Source: an uncultured virus (IMG/VR IMGVR_UViG_3300040811_000464) (Duplodnaviria > Heunggongvirae > Uroviricota > Caudoviricetes). Taken from it: a stretch of 64,000 nucleotides of DNA. The DNA is taken from the IMG/VR virus record IMGVR_UViG_3300040811_000464, one strand, 5' to 3'. Positions 1 through 64,000 of this stretch are shown here, one piece after another; position 1 is the first letter of the stretch, and each line of letters starts with the position of its first letter. The notes under the pieces were generated by a model. The model saw nothing but the letters and a program-made list of their open reading frames with translations. It was not told the origin of the DNA and did not search any database. A program made the position numbers and the translations under genes.

Positions 1-1
1 T

Positions 2-916
2 TGTTATAGAAGTTATACTGTTAATAAATTATTCGGTGAAAATCTACAAGATTTAGGCATAATTACATACCGTAAATTTACAGTTGAATATCCAAAAGAC
101 TCAGATTGGCAACCTGAATATTGGGAAGAAATTGGAAATGTGCCTTACCTCATGCCTTTAAAAGATCCACATCCAGCAGAATATGATTTTCAATTAAATT
201 CTGATTGGAATTTTCGACCAAATTCATTGCCTCATAGTTACTACAGAGGTGTTGTTGATATTGTAACAGAAAGTATAATAAAAGAAGGTGAATTTTATAT
301 GTCAGAAAAAACATGTAAACCCTTGTTTGCACATAAACCGTTTTTAGTTGTTGGCGCCCCCGGTTATCATCGATGGTTAGCGGAAGAAAAAGGTATAGAA
401 CTTTATGATGAAATATTTGATTATGGTTTTGATGATTGGCCTGATTATGAAAAACGTATCGATGCTATCGTAAATAACATAAAACGTTTGTCAGAAATAT
501 ATAAATCACCTGAAGATTATAAACAATTATGGAACAGTGTAAAAGCAAAAACACAACGCAATCTTTTTAGATATATGGCAACTGTACGAAGCGGTGCACC
601 TATGGAATCTATTATGCATCACATTGGAATAAATTCACTCGATCCTCTTGAGTATAAATTAGACAAGTTAGACAATGTTTTAACTCCCGATCATATGGAT
701 AATACAGGTAGTGAACTTCATTGGGTTTTAGATTTTTTTAGAGAAGTAGTCATAGGTTATAGAAATGACTCATCTTATATCGGCGGCGATTTGTGGGACC
801 GCTACCAAAATTACTTTTCTGTTGATGAAAGTTTAGAACAGATATGGGGAAGTAATAATGAAACATGGAAGTCTCTTATTGCTAAACGAAATTGGATAAG
901 AGGGTTTGGTAAATAG
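2..916 (+). CDS. Glycosyltransferase-like protein, 5'-truncated by the window edge; paralog of ORFs at 10105 and 34058
   Basis: Frame +2 is open from base 2. It shares the DIVTES...SEK...KPF motif and F..FD block with the two paralogs. Confidence 0.55.
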   Translation, partial: CYRSYTVNKLFGENLQDLGIITYRKFTVEYPKDSDWQPEYWEEIGNVPYLMPLKDPHPAEYDFQLNSDWNFRPNSLPHSYYRGVVDIVTESIIKEGEFYMSEKTCKPLFAHKPFLVVGAPGYHRWLAEEKGIELYDEIFDYGFDDWPDYEKRIDAIVNNIKRLSEIYKSPEDYKQLWNSVKAKTQRNLFRYMATVRSGAPMESIMHHIGINSLDPLEYKLDKLDNVLTPDHMDNTGSELHWVLDFFREVVIGYRNDSSYIGGDLWDRYQNYFSVDESLEQIWGSNNETWKSLIAKRNWIRGFGK

Positions 917-976
917 TATTTAAAAGGTTTACGAGAACCCGTCATAGAATAAATAGATGTTAGAACACATAAATGA

Positions 977-1264
977 ATGGAGAATATTATGAGTTTTTGG
1001 AAAAAGGTAAAAGCATTCTTTACTCTTGGTCCAGCACCAGTTGACGAAGATTGGGTAGTTGTTAGGAACAGAGATGCGAAGGGTAAATTTAAAGGTGATG
1101 ATAAATCGACACCTAATGTTGATGAAGCATACGTAAAAGTTAAGAAAAGTGCTAAGGGTAAGTTTAAAGATACAGATTCTAAAACACCCGGCGTGCAAAA
1201 CTCTTCGGTTAAGAAAACTGTTGCCAAAAAGAAAAAGGCGCCTCGTAAAACTACTAAAAAGTGA
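977..1264 (+). CDS. Small basic hypothetical protein with Lys-rich tail
   Basis: 95 aa; AKGKFK occurs twice; TAAATA late-type motif upstream. Confidence 0.6.
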   Translation: MENIMSFWKKVKAFFTLGPAPVDEDWVVVRNRDAKGKFKGDDKSTPNVDEAYVKVKKSAKGKFKDTDSKTPGVQNSSVKKTVAKKKKAPRKTTKK

Positions 1265-1275
1265 AGTACTAGTGC

Positions 1276-2241
1276 ATGAAACAAAAGTATATAATTGGCT
1301 TGGGTTGTAGTTGGACTCAGGGAGAAGGTGGATATCCACAAGAAGTTGTAGATGAGCATAATGGTTACACGCAACTTAGACCCGGACAAGAAGGACAACC
1401 CGACACGGATTATTACTTACGTGAACATGAATTAGAAAACAGTTGGGTCAATCAACTAACAAAATATCATTTTCCTGAGTACAAGTCTGTAAACTTAGGA
1501 ATCAAAGGTATTGGCAATACAGCCGCAGTTAATCAATTACATTTTGCTAATAATTATGATTTTACTAACGCCGAAGGTGTTGTAATTTTGATGCTAACTG
1601 GATTTGAAAGATTTGATGTCTTTCAAACAAGACCACTGGATCATTGGGGATTCAATGAACCGGACGGTTACAACAAAGGACACTTTAGACATGAGAAATG
1701 GCGTACTGCTTGGCCACTAGAAACAAAACACGGAGATTATCACTTTTGGAATTGTTATGCACGTGAATTGTGGAGCGAACAGTTTGTAGCATGTATGACA
1801 ATGACAGCACTACTGAATTTTCAAGCATGGGCTAAAGCACACAACTTTCAAATTGTTTTAGCCAACTCATTCAATCAACGCATGAATAGACATGACAATG
1901 CATTTGAAGGAGTACTTAATTGGTTAGTAGAATATGCAGGTCCTCTAGTATCACAGTTTGATTGGTCATGTTATATACACAATGATAAGGATGTTAATTA
2001 CAGTGCGTTTATGGAAAAGTTGATAGACTTAGATGGTTTGATGCCTAAGCCGGCAAGTGAGCATTGGGGAGGATTTAATGAAATATATAATCCAAGAAAC
2101 TTAAGTACGCATTCAGAGTATCTTACTAATGATGACGGAGCACATCCTACTATTAAAGGTTACAGAGTTATTGCTGATGAGTTAGCAAAATTTATTAACA
2201 AACGAGGTTACATTGAAAAAAGTCAGTTTTGTAAACCCTAA
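1276..2241 (+). CDS. SGNH/GDSL hydrolase-fold protein
   Basis: N-terminal GCSWT block, G..N block and C-terminal DGAHP. Confidence 0.65.
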   Translation: MKQKYIIGLGCSWTQGEGGYPQEVVDEHNGYTQLRPGQEGQPDTDYYLREHELENSWVNQLTKYHFPEYKSVNLGIKGIGNTAAVNQLHFANNYDFTNAEGVVILMLTGFERFDVFQTRPLDHWGFNEPDGYNKGHFRHEKWRTAWPLETKHGDYHFWNCYARELWSEQFVACMTMTALLNFQAWAKAHNFQIVLANSFNQRMNRHDNAFEGVLNWLVEYAGPLVSQFDWSCYIHNDKDVNYSAFMEKLIDLDGLMPKPASEHWGGFNEIYNPRNLSTHSEYLTNDDGAHPTIKGYRVIADELAKFINKRGYIEKSQFCKP

Positions 2242-4141
2242 CTTTCAACAAGGACCCAAAGAGTATAATGCATATTATTTGCCATACTCACCGGGCATTG
2301 TTTGGAGTTATGTGAATCAATTTGATTCTATCAACCAGCATTATGAGTTGGGTGAGTTTATATGGCGTAGAGACCCTATCGAAGAAGCAATTGAAACATT
2401 AGCAGATAGTGATATCGTAGGATTTTCAACATACATTTGGAATCGTGCATACAATCACGTCCTTGGTAGAGAATTAAAATTAGCAAATCCTGATATCTTT
2501 ATTTTTGCAGGCGGCCCTGAACCCCCGGTTACTGATCCTGATTTTTTTGAAAAGTTTCCTTATATAGATGTTGTCGTAGTGCAAGAAGGGGAACGATCAG
2601 CAAAAGCAATATTAGAAGAATTAAAAAATGACAAGCCAGACTTTACACATATACCTGGATTGCTTATTAACGTAGACGGTAAAACTATTAAAACAGGAGA
2701 ACCAGAACGTATAGAAGATTTAGATGAAATACCTAGCCCATACTTAACCGATGTATTCAAACCTCTTATGGAGAAACATCCAGAAGTTAGATGGAACGTG
2801 ACACTTGAAACAAATAGAGGTTGCCCATATCAATGTACATTTTGTGATTGGGGAAGTTTAACGTATAACAAAGTTAAAAAGTTTTGTTTAAAAAGAGTAT
2901 ATGATGAACTTGAATGGGTAGGTAAAAACGGGTGCGATTTTATTTCACTAGCAGATGCAAATTTCGGTATGTTCCCTGAACGTGATATGGATATTGCAGA
3001 TAAACTTATTGCAGTACAAAAAGAATACGACAATCCTAAAGCATATACAATTGCGTGGGCAAAAAATCAAAAACAAGAAGTTGTTGACATTGTAAAGAAA
3101 CTGATTTATGAGGGAGGCTCTAAAATGGGTCTGAACTTATCAGTTCAATCAATGGACGACGGTGTACTTGATATTATTAAACGTAAAAATTTAGAACAAC
3201 ATAAAATAGAACAGGTATTTGATTTGTGTGAAGAACATAATATACCTCTTTACACAGAACTTATCTTAGGCCTTCCCGGAGAGACTCTGAGGTCATGGAA
3301 AAACAACTTCTATTCATTATACAGAGCAGGAAATCATACAGGTATTACTATCTATCAAGCACAATTGCTTGAAAATGCTGAAATGAACCTAACACAAAAG
3401 AAAATGTTTAAGTTAGAAGGTAGAGTTGTGTATGATTATCTAGTTGGAACTTACAATGAACATGAAGTAAAAGAGGGCATCGAAGTTATTACTTCAACAA
3501 GAGATTTGCCTAGAGAACAAATGATTGAGGCACAACTTTTTAGTTGGTTTATGAATACATTCCATATCAATGGCATGACAAATTATATTAGTAGAGTCTT
3601 AGAAAAGAAACACGGTATACAATACGAAGATTTTTATGATAACTTATTAGAATTTATCAAACAAGACCCATGGATAAATGATGAAATGAATCGTATTAGA
3701 GAACATTATTTTAACTGGACTGAAAATGGTAAAATAGACCACGAACCAATACAAGGTATGGAGATACATGGTTGGAACTTAATTCATAGTACAGTTATTA
3801 ATCTACAAGGAGAAGGGAAGCATAAACAAGTGTTTGATATGATCGAAAGATTTGTCGAAGAAAGATATGGGGATTTATTATCACATGAATTATTCCAAGA
3901 CTTAATGTTGTTTCAACGTAAGTTCTTAATCAACTTTGAAGATAAAGCAGATTATCCATTAAACATACAATTTGAACATGATATCTCTGGATACTTACAA
4001 GATCAATGTGAGTTAGAAACTCCGGCAGAGTATGAGTTTGATTTCCCAGAAGATAAAGAACAGTCACTTGAAAGATTTTGTGAGCAAATCTTTTTTGCAA
4101 GGCGTAGAAATTTTGGCAAAGCATGGCTAACTAAATTATGA
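2213..4141 (+). CDS. Cobalamin-dependent radical SAM enzyme
   Basis: B12-binding-like N-domain (VGFSTYIWN, GGP, EGE) and RGCPYQCTFC (CxxxCxxC); TTG start. Confidence 0.85.
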   Translation: MKKVSFVNPNFQQGPKEYNAYYLPYSPGIVWSYVNQFDSINQHYELGEFIWRRDPIEEAIETLADSDIVGFSTYIWNRAYNHVLGRELKLANPDIFIFAGGPEPPVTDPDFFEKFPYIDVVVVQEGERSAKAILEELKNDKPDFTHIPGLLINVDGKTIKTGEPERIEDLDEIPSPYLTDVFKPLMEKHPEVRWNVTLETNRGCPYQCTFCDWGSLTYNKVKKFCLKRVYDELEWVGKNGCDFISLADANFGMFPERDMDIADKLIAVQKEYDNPKAYTIAWAKNQKQEVVDIVKKLIYEGGSKMGLNLSVQSMDDGVLDIIKRKNLEQHKIEQVFDLCEEHNIPLYTELILGLPGETLRSWKNNFYSLYRAGNHTGITIYQAQLLENAEMNLTQKKMFKLEGRVVYDYLVGTYNEHEVKEGIEVITSTRDLPREQMIEAQLFSWFMNTFHINGMTNYISRVLEKKHGIQYEDFYDNLLEFIKQDPWINDEMNRIREHYFNWTENGKIDHEPIQGMEIHGWNLIHSTVINLQGEGKHKQVFDMIERFVEERYGDLLSHELFQDLMLFQRKFLINFEDKADYPLNIQFEHDISGYLQDQCELETPAEYEFDFPEDKEQSLERFCEQIFFARRRNFGKAWLTKL

Positions 4142-4512
4142 TTACAAAAAGAATATATCTAATAGGACTTTCATCTGAAATAGCAAACATGCTAGAATAT
4201 GATGATGAAGTAATGAACGAACATCAAACTGTCTTAGAATTAAACAGAGACATAGTTGAATCTGCGAATAAAACTCTTGTTGTTCGTAGTGATGATTTTG
4301 ATTCTATTCCTGAAGATTTACGAGAAGACAGTGTTTTTATTTTAGCACACACTATAGACAAGCCTGATTACAATCCGTTAGTTATATTTGAATTCAATAC
4401 TGACTTTTATGACAAAGGTGGATTTTTATATGCTCAATCATATTTTGAAGACATGTTCGATATACAATTAAAACCAGAAGCACAGGTATTATATGAAAAC
4501 ACTATTCGTTAA
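4138..4512 (+). CDS. Hypothetical protein
   Basis: 124-aa ORF coupled to the upstream gene by ATGA overlap. Confidence 0.6.
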   Translation: MITKRIYLIGLSSEIANMLEYDDEVMNEHQTVLELNRDIVESANKTLVVRSDDFDSIPEDLREDSVFILAHTIDKPDYNPLVIFEFNTDFYDKGGFLYAQSYFEDMFDIQLKPEAQVLYENTIR

Positions 4513-5359
4513 CGGTTGCAGTTGGACATATGGCGGCGGCTTAGATCGACCTAGCAGAAAAAATCAATTCAATATGCCTTACGAACCAGGCACTAAAGAA
4601 CACCTAAATTATTTACATGATAACATTGTTTGGTCTGCTCATGTAAAAAAACTAATGAACTTTGATAGATGCGTAAATCTTGCTGAAGGTTGCGGAAGTA
4701 ATCAACGAATATGTAGAACTACATTTGACTGGGTCAATCAACAAGACGAAGAAACTTTAAAAAACACTACAGTTATCATTCAATGGTCATGTGAAGACAG
4801 ATATGAATATTATGTTCCTACTAAAGAAGAACGAGAAGACTTTCAAAAAAGATATCAAGTGTCACCTTTAAGGCGTGAAGATATTAATAAAAAACAAGTT
4901 ATAAATCATAACAACTATGATGTTTTACATAATTTAGACCGATGGGCAAAGGTAAATCCGCATAGTATTATATCTTTTACTGAAGATCATAATGACCCTC
5001 ATGTCATTAAGCAGGCACAAAGCAGATATCAAACTTACACTGACCAAGAAGCCATGTATACATGGTTATTTCATATGGGATTCTTGTATGATTTTTTAAC
5101 TAGTAAAGGAATTGAATGTTATTACTGGTATTTTAATCAATATGTTGCCGCAATGCCACAAGAAATACAAGACTACATACATGATCGTTTTCCAATGTTA
5201 GAAGATGATCTAAATCAAACTAGATGTCATCGATACAACTATGAACGTATAGGCGGCGATCCTTATGATTCTCACCCATCGCCAAAGGGGCATAAACAAT
5301 TAGGAGAATACATTGTTGCAGACATTGCAAAGAAGAAAACTATTTTACGCACTCCTTAA
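4493..5359 (+). CDS. SGNH/GDSL hydrolase-fold protein
   Basis: NGCSWT, NLAEGCGSN and DSHPS motifs. Confidence 0.65.
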   Translation: MKTLFVNGCSWTYGGGLDRPSRKNQFNMPYEPGTKEHLNYLHDNIVWSAHVKKLMNFDRCVNLAEGCGSNQRICRTTFDWVNQQDEETLKNTTVIIQWSCEDRYEYYVPTKEEREDFQKRYQVSPLRREDINKKQVINHNNYDVLHNLDRWAKVNPHSIISFTEDHNDPHVIKQAQSRYQTYTDQEAMYTWLFHMGFLYDFLTSKGIECYYWYFNQYVAAMPQEIQDYIHDRFPMLEDDLNQTRCHRYNYERIGGDPYDSHPSPKGHKQLGEYIVADIAKKKTILRTP

Positions 5360-5412
5360 CTACTAAGTATTATTATATACTAATCATTCAAAATTAAGGA
5401 GGAACCCCAACG

Positions 5413-5613
5413 ATGAGTTCAAAAGAATCACTACGCAATCGACTAGCAACATTAATGGACAGACACAGAGCATTAGATAAACAAGTTTCAGACGATTACA
5501 AAAACCGAGTTGATGATTCCATCATTCAAAAAGAAAAATTCGATAAATTACATCTTAAACGAGAAATAGAAAAACTACAAAAAGAATTGGGAATGTTAGA
5601 TAAACAAGCCTAA
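5413..5613 (+). CDS. DUF465/YdcH-like small coiled-coil protein
   Basis: L...HR.LD...K..KL.LK.EI pattern; AGGAGG SD. Confidence 0.6.
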   Translation: MSSKESLRNRLATLMDRHRALDKQVSDDYKNRVDDSIIQKEKFDKLHLKREIEKLQKELGMLDKQA

Positions 5614-6200
5614 GGGCGTACCCAAGTACCATTACGATAGATAACAACATCGCCATAAGAATTTAAAGAGACTTCTCCCTCAGAAGGATGCTGTGGTTCT
5701 TTTACACGATTTTTAGTAATACCTGTAACCTGCATAATATATCTATCTTCATCGCCTAAATTAGCGGCCATATGTTCAGTGTTTTGTTCCCATCCAAAAT
5801 ATGATCCTGCAGGCCCTGTACACACTTCATCTTCTATCCACAATTGATGGCCTTTCTTTTGATCATGTAAGAACACAATTACACGTTCAATTGGTTGATT
5901 ATCACTAATATTGTTTCGTTGTTTGTATGACATGAATCTGTCAGTATGAAATGGTAAGATTTTACCTACTTCTAGTTTGTTAATTGCAATGACAATTTTG
6001 TCTAAGAAATCAAATTGTTCTACTACTTTATGAAAGACTTCAGGCAAATCTTCAAAGCACATAGAAACACCTACATCATACCCTTTAGTTTCTACAGTTG
6101 CATTAAACTTTTCTTCATGTACATCATTTGTAAACCAAGGAAGATTCATATAATCTTCTTCAGTCCATATAACTTCTACTTTGCCTTTAATCATCTTCAC
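5610..6200 (-). CDS. Cupin/2OG-Fe(II)-type oxygenase-like protein
   Basis: LPFHTD and H.AAN motifs (HxD...H). Confidence 0.55.
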   Translation of the reverse strand: MKMIKGKVEVIWTEEDYMNLPWFTNDVHEEKFNATVETKGYDVGVSMCFEDLPEVFHKVVEQFDFLDKIVIAINKLEVGKILPFHTDRFMSYKQRNNISDNQPIERVIVFLHDQKKGHQLWIEDEVCTGPAGSYFGWEQNTEHMAANLGDEDRYIMQVTGITKNRVKEPQHPSEGEVSLNSYGDVVIYRNGTWVRP

Positions 6201-7149
6201 GTATTAAGTCGTTAGTTACACAATGAAAGCATCCGCCCAATGTAATTGCATGTCTCATAGGTAACATAGCACACTCAATGCCGTGTTTTTCTAGTTCTTT
6301 TCTAAGAGGTTCTTGTCTTTCTTCTAGTGCAACTAAATTTGAATTAACTGAGAACAAGTTCATACTTACCCAGTTTGATGAATTACGATAATTTTCATAG
6401 TGTCCAATTGGTACAGGATCTGGACACATTATGTAATCCCAATGTCTAAATGGTTCTGGTAATTGATTAACGTCTTTGACTCTGCTTGGATTGAGTAGCA
6501 TCAAACCGTCTCTGAGAAAGCACACAGTCGAGTCTAAGTGCATATAACTGTAGATACCCTCTACTGTATGTACTTTGCCATCAACAATACTTTGTAATAA
6601 ACTTGCTCCTGATTTATTACCTGAATTAGAAACTAAGTATAATAAATCATCGTTAGCACGTAATACATTAGCGGCATCAAATGCCGGCTCTGCTTCTGTT
6701 AATGCTAATACGTCTGGGTCACCTAAGCATTCTGTGTTGTAAAGATCATCACTGCGTATAATATCATATGGATGTACGTTTTCTAAATGACGTTCATATG
6801 CTTGGTACTCATTACGTCTGGCTCTTAGAGGCATAGGAGTAGCAATAGCCTTATCTTTATAAACAATAACGGAATCCCGCGGACAATAGTTGTAGTAATT
6901 ACACTCCGTGATGTCGGGCCTAACTACTTCCGCGCCTTCGTTTCTCAAAAAGTCAGCAAATGTTTCTAAATCTTCATTTGCTTCATCAACGACTATTTGG
7001 GGGTACTTCCCTGTAGGAATGTCTAGTTCATCTTTAACGTCAGCATAATTGATGTGTCGAAGGCTGGTGTCAACTTCTGGTATACGTGCATTATCTGCAA
7101 TACCAACGACTACCTTCTTTAATTTACCCCATTCATTTTTGCTGTACAT
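6187..7149 (-). CDS. Amidinotransferase (glycine/inosamine-phosphate amidinotransferase family)
   Basis: SKNEWGKLKKVVVG start, CPRD, FDAA, HLDS and GGCFHC motifs; AGGAG SD. Confidence 0.88.
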   Translation of the reverse strand: MYSKNEWGKLKKVVVGIADNARIPEVDTSLRHINYADVKDELDIPTGKYPQIVVDEANEDLETFADFLRNEGAEVVRPDITECNYYNYCPRDSVIVYKDKAIATPMPLRARRNEYQAYERHLENVHPYDIIRSDDLYNTECLGDPDVLALTEAEPAFDAANVLRANDDLLYLVSNSGNKSGASLLQSIVDGKVHTVEGIYSYMHLDSTVCFLRDGLMLLNPSRVKDVNQLPEPFRHWDYIMCPDPVPIGHYENYRNSSNWVSMNLFSVNSNLVALEERQEPLRKELEKHGIECAMLPMRHAITLGGCFHCVTNDLIREDD

Positions 7150-7172
7150 AAGTTTAACTACTCCTATGTTAA

Positions 7173-7231
7173 TATTTAGTATAAAAAAGGGCAGTCGTAA
7201 AAATATTGCAAGTGTGAAATTTTGTTAAATA
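7173..7231. promoter_or_regulatory. Divergent late-type promoters (TAAATA on both strands)
   Basis: TATTTA at 7173-7178 (minus strand) and TAAATA at 7226-7231 (plus strand), between divergent genes. Confidence 0.5.
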
Positions 7232-7260
7232 TACATGTAACGGGAGTAAACAAGCAACGT

Positions 7261-9573
7261 ATGGATTTTACACTACAGTCATTAGCAAGAAAAAATGAAC
7301 CGAAACCCAAACCACCGTCAGATGTGGGAGATGCAAGACACCATGACATGATGATGGCTATTTCTGAATATGCTAAGCCAGTACAACAAAAGAATTTAAC
7401 TCCAGTTTATGTAGACTACAAAACACGTGAAACTACTATGGTATTAGTATTGTGTCCTGAATGGTCTCCATATATGCCACCTTTTTCGTTAGCAAGACTA
7501 TCAGGTATTGCAAAAGCCGCAGGATATGAAACAACTATTATAGACTTGAACGCAATGGCGTATCAGGAATATAGAAAAGATTGGCAGCCAAACGAGAAAC
7601 TTCCGTTTAGACTTTGGGATCCATCGTCATCTTGGCATTGGCTGCCTCCTACTTACACTACTGACATTCATCCTATACTTAAACCGTTGCTTGATGAACA
7701 GATAGAAAGAATATTAGAAATGAAACCTAATGTTGTAGGCTTTTCGTTGTATTATATTTCAGAAGAACCTAGTAAGTATATGATGCAAGAAATTAAGAAA
7801 CGTGATCCAAGTATCAAAATTTCAGTAGGTGGACCAAACGTACATAAAAGTTGGTTTGCTGTTGAAGACTATTATGACTACGTTGTCATTGGAGAAGGTG
7901 AAAAGAATCTTTTAGTCATGTTAGAAGAAATCGAAGAAGGCATCGAACATGACGGACCCAAGATATTAGATCAAGCAGAAAGTGAAAGAATTAATATTAA
8001 TAACTTGCCTATGCCAGACTATGAATCAATTGATTTTAGTTTGTATGATGTACCTAACGGCGTCAACTCAGAGTTTAGTCGAGGCTGTACTGCAAAGTGT
8101 ACGTTCTGTGAGGAGACACACTTTTGGAGATATCGTCAAAGACAAGCAGTAGATTTGATTGACGAAATCGAATGGTTATATTATAATAAAGGTACAGATG
8201 TTATTTGGTTTATTGACTCGTTAATCAATGGTAACATTAAAGAATTACGTGCCTTTGCACTTGCATGTAAAGCAAAAGAATTAAAAGTCAAATGGACTGG
8301 TTATGCTCGTTGTGATAAACGTATGGACTTAGAATATCTACAAGACTTAGCAGACGGCGGTTGTATCATGTTTAACTTTGGTTGTGAGTCAGGCTCACAA
8401 AAAGTATTAGATGATATGCATAAAGGTGTAACTGTCGAGGCAATGGAACAAAACTTTATTGACTGTAAGAAAGTAGGTATATGGGGAGCAACAAATTGGA
8501 TTGTAGCATTCCCTACTGAAGACTACCAAGACTATTCAGACACTATGACATTTATGTGGCGTAACAGAAACAATAATATTAACAACATGGGATTAGGTGT
8601 TGGTTACGGTTTAGGACCCGAAACAATCGTAGGACAAAATCCACATGCATATAATGTGTCATGGCACAAATATCAAGGTCATTGGATATCAAATGACTTT
8701 AAGATGGGCGGCACACATGTAATGATGAGAGTTAAACTTATTCATATGTGGCTAGACTTTTTTCAAAACTGTACAGAAGTTCCTATTACATACCCTATTA
8801 GAGATGCGTTAAAGAAAGAACATTACCATATAATATTAGATGATGAAGAATTTCAAGGGACATTAGAATATGAAGAAGACTTTGATTATCACATTATTAA
8901 AGAAGATATAAGAGATAAGAACGGTAATTATAATGTTTTTGCTAATCATCTTGTTAATGAGATTTGGCCTTTCTTAAGAAATCTTTGGAGAGCAAGAGGC
9001 GGATACACAGCAAACATTAGATTTAATCCAGAAATAGATTTAAAAGAGTTCGGCACTCAGTATGGACCGGGTATGTTTAATGCTGAATACAATTTTAAAA
9101 TTGATCATGCTGGTCAATGGACAGCAGATTTTAAAATGAAGTTTGACCAAGTTGATAATCCATATGATGACAGAGAACCGCCCCCAGAAGGCAGAAAGGG
9201 TCCGTTCTATGCACAAGACTATTCACGTATACAAGCCAACACTGCTAAACGTGCAAGAAAATTAGCAAAAGCAGAATGGGACGTAAATGAAGGTAGATCA
9301 GGGCAAGACTTTACTGACTTGTTACGTGAAGAAGAAGAATTAAATGCAAGTATCGACTTTTCATTTGAATTAAATTGGCAAGGAACAGGAGACTGGGAAG
9401 ACTTAGATCAATATAAAGTCACATTAGCAGAAAAAGCAGAAAGACGAGATTCATCTAAAGATTTAGACTTGCCGCAAAAAGCAGAAATGGAACAAGCAAT
9501 AACACTAGATTCTATTATTAAAAAGAAACCGCAACAAGGCAGACCAAAACTTGACCCTAAATTATTACCATGA
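7261..9573 (+). CDS. Cobalamin-dependent radical SAM enzyme
   Basis: VVGFSLY, GGP, GEGE and SRGCTAKCTFC motifs; ATG 7261 preferred over TTG 7222. Confidence 0.85.
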   Translation: MDFTLQSLARKNEPKPKPPSDVGDARHHDMMMAISEYAKPVQQKNLTPVYVDYKTRETTMVLVLCPEWSPYMPPFSLARLSGIAKAAGYETTIIDLNAMAYQEYRKDWQPNEKLPFRLWDPSSSWHWLPPTYTTDIHPILKPLLDEQIERILEMKPNVVGFSLYYISEEPSKYMMQEIKKRDPSIKISVGGPNVHKSWFAVEDYYDYVVIGEGEKNLLVMLEEIEEGIEHDGPKILDQAESERININNLPMPDYESIDFSLYDVPNGVNSEFSRGCTAKCTFCEETHFWRYRQRQAVDLIDEIEWLYYNKGTDVIWFIDSLINGNIKELRAFALACKAKELKVKWTGYARCDKRMDLEYLQDLADGGCIMFNFGCESGSQKVLDDMHKGVTVEAMEQNFIDCKKVGIWGATNWIVAFPTEDYQDYSDTMTFMWRNRNNNINNMGLGVGYGLGPETIVGQNPHAYNVSWHKYQGHWISNDFKMGGTHVMMRVKLIHMWLDFFQNCTEVPITYPIRDALKKEHYHIILDDEEFQGTLEYEEDFDYHIIKEDIRDKNGNYNVFANHLVNEIWPFLRNLWRARGGYTANIRFNPEIDLKEFGTQYGPGMFNAEYNFKIDHAGQWTADFKMKFDQVDNPYDDREPPPEGRKGPFYAQDYSRIQANTAKRARKLAKAEWDVNEGRSGQDFTDLLREEEELNASIDFSFELNWQGTGDWEDLDQYKVTLAEKAERRDSSKDLDLPQKAEMEQAITLDSIIKKKPQQGRPKLDPKLLP

Positions 9574-10196
9574 AGATGAATCCAATATTACAATTAGAAG
9601 AAAGAGTATCGAATTATTTCGGTGCGCCTTATGCAGTAGCCGTTGATTGTTGTACACATGGTATTGAATTAGCATTAAGATTAATAGACGAAGGTGATCG
9701 TGGAATAAAATATCAAGTTACTTGTCCTAATTGGACATACTTGTCTATACCTATGACGTTTGAAAAGTTAGGATATGATTGGTATTTTACTTCAGAAAAA
9801 TGGCAAGAATTTTATCAGATAGGCAACACTAATGTATTTGATGCCGCAACAATGTGGAGACAGAACTCATACATACCATCAACTATTATGTGTGTAAGTT
9901 TTCAACTTAAAAAACATTTGAGTGTTGGTAAAGGCGGTATGATACTTTTAGACAATGCAGAAGATGCAGAAATCTTAAGACAGATTAGATATGACGGTAG
10001 ACCAGAATTAGAAACTGCATGGGCAGACCAAGAAATTACAAGATTTGGATATCACTATCATATGACATTTGAAACAGCACAGTTAGGCTTAGATAAATTA
10101 GACGATGCAATTGCACGTGTACCTAAACTATGGTCATATAAAGACTATCCTAATTTATCAACATACGAAATTTTTAACAAAGGGGTGCAACATTAA
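9570..10196 (+). CDS. DegT/DnrJ/EryC1/StrS PLP aminotransferase, short form
   Basis: YAVAVDCCTHG, DAA and SFQLKKHL..GKGGM (PLP Lys) motifs; only 208 aa. Confidence 0.75.
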   Translation: MKMNPILQLEERVSNYFGAPYAVAVDCCTHGIELALRLIDEGDRGIKYQVTCPNWTYLSIPMTFEKLGYDWYFTSEKWQEFYQIGNTNVFDAATMWRQNSYIPSTIMCVSFQLKKHLSVGKGGMILLDNAEDAEILRQIRYDGRPELETAWADQEITRFGYHYHMTFETAQLGLDKLDDAIARVPKLWSYKDYPNLSTYEIFNKGVQH

Positions 10197-11973
10197 CACT
10201 GAAACTGAAAGAGGTCATTTTGGAGTTACTTGGCAAAAAGAACATAGGCTTTTGCCTTATACTCGTCCTACATTATCAACCGAAAGAGTATCATTGTATC
10301 ACAAAGAAGGTTATTTAACAAATACTGCAATTAATTTTACAGTAGAAGAATACACTGAACCGACTATACCTACATGGGCAAATGATATAGAAAGAGTATT
10401 TGGACTGTTTGATCAAGGTCTTAAATTTGTTCGTTTAAGTCAGTATGATGTTATTCCCCCACATGTCCCTACAATCACTGATTATTGCATAGAAAACAAA
10501 GCAGATCCTGATGACGTAATGATCGGTTACTTAATGTTAGAAGACTGGCAACCAGGACATCTATTAGAAATTGGTGGCATACCGCACACTAATTGGAAGA
10601 AGGGAGACTGGTTTAAGTTTTGGGCTGATACAAAAGTATCATATGCAAACGTAGGCAAAAAGAAAATGTATATGTTGCAATTAGTAGGTAAAGAATCTTA
10701 CGTTGGACAACTAGAACATTTGTTTCCTATTAATGTACCTAACAAACATGCAAAGCCAGAACTGTCGCATCCGTTTGTACAGACATCAATCTTGCCTTTA
10801 ATCAACCCGCAAAACGATCAACAACAATTTCACATGATATACATGCATAATGGTTATATTAAAGAACTTGATGAGATTGAACATGATCAACATGGTGTAG
10901 ATGAAATTAATAGATGGGGATTGACTATATGGTTATTTGAACCTATGTGTTCATATTATGAAGGAGAAAAATTTACACAGGGATTTTATAGTGAATTCCC
11001 TCATCCTGAAGATAAGAGCAGAATGCGTTCTAAAGAATTAGATTCTATTCAACGTTATCAACATCGCAATGGTATAAAGCCTATGATGATTACAGTTAAG
11101 ACTGGTGAATATAGAATCAAAGAATCTTATCCACATTATGCTAACGCACTAAAGTTAGAATGTGAAGACCTATATCTTATGTCACAACGTCCTATTGTAG
11201 GACTACACGCATTGATTAAAGAAGACTTTCACAAGCACAAGTTCAATAAACATTTTATATCGTTGAACTGGAGATTTACAAAACATCGTCAAATCTTAGC
11301 AAACTTTTTAGCAGGAGAAAATGGTTATTTAAGTTGGTACTTTAGTGATTCATTAGATGTTGTAAAAGACAATTTATATTTTGATATCGATCAATGGATG
11401 ACAACATCACCTGAAGTTTATCAACAGTTAGCAGATAATAATTTAGTATGTAAAGAGAATGCACCCTATACTGTAGACAAACCAAGTGATATAGGAATCG
11501 ATTCGCAAGAAGCAATTTGGCCTAAAGTTGCAGAATACAAAGACGGACAAACACCATCATTATACAATACAAAAGAAACAATGTTAGCAAACTTTTATAG
11601 AAATGTGTTTGTAGATATTGTAACAGAAACTAGATTTGCACAGTCTTGTGCGAACTATAGTGAAAAAGTATTGCAACCAATACAATACATGAAGCCGTTT
11701 ATATTATTAGCACCACCGCATACATTAAAGTATATTAAAGAGTCTGGTTATCAAACGTTTGATCAGTTTTGGGACGAAAGTTATGATGAAACTGAAGATC
11801 ACGGCGAACGTTTAAGAAAAATATTAGAGTTGATTAAATCAATTTTAGATAAACCTCTGTCAGAACTACATGATATGTACGAACAAATGATGCCCATATT
11901 AGAACACAATAGAGAAACATATTTAAAACTAACATGGAGCCCAAATTTTGATGACACGGAGTTTCATAACTAA
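10105..11973 (+). CDS. Fusion of a cupin-like N-domain and a glycosyltransferase-like C-domain; true start uncertain, possibly ATT at 10192
   Basis: N-part resembles the 5610-6200 ORF. C-part has LNWR..HR and DIVTETRF..YSEK..KPFIL like the 34058 ORF. Confidence 0.6.
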   Translation: MQLHVYLNYGHIKTILIYQHTKFLTKGCNINTETERGHFGVTWQKEHRLLPYTRPTLSTERVSLYHKEGYLTNTAINFTVEEYTEPTIPTWANDIERVFGLFDQGLKFVRLSQYDVIPPHVPTITDYCIENKADPDDVMIGYLMLEDWQPGHLLEIGGIPHTNWKKGDWFKFWADTKVSYANVGKKKMYMLQLVGKESYVGQLEHLFPINVPNKHAKPELSHPFVQTSILPLINPQNDQQQFHMIYMHNGYIKELDEIEHDQHGVDEINRWGLTIWLFEPMCSYYEGEKFTQGFYSEFPHPEDKSRMRSKELDSIQRYQHRNGIKPMMITVKTGEYRIKESYPHYANALKLECEDLYLMSQRPIVGLHALIKEDFHKHKFNKHFISLNWRFTKHRQILANFLAGENGYLSWYFSDSLDVVKDNLYFDIDQWMTTSPEVYQQLADNNLVCKENAPYTVDKPSDIGIDSQEAIWPKVAEYKDGQTPSLYNTKETMLANFYRNVFVDIVTETRFAQSCANYSEKVLQPIQYMKPFILLAPPHTLKYIKESGYQTFDQFWDESYDETEDHGERLRKILELIKSILDKPLSELHDMYEQMMPILEHNRETYLKLTWSPNFDDTEFHN

Positions 11974-12855
11974 ATGCAAACTAAAGTTTCCCATGATGAC
12001 TTTTTGACATTTCATGGACATGGTAAAGATTACAGAATAGATATTAAATCTATTCCTAGAACAGCAGAATCATATTATAAAGAGGCTATAAAAGCCGCTC
12101 AAACAATATATGATGAATCTGATGACGATGTTCATATTATGTTTGGTGGAGGCAATGACTGTGAATACATGGTCAATGTTTTTAGAGAAGCAAAGATACC
12201 ATTTACAGTTGCTATCATAAGTTATGGTAAAGATTTTAAATATAATATGCATGACACACGATATGCATTAGACTGGTGTGACAAGTATAAGTACAAACCA
12301 GTTATAATTGATTTAGATATTGAAGAATTTGTAAAGTCAGGTCAAATGTATGACGTAGCAGAAGAATCTAAATGTTGCGAATATAGAATGACTACTACAA
12401 TGATAGGTGCTAGTAAAGTAGATGGCACAGTTGTAATGGCAAACGAGCCACAAGTATGTAAAACTGATGATGGCACTTGGGTTTGGGAAGAGTATGAAAG
12501 AATAAACAGTTACGGTAACTGGTGGGAGTCAAGAGGATTAAAAGGAACATCAGATTTTGGCTCATACACAGGGGAACAAGTACTTGCGTTTTTACAAGAA
12601 CCGATTATTAAACGTTTAGTAAATAATGAATTAGATTATGCATCGTCTGTGCCTGTTAAACAACTTTTATATAATCAAAATTCTTGGTCTCAAATCAAAC
12701 GATGGAAGAGAACAGGATGGGAAAGATTTGAAAGAACTGATTTGTTTGCTAGTCTAAACGTAAAAGCAAACATGAGATATTTTACAGAACGATATAATGG
12801 CAGTTTTTATTTAGATTATGATGAAACTGTAAAACGATTGAGAGGAATAACATGA
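11974..12855 (+). CDS. Adenine nucleotide alpha-hydrolase-like protein with degenerate PP-loop
   Basis: IMFGGGNDCE sits where SGGxDS is expected. Confidence 0.45.
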   Translation: MQTKVSHDDFLTFHGHGKDYRIDIKSIPRTAESYYKEAIKAAQTIYDESDDDVHIMFGGGNDCEYMVNVFREAKIPFTVAIISYGKDFKYNMHDTRYALDWCDKYKYKPVIIDLDIEEFVKSGQMYDVAEESKCCEYRMTTTMIGASKVDGTVVMANEPQVCKTDDGTWVWEEYERINSYGNWWESRGLKGTSDFGSYTGEQVLAFLQEPIIKRLVNNELDYASSVPVKQLLYNQNSWSQIKRWKRTGWERFERTDLFASLNVKANMRYFTERYNGSFYLDYDETVKRLRGIT

Positions 12856-13610
12856 AAAAAGAAAAGATATTATTAATTGCTGGATGTTCACATGCCGCAG
12901 GATCTGAGATTGACGGCAATGAAGATTCAGACTACAATAGAGAACATTCATACGGTGCATTAATTGCTAAACATTTAAAACGTAAACCAGTTAATATCGC
13001 ACAAGTGGGTGCAACTAATACAGGTATTAGTAGACAAGTATTGCAATGGTTTCATAATTGCTATAATCCAGATACTATGAATGTAAATGTACTTGTATCT
13101 TGGACGGAACCTACTAGATTAGAAGTGCCTAGTGAATCAGAACGCAACTATCAAAGTGCATCACATGCAACTGATTGGTATGAAAAAGGTAGTGACTATT
13201 TTTATAAAGTTATCATAGGTTGGATCGGAGAAGACGAAGAAGAAAAAAGAGACACTCCAGACTTGCACAAATTTATGGCTAATCATCAACCTTACTTAGA
13301 ATACCAATCATATCAATTAATCTTACAAATACAGTATTTGTTGCAATCACATAAGATTCCTTATATGATGTTAAATGCAATGCCATTCTTTTTAGATGAT
13401 ATAACTGCTATCAAAAATCTTCTGCCCTTGGTAGATGATAATAAATACTATCAGTTAAACAATAAAGACGAAGCATTTTATCAAAAATATCAACGTCTGG
13501 GATATGTCAACGAAAAAGCAAAGTATTGGCATCACGGCGAAGAACCGCATAAATTATTTGCTGATGAATTGATTAACTTTAATGAGGAATACAAATGTTT
13601 AAAAAGATAA
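12852..13610 (+). CDS. SGNH/GDSL hydrolase-fold protein
   Basis: AGCSHAAG, NIAQVGATN and WHHGEEPH motifs. Confidence 0.6.
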   Translation: MKKEKILLIAGCSHAAGSEIDGNEDSDYNREHSYGALIAKHLKRKPVNIAQVGATNTGISRQVLQWFHNCYNPDTMNVNVLVSWTEPTRLEVPSESERNYQSASHATDWYEKGSDYFYKVIIGWIGEDEEEKRDTPDLHKFMANHQPYLEYQSYQLILQIQYLLQSHKIPYMMLNAMPFFLDDITAIKNLLPLVDDNKYYQLNNKDEAFYQKYQRLGYVNEKAKYWHHGEEPHKLFADELINFNEEYKCLKR

Positions 13611-13744
13611 TCGATAAGATTAAACATCTCTTACGTAAGATTGCAGACTTCTTAAAGACTCCTTACATCAAATACAAACGTGAAAAAGAATATAAGAAAC
13701 GTTTAGCAGAACTTAAGAAAAGAGATCCATTCATTTACAAATGA
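13595..13744 (+). CDS. Small basic protein, 49 aa, not in the ORF track
   Basis: MFKKIIDK...ELKKRDPFIYK; GAGG SD; ATGA overlap with the next gene. Confidence 0.65.
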   Translation: MFKKIIDKIKHLLRKIADFLKTPYIKYKREKEYKKRLAELKKRDPFIYK

Positions 13745-13989
13745 GTGAAAAATTAGTTAAGGCACTCTATGAAGGGGTAGTCACAATTGTTTTTGAAAAG
13801 ATTGACACAAAAGAAATCAGAATTATGCCCTGCACCCTTAACAAAGATTTTCACAAGCAAACAATTGAGATTAAAAATTTAAGTGCGATGGACACTATAG
13901 TATGTTATGCTTTAGACAAACTAGCATGGCGTGATGTTCGTATTAACACAATCAAAGATTGGTACAAAGGATATCCAAAAGAAGTATGA
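13741..13989 (+). CDS. WYL_2/DUF2693-like SH3 beta-barrel protein
   Basis: GVVTIVFEK...R.M.CTL...WRDVR pattern typical of T4-like phages. Confidence 0.6.
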   Translation: MSEKLVKALYEGVVTIVFEKIDTKEIRIMPCTLNKDFHKQTIEIKNLSAMDTIVCYALDKLAWRDVRINTIKDWYKGYPKEV

Positions 13990-15524
13990 GTAGAAAATAT
14001 ATAGGTATAAGTTGTGGCTTCCATGATGCAGGCGTATCTTTGGTAGACGACAACGGAGACATTTTATTTGCAGGACACAGTGAACGATATAGTAAAAAGA
14101 AACATGACTCAGAGTTGTGTCCTGAAATTATCGATGAAGCACTAGAATGGGTAGGCAACGAAGACCGGTTATTTGTAAATTATTATGAACGACCTTGGGT
14201 AAAAGCATGGCGACAGTTTAGAGCAGGTCAACAGTTAGGACCATTCAATTTTGCAGAAATATTCGGTGTTGACATATACAATACTTTAATCGAAAAAGTT
14301 ACAAAACAATGGGGTCATTTTATGCACGATGGGCATATACCTCACTTTGTTCAAACACATCCTCATCACAAATGTCATGCGGCAGCCAGTTTTCAAACAT
14401 CATCTTTTGATGAAGCAACTATAGTTATTATAGATGCGATCGGTGAAAATGATTGTGCTACTATTTGGAAAGGTTATTACAATAAAAAAGGCGAAGCAAA
14501 ATATAAAAAGTTGTGGACACTTAAGTACCCTAACTCTATTGGATTATACTATAGTGCAATGACAGCAAGATTAGGTTTACGACCACTAGACGAAGAATAT
14601 ATTTTAATGGGTATGGCCGCATATGGTGAGCCTAAATATGTTAAAGACATAGAAGATAAGTTTGGCGCCCATACAGATTCATTATTATTTAAAGAAAATA
14701 CACACATCGGCATTGATGATTCATTTTTAGAAGGAGCAGATGAGTTTGATATTGCCGCATCAGCACAAGTATACGTAGAAAAACTTATTAAGATAGTAAT
14801 GAGCAAAGCAAGACAATTAAACAAGAGTGACAACTTAGTCTATGGCGGGGGAGTCGCACTTAACTGTTCTGCTAATAGATTTTTAGGTCAATACTTTGAA
14901 AACATTTGGATTATGCCTAACCCAGGAGATGCTGGTAACTCATTAGGAGCCGCGGCACTAGGCTACGGTAAGAAATTAAATTGGAAAAATGCATTCTTGG
15001 GCACAGATATTGTAGGAGTTTATCCTGTTATTGAAACTATTAAGGCACTAAAAGAAGATAAAATTGTGGGGATAGCCTCTGGTCGTGCTGAGTTCGGTCC
15101 TAGAGCATTGGGAACTAGATCATTACTAGCAGACCCAAGAGGATCAAAGATAAAATCAGAAGTAAACAAGATTAAAAAGAGACAACAGTTTAGACCGTTT
15201 GCTCCTATGATACTAGAAGAACTTGTAGATGAATATTTTGAAATGCCGGCGCATTGGAACAACTCACCTTACATGCAAGTTACAGCACCTTGTAAGTATC
15301 CTAAAAAATTCCCTGCTATCGTACATAAAGACGGAACAAGTAGAGTGCAAACAGTACCAAATGACGGCACAGGCATTCGTAGATTGTTAGAAGCATGGTA
15401 TAAAGAAACAGGATGTCCTATCTTGTTAAACACATCATTAAATGTTCGAGGTGAGCCCATGGTCAATGATAGATCCGACGCAGATCGATTTGAAAAACTT
15501 TACAAGACCCGCGTAATTTCATAA
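13986..15524 (+). CDS. Carbamoyltransferase (NodU/CmcH family)
   Basis: GISCGFHDA, HHKCHAA, GGVALN, EFGPRALG.RS, RPFAP and LNTSLN motifs; ATG 13986 overlaps the upstream stop. Confidence 0.92.
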   Translation: MSRKYIGISCGFHDAGVSLVDDNGDILFAGHSERYSKKKHDSELCPEIIDEALEWVGNEDRLFVNYYERPWVKAWRQFRAGQQLGPFNFAEIFGVDIYNTLIEKVTKQWGHFMHDGHIPHFVQTHPHHKCHAAASFQTSSFDEATIVIIDAIGENDCATIWKGYYNKKGEAKYKKLWTLKYPNSIGLYYSAMTARLGLRPLDEEYILMGMAAYGEPKYVKDIEDKFGAHTDSLLFKENTHIGIDDSFLEGADEFDIAASAQVYVEKLIKIVMSKARQLNKSDNLVYGGGVALNCSANRFLGQYFENIWIMPNPGDAGNSLGAAALGYGKKLNWKNAFLGTDIVGVYPVIETIKALKEDKIVGIASGRAEFGPRALGTRSLLADPRGSKIKSEVNKIKKRQQFRPFAPMILEELVDEYFEMPAHWNNSPYMQVTAPCKYPKKFPAIVHKDGTSRVQTVPNDGTGIRRLLEAWYKETGCPILLNTSLNVRGEPMVNDRSDADRFEKLYKTRVIS

Positions 15525-15533
15525 GTATATAAT

Positions 15534-18500
15534 ATGCTTAGAGACGTATTTTACTTTGGTGAAAAACCAAACGTTCACCCTAGAGAACGAAAAGTTTTCG
15601 ATATAGATGAGGCTCGTAAAGAAGCCACTACAGATCACTTTTGGATAATTAACGAGTTCTGTGATTATGCAGGATTTGATTGGGAGTTCGATTTTGATTT
15701 TTTACCCGACGAAGATGTTTGGGCAGAAGAACACAATAATATATGGCCTAGTCAACATCAAAAAGACTCAGGCACTTGGCTATGTGCAAAAGAACAAAGT
15801 GACATTAGAGTTTATCGTGCAGATGTTGCACCAATCAAACGCAAATCTATTAAAAACGAATGTTGGAAGTTGTTCGACAAAATCGATGAAAACAAATTTG
15901 ATTTTTCATGGCATCCAGATCCTACAGATCCTCCCTACATATATGTATGGGGAAGTAAATTTGCAACAGCACAACAAAGAAGTGTTGTAGAGTATCACAC
16001 CCCTGATAACGTAGGACATGTTAAGTACATAGATACTCTTGTCGAACTTGAACCACAAATGTCTAGGTGGAAAATTAATGAACCTATCGATGAAAGTAAA
16101 GTAGACTTTACATGGCGCCCTGATCCATTAGATACAGAACCTTTTATATATGTATGGGGAAGCAAGTGGGCACCCGCAGAACAAGTACCAATCTTAGAAT
16201 ATCATGTACCTGGTAATGACGGTACAATTAAGTACATTGATAAACCAGTAGACTTAGCAGTAGATATGTCTGTGTGGGAAGTCTTAGAAGAAATTGAAGA
16301 AGATTCATTTGACTTTACATGGAGACCTGATCCAAACGAAACAGAACCATTTAATTATGTGTTTGGTAATCAATTATACGATGGTACAATTATGCCTACA
16401 CTTATATACAAAGTCGAAGGCGCAGAAGCAGTCAAGTATGTTACCGAATATACACCTAAACTAAAGTCAAAGCCAGAGTTATTTGAGTTTAACGAAAAAA
16501 TCGACATGAATGAATTTGATTTTAGTTGGAGACCTAATCCTACTAGTCCACCTTATATCTATGCGTGGGGAAATCAATGGAATAAAGCAGAAGATAAAGT
16601 TAGTATAGAGTTTAAAGTAGAAGGAGCAACTGAATATCAGTTTATGCCAGAAACAACTGTACGTATGCCGTGTGCTGATAACTGGACAATACCTGACAAC
16701 ATTCAAAAATATACATTTGATTTTAGTTGGGAACCTAATCCTAACGAGCCGGCTATGATACATGAGTTCGGCACTCAACATCAGAAGACAGGTGGACCTA
16801 TCTATACTGTAGAGGGTGCAACAGAAACAAAATATCAAAATATTTTTTACGCAATTGCAACACCCACCGAAGATAAGTGGGAAATACCTGACAATATAGA
16901 TACAAGTGAATTTGATTTCTCATGGCATCCAGACTCAACAGAACCTGTACCATACATCTATCATTTTCCAACTCAATGGGCTATGTCAGGTGGTCCTGTA
17001 TATCGTTGTGATGATGCAGAAGAAATTAAATATGTAGATTCACAAGTAGCAAAAGCATTGCCATGCAAAGATAATTGGGAATTTAATCCTAAGTTAATCG
17101 AAGAAGATTCATTTGATTTTTCTTGGCACCCTTACGCAGAAGATGAGCCGTACATTTATCAATTTGGTACTCAATGGCAAAAAACAGGCGGACCAAAATA
17201 TATTACTCCAGGTGTACATGAAGGCAGTGCTGTCAAATATATCGATACAAGAATTTTAAAAGCAACTAGACTAGCAGATCCAAATAGTTTCAGAGTATTG
17301 AATAACTATTGTATTAAAGGGTTTGATTTTAGTTGGCATCCCGATGAAACATCAGAGCCATTTATCTATCAGTTTGGTAATCAATATTATCCTGCTGAAC
17401 AAATGCCTACGTTAGAGTACAGAGTCATTGGAGCAGATGAAGTTAGTTATGTTAACGACTTGATAGCAACATTAGGACATGATAAAACAAACTGGGAGAT
17501 ACCAGAAAACGTAGACGTAAGTGAGTTTGACTTTAGTTGGAAGCCTAATCCAAATGAACCAGCAATGATACATGAGTTTGGTACTCAATGGCAAAAGACA
17601 GGTGGTCCAAGATATCATGTAGAGGGGGCAACTGAAGTAAAATATGAAACGCAGTTTAAAGCAAAAGCATTACCTAAAATGGACAACTGGACTGTGCCTG
17701 AAAATATCGATAGTGATAAGTTTGATTACAGTTGGCATCCAGATGCAACAAGTCCACCTTACATTTATAGATTTCCTACACAGTGGGCACTTAGCGGAGG
17801 ACCAGTCTATAAAGTTGACGGCGCAGAAGAAGTAAAATATGTAGAAGATCAAGTATCAAAAGCATTGCCGTGCAAAGACAATTGGGAGTTTGATCCTAAA
17901 TTAATTGACGAAGATGATTTCGACTATTCATGGCATCCTTATGCAGAAGATGAGCCGTTTATCTATCAGTTCGGTACTCAATGGCAAAAGACAGGTGGAC
18001 ACAAATACATAACACCCGGTGCACATGAAGGTAGTGCTATAAAATATATTGATACACGTATTATAAAATCAAAAAGATTACCTAATCCTAACAATAGACA
18101 TTGGGGAACGTTAGGTAATTATAAAATTAAAGACTTTGACTACAGTTGGCACCACGATGAAACAGATGAGCCGTTCATTTATCAGTTTGGTAACAAGTTT
18201 TATTCAGCAGAAGAAATGCCTACAATTGAATACAGAGTTATAGGTGCAGAGTCTGTCAAGTATGTACATGATGTAGTCGCACAGTTAGAAGAAAATGATG
18301 AAGATTGGATTATACCTGACGATGTAGATACAAAAAACTTTGACTTTGGTTGGAGACCGTCTCCGCTTGAAGATCAAGCATACATCTATCAGTTTGGTAC
18401 TCAATGGCAGAAGACAGGTGGACCTCAGTTTATTGTTGAAGGTGCAACTGAAGTAAAATATGTAGAAGGCAACGTTGCTCACAAGTTACCAAATAAAAAG

Positions 18501-21101
18501 AATTGGGAAATACCAGAAGGCATTGATGTTGAAGGATTTGATTTCTCATGGCATCCAGATATCTTAGACGAGCCCTTCATTTATCAGTTCGGTACTCAGT
18601 GGGCACTAACAGGTGGTCCAAAGTATACAGTTCAAGGTGCTACTAAAGTCAAGTATATTGAGCAACCAGTTGCGTACTCATTAGATACAGGCGACAGAAC
18701 AAACTGGAAAGTCCCAACAGATATCGAAGACTTTGACTTTAGTTGGCATCCATATGCAGAAGATGATCCGTTCATTTATCAATTTGGTACACAGCATCAA
18801 AAGACAGGTGGACCAACATATACAGTACCTGGTGCAAAAGACATTAAGTATGTTGACACAAGAATTATTAAAGCACGTAAGTTAGCAAACAGTAAACGTT
18901 TGCATTGGGTAGTGCCAGGTGATTTAGACGTAAGTAAGTTTGATTTTTCATGGCACCCAGATGATACCGCAGATCCTGCAATCTATCAGTTCGGTAGTAC
19001 AGCAGGTAAAGATGACGGTCCTAAGTATGTACAACCCGGCAATGATGGCAAAGTATTATATTTACAAAATATAGAATCAGACAACGTGATACCTGACGAA
19101 ATTGATGTTTACTTTATCGAAACAACTTTAGAAGATTTAGTAGCACAGCATCCAAACGAAGTATTCTGGGCATTGAATATGGATTTAGTTTACACAGACT
19201 TTGACTTTAGTTGGAGACCTGATGTCTATCAATCTAATTACATTCATGCGTTCGGTTCTAAAGATAATATCAACACACAAACATATTTTGTGAACTCAGC
19301 AATCTTTAAAGATGCAACAATTAACTATGTTGAGACTGATTCTATAGGAGAAATACAAGCCAACTTAGATATGTTCTATGTTGATAGAGGTAACAAAGAA
19401 GCAAAAGAACGATTTGCAAAATTACAGGAGAGATATCCTAACATACAAAAAACAAGATACTTAAATTCGTGGGTAGAAACTACTCGTAGATGTATAAACA
19501 GATCGACAACGAGTTTACTTTGGATTTTAAATTCAGAATTAGATTACGAAGAATTTGATTTTAATTATTATCCTAACCCATGGCAGATGAAAATGGTACA
19601 TGTGTTCGGTACACAATGGTCGCATTGGGGTACGACATACCTGGTTAACAGAGAAACATTTAATGAAGACACCAAATACATTAATGTCATCGAACACTTA
19701 GACAACTTAAACTTTGTAAAAGAAAACAGAGCAGTAGCCACTGAATGTGTTTACGATATTGTAGTTGTCGATCATGGTAATAAACAAACAGAAGCAGTTG
19801 TTAAGCAATTACAAGACAAAGCACCAAGACAACGTGTAAGTACTATCGAACATGATACAGATTATCTTACTACATTGAAAAAGATTGTTAATGATCAACC
19901 TAAACGTAAAGAACATTACATATGGATAGCATCATCGATATGTGATTACAGTGACTTTGACTTCTCTTATATATGTGATCCATTTGCACGTGATCAATTG
20001 CATGTGTTCCCAAGCAGTAAACAAAAGTTTGGAGATACATTCTTTATTGACGTTAATAAAACACGTGATTTGATCGACAACATGGAATCATTAGAAGACT
20101 ATGAGAAGATAAACTACAATCAAACGTTGCGTACACAACGTCTGAGAGCGCCTGTAATCGTTTCTGAGAGTGATACACATACAAAGACGTTAAAAGATAT
20201 AGACGAGTTTCCTTATGTAACTCTAGTATCTAAAACAGACGAAGATATACAAGTAGTTGATGAAGAACCTATGTCATTATGGACAGCAGAGTCTAAAAAT
20301 ATCATAGTCCAATCGACAGGTGCAACTAGAATTATAGTTCCGCGTGAAGTAAAAGATCACGTAAAAAGAGAACTATACGAGTACCCATATATTAAAAATG
20401 CCAATAGACTTGCGTTATCGAAGCCTATGGATATTGTTTTCTTATCAAACGGAGAGAAAGGAGCAGAGGAAAATTGGGAACATCTGCAAAAAATTACAAA
20501 AAATGTACCAAACAGAGTAGTAAGAGTAGATGGTGTTGATGGTCGTGTACAAGCATATCACGCATCAGCAGAAGCAAGTGAAACACCTTGGGCGTTTACT
20601 GTATTTGCTAAACTAAAAGTATCGCCCAAGTTTGACTTTAACTGGCAACCAGATAGAATGCAACAACCTAAGCATTATATCTTTGAAGCAAAGAATCCAG
20701 TCAATGGATTAGTCTATGGACATCAGGCTATGATTGCGTATAACAAAGACTTAACACTTAAGAACTATGGTTATGGCTTAGACTTTACGTTAGATGATGA
20801 ACATGCAAGTGTGCCTTTACTATCAGGCATCGCACAATATAACACAGATGAATTCTCTACATGGCGTACAGCATTCAGAGAAGTTATTAAGTTATTAGTT
20901 GATGATACAGAGATTAGTAAGAAACGATTAGAAGCATGGTTGAACGAAGCAGATCCAGATCAGCCTTTCTTCCAAGAATCAATCAAAGGTGCACTAGACG
21001 GAGAAGAATACTTCAATGAAGTTGATGGTGACTTTGAAAAGTTACGTTTAAGTTATGAATGGGAGTGGCTTAAAGAAAGATATGAAGAGGTTTCGTATTA
21101 G
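15534..21101 (+). CDS. 1855-aa repeat protein with C-terminal glycosyltransferase-like domains
   Basis: About 16 tandem FDFSW.P...YIYQFG units; C-terminal DIVFLSNGE...GVDG...AYH domain. Confidence 0.7.
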   Translation: MLRDVFYFGEKPNVHPRERKVFDIDEARKEATTDHFWIINEFCDYAGFDWEFDFDFLPDEDVWAEEHNNIWPSQHQKDSGTWLCAKEQSDIRVYRADVAPIKRKSIKNECWKLFDKIDENKFDFSWHPDPTDPPYIYVWGSKFATAQQRSVVEYHTPDNVGHVKYIDTLVELEPQMSRWKINEPIDESKVDFTWRPDPLDTEPFIYVWGSKWAPAEQVPILEYHVPGNDGTIKYIDKPVDLAVDMSVWEVLEEIEEDSFDFTWRPDPNETEPFNYVFGNQLYDGTIMPTLIYKVEGAEAVKYVTEYTPKLKSKPELFEFNEKIDMNEFDFSWRPNPTSPPYIYAWGNQWNKAEDKVSIEFKVEGATEYQFMPETTVRMPCADNWTIPDNIQKYTFDFSWEPNPNEPAMIHEFGTQHQKTGGPIYTVEGATETKYQNIFYAIATPTEDKWEIPDNIDTSEFDFSWHPDSTEPVPYIYHFPTQWAMSGGPVYRCDDAEEIKYVDSQVAKALPCKDNWEFNPKLIEEDSFDFSWHPYAEDEPYIYQFGTQWQKTGGPKYITPGVHEGSAVKYIDTRILKATRLADPNSFRVLNNYCIKGFDFSWHPDETSEPFIYQFGNQYYPAEQMPTLEYRVIGADEVSYVNDLIATLGHDKTNWEIPENVDVSEFDFSWKPNPNEPAMIHEFGTQWQKTGGPRYHVEGATEVKYETQFKAKALPKMDNWTVPENIDSDKFDYSWHPDATSPPYIYRFPTQWALSGGPVYKVDGAEEVKYVEDQVSKALPCKDNWEFDPKLIDEDDFDYSWHPYAEDEPFIYQFGTQWQKTGGHKYITPGAHEGSAIKYIDTRIIKSKRLPNPNNRHWGTLGNYKIKDFDYSWHHDETDEPFIYQFGNKFYSAEEMPTIEYRVIGAESVKYVHDVVAQLEENDEDWIIPDDVDTKNFDFGWRPSPLEDQAYIYQFGTQWQKTGGPQFIVEGATEVKYVEGNVAHKLPNKKNWEIPEGIDVEGFDFSWHPDILDEPFIYQFGTQWALTGGPKYTVQGATKVKYIEQPVAYSLDTGDRTNWKVPTDIEDFDFSWHPYAEDDPFIYQFGTQHQKTGGPTYTVPGAKDIKYVDTRIIKARKLANSKRLHWVVPGDLDVSKFDFSWHPDDTADPAIYQFGSTAGKDDGPKYVQPGNDGKVLYLQNIESDNVIPDEIDVYFIETTLEDLVAQHPNEVFWALNMDLVYTDFDFSWRPDVYQSNYIHAFGSKDNINTQTYFVNSAIFKDATINYVETDSIGEIQANLDMFYVDRGNKEAKERFAKLQERYPNIQKTRYLNSWVETTRRCINRSTTSLLWILNSELDYEEFDFNYYPNPWQMKMVHVFGTQWSHWGTTYLVNRETFNEDTKYINVIEHLDNLNFVKENRAVATECVYDIVVVDHGNKQTEAVVKQLQDKAPRQRVSTIEHDTDYLTTLKKIVNDQPKRKEHYIWIASSICDYSDFDFSYICDPFARDQLHVFPSSKQKFGDTFFIDVNKTRDLIDNMESLEDYEKINYNQTLRTQRLRAPVIVSESDTHTKTLKDIDEFPYVTLVSKTDEDIQVVDEEPMSLWTAESKNIIVQSTGATRIIVPREVKDHVKRELYEYPYIKNANRLALSKPMDIVFLSNGEKGAEENWEHLQKITKNVPNRVVRVDGVDGRVQAYHASAEASETPWAFTVFAKLKVSPKFDFNWQPDRMQQPKHYIFEAKNPVNGLVYGHQAMIAYNKDLTLKNYGYGLDFTLDDEHASVPLLSGIAQYNTDEFSTWRTAFREVIKLLVDDTEISKKRLEAWLNEADPDQPFFQESIKGALDGEEYFNEVDGDFEKLRLSYEWEWLKERYEEVSY
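15870..19070 (+). repeat. Intragenic tandem repeats of ~65-70 aa with a higher-order 4-unit block
   Basis: Units at ~16716 and ~17526 (FDFSW.PNPNEPAMIHEFG) are 810 nt apart, and the following three units also match pairwise. Confidence 0.85.
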
Positions 21102-22144
21102 TCGCCGTTAGGACTATTTTGTAAGTTTTTTCCGTTATAATCCCACCACTTTTCACAAAGATTATCCATAGCCTGTTGAAACTCTGGACTATTCCACATT
21201 GCTTTAAAGTTTGGATTATCATCATATAAATTTGTAAAATCGACTTCTTCATCTTGTGTATCTGCAATGTAATCCCAAGTCCATAACAACTTGCCATTGT
21301 CATCAGGATCTACTTCCATATGAGCCTGAATTTTGTTCTCATACTTTTCGCCGTATGGATCTTCAGTCTCGCCGCCGTCATCGTCAATTACCCAGCCATT
21401 GTTAACTCTTATCTTCTCTTTCATGTTAATAATTAAAAGAGGTCCGTTTTTATTATACTGATCAAAATAATTTGTAGACCTAGTAGCGGCTGTGCACCAC
21501 TGCGTTCCTTGTCCTAAATAACAAGAACCTTGCTCATCTTTAGGCCAGTAGATTGTTGCATATTTGCTGTCGTAGACTATTTCACTTTCGCCTTTATCTA
21601 ATTTTTCTTGTTTACCATATTGTGATTGAAGGGCTTGTACACCATTCATAAAGTCTGATGCAGAACTATATTGGCCAATGTCTCTGTATCTTTCTGGAAT
21701 TCGTTCTCTTAATTTGTAATACATTATTAATGATTCTTTAAGAGTTGATCTTGCATCTTCTATGTTTGGAAATGCATATGATCCTATTTCACCAGAGTTA
21801 ACATACCAATTAAGAAGATAAGGCATGTATTGTTTGTTTGCAGTAGGATCAAAGTCTTCAAATTGTGCAATTAGTTTTTCTACAATTTCATTCTTATGTT
21901 TATCAAATAGTTCTTGGTCAACATTTTCCCAAGGAGAAACTGGGCTAGATGTTCGTCCTCCAACACCCATAATATGAAGTGCAAGTTGTTGATAATCAGT
22001 CGGCTTACTCATAGGTCTACCTGCTTCAATATCGGGCTTAAGATCAATAATATCTTGTATTTGTAGTTTGTCTAGGATTTTATCGCCGAACCTACCCTTA
22101 GTAATTTCGGTTTTGTACTCGACTATGAATTCATAATAACGCAT
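21098..22144 (-). CDS. Hypothetical late protein with capsid-targeting-like N-terminus
   Basis: Starts MRYYEFIVE; GQGTQWCTAA...NYF..Y...GPL motif; TAAATA-N5-ATG upstream. Confidence 0.6.
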   Translation of the reverse strand: MRYYEFIVEYKTEITKGRFGDKILDKLQIQDIIDLKPDIEAGRPMSKPTDYQQLALHIMGVGGRTSSPVSPWENVDQELFDKHKNEIVEKLIAQFEDFDPTANKQYMPYLLNWYVNSGEIGSYAFPNIEDARSTLKESLIMYYKLRERIPERYRDIGQYSSASDFMNGVQALQSQYGKQEKLDKGESEIVYDSKYATIYWPKDEQGSCYLGQGTQWCTAATRSTNYFDQYNKNGPLLIINMKEKIRVNNGWVIDDDGGETEDPYGEKYENKIQAHMEVDPDDNGKLLWTWDYIADTQDEEVDFTNLYDDNPNFKAMWNSPEFQQAMDNLCEKWWDYNGKNLQNSPNGD

Positions 22145-22235
22145 GTATGTATTTAGTTAAAAATCATTTACCCAAAAGTATATGCCTAAAGTTTATTTGT
22201 GTTATAATAAATACTTCTCACAAAAGGAGATGTGT

Positions 22236-22598
22236 ATGAAGATAACAGGAACACAGTTAGGTACTACATTGATTGTAGCATTTTTCGCATTAATGATTGC
22301 TTGCCCGGTAAATGCAGAGAAATCTGATGAACGACTCATCCGTGAGAGTTCTAAAACATATACAGGAGCAACTCGTATCATCAATGGCAAAATTGTAAAG
22401 TATCCTCGTCATTATAGTTTACATACGCATCAAAAACGTGGGAACACTATGGTACATATGGGTAGTAACGCAGTACCTTACTATACAGGGTATGCTAGAC
22501 ATACGTATCATACTGAAGTTAAATACATTAAAGACGATGTAAATGACGCATTAGATACCGCAATTAAAATTCTAGTAATCAAAGAATTACTAGATTAA
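22236..22598 (+). CDS. Hypothetical secreted protein
   Basis: AAGGAG SD before ATG 22236; hydrophobic signal-like N-terminus ending VNA. Confidence 0.55.
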   Translation: MKITGTQLGTTLIVAFFALMIACPVNAEKSDERLIRESSKTYTGATRIINGKIVKYPRHYSLHTHQKRGNTMVHMGSNAVPYYTGYARHTYHTEVKYIKDDVNDALDTAIKILVIKELLD

Positions 22599-22603
22599 AT
22601 TAT

Positions 22604-22845
22604 TGTTGTATGAAGTGAAGTAAAAGGCACTTTGGACGCCGGTTCGACTCCGGCCACCTCCACCAATAAACAGCAGAGGGGGTGTATAGGGTTTCGACAG
22701 GGTGATTAGTAACTGAATGGACAACACAGTAGGCGATGACTGTAAATCAAGCAAATCTATAATTGGCAACGATTATACAATGGAAGACTACGCCTTAGCG
22801 GCCTAGTCCCCCGAGGTTCACGGTAGCCTCGTCACCCAATACCCA
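22604..22845 (+). ncRNA. ssrA: tmRNA gene, circularly permuted (two-piece); outer ends approximate
   Basis: T-arm GCCGGTTCGACTCCGGC plus CACCTCC-A-CCA ends at 22665 and precedes the 5' strand GGGGGTG...TTCGAC at 22678. G3:U70 pair present. Tag frame 22765-22806 encodes GNDYTMEDYALAA*. Confidence 0.92.
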
Positions 22846-22867
22846 GAGGGGCATTTATTTGCCCCTC
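22846..22867 (+). terminator. Hairpin at the end of the tmRNA gene
   Basis: GAGGGGC-atttattt-GCCCCTC. Confidence 0.6.
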
Positions 22868-22889
22868 GCCTATTTCGATAAATAGATAT

Positions 22890-24128
22890 ATGAACATATC
22901 TGAACTAGAAAAATTCAAAATTGAAGATGCGATCAACTTCCATGATGAGTTGAATCCTTTGTTGTTTGATGAAAACAATAAACTGAAGCCAAACATCAAA
23001 AAGCAATTAGAAATCATTACTGATGACTTTATAGAATACATGGGTATTCCTGATCTTGCTGTAGAAGATGTAATCATTACTGGTAGTAATGTTGCATTTA
23101 CATACACACCTCATTCGGATATTGATTTGCATCTACTTGTAGATTTTGCAGAACTTCCAGAGTCAGATGTTTATAAAGAATTATTCAATGCTAAAAAGTC
23201 TTTATATAACGACACATATGACATTACAGTTAGAGGTATTCCTGTAGAGTTATACGTACAAGACACAGCACAAGCACATACTAGTTTAGGCGAATATAGT
23301 CTTATGCAAGATAAGTTTACTCGTTTCCCTAGTAAACAAAGAGCAAACTTAGATGAAATCTCAGCAGAACATAAGTTTGAAAGATTAGAAGAACTGTGTA
23401 TTGAAGGTCTTAAGTCAAAAGACATCGATAAAGTAAACAATGTTTTATCTATCATTAAAAGATATAGACAAGCAGGCTTAGATAAGAAAGGAGAGTTCGG
23501 TCCTGAGAATTTAGCATTTAAGGCTATCAGATCCAAAGGATACTTTCAAGCACTATTTGATTTGCGTAACAAGTTAAGAGGTGAGCAATTATCTATCGAA
23601 GAAGAAATGTTCCGTAGAACGTTTGAAGAATCTATCGGTGTTTATAATAGCAAAGTCAATATTGCAGAAGGCGAAGATGGCGTAGAGCAGTTAGCAAAAC
23701 AGTTTAATATGAAAAATATGGAAGTTGCTAAGTATGTCGATCAGGCTGTCAAGTTTGAAATGAAACTGTCAAATAAAGATAAAGGTGAAGCATATAAACT
23801 AGCAATGAATAATCTTGCAAAAGATATAGAATATTATGACAAGATGGTTAGTTTTTTAGCCGCAGTTGAAAGAATAAACAGAAGTGCTAAAGATGACGTA
23901 GAAGTTCAAGTAAATGAAGCATCAGGATATATTCCAAGTGAAGCACAAAAGAACGATCCAAGATTTTCTTATGCTTTGACTGTAGACGTACATCCAGATA
24001 CTATGAAGAAACAAGCAAAAGCAATGGGCTTAGGAGACATTCAACGTGATGGTCGTCCCCCACTTCTAAGACCGGGCAAGAAGAAAACTAAGAATGCTAA
24101 AACAGACTTTGGCAAAGGCATCTATTGA
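22890..24128 (+). CDS. Pol-beta superfamily nucleotidyltransferase-domain protein
   Basis: ITGSN...SDIDLHL (GS...DxD) and downstream VELYVQD. Confidence 0.7.
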   Translation: MNISELEKFKIEDAINFHDELNPLLFDENNKLKPNIKKQLEIITDDFIEYMGIPDLAVEDVIITGSNVAFTYTPHSDIDLHLLVDFAELPESDVYKELFNAKKSLYNDTYDITVRGIPVELYVQDTAQAHTSLGEYSLMQDKFTRFPSKQRANLDEISAEHKFERLEELCIEGLKSKDIDKVNNVLSIIKRYRQAGLDKKGEFGPENLAFKAIRSKGYFQALFDLRNKLRGEQLSIEEEMFRRTFEESIGVYNSKVNIAEGEDGVEQLAKQFNMKNMEVAKYVDQAVKFEMKLSNKDKGEAYKLAMNNLAKDIEYYDKMVSFLAAVERINRSAKDDVEVQVNEASGYIPSEAQKNDPRFSYALTVDVHPDTMKKQAKAMGLGDIQRDGRPPLLRPGKKKTKNAKTDFGKGIY

Positions 24129-24709
24129 ACACCGAGTATTTCTTTACTGATCAATTTTTAAATGCTGATCTCTTACAACGTGTATCAGATGATAAACCAC
24201 TCATTGACTATCCTGGATATTTAATTAATCCAAACGGTGATTTATTAAAAGACAAAACTAACCCTACTCTTTATAATCGATATGATGACAATTCAATAGT
24301 TAAACGTTTGCTCCCTGACTCTATGGGAGAACTAATCGATTTGATACAACAAAAATTAAAGCCTTATTTAAAACGTCCAGTTATTTATAATTACAGGGTA
24401 CTAATAGACAATCAAATAAACCCGATGCATGACGCAGGTCGTTGGCATAAAGATTACAATCCTATAGAGAACTTTGACGATCCTACTAAACAATGGATTA
24501 CATTTTTTACTTTAAGTGATGCTAACGTAAATTCAGAATTTCAAGTATCATACGCAGATGAATGGCCAGATATATGGAGAAGAGGTGTAAGAGAAATTTT
24601 GACTAATAATAAATTGTTTGCCCATAATATGAATCTAGGCCATCAATACTATCAAAACGACAACAATGCTGTAACAATGATCTATATACGTTGGTACGAC
24701 AAACCTTAA
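24125..24709 (+). CDS. Putative 2OG-Fe(II) oxygenase-like protein
   Basis: WHKD plus a distal His; TTGA overlap start. Confidence 0.45.
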   Translation: MNTEYFFTDQFLNADLLQRVSDDKPLIDYPGYLINPNGDLLKDKTNPTLYNRYDDNSIVKRLLPDSMGELIDLIQQKLKPYLKRPVIYNYRVLIDNQINPMHDAGRWHKDYNPIENFDDPTKQWITFFTLSDANVNSEFQVSYADEWPDIWRRGVREILTNNKLFAHNMNLGHQYYQNDNNAVTMIYIRWYDKP

Positions 24710-24716
24710 ATAAAGG

Positions 24717-24745
24717 TTGACATTAGTATCCAAAGGTCGTATAAT
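24717..24745 (+). promoter_or_regulatory. Sigma70-type early promoter
   Basis: TTGACA-N17-TATAAT; spacer contains CCAAAGG. Confidence 0.85.
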
Positions 24746-24752
24746 TATGGGT

Positions 24753-25025
24753 ATGACTGAGAAATTCTCTAACGCAATCGAAGCCAGACAGTATTTGGAC
24801 TCACTTCAGAAACAAATTCGATCTCTATCATTTAATTATGATATGAGAAAACTATGGAACAACATTGTGCCCATGGTAGATGAATTGTCTACTATAGAAG
24901 TCAGATGCAGACAACGTAACAATTGGCAGGCCGCTGACGATTATAGAGCAAAAATACAACAAAACTGCGATATGATAGAGAAATATATCTTAATGTTAAC
25001 CCTTATGGAACCTGAGGAAGACTAA
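24753..25025 (+). CDS. Hypothetical early protein
   Basis: The TTG start at 24717 in the track is the -35 box. ATG 24753 lies 7 nt after the -10. Confidence 0.6.
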   Translation: MTEKFSNAIEARQYLDSLQKQIRSLSFNYDMRKLWNNIVPMVDELSTIEVRCRQRNNWQAADDYRAKIQQNCDMIEKYILMLTLMEPEED

Positions 25026-25075
25026 GTTGTTGATTCTTATAGGCAAAATAATTTCAATTATTTTTGCAAAAAGGC

Positions 25076-25104
25076 TTGACATCAGTACCCGAAGGCTCTA
25101 TAAT
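25076..25104 (+). promoter_or_regulatory. Sigma70-type early promoter
   Basis: TTGACA-N17-TATAAT; spacer contains ACCCGAAGG. Confidence 0.85.
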
Positions 25105-25138
25105 ACATAGTATATTCAATAAAAGAACGGAGTTAAAA

Positions 25139-26236
25139 ATGTCTCAATTAACTGAAAATCTGACTGTAACAAGTCAACAAGCAAAGCCCGCAATCAAAGC
25201 GGCTATGAAAGCAAATCGTCCATCATTCTTGTGGGGACCTCCCGGAGTCGGCAAGTCTGAACTTGTCGAGGAGATCACTAACGAGTTAGGTGGTCATATG
25301 ATTGATCTGCGTATGGCGCAGATGGAACCTACTGATATCAGAGGTATCCCTTTCTTCAACAAAGAATTAGGAGTTATGGATTGGGCTCCCCCAATCGAAC
25401 TTCCAACTGAAGAACTTGCTTCTCAGTATCCGTGTATTGTTCTTTTCTTAGATGAAATGAACTCAGCACCACCAGCAGTGCAGGCTGCAGGTTATCAACT
25501 TGTTCTTAATGGACGTGTTGGTAAGTATGTTCTTCCTAAGAATGTACATATTGTAGCCGCTGGTAACCGCGACTCTGATAAGGGTGTTACATATCGTATG
25601 CCGATGCCCCTTGCTAATCGTTTCATTCATTTAGAAATGCGTCCTGACTTTGCTTCTTGGCAGAACTGGGCTATCGAAAATCAAGTGCATGAGGACGTAG
25701 TTGGTTACTTGTCATTTGCAAAACAGGACTTGTATGATTTCGATGCTAAGTCTTCTTCACGTGCATTTGCTACTCCGCGTACATGGACATTTGTGTCTCA
25801 ATTGCTACAAGAAGAGGATATGGATCCCGATACTCTGTACAATCTTGTTGCTGGTACTGTTGGTGAGGGCCTTGCTACTAAGTTTGTAGCACATCGTAAG
25901 ATTGCTAGTAAAATGCCTAATCCATCTGATATCTTGTCAGGCAAAGTCAAAGAACTGTCTGTCAAAGAAATCTCTGCAATGTATTCCTTGACTATCTCAA
26001 TGTGCTATGAACTTAAGAGTGCCCTTGAGACTGATAAGGTCGATAACAAGAAGTTCCACGAAATGTGCGATAACTTCTTTGGCTATATCATGGCTAACTT
26101 TGAAACAGAGTTAGTGGTCATGGGTGCGAAAGTTGCACTCAAAACTTATAAGTTACCCATCGAACCCTCTCAGTTGAAAAACTTTGATGAGTTCCACAAA
26201 CGATATGGTAACTACATCGTTGAGGCTGGCAACTAA
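25139..26236 (+). CDS. MoxR-like AAA+ ATPase
   Basis: GPPGVGKS Walker A, LFLDE Walker B, AAGN and LANRF motifs; GGAG SD before ATG 25139. Confidence 0.85.
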   Translation: MSQLTENLTVTSQQAKPAIKAAMKANRPSFLWGPPGVGKSELVEEITNELGGHMIDLRMAQMEPTDIRGIPFFNKELGVMDWAPPIELPTEELASQYPCIVLFLDEMNSAPPAVQAAGYQLVLNGRVGKYVLPKNVHIVAAGNRDSDKGVTYRMPMPLANRFIHLEMRPDFASWQNWAIENQVHEDVVGYLSFAKQDLYDFDAKSSSRAFATPRTWTFVSQLLQEEDMDPDTLYNLVAGTVGEGLATKFVAHRKIASKMPNPSDILSGKVKELSVKEISAMYSLTISMCYELKSALETDKVDNKKFHEMCDNFFGYIMANFETELVVMGAKVALKTYKLPIEPSQLKNFDEFHKRYGNYIVEAGN

Positions 26237-26248
26237 AATTGCTGACCT

Positions 26249-26296
26249 GGGAGAGTGTAAGGTCCGAGACATTCCTTACACTTTCCCGAACTTTTT
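26249..26296 (+). terminator. Intrinsic terminator
   Basis: GGGAGAGTGTAAGG / CCTTACACTTTCCC stem followed by a T-tract. Confidence 0.7.
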
Positions 26297-26298
26297 GC

Positions 26299-26327
26299 TT
26301 GACATGTCTCCCCAAAGGTGATATAAT
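26299..26327 (+). promoter_or_regulatory. Sigma70-type early promoter
   Basis: TTGACA-N17-TATAAT; spacer contains CCCCAAAGG. Confidence 0.85.
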
Positions 26328-26359
26328 TATTAAATACTTTTGAGAAACGGAACTGACAC

Positions 26360-27652
26360 ATGACTAAGAATTCTACAACAACTAACAACGACAAAGAGAG
26401 CAAACTGGCGCATCTAGTAGGTCCTACAGACCCTCAGGTAGATGCACAAGCCCGTGATCGCCTTATCACTGCCCGTATTGCTCTGTTACTCAGACATTCA
26501 TTTTTTGGTAATCTTGCTACACGTTTGACACTCATCAATGCTGATGAATGGTGTCCAACTGCCGCAACTGATGGTAAGCATTTTTACTACAATGCACGTT
26601 TCATTATGATGCTAAAGAAGAAGGAAGTAGAATTTCTTGTAGCACATGAGGTACTTCATGTAGTTTATGATCATATGGATCGTAGAGGTACTAGGGATCC
26701 TCAACTATGGAACATTGCTGATGACTATTGTGTCAACGCAGACTTGAAAAATCACAACATTGGTGAGTTCATCACTACTGTCCCTTGCTTGTATGACTAC
26801 AAATATGACAAAATGTCAGCAGAGCAAGTCTATGATATTCTGTATGAGAATGCAGAAGTTATTGACATTGAGCAATTGCTTGACCAATTGCTTGATGAAC
26901 ATTTAGAAGGCGAGGGTGCAGGTGCTGGTGATGGTGATGGCGAAGAAGGTGACAAGCCCGGGCCAGTCAAAATGTCTAAGGAAGAAAAGGATGCACTCAA
27001 GCAGGAGATGAAAGAAGCAATCATCAATGCGGCTCAAGGTGCTGAAGCAGGATCATTACCCAAAGGTGTTGAACGTTTAGTTAAAGATTTAACATCTCCT
27101 GTAATGCCCTGGGACGACATTATTCAAACTAATCTGACCAGCACAATGAACAATGACTATTCGTTTATCAAGCCTTCTCGTAGGGGTTGGCATCAGGACG
27201 CAATCATGCCAGGTATGACTCCAGGTGAAATGATTGACGTTGATGTGTTTTTAGATATGTCAGGATCTATTGGTTCTGAACAAGGAACCTTTTTCCTTTC
27301 AGAAATTCAAGGTATTATGGAGACGTTTACTAACTACAAAATTCATGTACATTGTTTTGATACTGAAGTCTACAATCCACAAACATTCGACAGTGATAAC
27401 TTAGATGAAATCACTGACTACGAAATCTACGGTGGTGGTGGTACTGACTTTGATTGTATCTTTAACTATCTGAAACGTGAAGGTCGTGTACCCAATCGTC
27501 TAATCGTATTCACAGATGGTTACCCGTTTGGTAGTTGGGGCGATGAAAACTATTGCGACACTACATGGATCATTCATGGTGACCCTGAGCCGAATCCCCC
27601 TTTCGGTACATGGGCAATCTATGATGAACACAAACATAAACAAGCCGCATGA
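26360..27652 (+). CDS. DUF2201-type metallopeptidase with VWA-like domain, MoxR partner
   Basis: TAATDG, HEVLH (HExxH), DMSGS MIDAS, GGGTDF and FTDG motifs. Confidence 0.85.
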   Translation: MTKNSTTTNNDKESKLAHLVGPTDPQVDAQARDRLITARIALLLRHSFFGNLATRLTLINADEWCPTAATDGKHFYYNARFIMMLKKKEVEFLVAHEVLHVVYDHMDRRGTRDPQLWNIADDYCVNADLKNHNIGEFITTVPCLYDYKYDKMSAEQVYDILYENAEVIDIEQLLDQLLDEHLEGEGAGAGDGDGEEGDKPGPVKMSKEEKDALKQEMKEAIINAAQGAEAGSLPKGVERLVKDLTSPVMPWDDIIQTNLTSTMNNDYSFIKPSRRGWHQDAIMPGMTPGEMIDVDVFLDMSGSIGSEQGTFFLSEIQGIMETFTNYKIHVHCFDTEVYNPQTFDSDNLDEITDYEIYGGGGTDFDCIFNYLKREGRVPNRLIVFTDGYPFGSWGDENYCDTTWIIHGDPEPNPPFGTWAIYDEHKHKQAA

Positions 27653-27942
27653 GCAAAGATCATTTGGAACCTCACAGACCTGCTGATGCAGGTCCAGAGG
27701 ATAAGTTCATTTATGAATCACCAGACGGGGGCAACACAGTGTATGCAAGACCTATAGGTGTACATGAAATGGCACAAAGAAAAAAGGTTTATGAAAATCC
27801 TGAAATGTTAGAAGAAAAGAAATTTTTTGAAAGATGGCACATGTATAAAGATATACTAAAAGTCTCTAAAGACAATCCTGCTCTAAGTAAGTTATTAGAA
27901 CAAGTAGAGATTGTTTATAATTTAAGTGAGGATAGAAAATAA
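27649..27942 (+). CDS. Hypothetical protein
   Basis: IYESPDGG.TVYAR motif; coupled ORF. Confidence 0.65.
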   Translation: MSKDHLEPHRPADAGPEDKFIYESPDGGNTVYARPIGVHEMAQRKKVYENPEMLEEKKFFERWHMYKDILKVSKDNPALSKLLEQVEIVYNLSEDRK

Positions 27943-28106
27943 TGGACGGTGTAATATTAGCCGCAGGCATGATGGCAAGTTTGATTGCTATTGTGAGTTT
28001 ATTAATTAATGAAAACGGTGGTACTAAAGGTATCACACAAGAGTATAAAACTAAAAGTGGTAAAGTACATACTGCTAAAAAATCTAGGGAGCAACACATC
28101 GTATGA
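27942..28106 (+). CDS. Small membrane-anchored protein, 54 aa, not in the ORF track
   Basis: MDGVILAAGMMASLIAIVSLLIN...; overlaps both neighbours at stop/start. Confidence 0.6.
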   Translation: MDGVILAAGMMASLIAIVSLLINENGGTKGITQEYKTKSGKVHTAKKSREQHIV

Positions 28107-28360
28107 AGTTTGAGGATATCAATTTAGATACTTGGTATAAAAATCGTATGTTGACTGATCAAATCCCTGCTCATTTTACATTAGTAAAAACACGTGCTAA
28201 TAAAGAAAATATGCAATGGGTTTTAGAAAGGTTGCACGGTAGATTTGCTGTGGCTAGCAATACTAATACAGATACAGATGATTTTTTATCATACTATCAA
28301 AAAACTTTTGCGTTTGAAGATCCAAAAGAAGCAGTTCAATTTGAACTTACTTGGTCGTAA
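28103..28360 (+). CDS. Hypothetical protein
   Basis: 85 aa, ends FEDPKEAVQFELTWS. Confidence 0.65.
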   Translation: MKFEDINLDTWYKNRMLTDQIPAHFTLVKTRANKENMQWVLERLHGRFAVASNTNTDTDDFLSYYQKTFAFEDPKEAVQFELTWS

Positions 28361-28519
28361 ATGTTTAAGTGTATTTGTCACGCAGTTAGAGAAGGCGAAA
28401 CACATAGATACCATCTTATAGGAACCAAATGCGGTAAGTGTTTACTGCATCCTTTGCCTGAAAAGAAACAAAAGAAGTTTAATAAGAAACACGCCAAGTT
28501 GATAAAACGGGCAAATTAA
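28361..28519 (+). CDS. Bfd-like (2Fe-2S) mini-ferredoxin, 52 aa, not in the ORF track
   Basis: MFKCICHAV...IGTKCGKC matches the Bfd CxC...CGxC pattern. Confidence 0.55.
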   Translation: MFKCICHAVREGETHRYHLIGTKCGKCLLHPLPEKKQKKFNKKHAKLIKRAN

Positions 28520-28599
28520 ACCTCTAAAAATATTTTCATTGCCTATATTCGCATTAAATATTAATGTTAATGTAAAAATCTTACAGGAGAAATTATATA

Positions 28600-29289
28600 A
28601 TGAGTTTTTTAAGACACGTAGGAAAACACGGTGATCGTAAGGTTGCAGTAATTTTCCGTCAAGTACCAAATGAAGAACATATGTGTTTAGTAGCATATAC
28701 ACAATTGTTGAATCAAAATATACACGATCCACTTATGGCTACTATTGAAAGTGATATCGGTCAGAACAGTGAAGAACTTGCTGATGCGTTAAACAGACAA
28801 TATACTAAGTCAGGTGATCGTATCCTTCAAGTATTACACTCAGAAGGAATGCTTAAGAAGATTAGAACTGAAGATGTTGTAATGACACCGGGTCCTAATC
28901 AATCAATTCGTTTAGATGAATTGAATAAAATTTTAGGCGAAATGAAAGCAGGGGAAGAAGCAACTCGTAAGTTAGCAGAAGCAGATGCATCAGCAGGCTT
29001 ACAAGATCCAGCAGATGTTAGACGTAGAAAAGAAGGTTTGATTGGAGAACAAGTAAGACCTGAACCTACTATGGGAACAAATGCACCGGCAGATCCTAAC
29101 ATGGCTATGAATGATGAGGCTTTGGCCCGTGATTTTATGGCTCAAGCAGAACGTATGGAATCTGAAGCCAAAGGTCTAATTGCTGAGTCTAAAAGATTGA
29201 TAAAAGAAGCAAAAGCAATGATGCCTAAGCCAGCAAGAAAAACAACTGCTAAAAAAACAACTACTAGACGTAAGACTGCTGTAAAATAA
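28600..29289 (+). CDS. Hypothetical protein with Lys/Thr-rich tail
   Basis: AGGAG SD and TAAATA upstream; 229 aa. Confidence 0.7.
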   Translation: MSFLRHVGKHGDRKVAVIFRQVPNEEHMCLVAYTQLLNQNIHDPLMATIESDIGQNSEELADALNRQYTKSGDRILQVLHSEGMLKKIRTEDVVMTPGPNQSIRLDELNKILGEMKAGEEATRKLAEADASAGLQDPADVRRRKEGLIGEQVRPEPTMGTNAPADPNMAMNDEALARDFMAQAERMESEAKGLIAESKRLIKEAKAMMPKPARKTTAKKTTTRRKTAVK

Positions 29290-29303
29290 TAAGGAGGTCT
29301 CCT

Positions 29304-29606
29304 ATGGGAGATAAATCTCGTTCAATACAGGACTGGGAACGACTCCTAGAAGATGTAGAAAAACATAAAATACCTGTAGAATTTTTACAGAAACTAGTCT
29401 TACGAATGATAGGACGTAAGCAAAAAACCATTAACATTGAAAAGTACCTAAATCAAGGACTTGACTCAGAAACAGTAGAAATTATAGTTAGTAAACTGTT
29501 AGAGGAATATGAAGATGAAATCTTATCAATAGATTTTATTCTTAATATAGAAAGAATTGCAGATGCAGTTCAGCCTGAAACGGATAAACTACTAAGTGGT
29601 CTATAA
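29304..29606 (+). CDS. Hypothetical protein
   Basis: AAGGAGG SD; 100 aa. Confidence 0.7.
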   Translation: MGDKSRSIQDWERLLEDVEKHKIPVEFLQKLVLRMIGRKQKTINIEKYLNQGLDSETVEIIVSKLLEEYEDEILSIDFILNIERIADAVQPETDKLLSGL

Positions 29607-29623
29607 AATCTCTGTAAACTATA

Positions 29624-29643
29624 GAAGGGACTTCGGTCCCTTC
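29624..29643 (+). terminator. cUUCGg-capped hairpin
   Basis: GAAGGGAC-TTCG-GTCCCTTC. Confidence 0.65.
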
Positions 29644-29667
29644 ACTCTATTATGATAAGGAAAAACG

Positions 29668-30336
29668 TTGAAAGTTAAATTAATCAGTCATTCACAAGCA
29701 CCGAACTTTAACGAGTCTGCATTAGACTTAGTGGCATACTGTGCAAGAGTAAGCAATCCAGACAATCAAAACAATAAAGAAACTTCAGAAAAATTAGTAA
29801 AGTATTTGATGAAACACAAACACTGGTCACCACTTGAAATGGTTAGTGCATGTTTAGAGATTGAAACTACACGTGATATTGCTAGACAGATATTAAGACA
29901 TAGAAGTTTTAGTTTCCAAGAGTTTAGTCAACGTTATGCTGATCCAACAAAAGACTTGGACTTTGAATTACGTGAAGCACGTTTACAAGATCCTAAGAAT
30001 CGACAGAACAGTATCGCACTTGATATGTCTGATGAATACGAAGGTGGCCTACAAGATCGTTGGTGTCAAATGCAAGAACGAGTTATAAACGAATCGAAGT
30101 TAGCATATAATTGGGCTATCAACAACGGCATTGCTAAAGAACAAGCAAGAGCAGTACTACCAGAAGGAAATACTGTAAGTCGAATGTATGTAAATGGAAC
30201 CTTACGCAGTTGGATACACTATATTGAATTACGCGGCGCCAATGGTACACAACAAGAACATATCGATATTGCTCATGCAGTAGCAGAAGTTATTTCTGTT
30301 ATCTTCCCAATAAGTTTGCAAAATGAGTCTGTATAA
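29668..30336 (+). CDS. thyX: Flavin-dependent thymidylate synthase
   Basis: HWSPLE and RHRSFSFQEFSQRY signature. Confidence 0.95.
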   Translation: MKVKLISHSQAPNFNESALDLVAYCARVSNPDNQNNKETSEKLVKYLMKHKHWSPLEMVSACLEIETTRDIARQILRHRSFSFQEFSQRYADPTKDLDFELREARLQDPKNRQNSIALDMSDEYEGGLQDRWCQMQERVINESKLAYNWAINNGIAKEQARAVLPEGNTVSRMYVNGTLRSWIHYIELRGANGTQQEHIDIAHAVAEVISVIFPISLQNESV

Positions 30337-30350
30337 CGTACACTTATAAT

Positions 30351-30608
30351 ATGAAACAAGAATGGGAAGCAAATGAAATAGACGTATATCACATTAATAT
30401 GGGTGACGTTGAAGATCCGGATCTGATGGTAGCACCTGCTATATATGAATGGCAACAAACAGAAGCCGGAAAGTATGTTATGGAGAATAGCAATCCAACT
30501 GCTAAGTGGGTAAGAAGTAATTCACCGAGTTATATGGGACATAAATATACGATAAAGGCATACTTCACAGACAAAGAAGTTACATATTGGAAACTAAAAT
30601 ACGAGTAA
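30351..30608 (+). CDS. Hypothetical protein
   Basis: 85 aa with MGDVEDPDL motif. Confidence 0.65.
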   Translation: MKQEWEANEIDVYHINMGDVEDPDLMVAPAIYEWQQTEAGKYVMENSNPTAKWVRSNSPSYMGHKYTIKAYFTDKEVTYWKLKYE

Positions 30609-30611
30609 ATT

Positions 30612-31730
30612 ATGGCACATAAGAAAAAATTAAACATATGCGTAACAGGTGGATTAGGATTTATCGGTGCCCATGTTGTAGTTAAATTAATTAACGAAGG
30701 ACATGATATTGCTATTTTAGATACTAAAACAGATTATGGTATCATAGACCAAGAAGAATTGGATGCTGTAACAAAAGAAAGATTTTTTGGTATAGCAGGT
30801 AGAATGACTGGCGCTACCAATTTAAACATCTACACGATTGATGTTGCTAACCCTGAACTAAAAACTTTATTTGAAAAAGAAAAGTTTGATGCCGTAATTC
30901 ATCTTGCAAGTTTCCCTAGACAAAAAGTAGTCAATAACAATCCAACTGCTGGCTCTAAAGTAATGAGTGAAGGTTTGTTAAACTTATTAGAACTAAGTAG
31001 GACAACAGGAGTAGATCGTTTTACATATATCAGTTCTTCAATGGTATACGGAGATTTTTCAGATGGCGTTGAAGAATGGGAAGACTGCATACCCAAAGGT
31101 CAGTATGCAATTATGAAGTATGCTGGAGAGTTGTTAGTGCAAGATTACACTAGGCAATATGGATTAAATCATACTATCATTCGTCCTAGTGCTGTGTATG
31201 GTCCTTTAGATGTCTGCGATAGAGTTATTTCTAAATTCTTTTACAACGCAATCAAAGGTGAAAAAATTGTTGTTAATGGCAAGATGGAGAAATTAGATTT
31301 TACATTTGTAAATGATGTTGCAACTGGTATTGTACAAGCAACAACAAGTGCTAAAGCAAAAAATGAAACATATAATCTTACTAAATCACAGGGTGTAACA
31401 CTTTATGATGCCGCAACAATGGTTAAACAAATAGTAGGAAAAGGTAATATTGAAGTCAAACAAAAAGATAACAATTTCCCTAGCAGAGGCGCATTAAGTA
31501 CTGAAAAAGCAAAAAACGATTTCAACTTTAATCCAGTTACAAATCTAAATGAAGGTTTGGTAGTTTATTATAATTGGTTACAAAATTCTGCTTATTGGCA
31601 AGAACAATTTAATCCTAAGCCTAAACAAGAAGTTAAAGTTGCTCCGGCAAAAGTCACTAATGTTAAGACAAAGCCAACAAAGCCTAAAACAACAAGAAAA
31701 CCTAGAGCAAAAGCAAAGCCGAAAAAATGA
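30612..31730 (+). CDS. NAD-dependent epimerase/dehydratase with basic tail
   Basis: TGGLGFIG, SSSMVYG and YAIMK (YxxxK) motifs. Confidence 0.9.
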   Translation: MAHKKKLNICVTGGLGFIGAHVVVKLINEGHDIAILDTKTDYGIIDQEELDAVTKERFFGIAGRMTGATNLNIYTIDVANPELKTLFEKEKFDAVIHLASFPRQKVVNNNPTAGSKVMSEGLLNLLELSRTTGVDRFTYISSSMVYGDFSDGVEEWEDCIPKGQYAIMKYAGELLVQDYTRQYGLNHTIIRPSAVYGPLDVCDRVISKFFYNAIKGEKIVVNGKMEKLDFTFVNDVATGIVQATTSAKAKNETYNLTKSQGVTLYDAATMVKQIVGKGNIEVKQKDNNFPSRGALSTEKAKNDFNFNPVTNLNEGLVVYYNWLQNSAYWQEQFNPKPKQEVKVAPAKVTNVKTKPTKPKTTRKPRAKAKPKK

Positions 31731-32944
31731 CGGAGTCGTTTTGTGTTTTACCTTGGGTAAACATTACGGTTGACCCGGACGGCGCAATTAAACCTTGTTG
31801 CATTTCACATGACTATATTAAAAAAGAAGACGGTACCAAGTTTAACTTGGGTTATGATAGTATTGATGACATCTACAACAGCAAAGACTTTGTTGATCTA
31901 AGACAAAAGATGTTAGACGGAGAGTATATCTCTGGATGTGATGTATGTTATCACAATGAAAAGTACGGTCGTCAAAGTCGTAGATTAATTAACAACGAAC
32001 AATACAAAAATGTTATTCCAACTACGACTACGAGTAATTTAAAAATTAAATTCTTTGATTTACGTTTTGGTAATTTATGTAATCTCAAATGTAGAAGTTG
32101 TAACCCTACAAACAGTAGTCAGATAGAAAAAGAAATCTTAGAAATCAACAATGCAGAGTACACAAGATTTTACCCACAGTTTGATGTAGAAAGTAATTAC
32201 TGGTGGGAGACAGATACGTTTGATGAAAATATAAAAAGTCAAGTAGACAATATAGATACAATTTACATGACTGGTGGCGAGCCTACTGTTATCGAAAAGA
32301 ACTTTGAAATATTAAGTGAGTTAATAGAGTTAGATAAAAGTAAAGACATCACTTTAATTATCAATACAAATCTTACAAACACCAATCCAAAATTCTATCA
32401 GTATCTACCTAACTTTAAGTCAGTCATACTACAACTTAGTATTGATGGTTACAAGGGTGTACAAGAGTATCTAAGATACCCTAGCAAGTTTAGTCAGATT
32501 GACGAAAGCATACAGAAACTTATTAAAATGCATAATGTTAAATTGTGGGCGACACCTGTTATTCAGATAGGAAATTTAAACATGATAGTTGATCTGTTTA
32601 AATACTTTGAAGACATTAACATTAAAGAAAACAAGCCGTTAATTGATATTAGACCGATTTTATTGCAAGACCCACAACATTTAAATATCGATTATTTGCC
32701 CAAAGACTTCAAACAAAAAGCCTTTGCAAAAATATTTATGTGGATGTTAAATGATTGCAAATGGCAGTCACAGATTTTTAAAGATACAATAAACGCATTA
32801 AAAGAAAAGTGCCAAGAAGAAAGCAAAGACATAAACATGTTACAAGAATATATTAAATTTAATAATTTGTTAGATGATCATAGAGGACAGAGACTAGCAG
32901 ATTGTAACTACGATTTGCATACACTGTTAAAAGAATATGATTAA
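31727..32944 (+). CDS. Radical SAM protein with N-terminal SPASM/twitch-like Cys cluster
   Basis: FCVLPW...PCC...C..C; GNLCNLKCRSC; GGEP. Confidence 0.85.
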   Translation: MTESFCVLPWVNITVDPDGAIKPCCISHDYIKKEDGTKFNLGYDSIDDIYNSKDFVDLRQKMLDGEYISGCDVCYHNEKYGRQSRRLINNEQYKNVIPTTTTSNLKIKFFDLRFGNLCNLKCRSCNPTNSSQIEKEILEINNAEYTRFYPQFDVESNYWWETDTFDENIKSQVDNIDTIYMTGGEPTVIEKNFEILSELIELDKSKDITLIINTNLTNTNPKFYQYLPNFKSVILQLSIDGYKGVQEYLRYPSKFSQIDESIQKLIKMHNVKLWATPVIQIGNLNMIVDLFKYFEDINIKENKPLIDIRPILLQDPQHLNIDYLPKDFKQKAFAKIFMWMLNDCKWQSQIFKDTINALKEKCQEESKDINMLQEYIKFNNLLDDHRGQRLADCNYDLHTLLKEYD

Positions 32945-34046
32945 GTATTTTGGATTAGACAGACAATACAAAAATCTTAAAGATGAATTGCTTGATGCAA
33001 CTGATTCAGTTCTTTCTAGTGGCGGTCTTAATGACGGTGAGTATTCACAGAAATTTACAGATTGGTTATCAATAAAAACAAAGGCCGAATTTGTCATACT
33101 GTGTCATAGTGGAACTCAAGCATTAGAAATTATTGCACGTTACGAAAGAGATACGTCTCCAGACCAAGATCCATTTACTAAATGGGATTACGACCAAGAA
33201 TCATATCGAACAATTAGAGTTCCTAATCTAACATACCCCGCAACAATGAATGCATTTTTAAGTGCTGGATTAAATGTAGAATTGGCAGATACAGATTCAA
33301 ATGGAATCATTCTACCTCAACCAGAAGATCAATTACAAAAAATTGAATGTCATGTTGGTTTATTCGGTGCACCAACTGTAGCAGTAGAAAGTGATAATGG
33401 TATTGGAGTATTAAACAATAATGTTGCAATTATAGACGGAGCACAACATTGGTTAATTGCAGACGGTAACATAGGAACTGCAATGGCAATTAGTTTTGAT
33501 CCTACTAAAAATTTAAATGCTTCGGGCAATGGTGGAGCCATTGTTACTAATAACCAAGCCTTATATGAATTTGCTACGCAATGGAGAGACAATGGAAAAC
33601 CTTATCATTTTTATTCTGGAACAAATTCTAAAATGAGTGAACTAGATTGTTCTCATTTGTTAGTAAGAGCAAAGTATATAGATGAATGGCAAGAACGTAG
33701 AAAACAAATTAGAAAATACTACATAGACAGATTTAAACATATCCAATCATTAAAATGTTTAAGTGAAGGGTTTGACATACATGCTGATTCAAAGTTTGTA
33801 GTTAATGCTAGAGCGGAACGTCAGCATTTAGAAGCATGGTTAAATACTAAAAATATAGAAACTAAAATACATTATAAACAAGCATTAAGTGAACACCCTA
33901 TTGCAGAAAATTTAGAAAAACCAGACTTGATGGCTACAAGTGTATTACTTACCCGATCATTATTAAGTTTGCCTATGTATCCTGAATTAACTGATGCAGA
34001 AGTCGAAGAAGTTGCAAATCAAGTTTGCATTTTTTATGAGCCTTAA
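32937..34046 (+). CDS. DegT/DnrJ/EryC1/StrS aminotransferase
   Basis: SGTQAL, DGAQ, SFDPTKNL..GNGG and LSLPMYP motifs. Confidence 0.9.
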   Translation: MIKYFGLDRQYKNLKDELLDATDSVLSSGGLNDGEYSQKFTDWLSIKTKAEFVILCHSGTQALEIIARYERDTSPDQDPFTKWDYDQESYRTIRVPNLTYPATMNAFLSAGLNVELADTDSNGIILPQPEDQLQKIECHVGLFGAPTVAVESDNGIGVLNNNVAIIDGAQHWLIADGNIGTAMAISFDPTKNLNASGNGGAIVTNNQALYEFATQWRDNGKPYHFYSGTNSKMSELDCSHLLVRAKYIDEWQERRKQIRKYYIDRFKHIQSLKCLSEGFDIHADSKFVVNARAERQHLEAWLNTKNIETKIHYKQALSEHPIAENLEKPDLMATSVLLTRSLLSLPMYPELTDAEVEEVANQVCIFYEP

Positions 34047-34057
34047 TAAATAATATA

Positions 34058-35437
34058 ATGTCTAAAAAAATTGTCCCTGCTGATATTGCAGAAGAAATTG
34101 TAGAAAAAAGAGAAGGTATCGATATTTCAAAAGATGACAAATCTGATTTGTGGATTTGGGATAAATTACACTGGTTTTATTTTCCTGACTTAGTAGAAAG
34201 ACCTGCATCACAAGACGAACATTTACAAGAACGTATCTTACCTAGTGTAAACTACAACGACCATAAACCAACATATGTGTATATGCACAATGGACGTATG
34301 GACGAACTAGAAAGTATTAATCATACTCCAGAAGTAGTTGAACACTTAAATGAAACAGGTGTAACATTCTATCTAAATGAGCCTTTGTGTATGTATGATA
34401 GTTCTTCACTTATGTCTGAACATACATTAACATTTTATTCAGAATTCAATGGTAAAGAAAAGCCGGAGAATATACGTTCTGATGAATTAAATTGTATACG
34501 TGATTATATTACTAGAAACAATCTTACAAACGTCAAAGTAAAAACATGTGATTATAAGTCAGAAAAAATGTTCCCCTATTATAGTGAATGGATGACAATA
34601 ACATGTGAAGATACTTTTGTTAAAAATTCACCGTACGTTAATATATTAGATGATTCATACGATAGCGGGAATCTATTGGGTAAAGCCTCTAAAAATTTTA
34701 CAAAAAAGTTTATAAATTTAAATTGGAGATGGGCACCACATAGAAATCTTATCGCCGCATTTCTTGCTAATAGTGAGGCAGACATTAGTTTTGTTTTTAA
34801 AACTGAACTAGAAAGATTACAGATTTTACCTTGGTTCGATATTAGAAAGTGTCCTAAAAAATACAGGAAACGTTTATATGAGGGCATATATAAAATAGAT
34901 AATGATGGGCCTTTAAATGTAGATGTAGTTTTTGAAGAATTACTTGATATAGAAAAGACGCCATACCCGGTCAACACTACAATTGACGAACACTTTGATC
35001 CTTCTGTAGATGAAGCACTAAATTTGGAGAATGAAGATGTACACCACACTGGTGTATGGCCTATAGAAAAATATTATAAAGATATATTTTGTGATGTTGT
35101 TACTGAATCTAGGTTTGCACAGCCTACCCCAAACTATAGTGAAAAAGTACAACAACCTATGTGGTTTCGTAAACCTTTTATTCTCATGGCACCCCCGGGT
35201 ACATTAAAGTATCTACATGAACACGGCTATAAGACTTTCAGTGACTTTTGGGACGAGTCGTATGATGACTGCACTGACCATGAAAAACGTTTGTATAAAA
35301 TATTTGAAATTATAAAATATATCGAAAGTAAAACAATTACTGAATTAAAAGACATCTATAGAGACATGAGACCTATACTAGATCATAATCGTATTCACGT
35401 GGAGAAAAGCATTTACCAGTGGAGAGGCGATAAATAG
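34058..35437 (+). CDS. Glycosyltransferase-like protein, paralog of the 10105 C-domain
   Basis: LNWRWAPHR, DVVTESRF...YSEK and KPFIL motifs. Confidence 0.55.
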   Translation: MSKKIVPADIAEEIVEKREGIDISKDDKSDLWIWDKLHWFYFPDLVERPASQDEHLQERILPSVNYNDHKPTYVYMHNGRMDELESINHTPEVVEHLNETGVTFYLNEPLCMYDSSSLMSEHTLTFYSEFNGKEKPENIRSDELNCIRDYITRNNLTNVKVKTCDYKSEKMFPYYSEWMTITCEDTFVKNSPYVNILDDSYDSGNLLGKASKNFTKKFINLNWRWAPHRNLIAAFLANSEADISFVFKTELERLQILPWFDIRKCPKKYRKRLYEGIYKIDNDGPLNVDVVFEELLDIEKTPYPVNTTIDEHFDPSVDEALNLENEDVHHTGVWPIEKYYKDIFCDVVTESRFAQPTPNYSEKVQQPMWFRKPFILMAPPGTLKYLHEHGYKTFSDFWDESYDDCTDHEKRLYKIFEIIKYIESKTITELKDIYRDMRPILDHNRIHVEKSIYQWRGDK

Positions 35438-35462
35438 TAGTATATTATAGAGGAGGTTTCTA

Positions 35463-35885
35463 ATGGGATTAGGAATTATTGATTCAGTTATAGGCGCCGC
35501 AGGACCGATATTAGATAAGTTTATCGTAGACAAAGACAAGAAAGCAGAAATGGAACACGAACTTAAAATGGTGTTACATAATGCTAATCTACAACAAAAT
35601 CAAATCAATATAGAACAAGCAAAACATCCAAGTATTTTTGTAGCAGGAGCAAGACCTGCAATTATGTGGATATGTGCATTTGGTTTAGCATGGTCTTATG
35701 TTTTAGCACCAGTTGCTAATTGGGTAGTTGTCGTTAGCGGAGCAGACGTAACATTACCTGTTATTCAAACAGAAGGTTTGATGACACTTACATTATCTAT
35801 GTTAGGCTTAGGTGGTATGCGTAGTTTTGAAAAAATGAATGGATTAGCCAGAGAAAATATGAAGGCTACTCCACCAAAGCAATAG
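35463..35885 (+). CDS. Holin (3TM, GTA-holin/DUF3154-like)
   Basis: FVAGARPAIMWIC and MLGLGGMRSFEK motifs; GAGGAGG SD. Confidence 0.8.
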   Translation: MGLGIIDSVIGAAGPILDKFIVDKDKKAEMEHELKMVLHNANLQQNQINIEQAKHPSIFVAGARPAIMWICAFGLAWSYVLAPVANWVVVVSGADVTLPVIQTEGLMTLTLSMLGLGGMRSFEKMNGLARENMKATPPKQ

Positions 35886-35936
35886 CATTGTTACTTGCCC
35901 AATCGCATAAATACAATATAAGACTGGGATAAAAAT

Positions 35937-36500
35937 ATGGCTACATACGAAATTATTAATATAGGTGCGTTACCAAATGACGGTTCAGGTGATCCGTTAA
36001 GAGTTGCCTTTGATAAGATCAATAACAACTTTGCGAACCTATACTCTACTGCTGTTATATCATCTAATACATACACAACAGGTAATACAGCACAACAAGT
36101 CATTTGGGAATACCCAGCAAACGCATTTACATTGGGTTCATTTTTTATTAAAACAAACGACCCCGGCACAATTGATCAACAAGATGTTAGATTAGATGCA
36201 CAATTAAGTGCTAACTCAGCCAATATTAAATTTTCAGCATACTCATCTACACAGTGGGGAAATGTGTTAATAAGAGGCACCGGATATGATATGGATGTCA
36301 ATGCTGGTAACGTTAGGATATTAGTTGATCCTGACCCAGCAAACGTATCTGGTTCACAAACACTATTTCATTTTATTAATTCTTCGGTCATGTTCCAAGG
36401 AGAAGCACCAGCAGGATTGCCAATCGCACTTGATGGCTATGTAGATTCTGAACTTGCAACTGAAGTAGACGACACAATTACAACTGAAGAAACACCATAA
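35937..36500 (+). CDS. Baseplate/tail protein with gp9/gp10-like N-terminal motif
   Basis: INIGALPNDGSGDPLRVAFDKINNNF. Confidence 0.7.
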   Translation: MATYEIINIGALPNDGSGDPLRVAFDKINNNFANLYSTAVISSNTYTTGNTAQQVIWEYPANAFTLGSFFIKTNDPGTIDQQDVRLDAQLSANSANIKFSAYSSTQWGNVLIRGTGYDMDVNAGNVRILVDPDPANVSGSQTLFHFINSSVMFQGEAPAGLPIALDGYVDSELATEVDDTITTEETP

Positions 36501-36883
36501 TGAGAGCAAGAGAATTTATAACTGAAGATAATTCACCTGGCAAACTAACTAAACGTCAACGTTATGGTTCAAGAGGCATGCATAAGTTCCAAGATGTAGA
36601 CGGCAGAGATAGAGTCTACGAATTAAATCGTGTGATGATGGCTCTTGCACAAGCAGATGGAGAATCAGATCATCAAAAGATCGATTTAGACTCAGAAAGT
36701 TGGATAGGCACAAGTAATATGGCTGTGCCATACACTGAAATAGAAGCAAACATGTTAAAATCAGCATATAAAGCAGTAGGCTCTGAATGGGAAGATTTAA
36801 ACGACGGTGACTTGCGATCTTCAGAATTACCTTCAATTAATAAACAAAGTCCAGTAGAAGGTTTCAAGGGGTATGAAAGATAA
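36500..36883 (+). CDS. Hypothetical protein with capsid-targeting-like N-terminus
   Basis: Starts MRAREFITE. Confidence 0.6.
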   Translation: MRAREFITEDNSPGKLTKRQRYGSRGMHKFQDVDGRDRVYELNRVMMALAQADGESDHQKIDLDSESWIGTSNMAVPYTEIEANMLKSAYKAVGSEWEDLNDGDLRSSELPSINKQSPVEGFKGYER

Positions 36884-37254
36884 TGTTAAAACAAATAGCA
36901 AAAGACTTTTTTATTAAATGGCAACAAGCATGTTATGTTTGTTTCCCGATGATGGTGCAGGGCGATCTATTTGCCCTTACATTTGATCATTGGATTAAAG
37001 CAAATAAAACAGGAATCATTGCAGGTCTTGGTGCAGTATTATTAGGATATACTTTCCTAAAAAACTACAAAGACAAGAAGTGGTTTCATGGTGTAACTAT
37101 TGCATCTGCTTGTTTTGTTGGTGATCTGTTAGTACATCCATCACATTTTGCAGGTGCATATGGTGAAGCGGCTTTAACTGCGGTTGCATCAGGATTACTT
37201 GCAACTTATTTTGTTTACAAGCCACTAATGAGTAAAAATAATGGCAGCCGTTAA
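36883..37254 (+). CDS. Membrane protein
   Basis: Several hydrophobic segments. Confidence 0.6.
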   Translation: MLKQIAKDFFIKWQQACYVCFPMMVQGDLFALTFDHWIKANKTGIIAGLGAVLLGYTFLKNYKDKKWFHGVTIASACFVGDLLVHPSHFAGAYGEAALTAVASGLLATYFVYKPLMSKNNGSR

Positions 37255-38167
37255 TGTTCCAGTTAAAGGCTTAACAGGTTTAATCAACGTATTATCATTA
37301 GATACTGCTAATACTATTGCTCAAGTAGCAACTGCGGCCTCTACAGCAGAAGGCTTAACTTCTAGTTACTATGAAGTCATGTCTTTAGAACGTGACCCAG
37401 ACAACAATTCCGTTGATACACCAACTACTACATTAGCAACTTTGAACTTTGATGAAAATAGTGATGTGTTTTTCTTTAAGCCACTACAAGCAGGTCAAAC
37501 TAAAGAATATCTACAAGAGCAACGAACAAATATTGCACAATTAAAAAGAAAGGGCGGTCCATCTGGTAATGTTAATTTACCTTGTTACCGTTCTTGGAAC
37601 TCATTAGATTTAAGTTTGTTGCCTGCAACATATGTAGGTAATGTATCAACACCCAATTCACATCCAGCTGGGTTAGTAGAGGGTAGACCATGGGGCGAGT
37701 ATGATATCAACTTGTTTAGATATACATATTCAGGATACTTTGCAGACGATCCAGACTGGTTTGCTGGTCAAACAGCAACAGCATCTACAGATGACGGCAC
37801 ACTAGCAGTTAATCCATTGGCAATTACTACAAGTTATCAGTGGATAGGGTACTTTGTACCTACAACAACTGAATCATATACATTCTATACAACTAGTGAT
37901 GACGCAAGTTTCTTATGGATAGGTCCTAATGCAGTAACAGGCTTTACAACGGCTAATGCATTAGTCGATAATCAAGGCGAACACCCGCCGCAAGAGCGAT
38001 CAGGATCAATTGCATTAACAGCAGGCCAATACTATCCTATCAGAATACAAGCAGGAAACAACTTATCCGGTGGAGAAATGAGTACGCAATTTTCTACACC
38101 AACTATTGCTAAGACATCAACATTTACAGGGTATCTATTCTATGAACCAGATACCGGAGGATTTTAA
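37241..38167 (+). CDS. PA14/GLEYA carbohydrate-binding domain protein
   Basis: WIGYF.P...YTF...SDDAS.LWIG and L.AGQYYPIRI motifs. Confidence 0.75.
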   Translation: MAAVNVPVKGLTGLINVLSLDTANTIAQVATAASTAEGLTSSYYEVMSLERDPDNNSVDTPTTTLATLNFDENSDVFFFKPLQAGQTKEYLQEQRTNIAQLKRKGGPSGNVNLPCYRSWNSLDLSLLPATYVGNVSTPNSHPAGLVEGRPWGEYDINLFRYTYSGYFADDPDWFAGQTATASTDDGTLAVNPLAITTSYQWIGYFVPTTTESYTFYTTSDDASFLWIGPNAVTGFTTANALVDNQGEHPPQERSGSIALTAGQYYPIRIQAGNNLSGGEMSTQFSTPTIAKTSTFTGYLFYEPDTGGF

Positions 38168-38170
38168 TAG

Positions 38171-39745
38171 ATGACTGAACCATCATCAGCAAACGTAAAA
38201 CCTTGGTATTTACGTAACATAACAGAAGCACTAGCACTCGACAGTGTTAGCGGCAACGTATACCTACGCACAGATGCAAACGTAAGCATAGGTAATGCTA
38301 ATATCACAGTAGGCAATGTTGGTATCACAAGTTTTGGCAACGTAGACATATCAGGAAACACACTTCCTGTCATTGTAGATTCGGGTAATGTCACAGTAAG
38401 TGGTTCTGTAGATGCCAACATCACAAATGCTAATATTGAAGTCACACAAGGCACAGATCCTTGGGTAGTGTCTGGTAATGTTGGTATCAGTGGTACTGCC
38501 AATGTTATATTAGCAGACGATGCCAGCGTAGTCATCTCGGCATTTAGCGGCGCAGTAGCAGACGCATTTGGACGATTGAGAGTAAGCGAACCTTACACAC
38601 TATTTGATACACAATCCCGATATTTTGATCATGGACAGTTCGCAGGCAACACATCAGGCACGGCCAATGTAGTATATGTTGCTAACCAAAGTAGTTATCA
38701 ACTCAATGTAGGTAGTGCCTCAGGTGACAGCGTGTTGCGTGAAACACTCAAACCATTCCCTTATCAGCCTGGCAAGAGCCAACTCACATTGAACACATTC
38801 TGTATGAACACACCCGAGCCTAACTTGCGTCAGCGTGTAGGCTTGTTTGATAGTAATGACGGTGTGTTCTTTGAGAACGATGGTACATATAACTATATGG
38901 TCATTCGTTCAGGATCATATGGTTCGGAAGAAAGAGTCAGACAAGATGCGTGGAACGTTGACACATTAGATGGACTGGGTGGTGCATCTAATCCTTCAGG
39001 TATCACATTATATCCAGATCGCACACAGATCATGTTTGCCGATGTTGAGTGGTTAGGTGTAGGTAGTGTTCGTGTAGGATTTGTGATAAATGGTGCTTAT
39101 ATTATTTGTCATCAGTTCAATCATGCTAACCAAGTTGGCAATACAAAAGTTTACATGACTACAGCAACATTGCCTATCAGATATGAAATCACTAACACTG
39201 GTACAACTACTGGCAATAGCATGATGACACAGATTTGTAGTTCTGTCATCAGTGAAGGTGGTTTTCAGTTATCAGGATCAGGCAATCCTAGAGCAGCCTC
39301 ACATGTGATAGGCACTCCTGTTAGATTACCTAACGATGACAGTTTCTTACCTGTACTTTCTATAAGATTGAAAAGCACTAATCTAAACGCCGTTGTCATA
39401 CCTATAAACTATTCGATAGTTCCCGTGTCAGGAAGTTTGTTCCAATATCGTATCTATAAAAAAGCAGTCACAAGCGGTGGTAGTTGGGTAAGTTCAGCGA
39501 CAGATAGTTCAGTAGAATATAATCTAGCGCCTACAGCATTGGTTAGCGGTAGCATCGCAGAACAAACGTTTTTGAATAGCACTAATCAAAGTACAGGCGC
39601 GCCCACGCAAGAAGCATTCACTTTTGAATATCAACTTGAGAGAGATCCGTTCACAGGCGTAGCATATGAATATACTATAATGATGGCTACAACTGGTACT
39701 AACCAAGATATCTACGCAAGTATTGAGTGGCAAGAAATCACATAA
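38171..39745 (+). CDS. Putative virion structural protein
   Basis: GNV/ANI-rich beta repeats; DAFGRLRVS, YQPGKS and WLGVG motifs. Confidence 0.55.
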   Translation: MTEPSSANVKPWYLRNITEALALDSVSGNVYLRTDANVSIGNANITVGNVGITSFGNVDISGNTLPVIVDSGNVTVSGSVDANITNANIEVTQGTDPWVVSGNVGISGTANVILADDASVVISAFSGAVADAFGRLRVSEPYTLFDTQSRYFDHGQFAGNTSGTANVVYVANQSSYQLNVGSASGDSVLRETLKPFPYQPGKSQLTLNTFCMNTPEPNLRQRVGLFDSNDGVFFENDGTYNYMVIRSGSYGSEERVRQDAWNVDTLDGLGGASNPSGITLYPDRTQIMFADVEWLGVGSVRVGFVINGAYIICHQFNHANQVGNTKVYMTTATLPIRYEITNTGTTTGNSMMTQICSSVISEGGFQLSGSGNPRAASHVIGTPVRLPNDDSFLPVLSIRLKSTNLNAVVIPINYSIVPVSGSLFQYRIYKKAVTSGGSWVSSATDSSVEYNLAPTALVSGSIAEQTFLNSTNQSTGAPTQEAFTFEYQLERDPFTGVAYEYTIMMATTGTNQDIYASIEWQEIT

Positions 39746-39810
39746 AATAAATTATCTCCGGTCTAAACTCCAATAAATATCTACAACGCACTAACTTAGA
39801 GGAGCAATGA

Positions 39811-40518
39811 ATGGAAATCCCATATGATATTAATAACACACTTGACTTAATCAAGTTAAAATTTTACAACGAGTGGCTATATACTGCTCACATTTACGAT
39901 GAAGGGGACAGCCCATTTCATAAAGACCTAACAAAACAAGTAGTTGAAACATACGTTGATCCACTAGCACTACCTAAAGATTCTAAAATTTTAGACTTGG
40001 GCTGTGGCCCGGGATATTTCTTAGATGAAATGAAAGAAAGAGGGTTTGAAGATGTGTTAGGTGTCACATTGTCTCCTGGAGATATTAAAATCTGTAAAGA
40101 TAAAGGACATGAAACTGCAGGATATGATCTGTCATTTTTGCCTCAGAAAGATGGTTACCATGATGAAAGTGTTGATTTTATCTTTTTACGACATGCTTTA
40201 GAACATTCTCCTTATCCTATTTTTAGTTTGATGGAATACAATCGTATTCTAAAACAAGGATCAAGGATCTATATTGAAGTACCTGCACCAGATTGTGATA
40301 GAAGACATGAGTTTAATTTAAATCATTACAGTATATTTGGACATTCACAACTAGCGGCATTATTACAACGTACAGGTTTTGAAATCGAACAATTTAATAA
40401 TTTAGAATTTGACTTAGAACAACAAAATCCAAATGATCCAGAAGGCGAACCATTAAAAATGAGAGAGCATTATTACTGTATCGTAGCAAGGAAAGCAAAA
40501 GGTCTTGATATCAAATAA
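39811..40518 (+). CDS. Class I SAM-dependent methyltransferase
   Basis: ILDLGCGPG and RHALEH motifs. Confidence 0.85.
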   Translation: MEIPYDINNTLDLIKLKFYNEWLYTAHIYDEGDSPFHKDLTKQVVETYVDPLALPKDSKILDLGCGPGYFLDEMKERGFEDVLGVTLSPGDIKICKDKGHETAGYDLSFLPQKDGYHDESVDFIFLRHALEHSPYPIFSLMEYNRILKQGSRIYIEVPAPDCDRRHEFNLNHYSIFGHSQLAALLQRTGFEIEQFNNLEFDLEQQNPNDPEGEPLKMREHYYCIVARKAKGLDIK

Positions 40519-40717
40519 GTTTACTTTTGTAAAATATACACTGACATGGATTAGTCAGCAATTGGCTATTCCATTTTGGGCAGTAGGACATTTACATCTT
40601 AGTCTTAAGATGGATGTCTATGAAGATATTCATATGATTATAGCATCATTGGGAATGAATATTTTAGTTGCTATTGGTTTCTTTTTAGATTACCAAGACT
40701 ACAAAAAATCACATTAA
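40505..40717 (+). CDS. Small membrane protein
   Basis: 70 aa with two hydrophobic stretches; TTG start. Confidence 0.5.
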   Translation: MISNKFTFVKYTLTWISQQLAIPFWAVGHLHLSLKMDVYEDIHMIIASLGMNILVAIGFFLDYQDYKKSH

Positions 40718-41428
40718 ATGCGTTTAATTGCATTCGGTTGTAGTTATACTCAGGGTATCGGATTAGACGGTCTTACTCACGCAGAACATGAGTACTATCA
40801 ATCTCCTCAAGATGCTATTCTTAATATTAAACCTGCAAGTGAACATGCATGGCCCCAAATGTTAGCCGACAAGTTAAATTTAGAATGTGTAAATTTAGGC
40901 AGGGGAGGATCATCTACAAAATTTGTATATCAGATGATTAAAGAATTTCAATTTCAAAGTGATGATACTGTAATTATTCAGTGGCCCTCAGCCGATCGGA
41001 GAGTTGTTTGGGCCGAAGAATCTACAAAAAGCACTACTCCTTATAATCCTAAAGTACATTTAGAATTTTCACCATATGAGTCTTTTGCTGAAGATTATTA
41101 CAGAAAATTTCACACAGATTTTGATAGTTTATGGCATTTAGGTTTATTAGTTGAAGGTGCTCATAATTATTTAAAAGATATTACTAAAGTAGTTTACTCT
41201 GTCACTGATGATGGCGCCTTTCGTAACAATGAATTACTACCTAAATTTTTTCCTATAATAAAAAAAGTAAAACCCTTTTTTAAAGAACAAGCAGAAGATT
41301 TAAGTGCATCTGCATCTCAAATACTTTTAAACGAAAATCAATTAGTAAGATGCAACGACGGGCATCCTGGTAGACAATATCACATAGATTTTTCAGAAGA
41401 TATGTTTAAGGAACTAAAACTCAACTAA
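40718..41428 (+). CDS. SGNH/GDSL hydrolase-fold protein
   Basis: AFGCSYT, NLGRGG and DGHPG motifs. Confidence 0.65.
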   Translation: MRLIAFGCSYTQGIGLDGLTHAEHEYYQSPQDAILNIKPASEHAWPQMLADKLNLECVNLGRGGSSTKFVYQMIKEFQFQSDDTVIIQWPSADRRVVWAEESTKSTTPYNPKVHLEFSPYESFAEDYYRKFHTDFDSLWHLGLLVEGAHNYLKDITKVVYSVTDDGAFRNNELLPKFFPIIKKVKPFFKEQAEDLSASASQILLNENQLVRCNDGHPGRQYHIDFSEDMFKELKLN

Positions 41429-41436
41429 ATACTAGT

Positions 41437-42999
41437 ATGAGCAACTTTAACGCAAGTGGTACGGGCGAATTAGTCAAACCAGCATATAAGAAAACAGCAT
41501 TTAAAAATCAAAAAGAAATTGATGATTTTGTAAAGTGTTGTGATCCTGATACTGGTTATCTATACTTTATGGATAACTTCTTTTATATTCAGCACCCAAC
41601 ACAAGGTTCAATTCAATATCATCCTTATGAATACCAAGAACGTTTAATCGACACATATCACAACTATAGATACTCTATTGCATTGATGCCTAGACAGTCT
41701 GGTAAGTCTACGTCAGCCGCAGGTTACTTGCTATGGTATGCTATGTTTGTACCTGATGCTACTATTCTAATCGCCGCACATAAGTACACAGGTTCACAAG
41801 AGATTATGCAACGTATCAGATATGCATATGAAAACTGTCCTACACACATTAAAGCAGGTGTTGTTACATACAACAAAGGATCGTTAGACTTTGAGAATGG
41901 CTCTCGTATTGTATCAGCAACAACTACAGAGAATACGGGTCGTGGTATGTCGATCACACTCTTGTATCTGGATGAGTTTGCATTCGTAAGACCTACAATT
42001 GCTGAACAGTTTTGGACTTCTATTACACCAACACTAGCAACAGGCGGTAAAGCAATCATCACATCTACTCCGAACTCTGATGAAGATCAGTTTGCATTGA
42101 TTTGGAAACAAGCCAATAAGAATATAGATGCTAACGGAGAAGAGACAGAATTAGGTATTAATGGATTCAAACCTTTTAGATCATATTGGAATGAACAACC
42201 CGGACGTGATGATAAGTGGGCAGAAGAAATAAAAGCACAATTAGGAGACGACAGATTTGCACGTGAAATCGGTTGCGAATTCTTAATAGCAGATGAAACA
42301 TTAATCAATCCTAATACATTAATCATGTTAGAATCAGTAGAACCTACAAATAGAATGGGTCAAGTCAGATGGTTTCAAAAACCCAAGAAAGGCATGGTCT
42401 ATTGTGTAGGATTAGATCCGTCATTGGGTACAGGTGGAGATCCAGCCGCAATACAAATCTTTGAAGCAAACACTACTACACAGATAGGTGAATGGAAAGA
42501 TAACAAAACAGATATTCCTCAACAAATTAAGTTATTGGGACAAATTACACAATACATCGCAGATGAAACTGGAGAACCTAATAACATTTACTACTCACTT
42601 GAAAACAATTCAATAGGAGAAGCCGCATTAATCTCACTAGCAGAATATGGTGAATCAAATATTCAAGGTATATTCTTAAGTGAGAAAGGTAAAAAACGTA
42701 GAGGATACAATACAACACACAAAGTCAAACTTGCCGCTTGTGCTAAATTCAAAACATTGATGGAAAGTAAAAAAATGAATGTAAAAAGTAAAGCATTGAT
42801 TAGTGAGTTAAAGACTTTTGTTGCATCAGGTGGTAGTTATCAAGCAAAAATCGGAGATAATGATGACTTAGTAATGGCTACCCTGCTCGTAGTACGTATT
42901 TTACAAGACATTACAGACTTTCACAGTGACTTAACAGAACATATGCGAGACCATGATGAAATGGTTGCACCCTTGCCGTTCTTTGCTGTGATTAACTAA
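41437..42999 (+). CDS. terL: Terminase large subunit (T4 gp17-like)
   Basis: PRQSGKST Walker A, LDEFAF Walker B, ITSTPN, nuclease GLDPS and DDLVMA motifs. Confidence 0.95.
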   Translation: MSNFNASGTGELVKPAYKKTAFKNQKEIDDFVKCCDPDTGYLYFMDNFFYIQHPTQGSIQYHPYEYQERLIDTYHNYRYSIALMPRQSGKSTSAAGYLLWYAMFVPDATILIAAHKYTGSQEIMQRIRYAYENCPTHIKAGVVTYNKGSLDFENGSRIVSATTTENTGRGMSITLLYLDEFAFVRPTIAEQFWTSITPTLATGGKAIITSTPNSDEDQFALIWKQANKNIDANGEETELGINGFKPFRSYWNEQPGRDDKWAEEIKAQLGDDRFAREIGCEFLIADETLINPNTLIMLESVEPTNRMGQVRWFQKPKKGMVYCVGLDPSLGTGGDPAAIQIFEANTTTQIGEWKDNKTDIPQQIKLLGQITQYIADETGEPNNIYYSLENNSIGEAALISLAEYGESNIQGIFLSEKGKKRRGYNTTHKVKLAACAKFKTLMESKKMNVKSKALISELKTFVASGGSYQAKIGDNDDLVMATLLVVRILQDITDFHSDLTEHMRDHDEMVAPLPFFAVIN

Positions 43000-43016
43000 A
43001 AGAGATAAATAATAGT

Positions 43017-45692
43017 ATGGCAATTGATCAGGAATCCTTCAACAAACGACTCTACGATATTTTAAAAACTCGTGGATACAAACCAGCACCTAAAGACTCA
43101 AAAAACGAAAGAACAAATCCAGAAATAGCAGATGTTTTTGAGTTTCAATTTATTAAAGACGGTGAAAATTATGGTAAGGCATGGGCAACCATTGACAAAA
43201 CATCATCATTAAATATTTATTATGACGATAATCAAGCAGGTAGTCCCCCAGGACAAACAAAAGGCATAGATTATGATGATTCTTGGTCTGGATTACTAAA
43301 ACATTTAAAGCAATGGGCATTATCAAAACAACTAAACTTTGGCTTACATGACAGTGATCGTTTAGGTGACGATATGCGTCAAAGGGATTACTATAAAATG
43401 AAAGAAAAAATGACAGAAGGATATCATCCTGTTAATAAAACAACATCATATAATGACAACATACCAAACGTAAAAGTTGTAATTCAACATGATAGACAAA
43501 TCGGCGAAGGCGAGCAACGTTGGAGAAACGTCCACAAGATTTTTGTTGAAAATACTCAAGGCGAACGTTTTGCAGTCCCAACTAAAATGCCAGGTATTGC
43601 ACGTGTATATGGTAGACACGTAGCAGAAGGTGGAACTCCATATGATGAAAGAGGTAAGCACATTACTCAATTAGTCGAAGAATATACTAAGATGGCCGGC
43701 TTTGTCCGTGCCACACGCCGAGGAGAATTCAATGAATCTGTTGCACAACTTATAGCAGAAGGTGTCAAACATCACAGATCATTAAAAGAAACACTGCAAA
43801 AGATGCAAAGTCATAGAGGATACAATCATTATTTTGAGTCATGGACTCCTGCTCTTATGGAAGATGATGCCGATCATTCAAGCATTGCAGAAATGTTTTC
43901 GCATGAAACAATTGATCCTAGAATCGAAAGTGTTTTGCCTATCTTAAACAAACTTAATAGTAGCATCATTAATGAAATCGAAGAAGTCAACGAGTTAGAT
44001 CAATGGGCAAAGTCTATTACTGAAATGGAACAGATAGACGAAGAAAAAAGAGATACACATTGCTCAGATAAGTGCTGTGGCTCAGATGTAAAAGCAGAGG
44101 ACTGCACATGTTCACCAGATTGTCCACATTGTAACTGTAATGCAAAATTAGATGAAAGCGGTCTACAAAGATACACAGGTATTAAAAAGTACGGCAAAAA
44201 AGGTTTTGAAGAATTACAAAAAGCAGGCCGTGAAGGTGCAAGTGAAGAAGAAAAAGGTAAAATCAAAGACAAATATCTAACAAAAGAAGAAAGTGAAAAG
44301 CCAGGTGGAATGGGTACCGAAGATGATGATTTAAGAGATGAAGAATCAGGTAAAAACCATGACCCCAAAACAGGTAAAAGAATCAAACCTCATCCGTTCG
44401 ATCCAGGCGATGATCATTTAAACGAAGGTAAATATAATCAATTAGTAGTAGATGCTTTAGAAATGAGTGAAAAAGAATTTGGTGAAAAGCATCCTGCTGT
44501 AGCACATAGATATAATGATATTATAGCCGCATTTAGTAAAGAAGACTTAAAAGATAAACTAGAAAAACCTGTGCAACCTGAATTAGATTTATCTGAGAAT
44601 ACTGATTTCAGAACTTTAGTTAATTTAGACGTACAGAAAATACAACAAGCCTCTTCAAATGCAAAAGCATATGAAGAAGTAATCAAACAAAGAATTAGGG
44701 ATCTTAAATTACGAATACCAAAAGAAAGTGATCCGGTAAAACGTAAAGAAATATCATCGCAAATCAGAGAATACGAAAAGTACAAAAATCAATATGATTT
44801 TACTAAAGCCAGTTTAGCAAAAAATGCAAAAGATGCCTCAAGAATTGAAGCAGATAGAATATTAAACAAGAAACCTGATCCATATACAAGACCATCAGAT
44901 AAAGTAACTATCGGTACTGCTTTAGCAGGACTGTTAGGTGAAGAGTCAGTTATCGATGAAAAAGATTTTTCAGAAAAAGAAATTAAAATGGCATATGGCA
45001 TTTTAAATGATCCTAGATATAAAGGTGGAAATCAAACTGGAGCAATTAAAGCAATCGAAGGTATTAAAGCAGGACTATCTGAGCATCCAGGAGTTAAAAG
45101 AGCAATCTATAAAACACAAAATGAGCCTGATAATTTAGAAGAAGCAAATGCGCCGATTGAAAAAATTAAAAGTCCAATGACAGGGAAAGAAATCAAATAC
45201 ACAATATTAAATGGAGATGTATTTAACGAATATGGTGGCCCACTTGGATTTGATGATTATTTTGATATTATGGTCGCACATAATTATCCTGCAGAAGGCC
45301 CTACAATTACTCAAATGTATTCTGATTATAAAGATCAACACGGAAGTATACCGACTAGAGGTTACAACCCAGGTCATTCAATGAAAGAAGAAGAAATGGA
45401 TGAAGGTTTAGATGCTAATCAAAAACGTGCAGGGCAATTAGGACCTGTAGGTGGTCCTGCAAAAGTAGGTGATTTAGTTGGATCTGAAAGTAAACACGCA
45501 GATGATGAAATGTCTATTCATCAAATGTCTGATGAAGATTTAGCAGATTATCTTAATGTAGATGTTAAAGATGTTAAAGCAGATAGAGACCACGCAGAAG
45601 AAGTTGCAAACGACAAATCACGTGATCATGCGCCTGACAATATGTTAGAAGATATCTTACGTTTAAGTGGATATAGTAAATACGAGAAATAA
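43017..45692 (+). CDS. Large late hypothetical protein with mosaic C-terminus, possible head protein
   Basis: 891 aa; TAAATA-N5-ATG; Cys-rich insert; acidic modules. Confidence 0.65.
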   Translation: MAIDQESFNKRLYDILKTRGYKPAPKDSKNERTNPEIADVFEFQFIKDGENYGKAWATIDKTSSLNIYYDDNQAGSPPGQTKGIDYDDSWSGLLKHLKQWALSKQLNFGLHDSDRLGDDMRQRDYYKMKEKMTEGYHPVNKTTSYNDNIPNVKVVIQHDRQIGEGEQRWRNVHKIFVENTQGERFAVPTKMPGIARVYGRHVAEGGTPYDERGKHITQLVEEYTKMAGFVRATRRGEFNESVAQLIAEGVKHHRSLKETLQKMQSHRGYNHYFESWTPALMEDDADHSSIAEMFSHETIDPRIESVLPILNKLNSSIINEIEEVNELDQWAKSITEMEQIDEEKRDTHCSDKCCGSDVKAEDCTCSPDCPHCNCNAKLDESGLQRYTGIKKYGKKGFEELQKAGREGASEEEKGKIKDKYLTKEESEKPGGMGTEDDDLRDEESGKNHDPKTGKRIKPHPFDPGDDHLNEGKYNQLVVDALEMSEKEFGEKHPAVAHRYNDIIAAFSKEDLKDKLEKPVQPELDLSENTDFRTLVNLDVQKIQQASSNAKAYEEVIKQRIRDLKLRIPKESDPVKRKEISSQIREYEKYKNQYDFTKASLAKNAKDASRIEADRILNKKPDPYTRPSDKVTIGTALAGLLGEESVIDEKDFSEKEIKMAYGILNDPRYKGGNQTGAIKAIEGIKAGLSEHPGVKRAIYKTQNEPDNLEEANAPIEKIKSPMTGKEIKYTILNGDVFNEYGGPLGFDDYFDIMVAHNYPAEGPTITQMYSDYKDQHGSIPTRGYNPGHSMKEEEMDEGLDANQKRAGQLGPVGGPAKVGDLVGSESKHADDEMSIHQMSDEDLADYLNVDVKDVKADRDHAEEVANDKSRDHAPDNMLEDILRLSGYSKYEK

Positions 45693-45698
45693 TGATAA

Positions 45699-45848
45699 GT
45701 GGAAGCAATTTTCATAGGAATACTGATGATGCTACCGATGATCTGTGGTGGTTTTACCTTTGTAGTAAGTCAACAAGCAGTAGAGGGTAAATTCAATGGC
45801 AGACAAGAAAAAGAAACAGTCAAAGATTTATCTGATACCCGAAGGTGA
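45699..45848 (+). CDS. Possible small membrane protein, 49 aa
   Basis: GTG start and hydrophobic N-half; overlaps the bL33 gene by ~50 nt. Confidence 0.3.
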   Translation: MEAIFIGILMMLPMICGGFTFVVSQQAVEGKFNGRQEKETVKDLSDTRR

Positions 45849-45999
45849 AACTAGAGATCACCATACATATCATTACACCGCTATTAAAACAAAAAATTTA
45901 ACTATAAGTAATACTAAGTTGAAACTTAAAAAGTACAACCCGGTTAAAAGAAAACATGAGTGGTTCGTAGAAGCAAAACTACCCCCTCATTCTAAGTAA
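45796..45999 (+). CDS. rpmG: 50S ribosomal protein L33 (bL33), Cys-free type
   Basis: KIYL...Y...K...KLKLKKYNPVKRKHEWFVEAK matches the bL33 pattern KL.LKK(F/Y)(D/N)P..R.H..(F/Y).E.K; GAGG SD. Confidence 0.85.
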   Translation: MADKKKKQSKIYLIPEGETRDHHTYHYTAIKTKNLTISNTKLKLKKYNPVKRKHEWFVEAKLPPHSK

Positions 46000-46008
46000 G
46001 GTTATATA

Positions 46009-46698
46009 ATGAGATTTACAGAGTTCTTTACTGAAGAAAACGATCTGGAGAAAAAGAGAACAGTTCCTCCATTGGACATCAAGTCCAGAGATGTCGTATC
46101 AAAAGATGACACTGAAGATGCTATCGCAAATGTAGATACAAGTCAGATACAAGGCATGGATGATCGTATGGCACAACTTGCTCAGAACAAAGACTTAATC
46201 TATCAATACACTGATGATGAAATGACTGATCTTATTCCTGTTGATGATGAAGAAGAGGAAGAAGGTGTAGGCGTAACAATCGAAGAACCAAACACACTAC
46301 CACAAGAAATTAGACAAGACTTAAGAACACATGGTGACGTAACAGCAAGGTTTCATTCTGTAGAGAATCTACCTGGTTACTTAGATGATGCTATTCGTAT
46401 GATGGGTCAAAAAGTATTTGCATCTCTAACAGCAACTCCAATCGATGAAATCAATGTACTTGTTAATTTAGGAGATCAAGGACCAAACGAGCAACGAGAA
46501 CTAAATGCTGTTGCTGGAATGGTTGATACTTATGGAGAAAGAAGAGGAGACTATGAAATGAAATTCGATAGAATCCTCCCCGGATATGAAGCAGATATTC
46601 GTGTCTATGAGTACAAAGATCAGATATTCTGCTTAGTAAAAGATTTTGCAGGCTCTTACATTTATAGTTGGCCAGCAGAGAATAAAAAACTTAATTAA
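46009..46698 (+). CDS. Hypothetical protein with capsid-targeting-like N-terminus
   Basis: Starts MRFTEFFTEE; acidic. Confidence 0.6.
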   Translation: MRFTEFFTEENDLEKKRTVPPLDIKSRDVVSKDDTEDAIANVDTSQIQGMDDRMAQLAQNKDLIYQYTDDEMTDLIPVDDEEEEEGVGVTIEEPNTLPQEIRQDLRTHGDVTARFHSVENLPGYLDDAIRMMGQKVFASLTATPIDEINVLVNLGDQGPNEQRELNAVAGMVDTYGERRGDYEMKFDRILPGYEADIRVYEYKDQIFCLVKDFAGSYIYSWPAENKKLN

Positions 46699-47130
46699 TT
46701 ATTCTACGTCATTCAAAGGATTTTCTAAGATCGTTTGAATTCTTTCTTCTAACTCTTTTCTCATCTCACGCATTTCTTTGTCTTGCTCTTTGAAACGTTC
46801 TTGCATCTCACGTTCCATCTCATAGACATCATCACGCACTTCACGTTGAGTCTTAGCAGTTTCACTTTCAACTCTACGTGCTAAACGAGCGGCTTCTGTG
46901 ATTTCTCCTTGCAGATTATCTTTGATAACTTCTGTAAGTTCAGTTAATCTAATAATTTCTAGTTCGATTGTTTCTGGTTGTAATGCTTCTAGTTTTTCTT
47001 CTGCTTCAAGCAGTCTATTGTAGAGTTCAAACCCTCCCCACAAACCACCAATTAATGTTCCTAGTAAGGGTAAAATGAATAGCAGTTTGCTACCACTCAT
47101 CTTTATGCCTTCATATTCTACACTTGCCAT
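46699..47130 (-). CDS. Membrane-anchored coiled-coil protein
   Basis: N-terminal TM LLFILPLLGTLIGGLWGG, then a heptad-rich helix; AGGAG SD. Confidence 0.7.
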   Translation of the reverse strand: MASVEYEGIKMSGSKLLFILPLLGTLIGGLWGGFELYNRLLEAEEKLEALQPETIELEIIRLTELTEVIKDNLQGEITEAARLARRVESETAKTQREVRDDVYEMEREMQERFKEQDKEMREMRKELEERIQTILENPLNDVE

Positions 47131-47139
47131 AATATGCTC

Positions 47140-47553
47140 CTATTGTTTACTGCTAAATGCTTTTCCTGCCTCAGCAATACCAAATGATCCTAGTGTTACA
47201 ACAACAAAAGACGTATAGATAAAGTCTGATATAACTAAATCAGTGCCGTCTAATCCTGTCACTAAGTCTACGATACCAAACGCAACCATCATAAAGAACG
47301 ATAAAAAGCCAATGATTGATTTCTCATTGATTTTGTTGTCGTCCATAAATAGATGACCAAGTCTGAATTTTTCTTTTGGTTTCACTTCATGGGAAACTTT
47401 TCTTAAGTCCTGAGTTAATGCTTCCATCTCTCTGATTTTGTCATTAGCCTCGTCTAGTTTTAGAAGTAGATCAGTATATTTGTCTAAATCCATTTTGTTG
47501 ATAACGTTTTTATCATAATCGTCATCGGTTACATGTTCGATGTTGTCACTCAT
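47140..47553 (-). CDS. Coiled-coil plus 2-TM membrane protein
   Basis: C-terminal hydrophobic helices. Confidence 0.65.
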   Translation of the reverse strand: MSDNIEHVTDDDYDKNVINKMDLDKYTDLLLKLDEANDKIREMEALTQDLRKVSHEVKPKEKFRLGHLFMDDNKINEKSIIGFLSFFMMVAFGIVDLVTGLDGTDLVISDFIYTSFVVVTLGSFGIAEAGKAFSSKQ

Positions 47554-50549
47554 TTCTTTTCTCCTGTGTCTTCATCTGGGTTAATTCCATATTGCATAAG
47601 AACCATCTTATACAACTTTTCTTGTGTATTGCCAGCCATACGATAGAATCCCATTTTGTTGTCATCTATCTTACCGTCTGGCATTTGTTTATTGTCGTAC
47701 CATTGATTTTTATTATTAGCATAAACTTGTGCACCTGTATATGCACTAAAGCCTGCTGTATAACCTATATAAGCAACAGCAACAGTTTGGTCTGCATATC
47801 CGCCGTCTTCAGTTGGTCCGCCTTCTTGTATATTCTGTAGTTGGGCTTCTAAGTTTGCTTGTGCAACTGTAGCACCAACACTGTCTGCTAAACTCTCAAC
47901 TGCTTGGGTAGTACGTTGTTCTTGGACAGAGTTCTGTACTTCAAAACGTTGAAAGTTTGGTGCTTGTTGACTTAAAAATTCAGTCAATCCTGTACCAGTT
48001 GACAATGCTTCAGTTAAACTATCTTCAAACTGTACGTCAGTACTGCTAATTCCACCAGTACCGTCATCAAAGTTTTCTACAAATAACTGTTCTTCTTGCA
48101 TCATCTCTTGCTGTTGTTCAGCAACTTCAAAAGCAGAAGTCTGTACAACGTCTACAGACGTACTAGAGACATCAATGGCAGTATCTACTTGACCAGTTAC
48201 TTGTTCAAATTGTTGTTGACTAGAATCATCTGCAACCACTCCAGTTGAATCACTACTAGATGAACTAGCCACTGATTGTGAGCCAGTGTTATTAAAACTA
48301 CTGCCGTCTTGACCTGCGAAACTTTGTGATGCACCTGAATCAACTTGCACTGACGCAGAGGCTCCACCGTCACTAATTACATCTTCAATAACGTTGGCAG
48401 TTTGTGCATCATCTGAGACTGCGGAAGCAATCTGTGCAATAGCAACACTTTGATATGCTGGTCTTGACTTAGAAGACGAACCAGAACTTGAAACAGCCTG
48501 TTCTGCTTCTTTCTCTACACGAACTTCTTCTTGTGCTATTTCTTCACGGACTTCTTCTTGTTCTTCTTGTGCTTCTACAATTAATTCTTGTTTCTCAATC
48601 ACTTCTTCTTTTCTTATTTCTTCAGGAGATTCTTCAGCAGTTAATTCTTCTAACTCTGCTTCACTGATTAATTCTTCAAATGCCTCATCAGATTCTACAA
48701 AGATTTCTTCTTCAGTGTAATCAGGCATTAACTCATCGTCTTGTGCTATCCAAACTTCTTCTTCAGGAGCACCTTCTACAAATGTGTCCCAATTGATTTG
48801 ACCTTCTTCATCAAATTCTATGTTTTCATGCCACTGATCAACTTCTTCTTGTCCATATGTTGCAACATCATGTTCATACCAATCTTGGTCTGTGAACGAA
48901 TAAAACTCTTCTCCGTATGTTTCAACCATACCCACTAATTGTTCTGTTGCTTCTTGTTGAAATTCTTCAGTTGCCCAAACATCAGCAGTAAGCATATCAA
49001 TGTTACCATTAGGATCCCATTCAAGTGATTGTTGTTGCATTGCTGTATCATGTAATTGAGTATCGTAGTTTTCTAACCCACCTACTACGTTTAACACATA
49101 GTCACCTGGTCTATGTCCATTGAACTGTACTGCTATTGGATCTTCTCCTAATGCGGCTATGTGTTCTTGCCCCAGTGTTACAAACATAGCATCTTGCGGG
49201 GAAAGTCCTTGATCAACTAACATTTGTTGTTCTGTATTCAAGTCATCATATGAAATGTTAGGATCAAGTCTAGGGTCATAGTTGCCATTTACCATCCAAG
49301 GTTCATCACCCATGTCTTGGTTGACACCTCCGTCATCATAGGCATAGCCATCATCATATGTAGATCCGTCTGTGTTGTATTGCTCTCCAGTATTAGGATC
49401 AGTAACTAATCCTGTAGTTGGATCGTAACCTGTTGAACCAGTCATAGCAAGTGCTTGATCATACCCAGGGCAACTTGAATCATACAATGGATCAATAGTA
49501 CACATCAATCCTTTATCTGGTTCCTGATCTTCATAAAACTCACATCCACTATCATATTGTGAATCTAAATTACATTGATACTCTAAGTATGCTAGATCAT
49601 ATAATAAACAATCTGTTGAATATAAAGGGTTGCTTTCACATTGTATTGGTTCACCGTCTGCATCTGAATATAGTATACCGCCTCCGTTTTCTAAGTATCC
49701 ATCATCCATATCATCAAAAGTATTGTCAACACTGCCATCACCTAAGTTATCTGCGCCGTCATCATAAAATAGATATTGAGTATAATTTTGCGGGTCTTTT
49801 TGTTCTCCAATCAAAACATCATGGTCTTTGATATCTAATTCTGCGTAAACAAATCCATAATTGTCAGGTTTGTTTACTTCCGCTCTTTCATCATCTGTAC
49901 ATAATTTACTAGTCTGAGTAGTACATTTGTTTATAGAGTCATTATAGTCAAATAGATATATTTCAAAACTGTTACTAGAGGCTGTTAAGTTATTATGATA
50001 TCCAAACTCTGCCATGTAATACCAACCAAAAATAACATAGTCATCAAATGCTTTAAACATCATTGCACTATCTTTTGTTCCGGTGTATTCCATATCAGCA
50101 TAGATGAAATCAGAATAGAAAGGAAAAAGTGTATTAGTTGCATTTGAAGTATAACCGCCTGTTCCACTCCCTAATTGATTAGGTGTGTAGTCAGAACAGT
50201 AATCATTGTCACTGAAAGAACTTGATGTTAATAATTTAAGACAACCGTTCGTACTCATTAATCCATAATTAAATGATTCATTGTGCCACTCCCATGAAAA
50301 GCCAAATCCTCCGGCCACATGACAGCCGCCGTCATCAGAAAAGTTATCACATTTAGTTACACCATTATTAGTATCATCATCTGCAAAGTAAAGATCATAT
50401 AGATTATAAAGACCACCGTAATCTCCAGTCACTGAGTAAATGGTATTGGTGCCGTCAGCATTCGACTCATTATAGTTAGGAGGAGTGTACTGTGCTACCG
50501 CAAACATGGGTAGCATCAATAGTAATGGTATTATTTTGAATTGTGCCAT
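47550..50549 (-). CDS. Large secreted acidic protein with Cys repeats
   Basis: Signal peptide (..FAVA/Q); three C...(P/Q)(L)Y...C repeats; E/S-rich linker. Confidence 0.7.
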   Translation of the reverse strand: MAQFKIIPLLLMLPMFAVAQYTPPNYNESNADGTNTIYSVTGDYGGLYNLYDLYFADDDTNNGVTKCDNFSDDGGCHVAGGFGFSWEWHNESFNYGLMSTNGCLKLLTSSSFSDNDYCSDYTPNQLGSGTGGYTSNATNTLFPFYSDFIYADMEYTGTKDSAMMFKAFDDYVIFGWYYMAEFGYHNNLTASSNSFEIYLFDYNDSINKCTTQTSKLCTDDERAEVNKPDNYGFVYAELDIKDHDVLIGEQKDPQNYTQYLFYDDGADNLGDGSVDNTFDDMDDGYLENGGGILYSDADGEPIQCESNPLYSTDCLLYDLAYLEYQCNLDSQYDSGCEFYEDQEPDKGLMCTIDPLYDSSCPGYDQALAMTGSTGYDPTTGLVTDPNTGEQYNTDGSTYDDGYAYDDGGVNQDMGDEPWMVNGNYDPRLDPNISYDDLNTEQQMLVDQGLSPQDAMFVTLGQEHIAALGEDPIAVQFNGHRPGDYVLNVVGGLENYDTQLHDTAMQQQSLEWDPNGNIDMLTADVWATEEFQQEATEQLVGMVETYGEEFYSFTDQDWYEHDVATYGQEEVDQWHENIEFDEEGQINWDTFVEGAPEEEVWIAQDDELMPDYTEEEIFVESDEAFEELISEAELEELTAEESPEEIRKEEVIEKQELIVEAQEEQEEVREEIAQEEVRVEKEAEQAVSSSGSSSKSRPAYQSVAIAQIASAVSDDAQTANVIEDVISDGGASASVQVDSGASQSFAGQDGSSFNNTGSQSVASSSSSDSTGVVADDSSQQQFEQVTGQVDTAIDVSSTSVDVVQTSAFEVAEQQQEMMQEEQLFVENFDDGTGGISSTDVQFEDSLTEALSTGTGLTEFLSQQAPNFQRFEVQNSVQEQRTTQAVESLADSVGATVAQANLEAQLQNIQEGGPTEDGGYADQTVAVAYIGYTAGFSAYTGAQVYANNKNQWYDNKQMPDGKIDDNKMGFYRMAGNTQEKLYKMVLMQYGINPDEDTGEKK

Positions 50550-51877
50550 TCTCTTTCACAAGTCCTACTAGATTTACGTCTTCCTTTAAAGTCAGGTCTA
50601 GTACATTTTTCGATGAAAGCGGCTTGATCAGCAGTCACATTAGAAATATTATCTTCTTCTATTTCATTATTGTTCGTAAATAAACCTAAAAACTTGTCTT
50701 TAGTAGTTGCACTTGAGTCAGGTCTTCTTTCTTCATTTTCTTCCCACTGCTCAGAAGCGGCTGGACCAATAGCACCCATATATGGACAAGGTGTACCTGC
50801 CATCTCCATTGCTCTAAACACTCTAGGATCCTGACACATTAATGATACTGCGGCTACTTTCATACCCATATCATATATTGTTTTAGATAGTTTGATCCTT
50901 TCACAGTTCATATCCCTAACAGACTTACCACCTGATATACCAAATACTTGCCCCTGAAACGCACCAGACACACCAGTTGTACATAAATCTTGCGAATAAC
51001 TTGACCCTATGCTTGGTGCAATTGCACTAGCAGGTGGTGCCTTTGTAGTGATCTCTTGTTTGATAGTTTGATCAGTTTTGTTTATGTTGGTGTTGTTATT
51101 GGTATTAGTGTTCTCATTTTTGTTTTCAGACTTGTTGTTAGTCGTTACAGTAGAGTCACTTGTACTAGTCGAAGTGTTATTATTGTTATTGGTATTATTA
51201 CTGGTCGTGTTATTGTTATTCGTGTTAGTATTGTTTGAAGTACTATTAGAATTTACATTTTGGTCAATAGTAGAATTGTTGTTATTCGTATTGGTGTTAT
51301 TCGAGGTACTGTTTATCGTTGTATTGTTGGTGTTATTATTGGTATTGGTGTTGTTACTTGTGGTATTGTTAGTATTGGTGTTTACATTCGTGTTAGTATT
51401 ATTACTGGTCGTATTATTGGTGTTTACATTCGTGTTAGTATTATTACTGGTCGTATTATTGGTGTTAGTATTGGTGTTAGTATTGGTATTATTGTTGGTG
51501 TTCGTATTGGTCGAAGTACTAGTGTTATTATTAGTATTGGTATTATTGTTGGTATTCGTATTAGTCGAAGTACTGGTGTTGGTATTGGTGTTATTATTGG
51601 TGTTATTATTGGTGTTCGTGTTGGTATTGGTATTAGTATTAGTATTGGTGTTATTGTTCGTACTAGTGTTAGTACTAGTGTTAGTATTGGTGTTGGTATT
51701 TGTATTAGTCGAAGTATTGGTATTGGTATTAGTATTTGTGGTAGTACTAGTTGAAGTACTAGCCTCACAATACTGAGTACCGGCTGTACAAGTTCCAGTA
51801 GCCTGTGCAAAAATATTTGGGCTGGCAACCCCAACACTAAATAAAATTAGTGCGATTTTCAATTGTTTCATATGCAT
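50531..51877 (-). CDS. Secreted Asn/Thr low-complexity protein with Cys-containing C-domain
   Basis: Signal peptide; long NT/NNT tract; PPASAIAP...DLC...CERIKLSK...LMC...PCP domain; ATG 51877 after AAGGGA. Confidence 0.75.
   Translation of the reverse strand: MHMKQLKIALILFSVGVASPNIFAQATGTCTAGTQYCEASTSTSTTTNTNTNTNTSTNTNTNTNTNTSTNTSTNNNTNTNTNTNTNTNTNNNTNNNTNTNTSTSTNTNTNNNTNTNNNTSTSTNTNTNNNTNTNTNTNTNNTTSNNTNTNVNTNNTTSNNTNTNVNTNTNNTTSNNTNTNNNTNNTTINSTSNNTNTNNNNSTIDQNVNSNSTSNNTNTNNNNTTSNNTNNNNNTSTSTSDSTVTTNNKSENKNENTNTNNNTNINKTDQTIKQEITTKAPPASAIAPSIGSSYSQDLCTTGVSGAFQGQVFGISGGKSVRDMNCERIKLSKTIYDMGMKVAAVSLMCQDPRVFRAMEMAGTPCPYMGAIGPAASEQWEENEERRPDSSATTKDKFLGLFTNNNEIEEDNISNVTADQAAFIEKCTRPDFKGRRKSSRTCEREWHNSK
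51090..51760 (-). repeat. Low-complexity Asn/Thr codon repeat
   Basis: Runs of AAY/ACN codons, including a duplicated unit encoding NTTSNNTNTNVNTN. Confidence 0.9.
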
Positions 51878-52039
51878 GGTATGTGATTCCCTTAATCGTA
51901 AGTTAGTTCGCACTAGTATTTATGATTCTGGGTCAGAAATTTCATATATAGCACATGATACAGAGATTGTTGTTACTCAGGTCCCTAAACTTGGAGATCG
52001 CACTTTTTATAAGTTTTTTATAAATGGGTAAATCAGGCA

Positions 52040-52077
52040 TAAATACTTATTGACATAGGAAGATATTAGTGTATAAT
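52040..52077 (+). promoter_or_regulatory. Tandem late (TAAATA) and sigma70 (TTGACA-N16-TATAAT) promoters for gp32
   Basis: TAAATA 52040-45, TTGACA 52050-55, TATAAT 52072-77. Confidence 0.7.
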
Positions 52078-52181
52078 AGATTCATGTGTCATGTTTTTAA
52101 CAAAACTAAACTAGTAAGACTTCGGTCTTGCGACAACACATATAAAACTAAACTTAGGCATACATTAAAGGAGAAAACATT

Positions 52182-53177
52182 ATGGCCAGTCTAGCAGACA
52201 TCCGTGCCCGTCTCGCGGCACAAGAAAATAAATCATCTGGATCTAAGTATCCAACATCTGATGGAGCGATCTATCCACATTGGAAAATGGACGAAGGAGC
52301 ATCTTGCTCACTGCGTTTCTTACCCGATGCGGATACTAACAATTCGTTCTTTTGGATTGAGAGACAAGTTATTAAACTTCCGTTTAATGGCGTGAAAGGT
52401 GATCCTAATGTGAGACAAGTAACAGTACAAGTACCGTGCGTAGAAATGTTCGGTGAGAATTGTCCTGTGTTAGCAGAAGTTCGTCCTTGGTACAAAGACG
52501 AAACTCTTAAAGAAATGGCAAACAAATACTGGAAGAAAAGATCATATATCTTCCAAGGTTTTGTTCGTCAAAATCCAATTGGGGAAGACAGTACCCCTGC
52601 GAATCCTATTCGTAGATTTGTTATTTCACCTCAAATCTTTCAGACTATCAAAAGTTCATTGATGGATCCTGAGATTGAAGAATTGCCAACTGATATGATG
52701 CGTGGTCTTGATTTTAATATCAGAAAGACTACAAAAGGTCAGTATGCCGATTATTCAACATCGTCATGGTCTAGGAAAGAATCTGCTCTAACAGATGTAG
52801 AACAAGCGGCTATCGAAGCACATGGTCTATTTAATCTAGCAGACTTCTTACCTAAGAAGCCTTCAGAAGCAGAACTCAGAGTCATTAAAGAAATGTTCGA
52901 GGCATCAGTAGATGGTCGTCCATATGACACTGACAAGTTCGGTGCGTATTATCGTCCTTACGGTATCGATGCACCTGAAACTGCTAACGTAGATGAATCA
53001 ACGTCAAGTGCGCCGGCACCCGCAGTTGAGACACCTGCTCCAGTCGCAGAACCAGTAGTAGAAACTGCACCAGCAGTAGAAACTCCTTCAGCGGCCCCAG
53101 CAGAAAGTTCTGAACCATCAAGTGATAAAGCACAAGACATTCTAGCAATGATCCGTGCAAGACAAAACAATTCTTAA
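52182..53177 (+). CDS. Single-stranded DNA-binding protein (T4 gp32-like)
   Basis: LRFLPD, C...CP, YWKK.SY and ADYSTS motifs; flexible C-tail; directly upstream of uvsX. Confidence 0.85.
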   Translation: MASLADIRARLAAQENKSSGSKYPTSDGAIYPHWKMDEGASCSLRFLPDADTNNSFFWIERQVIKLPFNGVKGDPNVRQVTVQVPCVEMFGENCPVLAEVRPWYKDETLKEMANKYWKKRSYIFQGFVRQNPIGEDSTPANPIRRFVISPQIFQTIKSSLMDPEIEELPTDMMRGLDFNIRKTTKGQYADYSTSSWSRKESALTDVEQAAIEAHGLFNLADFLPKKPSEAELRVIKEMFEASVDGRPYDTDKFGAYYRPYGIDAPETANVDESTSSAPAPAVETPAPVAEPVVETAPAVETPSAAPAESSEPSSDKAQDILAMIRARQNNS

Positions 53178-53186
53178 TTGTTAGTC

Positions 53187-53212
53187 TGGGGGAGGCAACT
53201 CCCCCATATTTT
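53187..53212 (+). terminator. Intrinsic terminator
   Basis: TGGGGGAG-GCAA-CTCCCCCA followed by TATTTT. Confidence 0.75.
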
Positions 53213-53226
53213 GTAGGAGAAAAATA

Positions 53227-53463
53227 ATGACACTACCAGACGAAAGATTTAGAGCCCTTAAACAAGGGAAAAAATTATTAGAAGAACTTTGCGATCCGGG
53301 TAAAACTCCGCGTGTACCAAGTCTTATCAGAGATAGGGCAAGAGCCGCACTAAGACATTACCCTGCTGATTTTGATTTAGATGATATGGCAGAAGCCTGC
53401 CCAGAAATATTGCAAAAAACTTCTAACTCTAGTAGAATTAACAACAAACAATCTAATCAATAG
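53227..53463 (+). CDS. BPSL0761-like hypothetical protein
   Basis: MTLPDER.RA...TPRVP..IR..A...LRHYP pattern. Confidence 0.6.
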   Translation: MTLPDERFRALKQGKKLLEELCDPGKTPRVPSLIRDRARAALRHYPADFDLDDMAEACPEILQKTSNSSRINNKQSNQ

Positions 53464-53471
53464 GAGTAATT

Positions 53472-54551
53472 GTGGCAAAACCATTTGACGTTTCCAAATT
53501 TAGGAAAGACATAACCAAATCCATTGACGGCTTGTCAATAGGATTCAACGATCCAACAGACTGGATCTCAACGGGTTCTTATGCATTGAACTATCTTATC
53601 TCAGGTGATTTTCACAGAGGTGTCCCTTTAGGTAAAGTTACTGTATTTGCAGGAGAATCAGGCGCAGGTAAATCATACTTTGCCGCCGGCAACATTGTAA
53701 AGTCAGCACAAGATCAGGGTATCTTTGTAGTCTTAATTGACTCAGAGAATGCACTTGATGAAACTTGGCTACATGCATTGGGTGTCGATACTTCAGAAGA
53801 AAAACTTTTGAAGTTGAGTATGAGTATGATTGATGATGTAGCAAAAACTATCTCAACTTTTATGAAAGATTACAAAGCAATGGCAGACGAAGAACGCCCT
53901 AAAGTATTATTTGTAATCGACTCATTGGGTATGTTACTGACCCCAACTGATGTTGATCAATTTGACAAAGGTGATATGAAAGGTGACATGGGTCGTAAGC
54001 CTAAGGCATTGACTGCTTTAGTTAGGAACTCAGTTAACATGTTCGGTAGTTATAACGTTGGACTTGTAGCAACTAATCATACATATGCATCACAGGATAT
54101 GTTTGACCCAGACGATAAAATCTCTGGTGGTCAAGGCTTTATCTATGCATCCAGTATTGTTGTTGCTATGAAGAAAATGAAACTAAAAGAAGATGAAGCA
54201 GGGAATAAAATCTCTGATGTCAGAGGTATTCGTGCAGGCTGTAAAGTAATGAAGACTCGTTATGCAAAACCTTTTGAAGGTGTGCAAGTGAAGATTCCTT
54301 ACGAAACAGGTATGAATCCTTACTCTGGTTTAGTTGATTTGTTTGAGAAATCAGGCGTATTGACTAAGCAAGGTAATCGTTTAAAGTATATCACACAATC
54401 TGGCGAAGAAGTTCTCAAGTTTAGAAAGCCTTGGGAAGCAAATGAAGAAGGATGTTTGGATATGCTTATGTCAGAATACTCTGAAGTTAAAAATGCGTTG
54501 GATATTGTAAATAACGAAGAAGAAGACGTATTAGAAACTGTAGAGGAATAG
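53472..54551 (+). CDS. uvsX: RecA-like recombinase UvsX
   Basis: GESGAGKS, IDSENA, VIDSLG and SGG motifs; GTG start with AGGAG SD. Confidence 0.92.
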   Translation: MAKPFDVSKFRKDITKSIDGLSIGFNDPTDWISTGSYALNYLISGDFHRGVPLGKVTVFAGESGAGKSYFAAGNIVKSAQDQGIFVVLIDSENALDETWLHALGVDTSEEKLLKLSMSMIDDVAKTISTFMKDYKAMADEERPKVLFVIDSLGMLLTPTDVDQFDKGDMKGDMGRKPKALTALVRNSVNMFGSYNVGLVATNHTYASQDMFDPDDKISGGQGFIYASSIVVAMKKMKLKEDEAGNKISDVRGIRAGCKVMKTRYAKPFEGVQVKIPYETGMNPYSGLVDLFEKSGVLTKQGNRLKYITQSGEEVLKFRKPWEANEEGCLDMLMSEYSEVKNALDIVNNEEEDVLETVEE

Positions 54552-54554
54552 CAT

Positions 54555-54806
54555 ATGAATTTAAATGATTTGGCCAGAGTTTGGGAAGTCATCAAACCTT
54601 CGATTGAAGATGGTGACATACACGAAGCGGCTGACGTACTAGTCAATCATTTAATCGATGAAGGTATGACTGCACAAGAAATAAAGAAAGCCTTCAAAGA
54701 TGATAAAAAAATCAAGGAAGCATTGTCTTATTTTTCAGAAGACGAAGATGAAATTTGGGAAGAAGACGATGAAGACTATGATGAAGATATTGATGAGTGG
54801 GACTAG
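54555..54806 (+). CDS. Hypothetical protein with acidic tail
   Basis: 83 aa between uvsX and uvsY. Confidence 0.7.
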   Translation: MNLNDLARVWEVIKPSIEDGDIHEAADVLVNHLIDEGMTAQEIKKAFKDDKKIKEALSYFSEDEDEIWEEDDEDYDEDIDEWD

Positions 54807-54815
54807 GAGTATTAA

Positions 54816-55274
54816 TTGAATTGGTATACACGTATTAGCCATGATTTGTCAGTAATACCTGACTTTGTGGCTCACTACGAAAACGAACTGATATCTTGTA
54901 AAAAGGATTGTCTTGTTACTGGATACGTTGAAAAACATATATCAGCATTACCGGGCATAACTGAACATCGTTTCAATCAATTACAAGAGATTGAAGCGGT
55001 GCTCAACCTTCTTAATATCAAACTACGTAAAATTCGCAGAACTCATTTTCAAAAATACTTAGAGAAATATCAACGAGCCTTAACTTCACGTGATGCTGAA
55101 AAGTATGTAGATGGAGAAGATGAAGTGATAGACTTTGAGTATCTTATCAACGAAGTAGCCCTGCTTAGAAATAAGTATCTGGGCATAATGAAAGGCCTAG
55201 ACGCAAAACAGTGGCAAATGGGGCATATTGTACGTCTCAGAACTGCTGGTATGGAAGATATCCAAGTAGATTAG
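54816..55274 (+). CDS. uvsY: Recombination mediator UvsY-like protein
   Basis: Helical protein with Y.R.L...D.EKYVDG and KQWQ....V.LR.AG patterns; synteny with uvsX. Confidence 0.7.
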   Translation: MNWYTRISHDLSVIPDFVAHYENELISCKKDCLVTGYVEKHISALPGITEHRFNQLQEIEAVLNLLNIKLRKIRRTHFQKYLEKYQRALTSRDAEKYVDGEDEVIDFEYLINEVALLRNKYLGIMKGLDAKQWQMGHIVRLRTAGMEDIQVD

Positions 55275-55329
55275 TCGTAAGTTATTGATTTTACTAGGCG
55301 AAATAATGGTAAAATAATGGTAAAAAGGC

Positions 55330-55446
55330 TTGACATTTGGTACCTTTTTCCGTATAATAGATAGTATGAAAAGTCAAAAAGCAAACAAAAAAATCTTAAA
55401 AAAGTTTTCCCAAAGGCTTGACATTGCTACCCGAAGGTAGTATAAT
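55330..55446 (+). promoter_or_regulatory. Two tandem sigma70-type early promoters
   Basis: TTGACA-N17-TATAAT at 55330-55358 and at 55418-55446. Confidence 0.85.
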
Positions 55447-55482
55447 TATTGTATAACTTAAACTGACACATTGGAGTTACAT

Positions 55483-56520
55483 ATGACACAGACTATCACA
55501 GTAAAGTACGGAGAGTACAGAAATCAAGCAATCGTTAATCAACAATTTGAGTTGGTTAAGGGTTACGCAGAAGGCAAACGAGGTGGATTTATTACTGTCA
55601 AAAATGACGGTAAGTTTCCTCAAGTTCAAATTGCTAATGTTAAAATCAAAGTTAATAACATTAACGACATCACATGGGGAACTGAGAAACCAATTATGGC
55701 AGATCAATCACTTAATGTTGAGCCTGAAGTAGTCGAAACTGATGAAGAGGCTATGGACAGAATCAAAACTAGATTCAACATACTTGACGATATGGCTAAG
55801 GCTACTATCGCAGGCGACATTAGAGCAATGATAGTGTCAGGCCCCCCAGGTGTAGGTAAGTCTTATGGTGTTGAGCAACAAATGGAGAAGGCTTCATTGT
55901 TCGATCAACTGACTAACAGCAGAACTAGGTACGAAGTTGTCAAAGGTGCAATGACTGCTCTAGGTCTTTACGCAGTTCTTTACAAGTATTCTGATGCTAA
56001 AAATGTTTTAGTGTTTGATGACTGTGACTCTGTTTTTCAGGACGATCTTGCTCTTAACATTCTTAAGGCAGCCCTTGACTCAGGTAAAAGCAGAAGGATT
56101 TGCTGGAACTCTGATTCTAGTCTTCTTAACAGAGAAGGTATTCCAAACTCTTTTGAGTTCAAAGGTTCATGTATCTTTATTACTAACTTGAAGTTTGAAC
56201 ACTTGAAGTCTAAGAAGTTGCAGGATCACTTAGAAGCCCTTCAGTCAAGGTGTCATTTCTTGGATCTAACTATCGATAGTGCTAGAGATAAAATGCTTAG
56301 AATCAAGCAGGTCGATAGAGACAGTGAAGGTGGTCTGTTCAAAGACTATGACTTCAACGATGGTCAAAGTAAAGAAATCTTTGACTTCATGGAAGAGAAT
56401 GCTCACAAACTTAGAGAAATCTCAATGAGAATGGCTCTTAAGATTGCTGACTTATTTAAAGTGACTGGTGTTAACGACTGGAAAGTGTTAGCAGAGTCAA
56501 CTTGCATGAAGATCAGGTAA
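55483..56520 (+). CDS. AAA-family ATPase
   Basis: GPPGVGKS, VFDDCD, FITN and ALQSR motifs; GGAG SD before ATG 55483. Confidence 0.8.
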   Translation: MTQTITVKYGEYRNQAIVNQQFELVKGYAEGKRGGFITVKNDGKFPQVQIANVKIKVNNINDITWGTEKPIMADQSLNVEPEVVETDEEAMDRIKTRFNILDDMAKATIAGDIRAMIVSGPPGVGKSYGVEQQMEKASLFDQLTNSRTRYEVVKGAMTALGLYAVLYKYSDAKNVLVFDDCDSVFQDDLALNILKAALDSGKSRRICWNSDSSLLNREGIPNSFEFKGSCIFITNLKFEHLKSKKLQDHLEALQSRCHFLDLTIDSARDKMLRIKQVDRDSEGGLFKDYDFNDGQSKEIFDFMEENAHKLREISMRMALKIADLFKVTGVNDWKVLAESTCMKIR

Positions 56521-56537
56521 CTCTGTGTCAGGAGTTT

Positions 56538-56563
56538 GGGGCGGCTTAGGTCGCCCCTTTTTT
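56538..56563 (+). terminator. Intrinsic terminator
   Basis: GGGGCGGC-TTAG-GTCGCCCC followed by T6. Confidence 0.8.
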
Positions 56564-56611
56564 ATTACCGTTTTGATAGGTTAATGATACGAAAGGAAGT
56601 ATAATATAAAC

Positions 56612-57736
56612 ATGCAAAAGATTGAATTTACATCGAAAGAGCAGGTCATTTATTTTATGTTGACCGCTTCCATTAGTTTGTCTCACTATGATCACAAATT
56701 CATATCCAACATGCAATCATTGAGCCAAGATAAGAAACAGATTACGTCTGGTCAAGCAGAATTGTTTGATAAACTTTTGCACAAGTACAGAAAGCAATTT
56801 GCTACTAACGGATACACAGTCGAGGAGTTAGAATCATTACCATGGAAGTGTATAGTTGTAGAAAGTCTACCCAAGTATACTAATGCAAATGTTGACTGGG
56901 ACGATAGTGTAAATAAAATGACTATTAGAGTCCCATTCAAAAAAGATTTTATATCTGGCTTTAGAAAAGAAATGTCAACTTTTTTTCCTATTGACAATTA
57001 TGGTCCAATAGATAACTCTCAGCCTTGGGTATGGAATGCCGAACGCAAAAGATATGAAGCAGATCCAAGTACTTCATCTTTGAAATTGGCATACAATATC
57101 TTACCGCAGTATTTTACTACTGTTTATCATAATGAAATAAAAAATATTATTGAACAGTTAGAATCCAAAACTGTAAAATACAAAGACCCAACACTAGTCT
57201 TAGTTGATGGGCAATATACTGTTGTCAATTCTAATGCAATATTAGATGAGTTACTAGCCGATGTAACTTTAGATAACAGTGCAAAATGTTTATATCAAAT
57301 CTCACAATTTGGTATAAAAATAGACAAATCAATCATCAATGATGATCCTAAACTAGAGTTTGCCGCAAACTACATTACGGAAGTAGAAGTAGATGCAATA
57401 AACGATTGTTGTGAATGGCTTGTTGAACTTGGTGTAAATGATTTAGTATTGGGGAGAGGAACTCCTCAGTACAGATCACATGTATCGAAAACTGAGTCTC
57501 AGAGTATTGGAGTATTTAAAGAATGTAGAGAGGCTTTTGCTAATCATAATTTAAGAATACATAAGAGCGGAGATTTGTTTGATCTTCCTGAAGATGATCA
57601 CAACGAAACAACTGTAAAAGGTGTACCTGTCTTGGTGCAATTTAATTCAATTGTAGAACCAGAACAATGTCATGGAGATAATCGAAATGGCAAAATTATA
57701 ATTATAACAAACAGGAGACCTGTAACAATAAAATGA
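56612..57736 (+). CDS. Hypothetical protein
   Basis: 374-aa ORF starting 6 nt after a TATAAT. Confidence 0.7.
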   Translation: MQKIEFTSKEQVIYFMLTASISLSHYDHKFISNMQSLSQDKKQITSGQAELFDKLLHKYRKQFATNGYTVEELESLPWKCIVVESLPKYTNANVDWDDSVNKMTIRVPFKKDFISGFRKEMSTFFPIDNYGPIDNSQPWVWNAERKRYEADPSTSSLKLAYNILPQYFTTVYHNEIKNIIEQLESKTVKYKDPTLVLVDGQYTVVNSNAILDELLADVTLDNSAKCLYQISQFGIKIDKSIINDDPKLEFAANYITEVEVDAINDCCEWLVELGVNDLVLGRGTPQYRSHVSKTESQSIGVFKECREAFANHNLRIHKSGDLFDLPEDDHNETTVKGVPVLVQFNSIVEPEQCHGDNRNGKIIIITNRRPVTIK

Positions 57737-59325
57737 ATAATTTAGATAAAAACTTTCACATCAACTTTTCACCATTCTATGCAATAGTCGTAGTAATGAT
57801 GTTAATGTTTGTAGCAAATAAACTACAAGCACAAGAGATTGAAGAAATTGTAGTAGTAGGTGCAACTGTATATGAAACGGAATCGGATCCTTCGACTGAC
57901 GTTAACATATTAGAATCGATCATACCTGAAGCAACAACTGCTGGTGGATATGGTTCTTTTTTAGGTTACACTGAAAGAGGAACACAAACAATACACACAA
58001 CTATTTTTAGAAATGGTGTGCCAGCAAATGATGCCGGTAGTGGCTGGTATGACTTTGGGCATGACTTTTCTACTGGTAACGAGAATGTAAAAATAGTTAA
58101 CGGTCCAAATTCAGTACTATACGGTTCTGGTAGTTTAGGCGGTTCTATTTTTATCACTGATGATCTTAAAGATGGATCTATTATTCGATATGGTAGCAAT
58201 ACATTTGTAAGTCATACAGGTAGTGGGTTTAACCTAAGTTACTTTGATGCAAAAAATGATAGTGTTAGAACAGACAACGATGAAAAGGATAGTTATAACA
58301 ATTTGACAGTCAAAGGACAACAAGAATTTGGAGACTGGAAAGTAAATCTATCTGGCACATCATATGAATATGATTATGACAATTGTTATACTGCAAGTTT
58401 CTCACAGTCAAACGACTGTGTACAATCAGGAGATAAAGGTTCCTTATCAATAAGGAACGATAACTACACGTTTGGTTACTCATTTAATAATGCTAACTAC
58501 AAAACAGAAAGTGTAGAAACATATAAGAGTGATGCAGAAAGGTTTTATGCAGACACTAGACATACATACGGGGACAATATTTATGGTGCAACCGTTGAAT
58601 ATGAAAAGTATGAAAACACATCACAAAACAATGTCTCTGTTTATACAATACTGAATAACTTTGATCCTATTAACATAGGACTTCGTTTAAGTGAAGATGC
58701 ATTTGTCTATCGTCTTGGACATCAGGCAGATAATTGGTTCACAAGTTTCGGTACATCATATCGTAATCCAACTCTCTATGAACTGAATGGTGATGCTTGG
58801 ACTTTACCTAATAAAGATTTAGACCCTGAAGAAGCAACAGGTTTTGAAGTTGGTTATAAAAACATAACTTTCTTTAAATACAAATTTACAGAAGGTATCA
58901 ATTACAGTTTTGCAGACTCACAGTTTGTTAACACTGGATCATATGACACTGAAGGTGTTAGATACATAAACAGTTTTGTTGTTGAAAAACTTAACACTAC
59001 AATGATAGGTGTCGAGTTAGGTTATACTAATAGTGATCAACCTCGTATTCCTGAGTACAAAGCAATCATATCATCTACAACTTATTTAGGTGATTATGAT
59101 ATTTCATTCAGATACACTGGATTGTTTAACAGAGAGCCTGGTCCATATGACGGCACAGAAATACTAGATGATGTAAGTTCATTTGACTACAAAATTGAAA
59201 AAGCATTCCCTAACTACTTGCTATCTTTTACTGTAAGAGATATACTAGATGATGAATTTGAAATGGTACCTAACTATCGATCAGGTGGATTAGAGTATTT
59301 CTTAACACTACAATATAGGCTTTAA
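57733..59325 (+). CDS. TonB-dependent outer-membrane receptor (BtuB-like)
   Basis: Signal peptide; TonB-box-like EEIVVVG; plug RG...NGVP.ND...GPNSVLYGSGSLGG; SYRNPTLYEL; L.PE; C-terminal strand YFLTLQYRL. Confidence 0.85.
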   Translation: MNNLDKNFHINFSPFYAIVVVMMLMFVANKLQAQEIEEIVVVGATVYETESDPSTDVNILESIIPEATTAGGYGSFLGYTERGTQTIHTTIFRNGVPANDAGSGWYDFGHDFSTGNENVKIVNGPNSVLYGSGSLGGSIFITDDLKDGSIIRYGSNTFVSHTGSGFNLSYFDAKNDSVRTDNDEKDSYNNLTVKGQQEFGDWKVNLSGTSYEYDYDNCYTASFSQSNDCVQSGDKGSLSIRNDNYTFGYSFNNANYKTESVETYKSDAERFYADTRHTYGDNIYGATVEYEKYENTSQNNVSVYTILNNFDPINIGLRLSEDAFVYRLGHQADNWFTSFGTSYRNPTLYELNGDAWTLPNKDLDPEEATGFEVGYKNITFFKYKFTEGINYSFADSQFVNTGSYDTEGVRYINSFVVEKLNTTMIGVELGYTNSDQPRIPEYKAIISSTTYLGDYDISFRYTGLFNREPGPYDGTEILDDVSSFDYKIEKAFPNYLLSFTVRDILDDEFEMVPNYRSGGLEYFLTLQYRL

Positions 59326-59328
59326 TCG

Positions 59329-60789
59329 ATGCCGGGAATCGCAACACTACAAATTAAAGATGAAGTCAATCTAAAGATTGCTGGACTTGAATTAGATGCT
59401 CGTAGGGCACTAATGCAAAAGTTTGAGTTTGAGGTTCCAGGCGCACGATATATGCCCAGTGTTAAGTTGGGGAGGTGGAACGGCAAGGTTAGTTATTGTA
59501 GCCTTGCTGGTTCTACTTACATTAATCTGTTGGAAGAAATCATTCCGATATTAGAAGAACTAAACTATTCAATTGAATTGGAAGACATGCGTGAATATCA
59601 AACGCAATTTCAATTTGAAGAAGTTCAGAAAGATTCATTTAAAGACGTACTGTGGCCTAAAGGACATGTCTGTGAGGGGCAACCAATTGAACTAAGAGAC
59701 TATCAAGTTCAAGTTGTTAATGAGTTCTTAAAGAATCCTCAATCGATACAAGAAGTGGCTACAGGGGCAGGAAAGACTATTATGACTGCGGCACTAAGTA
59801 AGAGTGTAGAATCATATGGTCGAAGTATTGTGATTGTGCCTAATAAAAGTTTAGTATCACAAACTGAAGAAGATTATATCAACATGGGATTAGATGTTGG
59901 TGTATACTTTGGTGATCGTAAAGAATATTTTAAACAACATACTATTTGTACTTGGCAGTCTTTAAACATCTTACTAAAGAATACTAAAAGAGGAGATGTA
60001 GATTGTACTATAGGAGAGTTCATCGAAGGTGTTGTATGTGTCATTGTCGATGAAGTACACATGGCAAAAGCAGATGCATTGAAGCAACTGTTGACAGGTG
60101 TAATGGCACACGTCCCTATTAGATGGGGACTAACAGGTACTGTTCCAAAAGCAAAGTATGAATCAATTGCTTTGCAAGTAAGTTTGGGACCTGTAATTAA
60201 CAAACTATCTGCAAAAGAATTGCAAGATAAAGGAGTACTTGCTGAGTGTCACGTAAACATTGTTCAGTTACAAGATGAACAAGAGTTTAGTAATTACCAA
60301 AGTGAACTAAAGCATTTGCTCAATGATGAAAAACGATTAGACAAGATTGCTAGTCTGATTGATACAATAAAATTATCAGGTAATACTCTGATTCTAGTTG
60401 ATCGTATCAATGCAGGACATGCACTTGTAGAACGTTTAGACGATGCAGTATTTGTATCAGGAGGAATGAAAGTTGTTGACCGCAAAGAAGAATATGATGA
60501 CGTTGCCACTAGTAATAATAAAATTATTGTTGCTACTTACGGTGTGGCTTCTACTGGTATCAATATTCCTAGGATTTTTAATCTTGTACTACTTGAGCCA
60601 GGTAAGTCTTTTGTTCGTGTCATACAGTCAATCGGCCGTGGCATTCGTAAAGCAGAAGACAAAGACTTTGTTCAAATTTGGGACATAACAAGTTCTTGTC
60701 GTTTCGCAAAAAGACACTTAACTCAACGTAAGGCTTTTTATAGAGAAGCAAACTATCCGTTTGTTGTAGAGAAGTTGCAATATAAATGA
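59329..60789 (+). CDS. uvsW: SF2 DNA helicase UvsW
   Basis: ATGAGKT, DEVH, GLTGT and QSIGRGIR motifs. Confidence 0.9.
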   Translation: MPGIATLQIKDEVNLKIAGLELDARRALMQKFEFEVPGARYMPSVKLGRWNGKVSYCSLAGSTYINLLEEIIPILEELNYSIELEDMREYQTQFQFEEVQKDSFKDVLWPKGHVCEGQPIELRDYQVQVVNEFLKNPQSIQEVATGAGKTIMTAALSKSVESYGRSIVIVPNKSLVSQTEEDYINMGLDVGVYFGDRKEYFKQHTICTWQSLNILLKNTKRGDVDCTIGEFIEGVVCVIVDEVHMAKADALKQLLTGVMAHVPIRWGLTGTVPKAKYESIALQVSLGPVINKLSAKELQDKGVLAECHVNIVQLQDEQEFSNYQSELKHLLNDEKRLDKIASLIDTIKLSGNTLILVDRINAGHALVERLDDAVFVSGGMKVVDRKEEYDDVATSNNKIIVATYGVASTGINIPRIFNLVLLEPGKSFVRVIQSIGRGIRKAEDKDFVQIWDITSSCRFAKRHLTQRKAFYREANYPFVVEKLQYK

Positions 60790-60803
60790 TTTTACCTTTT
60801 AAC

Positions 60804-60832
60804 TTGAAATTCTACAAAGGAGTAGATATAAT
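60804..60832 (+). promoter_or_regulatory. Sigma70-type promoter
   Basis: TTGAAA-N17-TATAAT; spacer contains CAAAGG; ATG 6 nt downstream. Confidence 0.6.
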
Positions 60833-60838
60833 ATCAAA

Positions 60839-61339
60839 ATGAGAATACTAACACTAGAAGACCAATACTATAATTTAGAAACGTTACCAGAAGAAATCGA
60901 TGACCTTCGATTTGCAATTTTAGATAATTCTAATCCTACATTTGTAGATTACTATTATATTCCACTTATCTTTTTAGAGTCGTTTAATGCTCCGGCAGTT
61001 GTATTGCAAGTTGGTGACAAACAAATTAAGATGCCAGTTGATTGGCAAGTATTGATCGGTGATGAAGAAGGCGGAGATTTAGAAACACTTCCTCTCTCAT
61101 CTTTGAATGACAGAGGCTTTTCAGTGTTTTCATTTAATCCGTTATCGTCATTCTCTCCGGGCTTTCTTCCAATAGAGATCGTAGACATCTATTCAGATGT
61201 AACATGGTATGCACCTAGACTGCGTAATGGTCAGTTTTTATGTGTGCCTTTAGACGACGGTCCAAAGCCAAGATGTATCTACTTTGTCAAAGAGATTAGT
61301 AGAAATTGTGAAGTTGTAGATTATGCTCAAGTCTTTTGA
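60839..61339 (+). CDS. Hypothetical protein
   Basis: 166-aa ORF in the replication cluster. Confidence 0.7.
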   Translation: MRILTLEDQYYNLETLPEEIDDLRFAILDNSNPTFVDYYYIPLIFLESFNAPAVVLQVGDKQIKMPVDWQVLIGDEEGGDLETLPLSSLNDRGFSVFSFNPLSSFSPGFLPIEIVDIYSDVTWYAPRLRNGQFLCVPLDDGPKPRCIYFVKEISRNCEVVDYAQVF

Positions 61340-61478
61340 TCATTGGAAGAACGTCTGTAAACTACATTGGAAAGAAATAGTTACACTGTCTATTGCATTG
61401 CATTGGATAGTTGATTTGTTTATTATAGCACCCTTATCGATGGCAATAGGGTGGTTTGCAAGAGGTTATTTTGGCTAG
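61323..61478 (+). CDS. Small membrane protein, 51 aa, not in the ORF track
   Basis: MLKSFDHWK...IVTLSIALHWIVDLFIIAPLSMAIGWF; fills the intergenic gap. Confidence 0.55.
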   Translation: MLKSFDHWKNVCKLHWKEIVTLSIALHWIVDLFIIAPLSMAIGWFARGYFG

Positions 61479-62058
61479 AGCAAAAACACCAACAGATGAA
61501 AAGTTTGAAAAACAAGACTTTAACTTGTTTGAAGCAATAGCGGCAATCGATAAAAAAGATTATGGTTACTATGACAGATTAACTGCTGAACAACAAAAGA
61601 AGTTTGTTCCATTTATGATGTTGCATTGGATAAGTGTAGTAAAAGGTAAACGTGAGTTATCACAATATTATTTGCAAAGTGTTGACTATCATGCCAACAC
61701 ACATTTGTTTAATGAAAACGTAATGCATCATCCTAAATTACAATGGTTGATGATGTGTGCGGCAAGCCCAGGTATAGGCAAACAGTATCATCAATGGATC
61801 CCTCACATCAAAGCAGGTGTGAGTAAGTTAAAAGAGACTGCAAAGCCTAAAGACATAAAAGATTATTATAAAAAGGTATATCCTAAACTAACAGCAGGAG
61901 ACTTGACTGAAATAGCAAATGCATTTTGTGTACAACATAAACGTAAAATGTATCTAGCAGAAAAGTTTCCTGAATTAAAATTCGATGAGGTAGAATTACT
62001 TAGTGAACTCGTTACAGATAATGAAATCGAAGAATACGAAAAAGAACTTGGCAACTAA
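61471..62058 (+). CDS. Clamp-loader small subunit (gp62-like), putative
   Basis: F.LF....AI..K...Y...K.F.PFM...W.S pattern; TTG at 61471 after GAGG. Confidence 0.55.
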   Translation: MARAKTPTDEKFEKQDFNLFEAIAAIDKKDYGYYDRLTAEQQKKFVPFMMLHWISVVKGKRELSQYYLQSVDYHANTHLFNENVMHHPKLQWLMMCAASPGIGKQYHQWIPHIKAGVSKLKETAKPKDIKDYYKKVYPKLTAGDLTEIANAFCVQHKRKMYLAEKFPELKFDEVELLSELVTDNEIEEYEKELGN

Positions 62059-62728
62059 TTTTGGTTGCGACTTTTGCGGAAGAAGTTTCGCAAAAGAGAG
62101 TACTATTGATAAACATATTTGCGAACAGAAACGCAGATACGGAGATAGAAACCTTAAAGGTAATCGTATTGGTTTTACTGCATGGTTAAACTTCTATGCA
62201 CAAAACACTTCTAGTAAAAAACAAAAGACTTATATAGACTTTACTAAAAGTTCTTATTACTTAGCCTTTGTTAAGTTCGGTCATTACTGTGTCAACACAA
62301 GATGTATCAATGTCAATCGTTATGCTGATTGGTTACTTAAAAATCAAATTAGAATTGATAGTTGGACTAGTGATAAAAATTACACTAAGTTTATTATTGA
62401 ATATCTTAGACAAGAAAATGCATTAGATGCAATAGGTCGTAGCATAGAAACATTAATTGAAATTTGTAAGGATGACAAGATAGAAAATAAAGATGCATTT
62501 AGATATGGTGCACCAAATAGAATTTGTTATGAAGTAACAACAGGAAGAATATCTCCTTGGAGTCTATATCACAGTGAATCTGGATTAGAGTTTTTAGGTA
62601 AATTAGATGATATACAACAAAAGATGGTATTAGAATATATTGATCCTGAAAAATGGGCGATCAAATTTAAACGCAATGAAGAAGAAGTTACAGAAGTAAA
62701 ACAATTATTGAGAGAAGCGGGATATTGA
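62048..62728 (+). CDS. Zinc-finger protein
   Basis: F.CDFC.R.F......KHIC near the N-terminus; TTG at 62048 preferred as start. Confidence 0.6.
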   Translation: MATNFGCDFCGRSFAKESTIDKHICEQKRRYGDRNLKGNRIGFTAWLNFYAQNTSSKKQKTYIDFTKSSYYLAFVKFGHYCVNTRCINVNRYADWLLKNQIRIDSWTSDKNYTKFIIEYLRQENALDAIGRSIETLIEICKDDKIENKDAFRYGAPNRICYEVTTGRISPWSLYHSESGLEFLGKLDDIQQKMVLEYIDPEKWAIKFKRNEEEVTEVKQLLREAGY

Positions 62729-63117
62729 ATACAGTAGAAGTACATTTACAATTTTATGAACTAGATGGTCGATGGAAAGGATCTGACATATTTAAGTGGA
62801 GTTGTGTTACTAAAACTCCTCCCAAGTATGAACGTTTTCATCCTACACCTCTAGCACATTCTGATTTGTCTACTATCATAAATTTTAACAAAGTAAGAGA
62901 CTGGTGCTGGGATACGTGGGGACCTAGTTGTGATTTGAAAGATTACGACAGAGTGCATGAACTATCAAACTACATGAGCCTAGCACAATACAACGACAGT
63001 ACATACGACACACTAAACGAACATTGGTGTTGGTCTAACGAAGAAGTTCATAAACAACGTAGAATATATCTAGCAGGCGATGAAGAACGTGTGTGGCTAG
63101 AAACGAGGTGGCAATGA
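62725..63117 (+). CDS. Hypothetical protein
   Basis: WCWDTWGPS motif; TTGA overlap. Confidence 0.6.
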   Translation: MNTVEVHLQFYELDGRWKGSDIFKWSCVTKTPPKYERFHPTPLAHSDLSTIINFNKVRDWCWDTWGPSCDLKDYDRVHELSNYMSLAQYNDSTYDTLNEHWCWSNEEVHKQRRIYLAGDEERVWLETRWQ

Positions 63118-63920
63118 GTCAGTGGCACGGTGGAAAAGGATCCGCACCTAGAAAGGGAGAAAATCAAAAAGCCTATGCCGCTAACTATGATCGTATCTTC
63201 GGTAAAAAAGATATCATTAATAATCAATTATCACATGAAGGCAAGGGGTTTGATATCATTAATGATATCGTCTCAGACGACCTTATTGAACGTATAAACA
63301 ACAGAAAAGATGAACTCTACCCTGTCAGAGCATCCACACATAAAAAGCAATATGCAGAAGCAGAGGCATGTAATAAACTATTTGGTATTGCTGTATGGTG
63401 GAGTCAACTCACAGATGATTGGGAAGAAGTACAAGAGATACATGAACTCATCTATCCTGAAATCAAAAAGCATTTAACTGATGCAACATTTTATGCAAGT
63501 GATATCGTAACAATCAATGGTCCAAGCAGATGGGTAGGACCTCATATTGATACACCGCACAGATTTAAAAAATATAATAAAAGGGAAAACAATGATGTCT
63601 GTGGTATACAGGTTATTATTCCACTTGATGACTTAGACAAAGACACAGGAGCAACTGGACTTATCCCTTATAGTCATCAACAAGATTGGGATATACAAGA
63701 TTGCTATGAAGGCGTGCATGATGAATACTTTTTAGAGAATGCAGAACAATATGATATGCCAAAAGGTAGTATCTTGTTTTACAATACTCGTTTAATGCAT
63801 TCTACTATGCCACTACATTTACCCAAAAAACGTTCCATTTTGTTGATTAATTACCTCAGAAATGATATAATAAAAGAAATAAAAGACGAAGATAACGTAT
63901 GGAGTTCTAATGGCAAATGA
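63114..63920 (+). CDS. Phytanoyl-CoA dioxygenase (PhyH)-family 2OG-Fe(II) oxygenase
   Basis: PHID, GAT..IP.SH and GS.LFY..RLMH motifs. Confidence 0.8.
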   Translation: MSQWHGGKGSAPRKGENQKAYAANYDRIFGKKDIINNQLSHEGKGFDIINDIVSDDLIERINNRKDELYPVRASTHKKQYAEAEACNKLFGIAVWWSQLTDDWEEVQEIHELIYPEIKKHLTDATFYASDIVTINGPSRWVGPHIDTPHRFKKYNKRENNDVCGIQVIIPLDDLDKDTGATGLIPYSHQQDWDIQDCYEGVHDEYFLENAEQYDMPKGSILFYNTRLMHSTMPLHLPKKRSILLINYLRNDIIKEIKDEDNVWSSNGK

Positions 63921-64000
63921 CGTAATGATAGATATGGAAACTCTAAGTACAGATCCTGATTGTGTTATTTTAACGATCGGTGCTGTTCGTTTTGATCCTA
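63910..64000 (+). CDS. DEDD 3'-5' exonuclease (DexA-like), 3'-truncated
   Basis: MANDVMIDMETLST.PD.VILTIGAVRFDP. Confidence 0.75.
   Translation, partial: MANDVMIDMETLSTDPDCVILTIGAVRFDP

Follow-up and report, generated by a model that had tools for sequence, protein, structure and literature searches.

In their treatment of L33, Mizuno et al. (2019, Nat Commun 10:752, PMC6375957) report bL33 on more than 10 aquatic viral contigs, with at least two transfers between viruses and hosts. The same treatment presents bL33 as a loosely bound, exchangeable ribosomal protein that contacts the E-site tRNA, and finds proteins of this kind enriched in viruses. Since the function of bL33 is obscure, as cited in that paper, the fitness benefit of supplying it is not self-evident. 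For bS21, Chen et al. (2022, PMC9723584) report a link between expression and late replication. Meza-Padilla et al. (2026, PMC13157829) describe a bL33 in PhiMa05, a jumbo cyanophage, and a published comment disputes their claim. Weinheimer and Aylward (2022, PMC9123017) mention ribosomal proteins as a binning filter only. Within the literature searched, we found no account of a bL33 variant shared by SAR86 and SAR11, or of phage copies of it. A phage-encoded bL33 as such is not new; the addition reported here is the signature of a host lineage.

We analyzed a stretch of 64,000 nucleotides from an uncultured virus (IMG/VR IMGVR_UViG_3300040811_000464), hereafter the window, in which the ORF at 45796..45999 is a genuine bL33 homologue. 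The features to which we refer are the following, in order of position:

22529-22897: permuted tmRNA (RF04321, 131 bits; RF01850, 118 bits)
41437..42999, + strand: large terminase subunit TerL, T4 type (PF03237, PF17289; phrog_36964 at 3e-105)
43017..45692, + strand: 891-aa ORF that belongs to no known family and is conserved upstream of bL33 in this phage group
45693..45795, + strand: 103-nt spacer from the 891-aa ORF to bL33, covered by a consensus scan
45783..45787, + strand: Shine-Dalgarno-like GAGGG, 8 nt 5' of the bL33 ATG, read directly
45796..45999, + strand: bL33 (rpmG-like) coding sequence of the SAR86-type variant, 67 aa plus stop, ATG start, Cys-free
46009..46698, + strand: 229-aa ORF of no known family, beginning 9 nt past the bL33 stop

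The window, with a GC content of 35.9%, derives from a marine T4-like myophage, probably a jumbo one. It encodes UvsX, UvsY, a UvsW-like helicase, a gp32-like SSB and a T4-type TerL, together with a baseplate wedge-like protein, a virion structural protein, a holin, ThyX and many sugar or radical-SAM enzymes. Hallmark genes of viruses thus surround the bL33 gene, which places it on a genuine viral genome, and no ribosomal protein other than bL33 was found in the 64 kb. At 48% identity, TerL resembles the terminases of two jumbo phages, PA5oct (287 kb) and Phosso (469 kb). The nearest record is a 43.6-kb IMG/VR fragment that has 65% of sampled words in common with the window; since this fragment is rated 12% complete, the phage genome would measure about 350 kb.

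The gene lies downstream of the terminase, where the first-pass annotation of this DNA had placed it. The 891-aa ORF between them has no Pfam or PHROG match, and the 229-aa ORF is a frequent downstream neighbour of bL33. The ATG start is right, given that relatives share the N-terminus MADKKKKQSK. Within the upstream spacer, the consensus scan returned a weak terminator-like hairpin at 45731-45752 and, in the same 103 nt, no sigma-70-like promoter. One metatranscriptome contig (run X2) spans positions 45650-45824 with no mismatch, and may stem from DNA carry-over. It contains the whole upstream spacer and only the first 29 nt of the ORF, fewer than the 31 letters that our rule for bridging demands. 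No contig from the four metatranscriptome runs (contigs only, DNA not excluded) lies on the ORF body at 45856-45979. We take the X2 contig as no more than a weak hint against a leaderless bL33 message.

Several lines of evidence identify the protein as bL33. It is short and strongly basic, as expected of this family (pI 10.04; 15 K, 2 R, 5 H and no C). The NCBIfam equivalog model TIGR01023 (rpmG_bact) matches residues 1-61 with E 3.5e-6 and a score of 27.2 bits, which exceeds its cut-off of 23.95. The Pfam model PF00471 gives 23.4 bits, narrowly below its gathering score of 25, a weak point of the identification. Of the 55 family members, however, 51 match PF00471 at E<=0.01, the best at 5.7e-9. 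When the phage protein was used as a phmmer query against the PDB, all 31 sequences at E<=10 were bL33 or bL33m, and the same holds for all 41 sequences found at E<=0.01 with a profile of the 55 members (alignment A3; best 1e-10). An AlphaFold2 model built on A3 (mean pLDDT 83.1) has strands at residues 9-16, 27-31, 43-48 and 53-60 plus a short helix, which is the four-stranded bL33 fold. In a Foldseek search of the PDB with this model, the top 50 rows were all ribosomal bL33 chains (target TM up to 0.81, rmsd 2.1-2.2 A), with gammaproteobacterial ribosomes as the best matches. The Foldseek E-values are weak (best 4.5e-3) because the protein is small, about 50 residues.

PHROGs contains no family for the phage protein, and tblastn of the phage protein sequence against 50,697 deposited phage genomes returned nothing at E<=0.01. 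A phmmer search over 1.84 billion representatives retrieved 151 proteins at E<=0.001. Nearly all of the roughly 40 that we inspected had the tail, and four more were unrelated proteins, long and repetitive; this inspected set did not bridge to canonical bL33. The ORF, TIGR01023, the PDB profile and the fold all bear out the initial description of a 67-aa Cys-free bL33 with the segments PEGETRDHHT (residues 15-24) and LPPHSK (residues 62-67).

These two segments set the protein apart from canonical bL33. Compared to the chain 28ye_E, the family profile shows a 4-residue insertion in the first loop and a 2-residue insertion in the second, and its tail extends beyond the canonical C-terminus. The protein was therefore rightly described as a bL33 with insertions, but these are not specific to phages, since they occur in the bL33 of SAR86 and SAR11. 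We scanned one genome per bacterial and archaeal species with a narrower alignment (A2), since a more diverse one (A1) varied too much for this purpose, and obtained at least 571 relatives. The best 80 of these comprise 75 SAR86-type loci with 71-80% identity, followed by 5 Pelagibacterales loci with 52-54%, 4 of which are titled Pelagibacteraceae. The 75 loci are mostly titled SAR86 cluster bacterium and lie on contigs of up to 1.3 Mb, one of them labelled a chromosome. A few bear other bin names, among them a Methanobacteriota MAG (L122) and a Rickettsiales MAG (L141). L122 has the SAR86 chromosomal neighbour gene; L141 has no neighbour match and carries the bL33 form of one SAR86 subclade. 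We read both titles as binning errors.

The SAR86 proteins read MADKKQTKVYLIPEGETRDSHTYHYTAIKTRKF..ENKKMRLKKFNPVKRVHEWFVEAKLPPHN or, in the 67-aa form of another subclade, MADSKKKQTKVY...LPPHSK; both forms have the loop and tail of the phage protein and no Cys. Overall, the lengthened first loop (..PE....) and the (L/M)PPH(S/N)K tail are present in the phage protein and in 75 out of 75 SAR86-type loci, and all 5 SAR11-type loci have the tail and a VPE motif. Full-length identity between the SAR86 and SAR11 proteins is 50%. The rpmG model finds this locus and no other at E<=10 in the four SAR86 genomes and the one SAR11 genome that we searched (14.9-21.8 bits, below the cut-off), and the variant is thus the sole, divergent bL33 of the cell. 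The phage protein has no CxxC pairs, so it falls outside the zinc-binding (C+) subtype and is of the C- kind, as are SAR86 and other gammaproteobacterial forms. C+ forms of bL33 carry two CxxC pairs. The notion of a 'Cys-free paralog' has to be dropped, given that SAR86 has one bL33 and that this one is itself Cys-free.

The usual gammaproteobacterial arrangement is an rpmB-rpmG pair. In the SAR86 genome G002, rpmB lies at about 369 kb, directly followed by a convergent gene and not by rpmG, and the bL33 gene lies apart from it at about 1,053 kb. To place the variant among Gammaproteobacteria, we used profile A2 on 300 evenly sampled species genomes that could be scored (one more was unscored, and three are flagged unpublished). 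Only 2 of the 300 exceed 100 bits, namely G002 itself and one 0.9-Mb genome. The remaining matches reach at most 39.8 bits and end by profile position 65, and hence no full tail is present in the other sampled Gammaproteobacteria. The two best canonical copies are about 50 aa long, end in ..AKIK and ..DKIK, and have neither loop extension nor tail. Among 301 sampled Alphaproteobacteria, 5 genomes, all of 1.2-1.6 Mb, have a match at E<=1e-11. Three of them score around 100 bits and two 58-63 bits, and the weaker two also end in MPPHSK. Since the variant is the sole bL33 of SAR86 and, more distantly, of SAR11-like Alphaproteobacteria, its loop and tail are not phage innovations. They are therefore lineage hallmarks that were shared by gene exchange with the host lineage.

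Relatives of the phage protein, with 60-100% identity, are encoded on 68 IMG/VR contigs. We sorted these loci according to their neighbourhoods, using tblastn with the neighbour proteins and PHROG names from 57 ORFs of 7 loci. In 67 of the 68 loci, bL33 lies among phage genes, which make up five kinds of neighbourhood, and the remaining locus matched none. In 21 loci the neighbours are those of the window (TerL, the 891-aa ORF, bL33, then 143-, 137- and 999-aa ORFs). The gene lies between Hsp20 and a ClpS-like protein in 16 others, between a glycosyltransferase and a gamma-glutamyl cyclotransferase / peptide deformylase pair in 13, between an endonuclease and QueD in 7, and between UvsX/UvsY and a phrog_1250/UvsW module in 6. 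Three loci mix window-type, UvsY-type and gp32-type neighbours, and one mixes the UvsY and gp32 types. Because the neighbourhoods vary, bL33 is mobile within phage genomes and untied to late or structural genes.

The same loci bear on the possibility that a fragment of a SAR86 chromosome was mis-joined to a phage contig, an artifact that the 73-80% protein identity to SAR86 bL33 could bring to mind. The 891-aa ORF adjoins bL33 in 20 of the 68 loci, in the order TerL, 891-aa ORF, bL33 (21 loci at a looser threshold), and these come from many different samples. The SAR86 chromosomal neighbour gene occurs in none of the 68, and the nucleotide identity of phage to SAR86 copies is only 67-70%. We give such an artifact practically no credence.

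The phage copies are maintained by selection. Frameshifted or decaying copies in most close relatives were not seen in the 68 loci. Pairwise NG86 estimates on ungapped 201-nt copies gave a median dN/dS of 0.054 for window-type phages (87 usable pairs) and 0.067 for other phages (93 pairs), with dS of 0.8-1.2 and a highest value of 0.19. Values of about 0.05-0.07 indicate strong purifying selection on phage bL33. For the SAR86 copies we obtained 0.009 (47 pairs).

To characterize what the phages have retained, we aligned 40 distinct phage sequences with 38 distinct ones from SAR86. The residues of the two groups overlap in every column. Residue 47 is Y in 36 of the 40 phage copies and F in 37 of the 38 SAR86 copies, and column 53 has K in the phage majority and V in the SAR86 majority. 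At several positions where the majorities differ, Y47 and K53 included, the phage majority has the SAR11 residue. With no column that tells the two groups apart, there is no mark of a changed function in the phage protein, which looks like an ordinary bL33 of the SAR86/SAR11 variant. A reuse of this small basic protein outside ribosomes, as an RNA-binding or regulatory factor such as a decoy for a host factor, would draw on the obscurity of bL33 function (PMC6375957). Conserved residues are spread over the full protein, alike in phage and cellular bL33, and a dN/dS of 0.05-0.07 fits a retained ancestral binding surface. We consider such a role highly improbable.

The absence of a separating column also favours like-for-like replacement over a remodelling of translation. 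The first-pass annotation had suggested a coordinated strategy of translation remodelling that joins bL33 to the tmRNA and apparent leaderless late mRNAs. In such a strategy, phage bL33 would alter the behaviour of the E site and act with the other two to favour phage messages. It would be in keeping with the permuted tmRNA in the same window, with an SD-like word upstream of only 22 of the 57 mechanically called ORFs, and with the location of bL33 near the E site (Mizuno et al. 2019, PMC6375957). However, bL33 itself has a Shine-Dalgarno sequence and lies 23 kb from the tmRNA, its neighbourhoods in related phages, at least five in number, include replication and chaperone modules, and phage and SAR86 copies are alike in kind. 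In the window, TATAAATA, the word of T4 late promoters, is rarer than expected (1 observed, 8.8 expected), with none near bL33. Leaderless starts are unreadable from DNA, and many of the ORF starts were mechanically chosen; an SD-like word at 22 out of 57 such ORFs points to mixed SD use rather than to leaderless messages. We consider remodelling improbable, and the coordinated strategy is not upheld by these data.

To relate the phage copies to the cellular ones, we built a tree from 67 columns and 82 rows, of which 81 differ, with four SAR11 rows as the root; in it the SAR86 rows represent the 75 best of at least 571 relatives. In a quick mixture-model tree, phage and SAR86 copies form one group (SH-aLRT 100), with SAR86 on one side of a branch (91). 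In the LG+G4 tree, SAR86 is monophyletic (UFBoot 99, SH-aLRT 91, 99% of 200 bootstrap trees), and the phage rows form an unresolved grade outside it. Holding the 40 phage rows together costs 0.10 lnL (AU test, p 0.40). A 67-aa SAR86 subclade shares the N-terminus MAD.KKKQ.K with window-type phages; a grouping of the two is disfavoured (delta lnL 7.5), but not rejected (AU p 0.10). The phylogeny that had been proposed as a guide to the host groups phage with SAR86 (SH-aLRT 100), but within this group the SAR86 clade (99/91) excludes all phage copies. Phage bL33 was hence not taken recently from the sampled SAR86 lineages. As far as so few columns can tell, the pattern fits a single ancient exchange in which T4-like phages and the SAR86 stem took part, in either direction. 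The root is unsure because the SAR11 branch is long (0.91).

One version of this exchange runs from phage to cell. In this scenario, bL33 would be a long-standing phage gene of SAR11-like alphaproteobacterial origin, SAR86 would have received its sole bL33 from phages in place of its canonical rpmG, and the phage copy would say little about the present host. Several observations agree with it. SAR86 forms one clade (99/91) outside all phage copies in the SAR11-rooted tree, its bL33 gene is not beside rpmB, and no rpmG follows rpmB. The other sampled Gammaproteobacteria have the short canonical form, while the tail is present in SAR11-like and other small alphaproteobacterial genomes. Where phage and SAR86 majorities differ, that of the phages often equals SAR11 (Y47, K53). 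Against these stand the mere 67 alignment columns, the phage monophyly that is not rejected (AU p 0.40), with which a sister relation fits either direction equally well, the unsure root on a long SAR11 branch (0.91), and the presence of a SAR11-type protein on 1 viral contig only, and weakly (47%). We regard this direction as unlikely.

It is likewise doubtful, though worth stating, that the PPHSK-tailed bL33 arose in SAR11-like Alphaproteobacteria, passed to marine T4-like myophages and from there replaced the native rpmG of the SAR86 ancestor. If this were true, a core ribosomal protein of highly abundant ocean Gammaproteobacteria would be a phage-delivered xenologue, and the present phage copies would be the surviving vector lineage. 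SAR86 and SAR11 belong to different classes and share an aberrant bL33 that is absent from their relatives, and the phage proteins are intermediate between the two. The exchange of a core ribosomal protein by way of phages thereby becomes a concrete, testable case.

The likely host of the phage, in our assessment, is a bacterium of the SAR86 clade, a reading that we favour with some reserve. In its favour, phage and SAR86 have the same bL33 variant. The GC content of the window (35.9%) is similar to that of four SAR86 loci (31-36%), which is weak evidence because a SAR11 locus has 32%. The tag encoded by the phage tmRNA ends in ..DYALAA and resembles that of SAR86 (..NYALAA), compared to ..LALAA in SAR11. 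Against a SAR86 host, the tmRNA is of the permuted type in the phage and of the one-piece type in four SAR86 genomes (174-184 bits). In a TerL search of 266 SAR86-order genomes, 2 gave matches: G840 on two contigs with 53-58% identity, and G839 on one contig with 32-34%. Since only TerL is common to these contigs and the 57 window proteins, they represent other T4-like phages, and we rejected them as host evidence from infected cells.

The host table of Mizuno et al. (PMC6375957) contains three L33 contigs, for which k-mers indicate two alphaproteobacterial hosts and one SAR86 host. The single SAR86 prediction speaks for our reading, and the alphaproteobacterial predictions for the other two contigs count against it.

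Returning to the role of the phage gene, we think it probable that a host-type bL33 is kept by the phage to supply or replace bL33 in the 50S subunits of a SAR86-like host. In outline, bL33 would be made during infection from an ordinary SD-led message. The product would then enter 50S subunits, whether new or already present, and occupy the bL33 position, which lies by the E site and is flanked by the L1 stalk and the central protuberance. There it would replace or top up host bL33 while host ribosomal-protein synthesis fails, and translation would be sustained. We propose that the phage copy keeps every SAR86 hallmark because a fit to the co-adapted bL33 binding site of the host is needed. 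That phage and cell copies are the same in kind favours such simple supply or replacement over a reprogramming of the ribosome. SAR86 is an abundant and uncultured bacterial group, and few phages are, to our knowledge, known for it. The loop and tail signature ties 68 contigs of uncultured marine T4-like and jumbo phages to this group.

The closest known counterparts of the phage protein are the cellular bL33 proteins of SAR86 (for example, L107, L081 and L123). The two share the loop IPEGETRD.HTYHY, the core KK(F/Y)NPVKR.HEWFVEAK and the tail LPPH(S/N)(K), with 73-80% identity, and both are Cys-free and 64-67 aa long. Unlike the phage gene, the SAR86 gene lies alone between housekeeping genes in the chromosome, and it is more tightly constrained (dN/dS of 0.009, compared to 0.05-0.07 in phages). 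Canonical bL33 in the ribosomes of E. coli, Acinetobacter and Pseudomonas has the same fold (TM 0.76-0.81, 31-39% identity over about 54 columns). These proteins are also Cys-free, but the canonical gammaproteobacterial form measures 49-55 aa and lacks both the 4-residue loop extension and the PPHSK tail.

Among phage systems, PhiMa05 resembles the window in having bL33 in a jumbo phage genome (Meza-Padilla et al. 2026, PMC13157829). According to the published description, PhiMa05 has six ribosomal proteins, and its bL33 is associated with Vampirovibrio (PMC13157829), whereas the window has bL33 alone, and of the SAR86 type. Phage bS21, in the account that Chen et al. (2022, PMC9723584) give of it, is likewise a single small exchangeable ribosomal protein of large phages. 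It differs in belonging to the other subunit and in acting at initiation, whereas bL33 is located by the E site. The contigs of Mizuno et al. (2019, PMC6375957), as presented in their passages on L33, are similar in being uncultured aquatic phage contigs with a bL33 that is read as host-derived and exchangeable. Compared to what those passages contain (PMC6375957), the loop and tail hallmark, the status of the variant as the sole bL33 of SAR86, and the five phage neighbourhoods are the additions made here.

Tailed variants of bL33, the 67-aa ribosomal protein of the window, also occur on marine contigs of up to 178 kb (P0214/P0300, P0138/P0283 and P0151-P0156), with C-termini reading ..MPKHSA, ..MPPHSK or ..LPPHSK. 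One of these variants is filed under a Crocinitomicaceae MAG name, and a form very similar to it is present in the alphaproteobacterial genomes G336 and G515. On the SAR86 chromosome, a FAD-monooxygenase-like gene in convergent orientation comes next after rpmB (L166; G002:C1:367318-370497), and rpmG is absent there. The sole SAR86 bL33 gene (L107) lies approximately 684 kb from rpmB, flanked by a glycosyl-hydrolase-like gene on one side and another housekeeping gene on the other.

Two ORFs bear on the surroundings of bL33, the first lying between it and the large terminase gene (TerL):

43017-45692 (+), 891-aa ORF with no match in Pfam or PHROG
57733-59325 (+), ORF with the Plug and beta-barrel domains of TonB-dependent receptors (Pfam E 2e-8 and 2e-6, respectively)

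Within the 891-aa ORF are a Cys-rich segment and long regions that are charged and of low complexity. In a relative, a metatranscriptome contig jumps from 44149 to 44282 within this ORF, leaving out 132 nt, which suggests that the length of the ORF varies. The TonB-receptor-like ORF is related to a phrog_5687 ORF found directly upstream of bL33 in two other loci that carry this gene (L025 and L038). It is uncommon for a phage to carry a gene for an outer-membrane receptor.

T4-type TerL genes, whose products are 53-58% identical to that of the window, are also encoded by two contigs of the SAR86-order assembly G840 (L176 = C6 and L177 = C4; 14.4 and 21.4 kb). Apart from TerL, none of the 57 window proteins is common to these contigs, whose origin may be an infected cell or a binning error. 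Over the whole window, the T4 late-promoter word TATAAATA was observed once versus 8.8 times expected from shuffles. Many window ORFs have an A/T-rich word (ATAATA or TATATAAT, for example) immediately 5' of the ATG.

Several enzyme genes and a large ORF lie elsewhere in the window:

2213-15524 (+), first enzyme cluster
15534-21101, adjoining 1855-aa ORF with no family match
25064-27652 (+), MoxR-like AAA ATPase (phrog_1297), then DUF2201 metallopeptidase/VWA protein (phrog_1314)
30612-34046 (+), second enzyme cluster

The two clusters comprise B12-binding radical SAM enzymes, DegT-type aminotransferases, a carbamoyltransferase, an NAD-dependent epimerase and a SPASM radical SAM enzyme, a set that resembles a pathway for modifying sugars or nucleotides. 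The ATPase and the DUF2201/VWA protein, the latter labeled 'HNH endonuclease' in PHROGs, form a pair that is kept across phages.

The window also encodes a tmRNA:

22529-22897 (+), tmRNA gene of the permuted (two-piece) type, encoding the tag GNDYTMEDYALAA (RF04321, 131 bits; RF01850, beta_tmRNA, 118 bits)

The SAR86 tmRNA is one-piece in four genomes, with the tag ANNDNYALAA or AENDNYALAA, whereas that of the phage is permuted and has a gamma-like tag end. The tmRNA of SAR11 (one genome) is alpha-type and permuted like that of the phage, but its tag is ANNKLALAA. From these comparisons of tags and architectures, the phage tmRNA therefore combines a gamma-like tag end with a permuted architecture.
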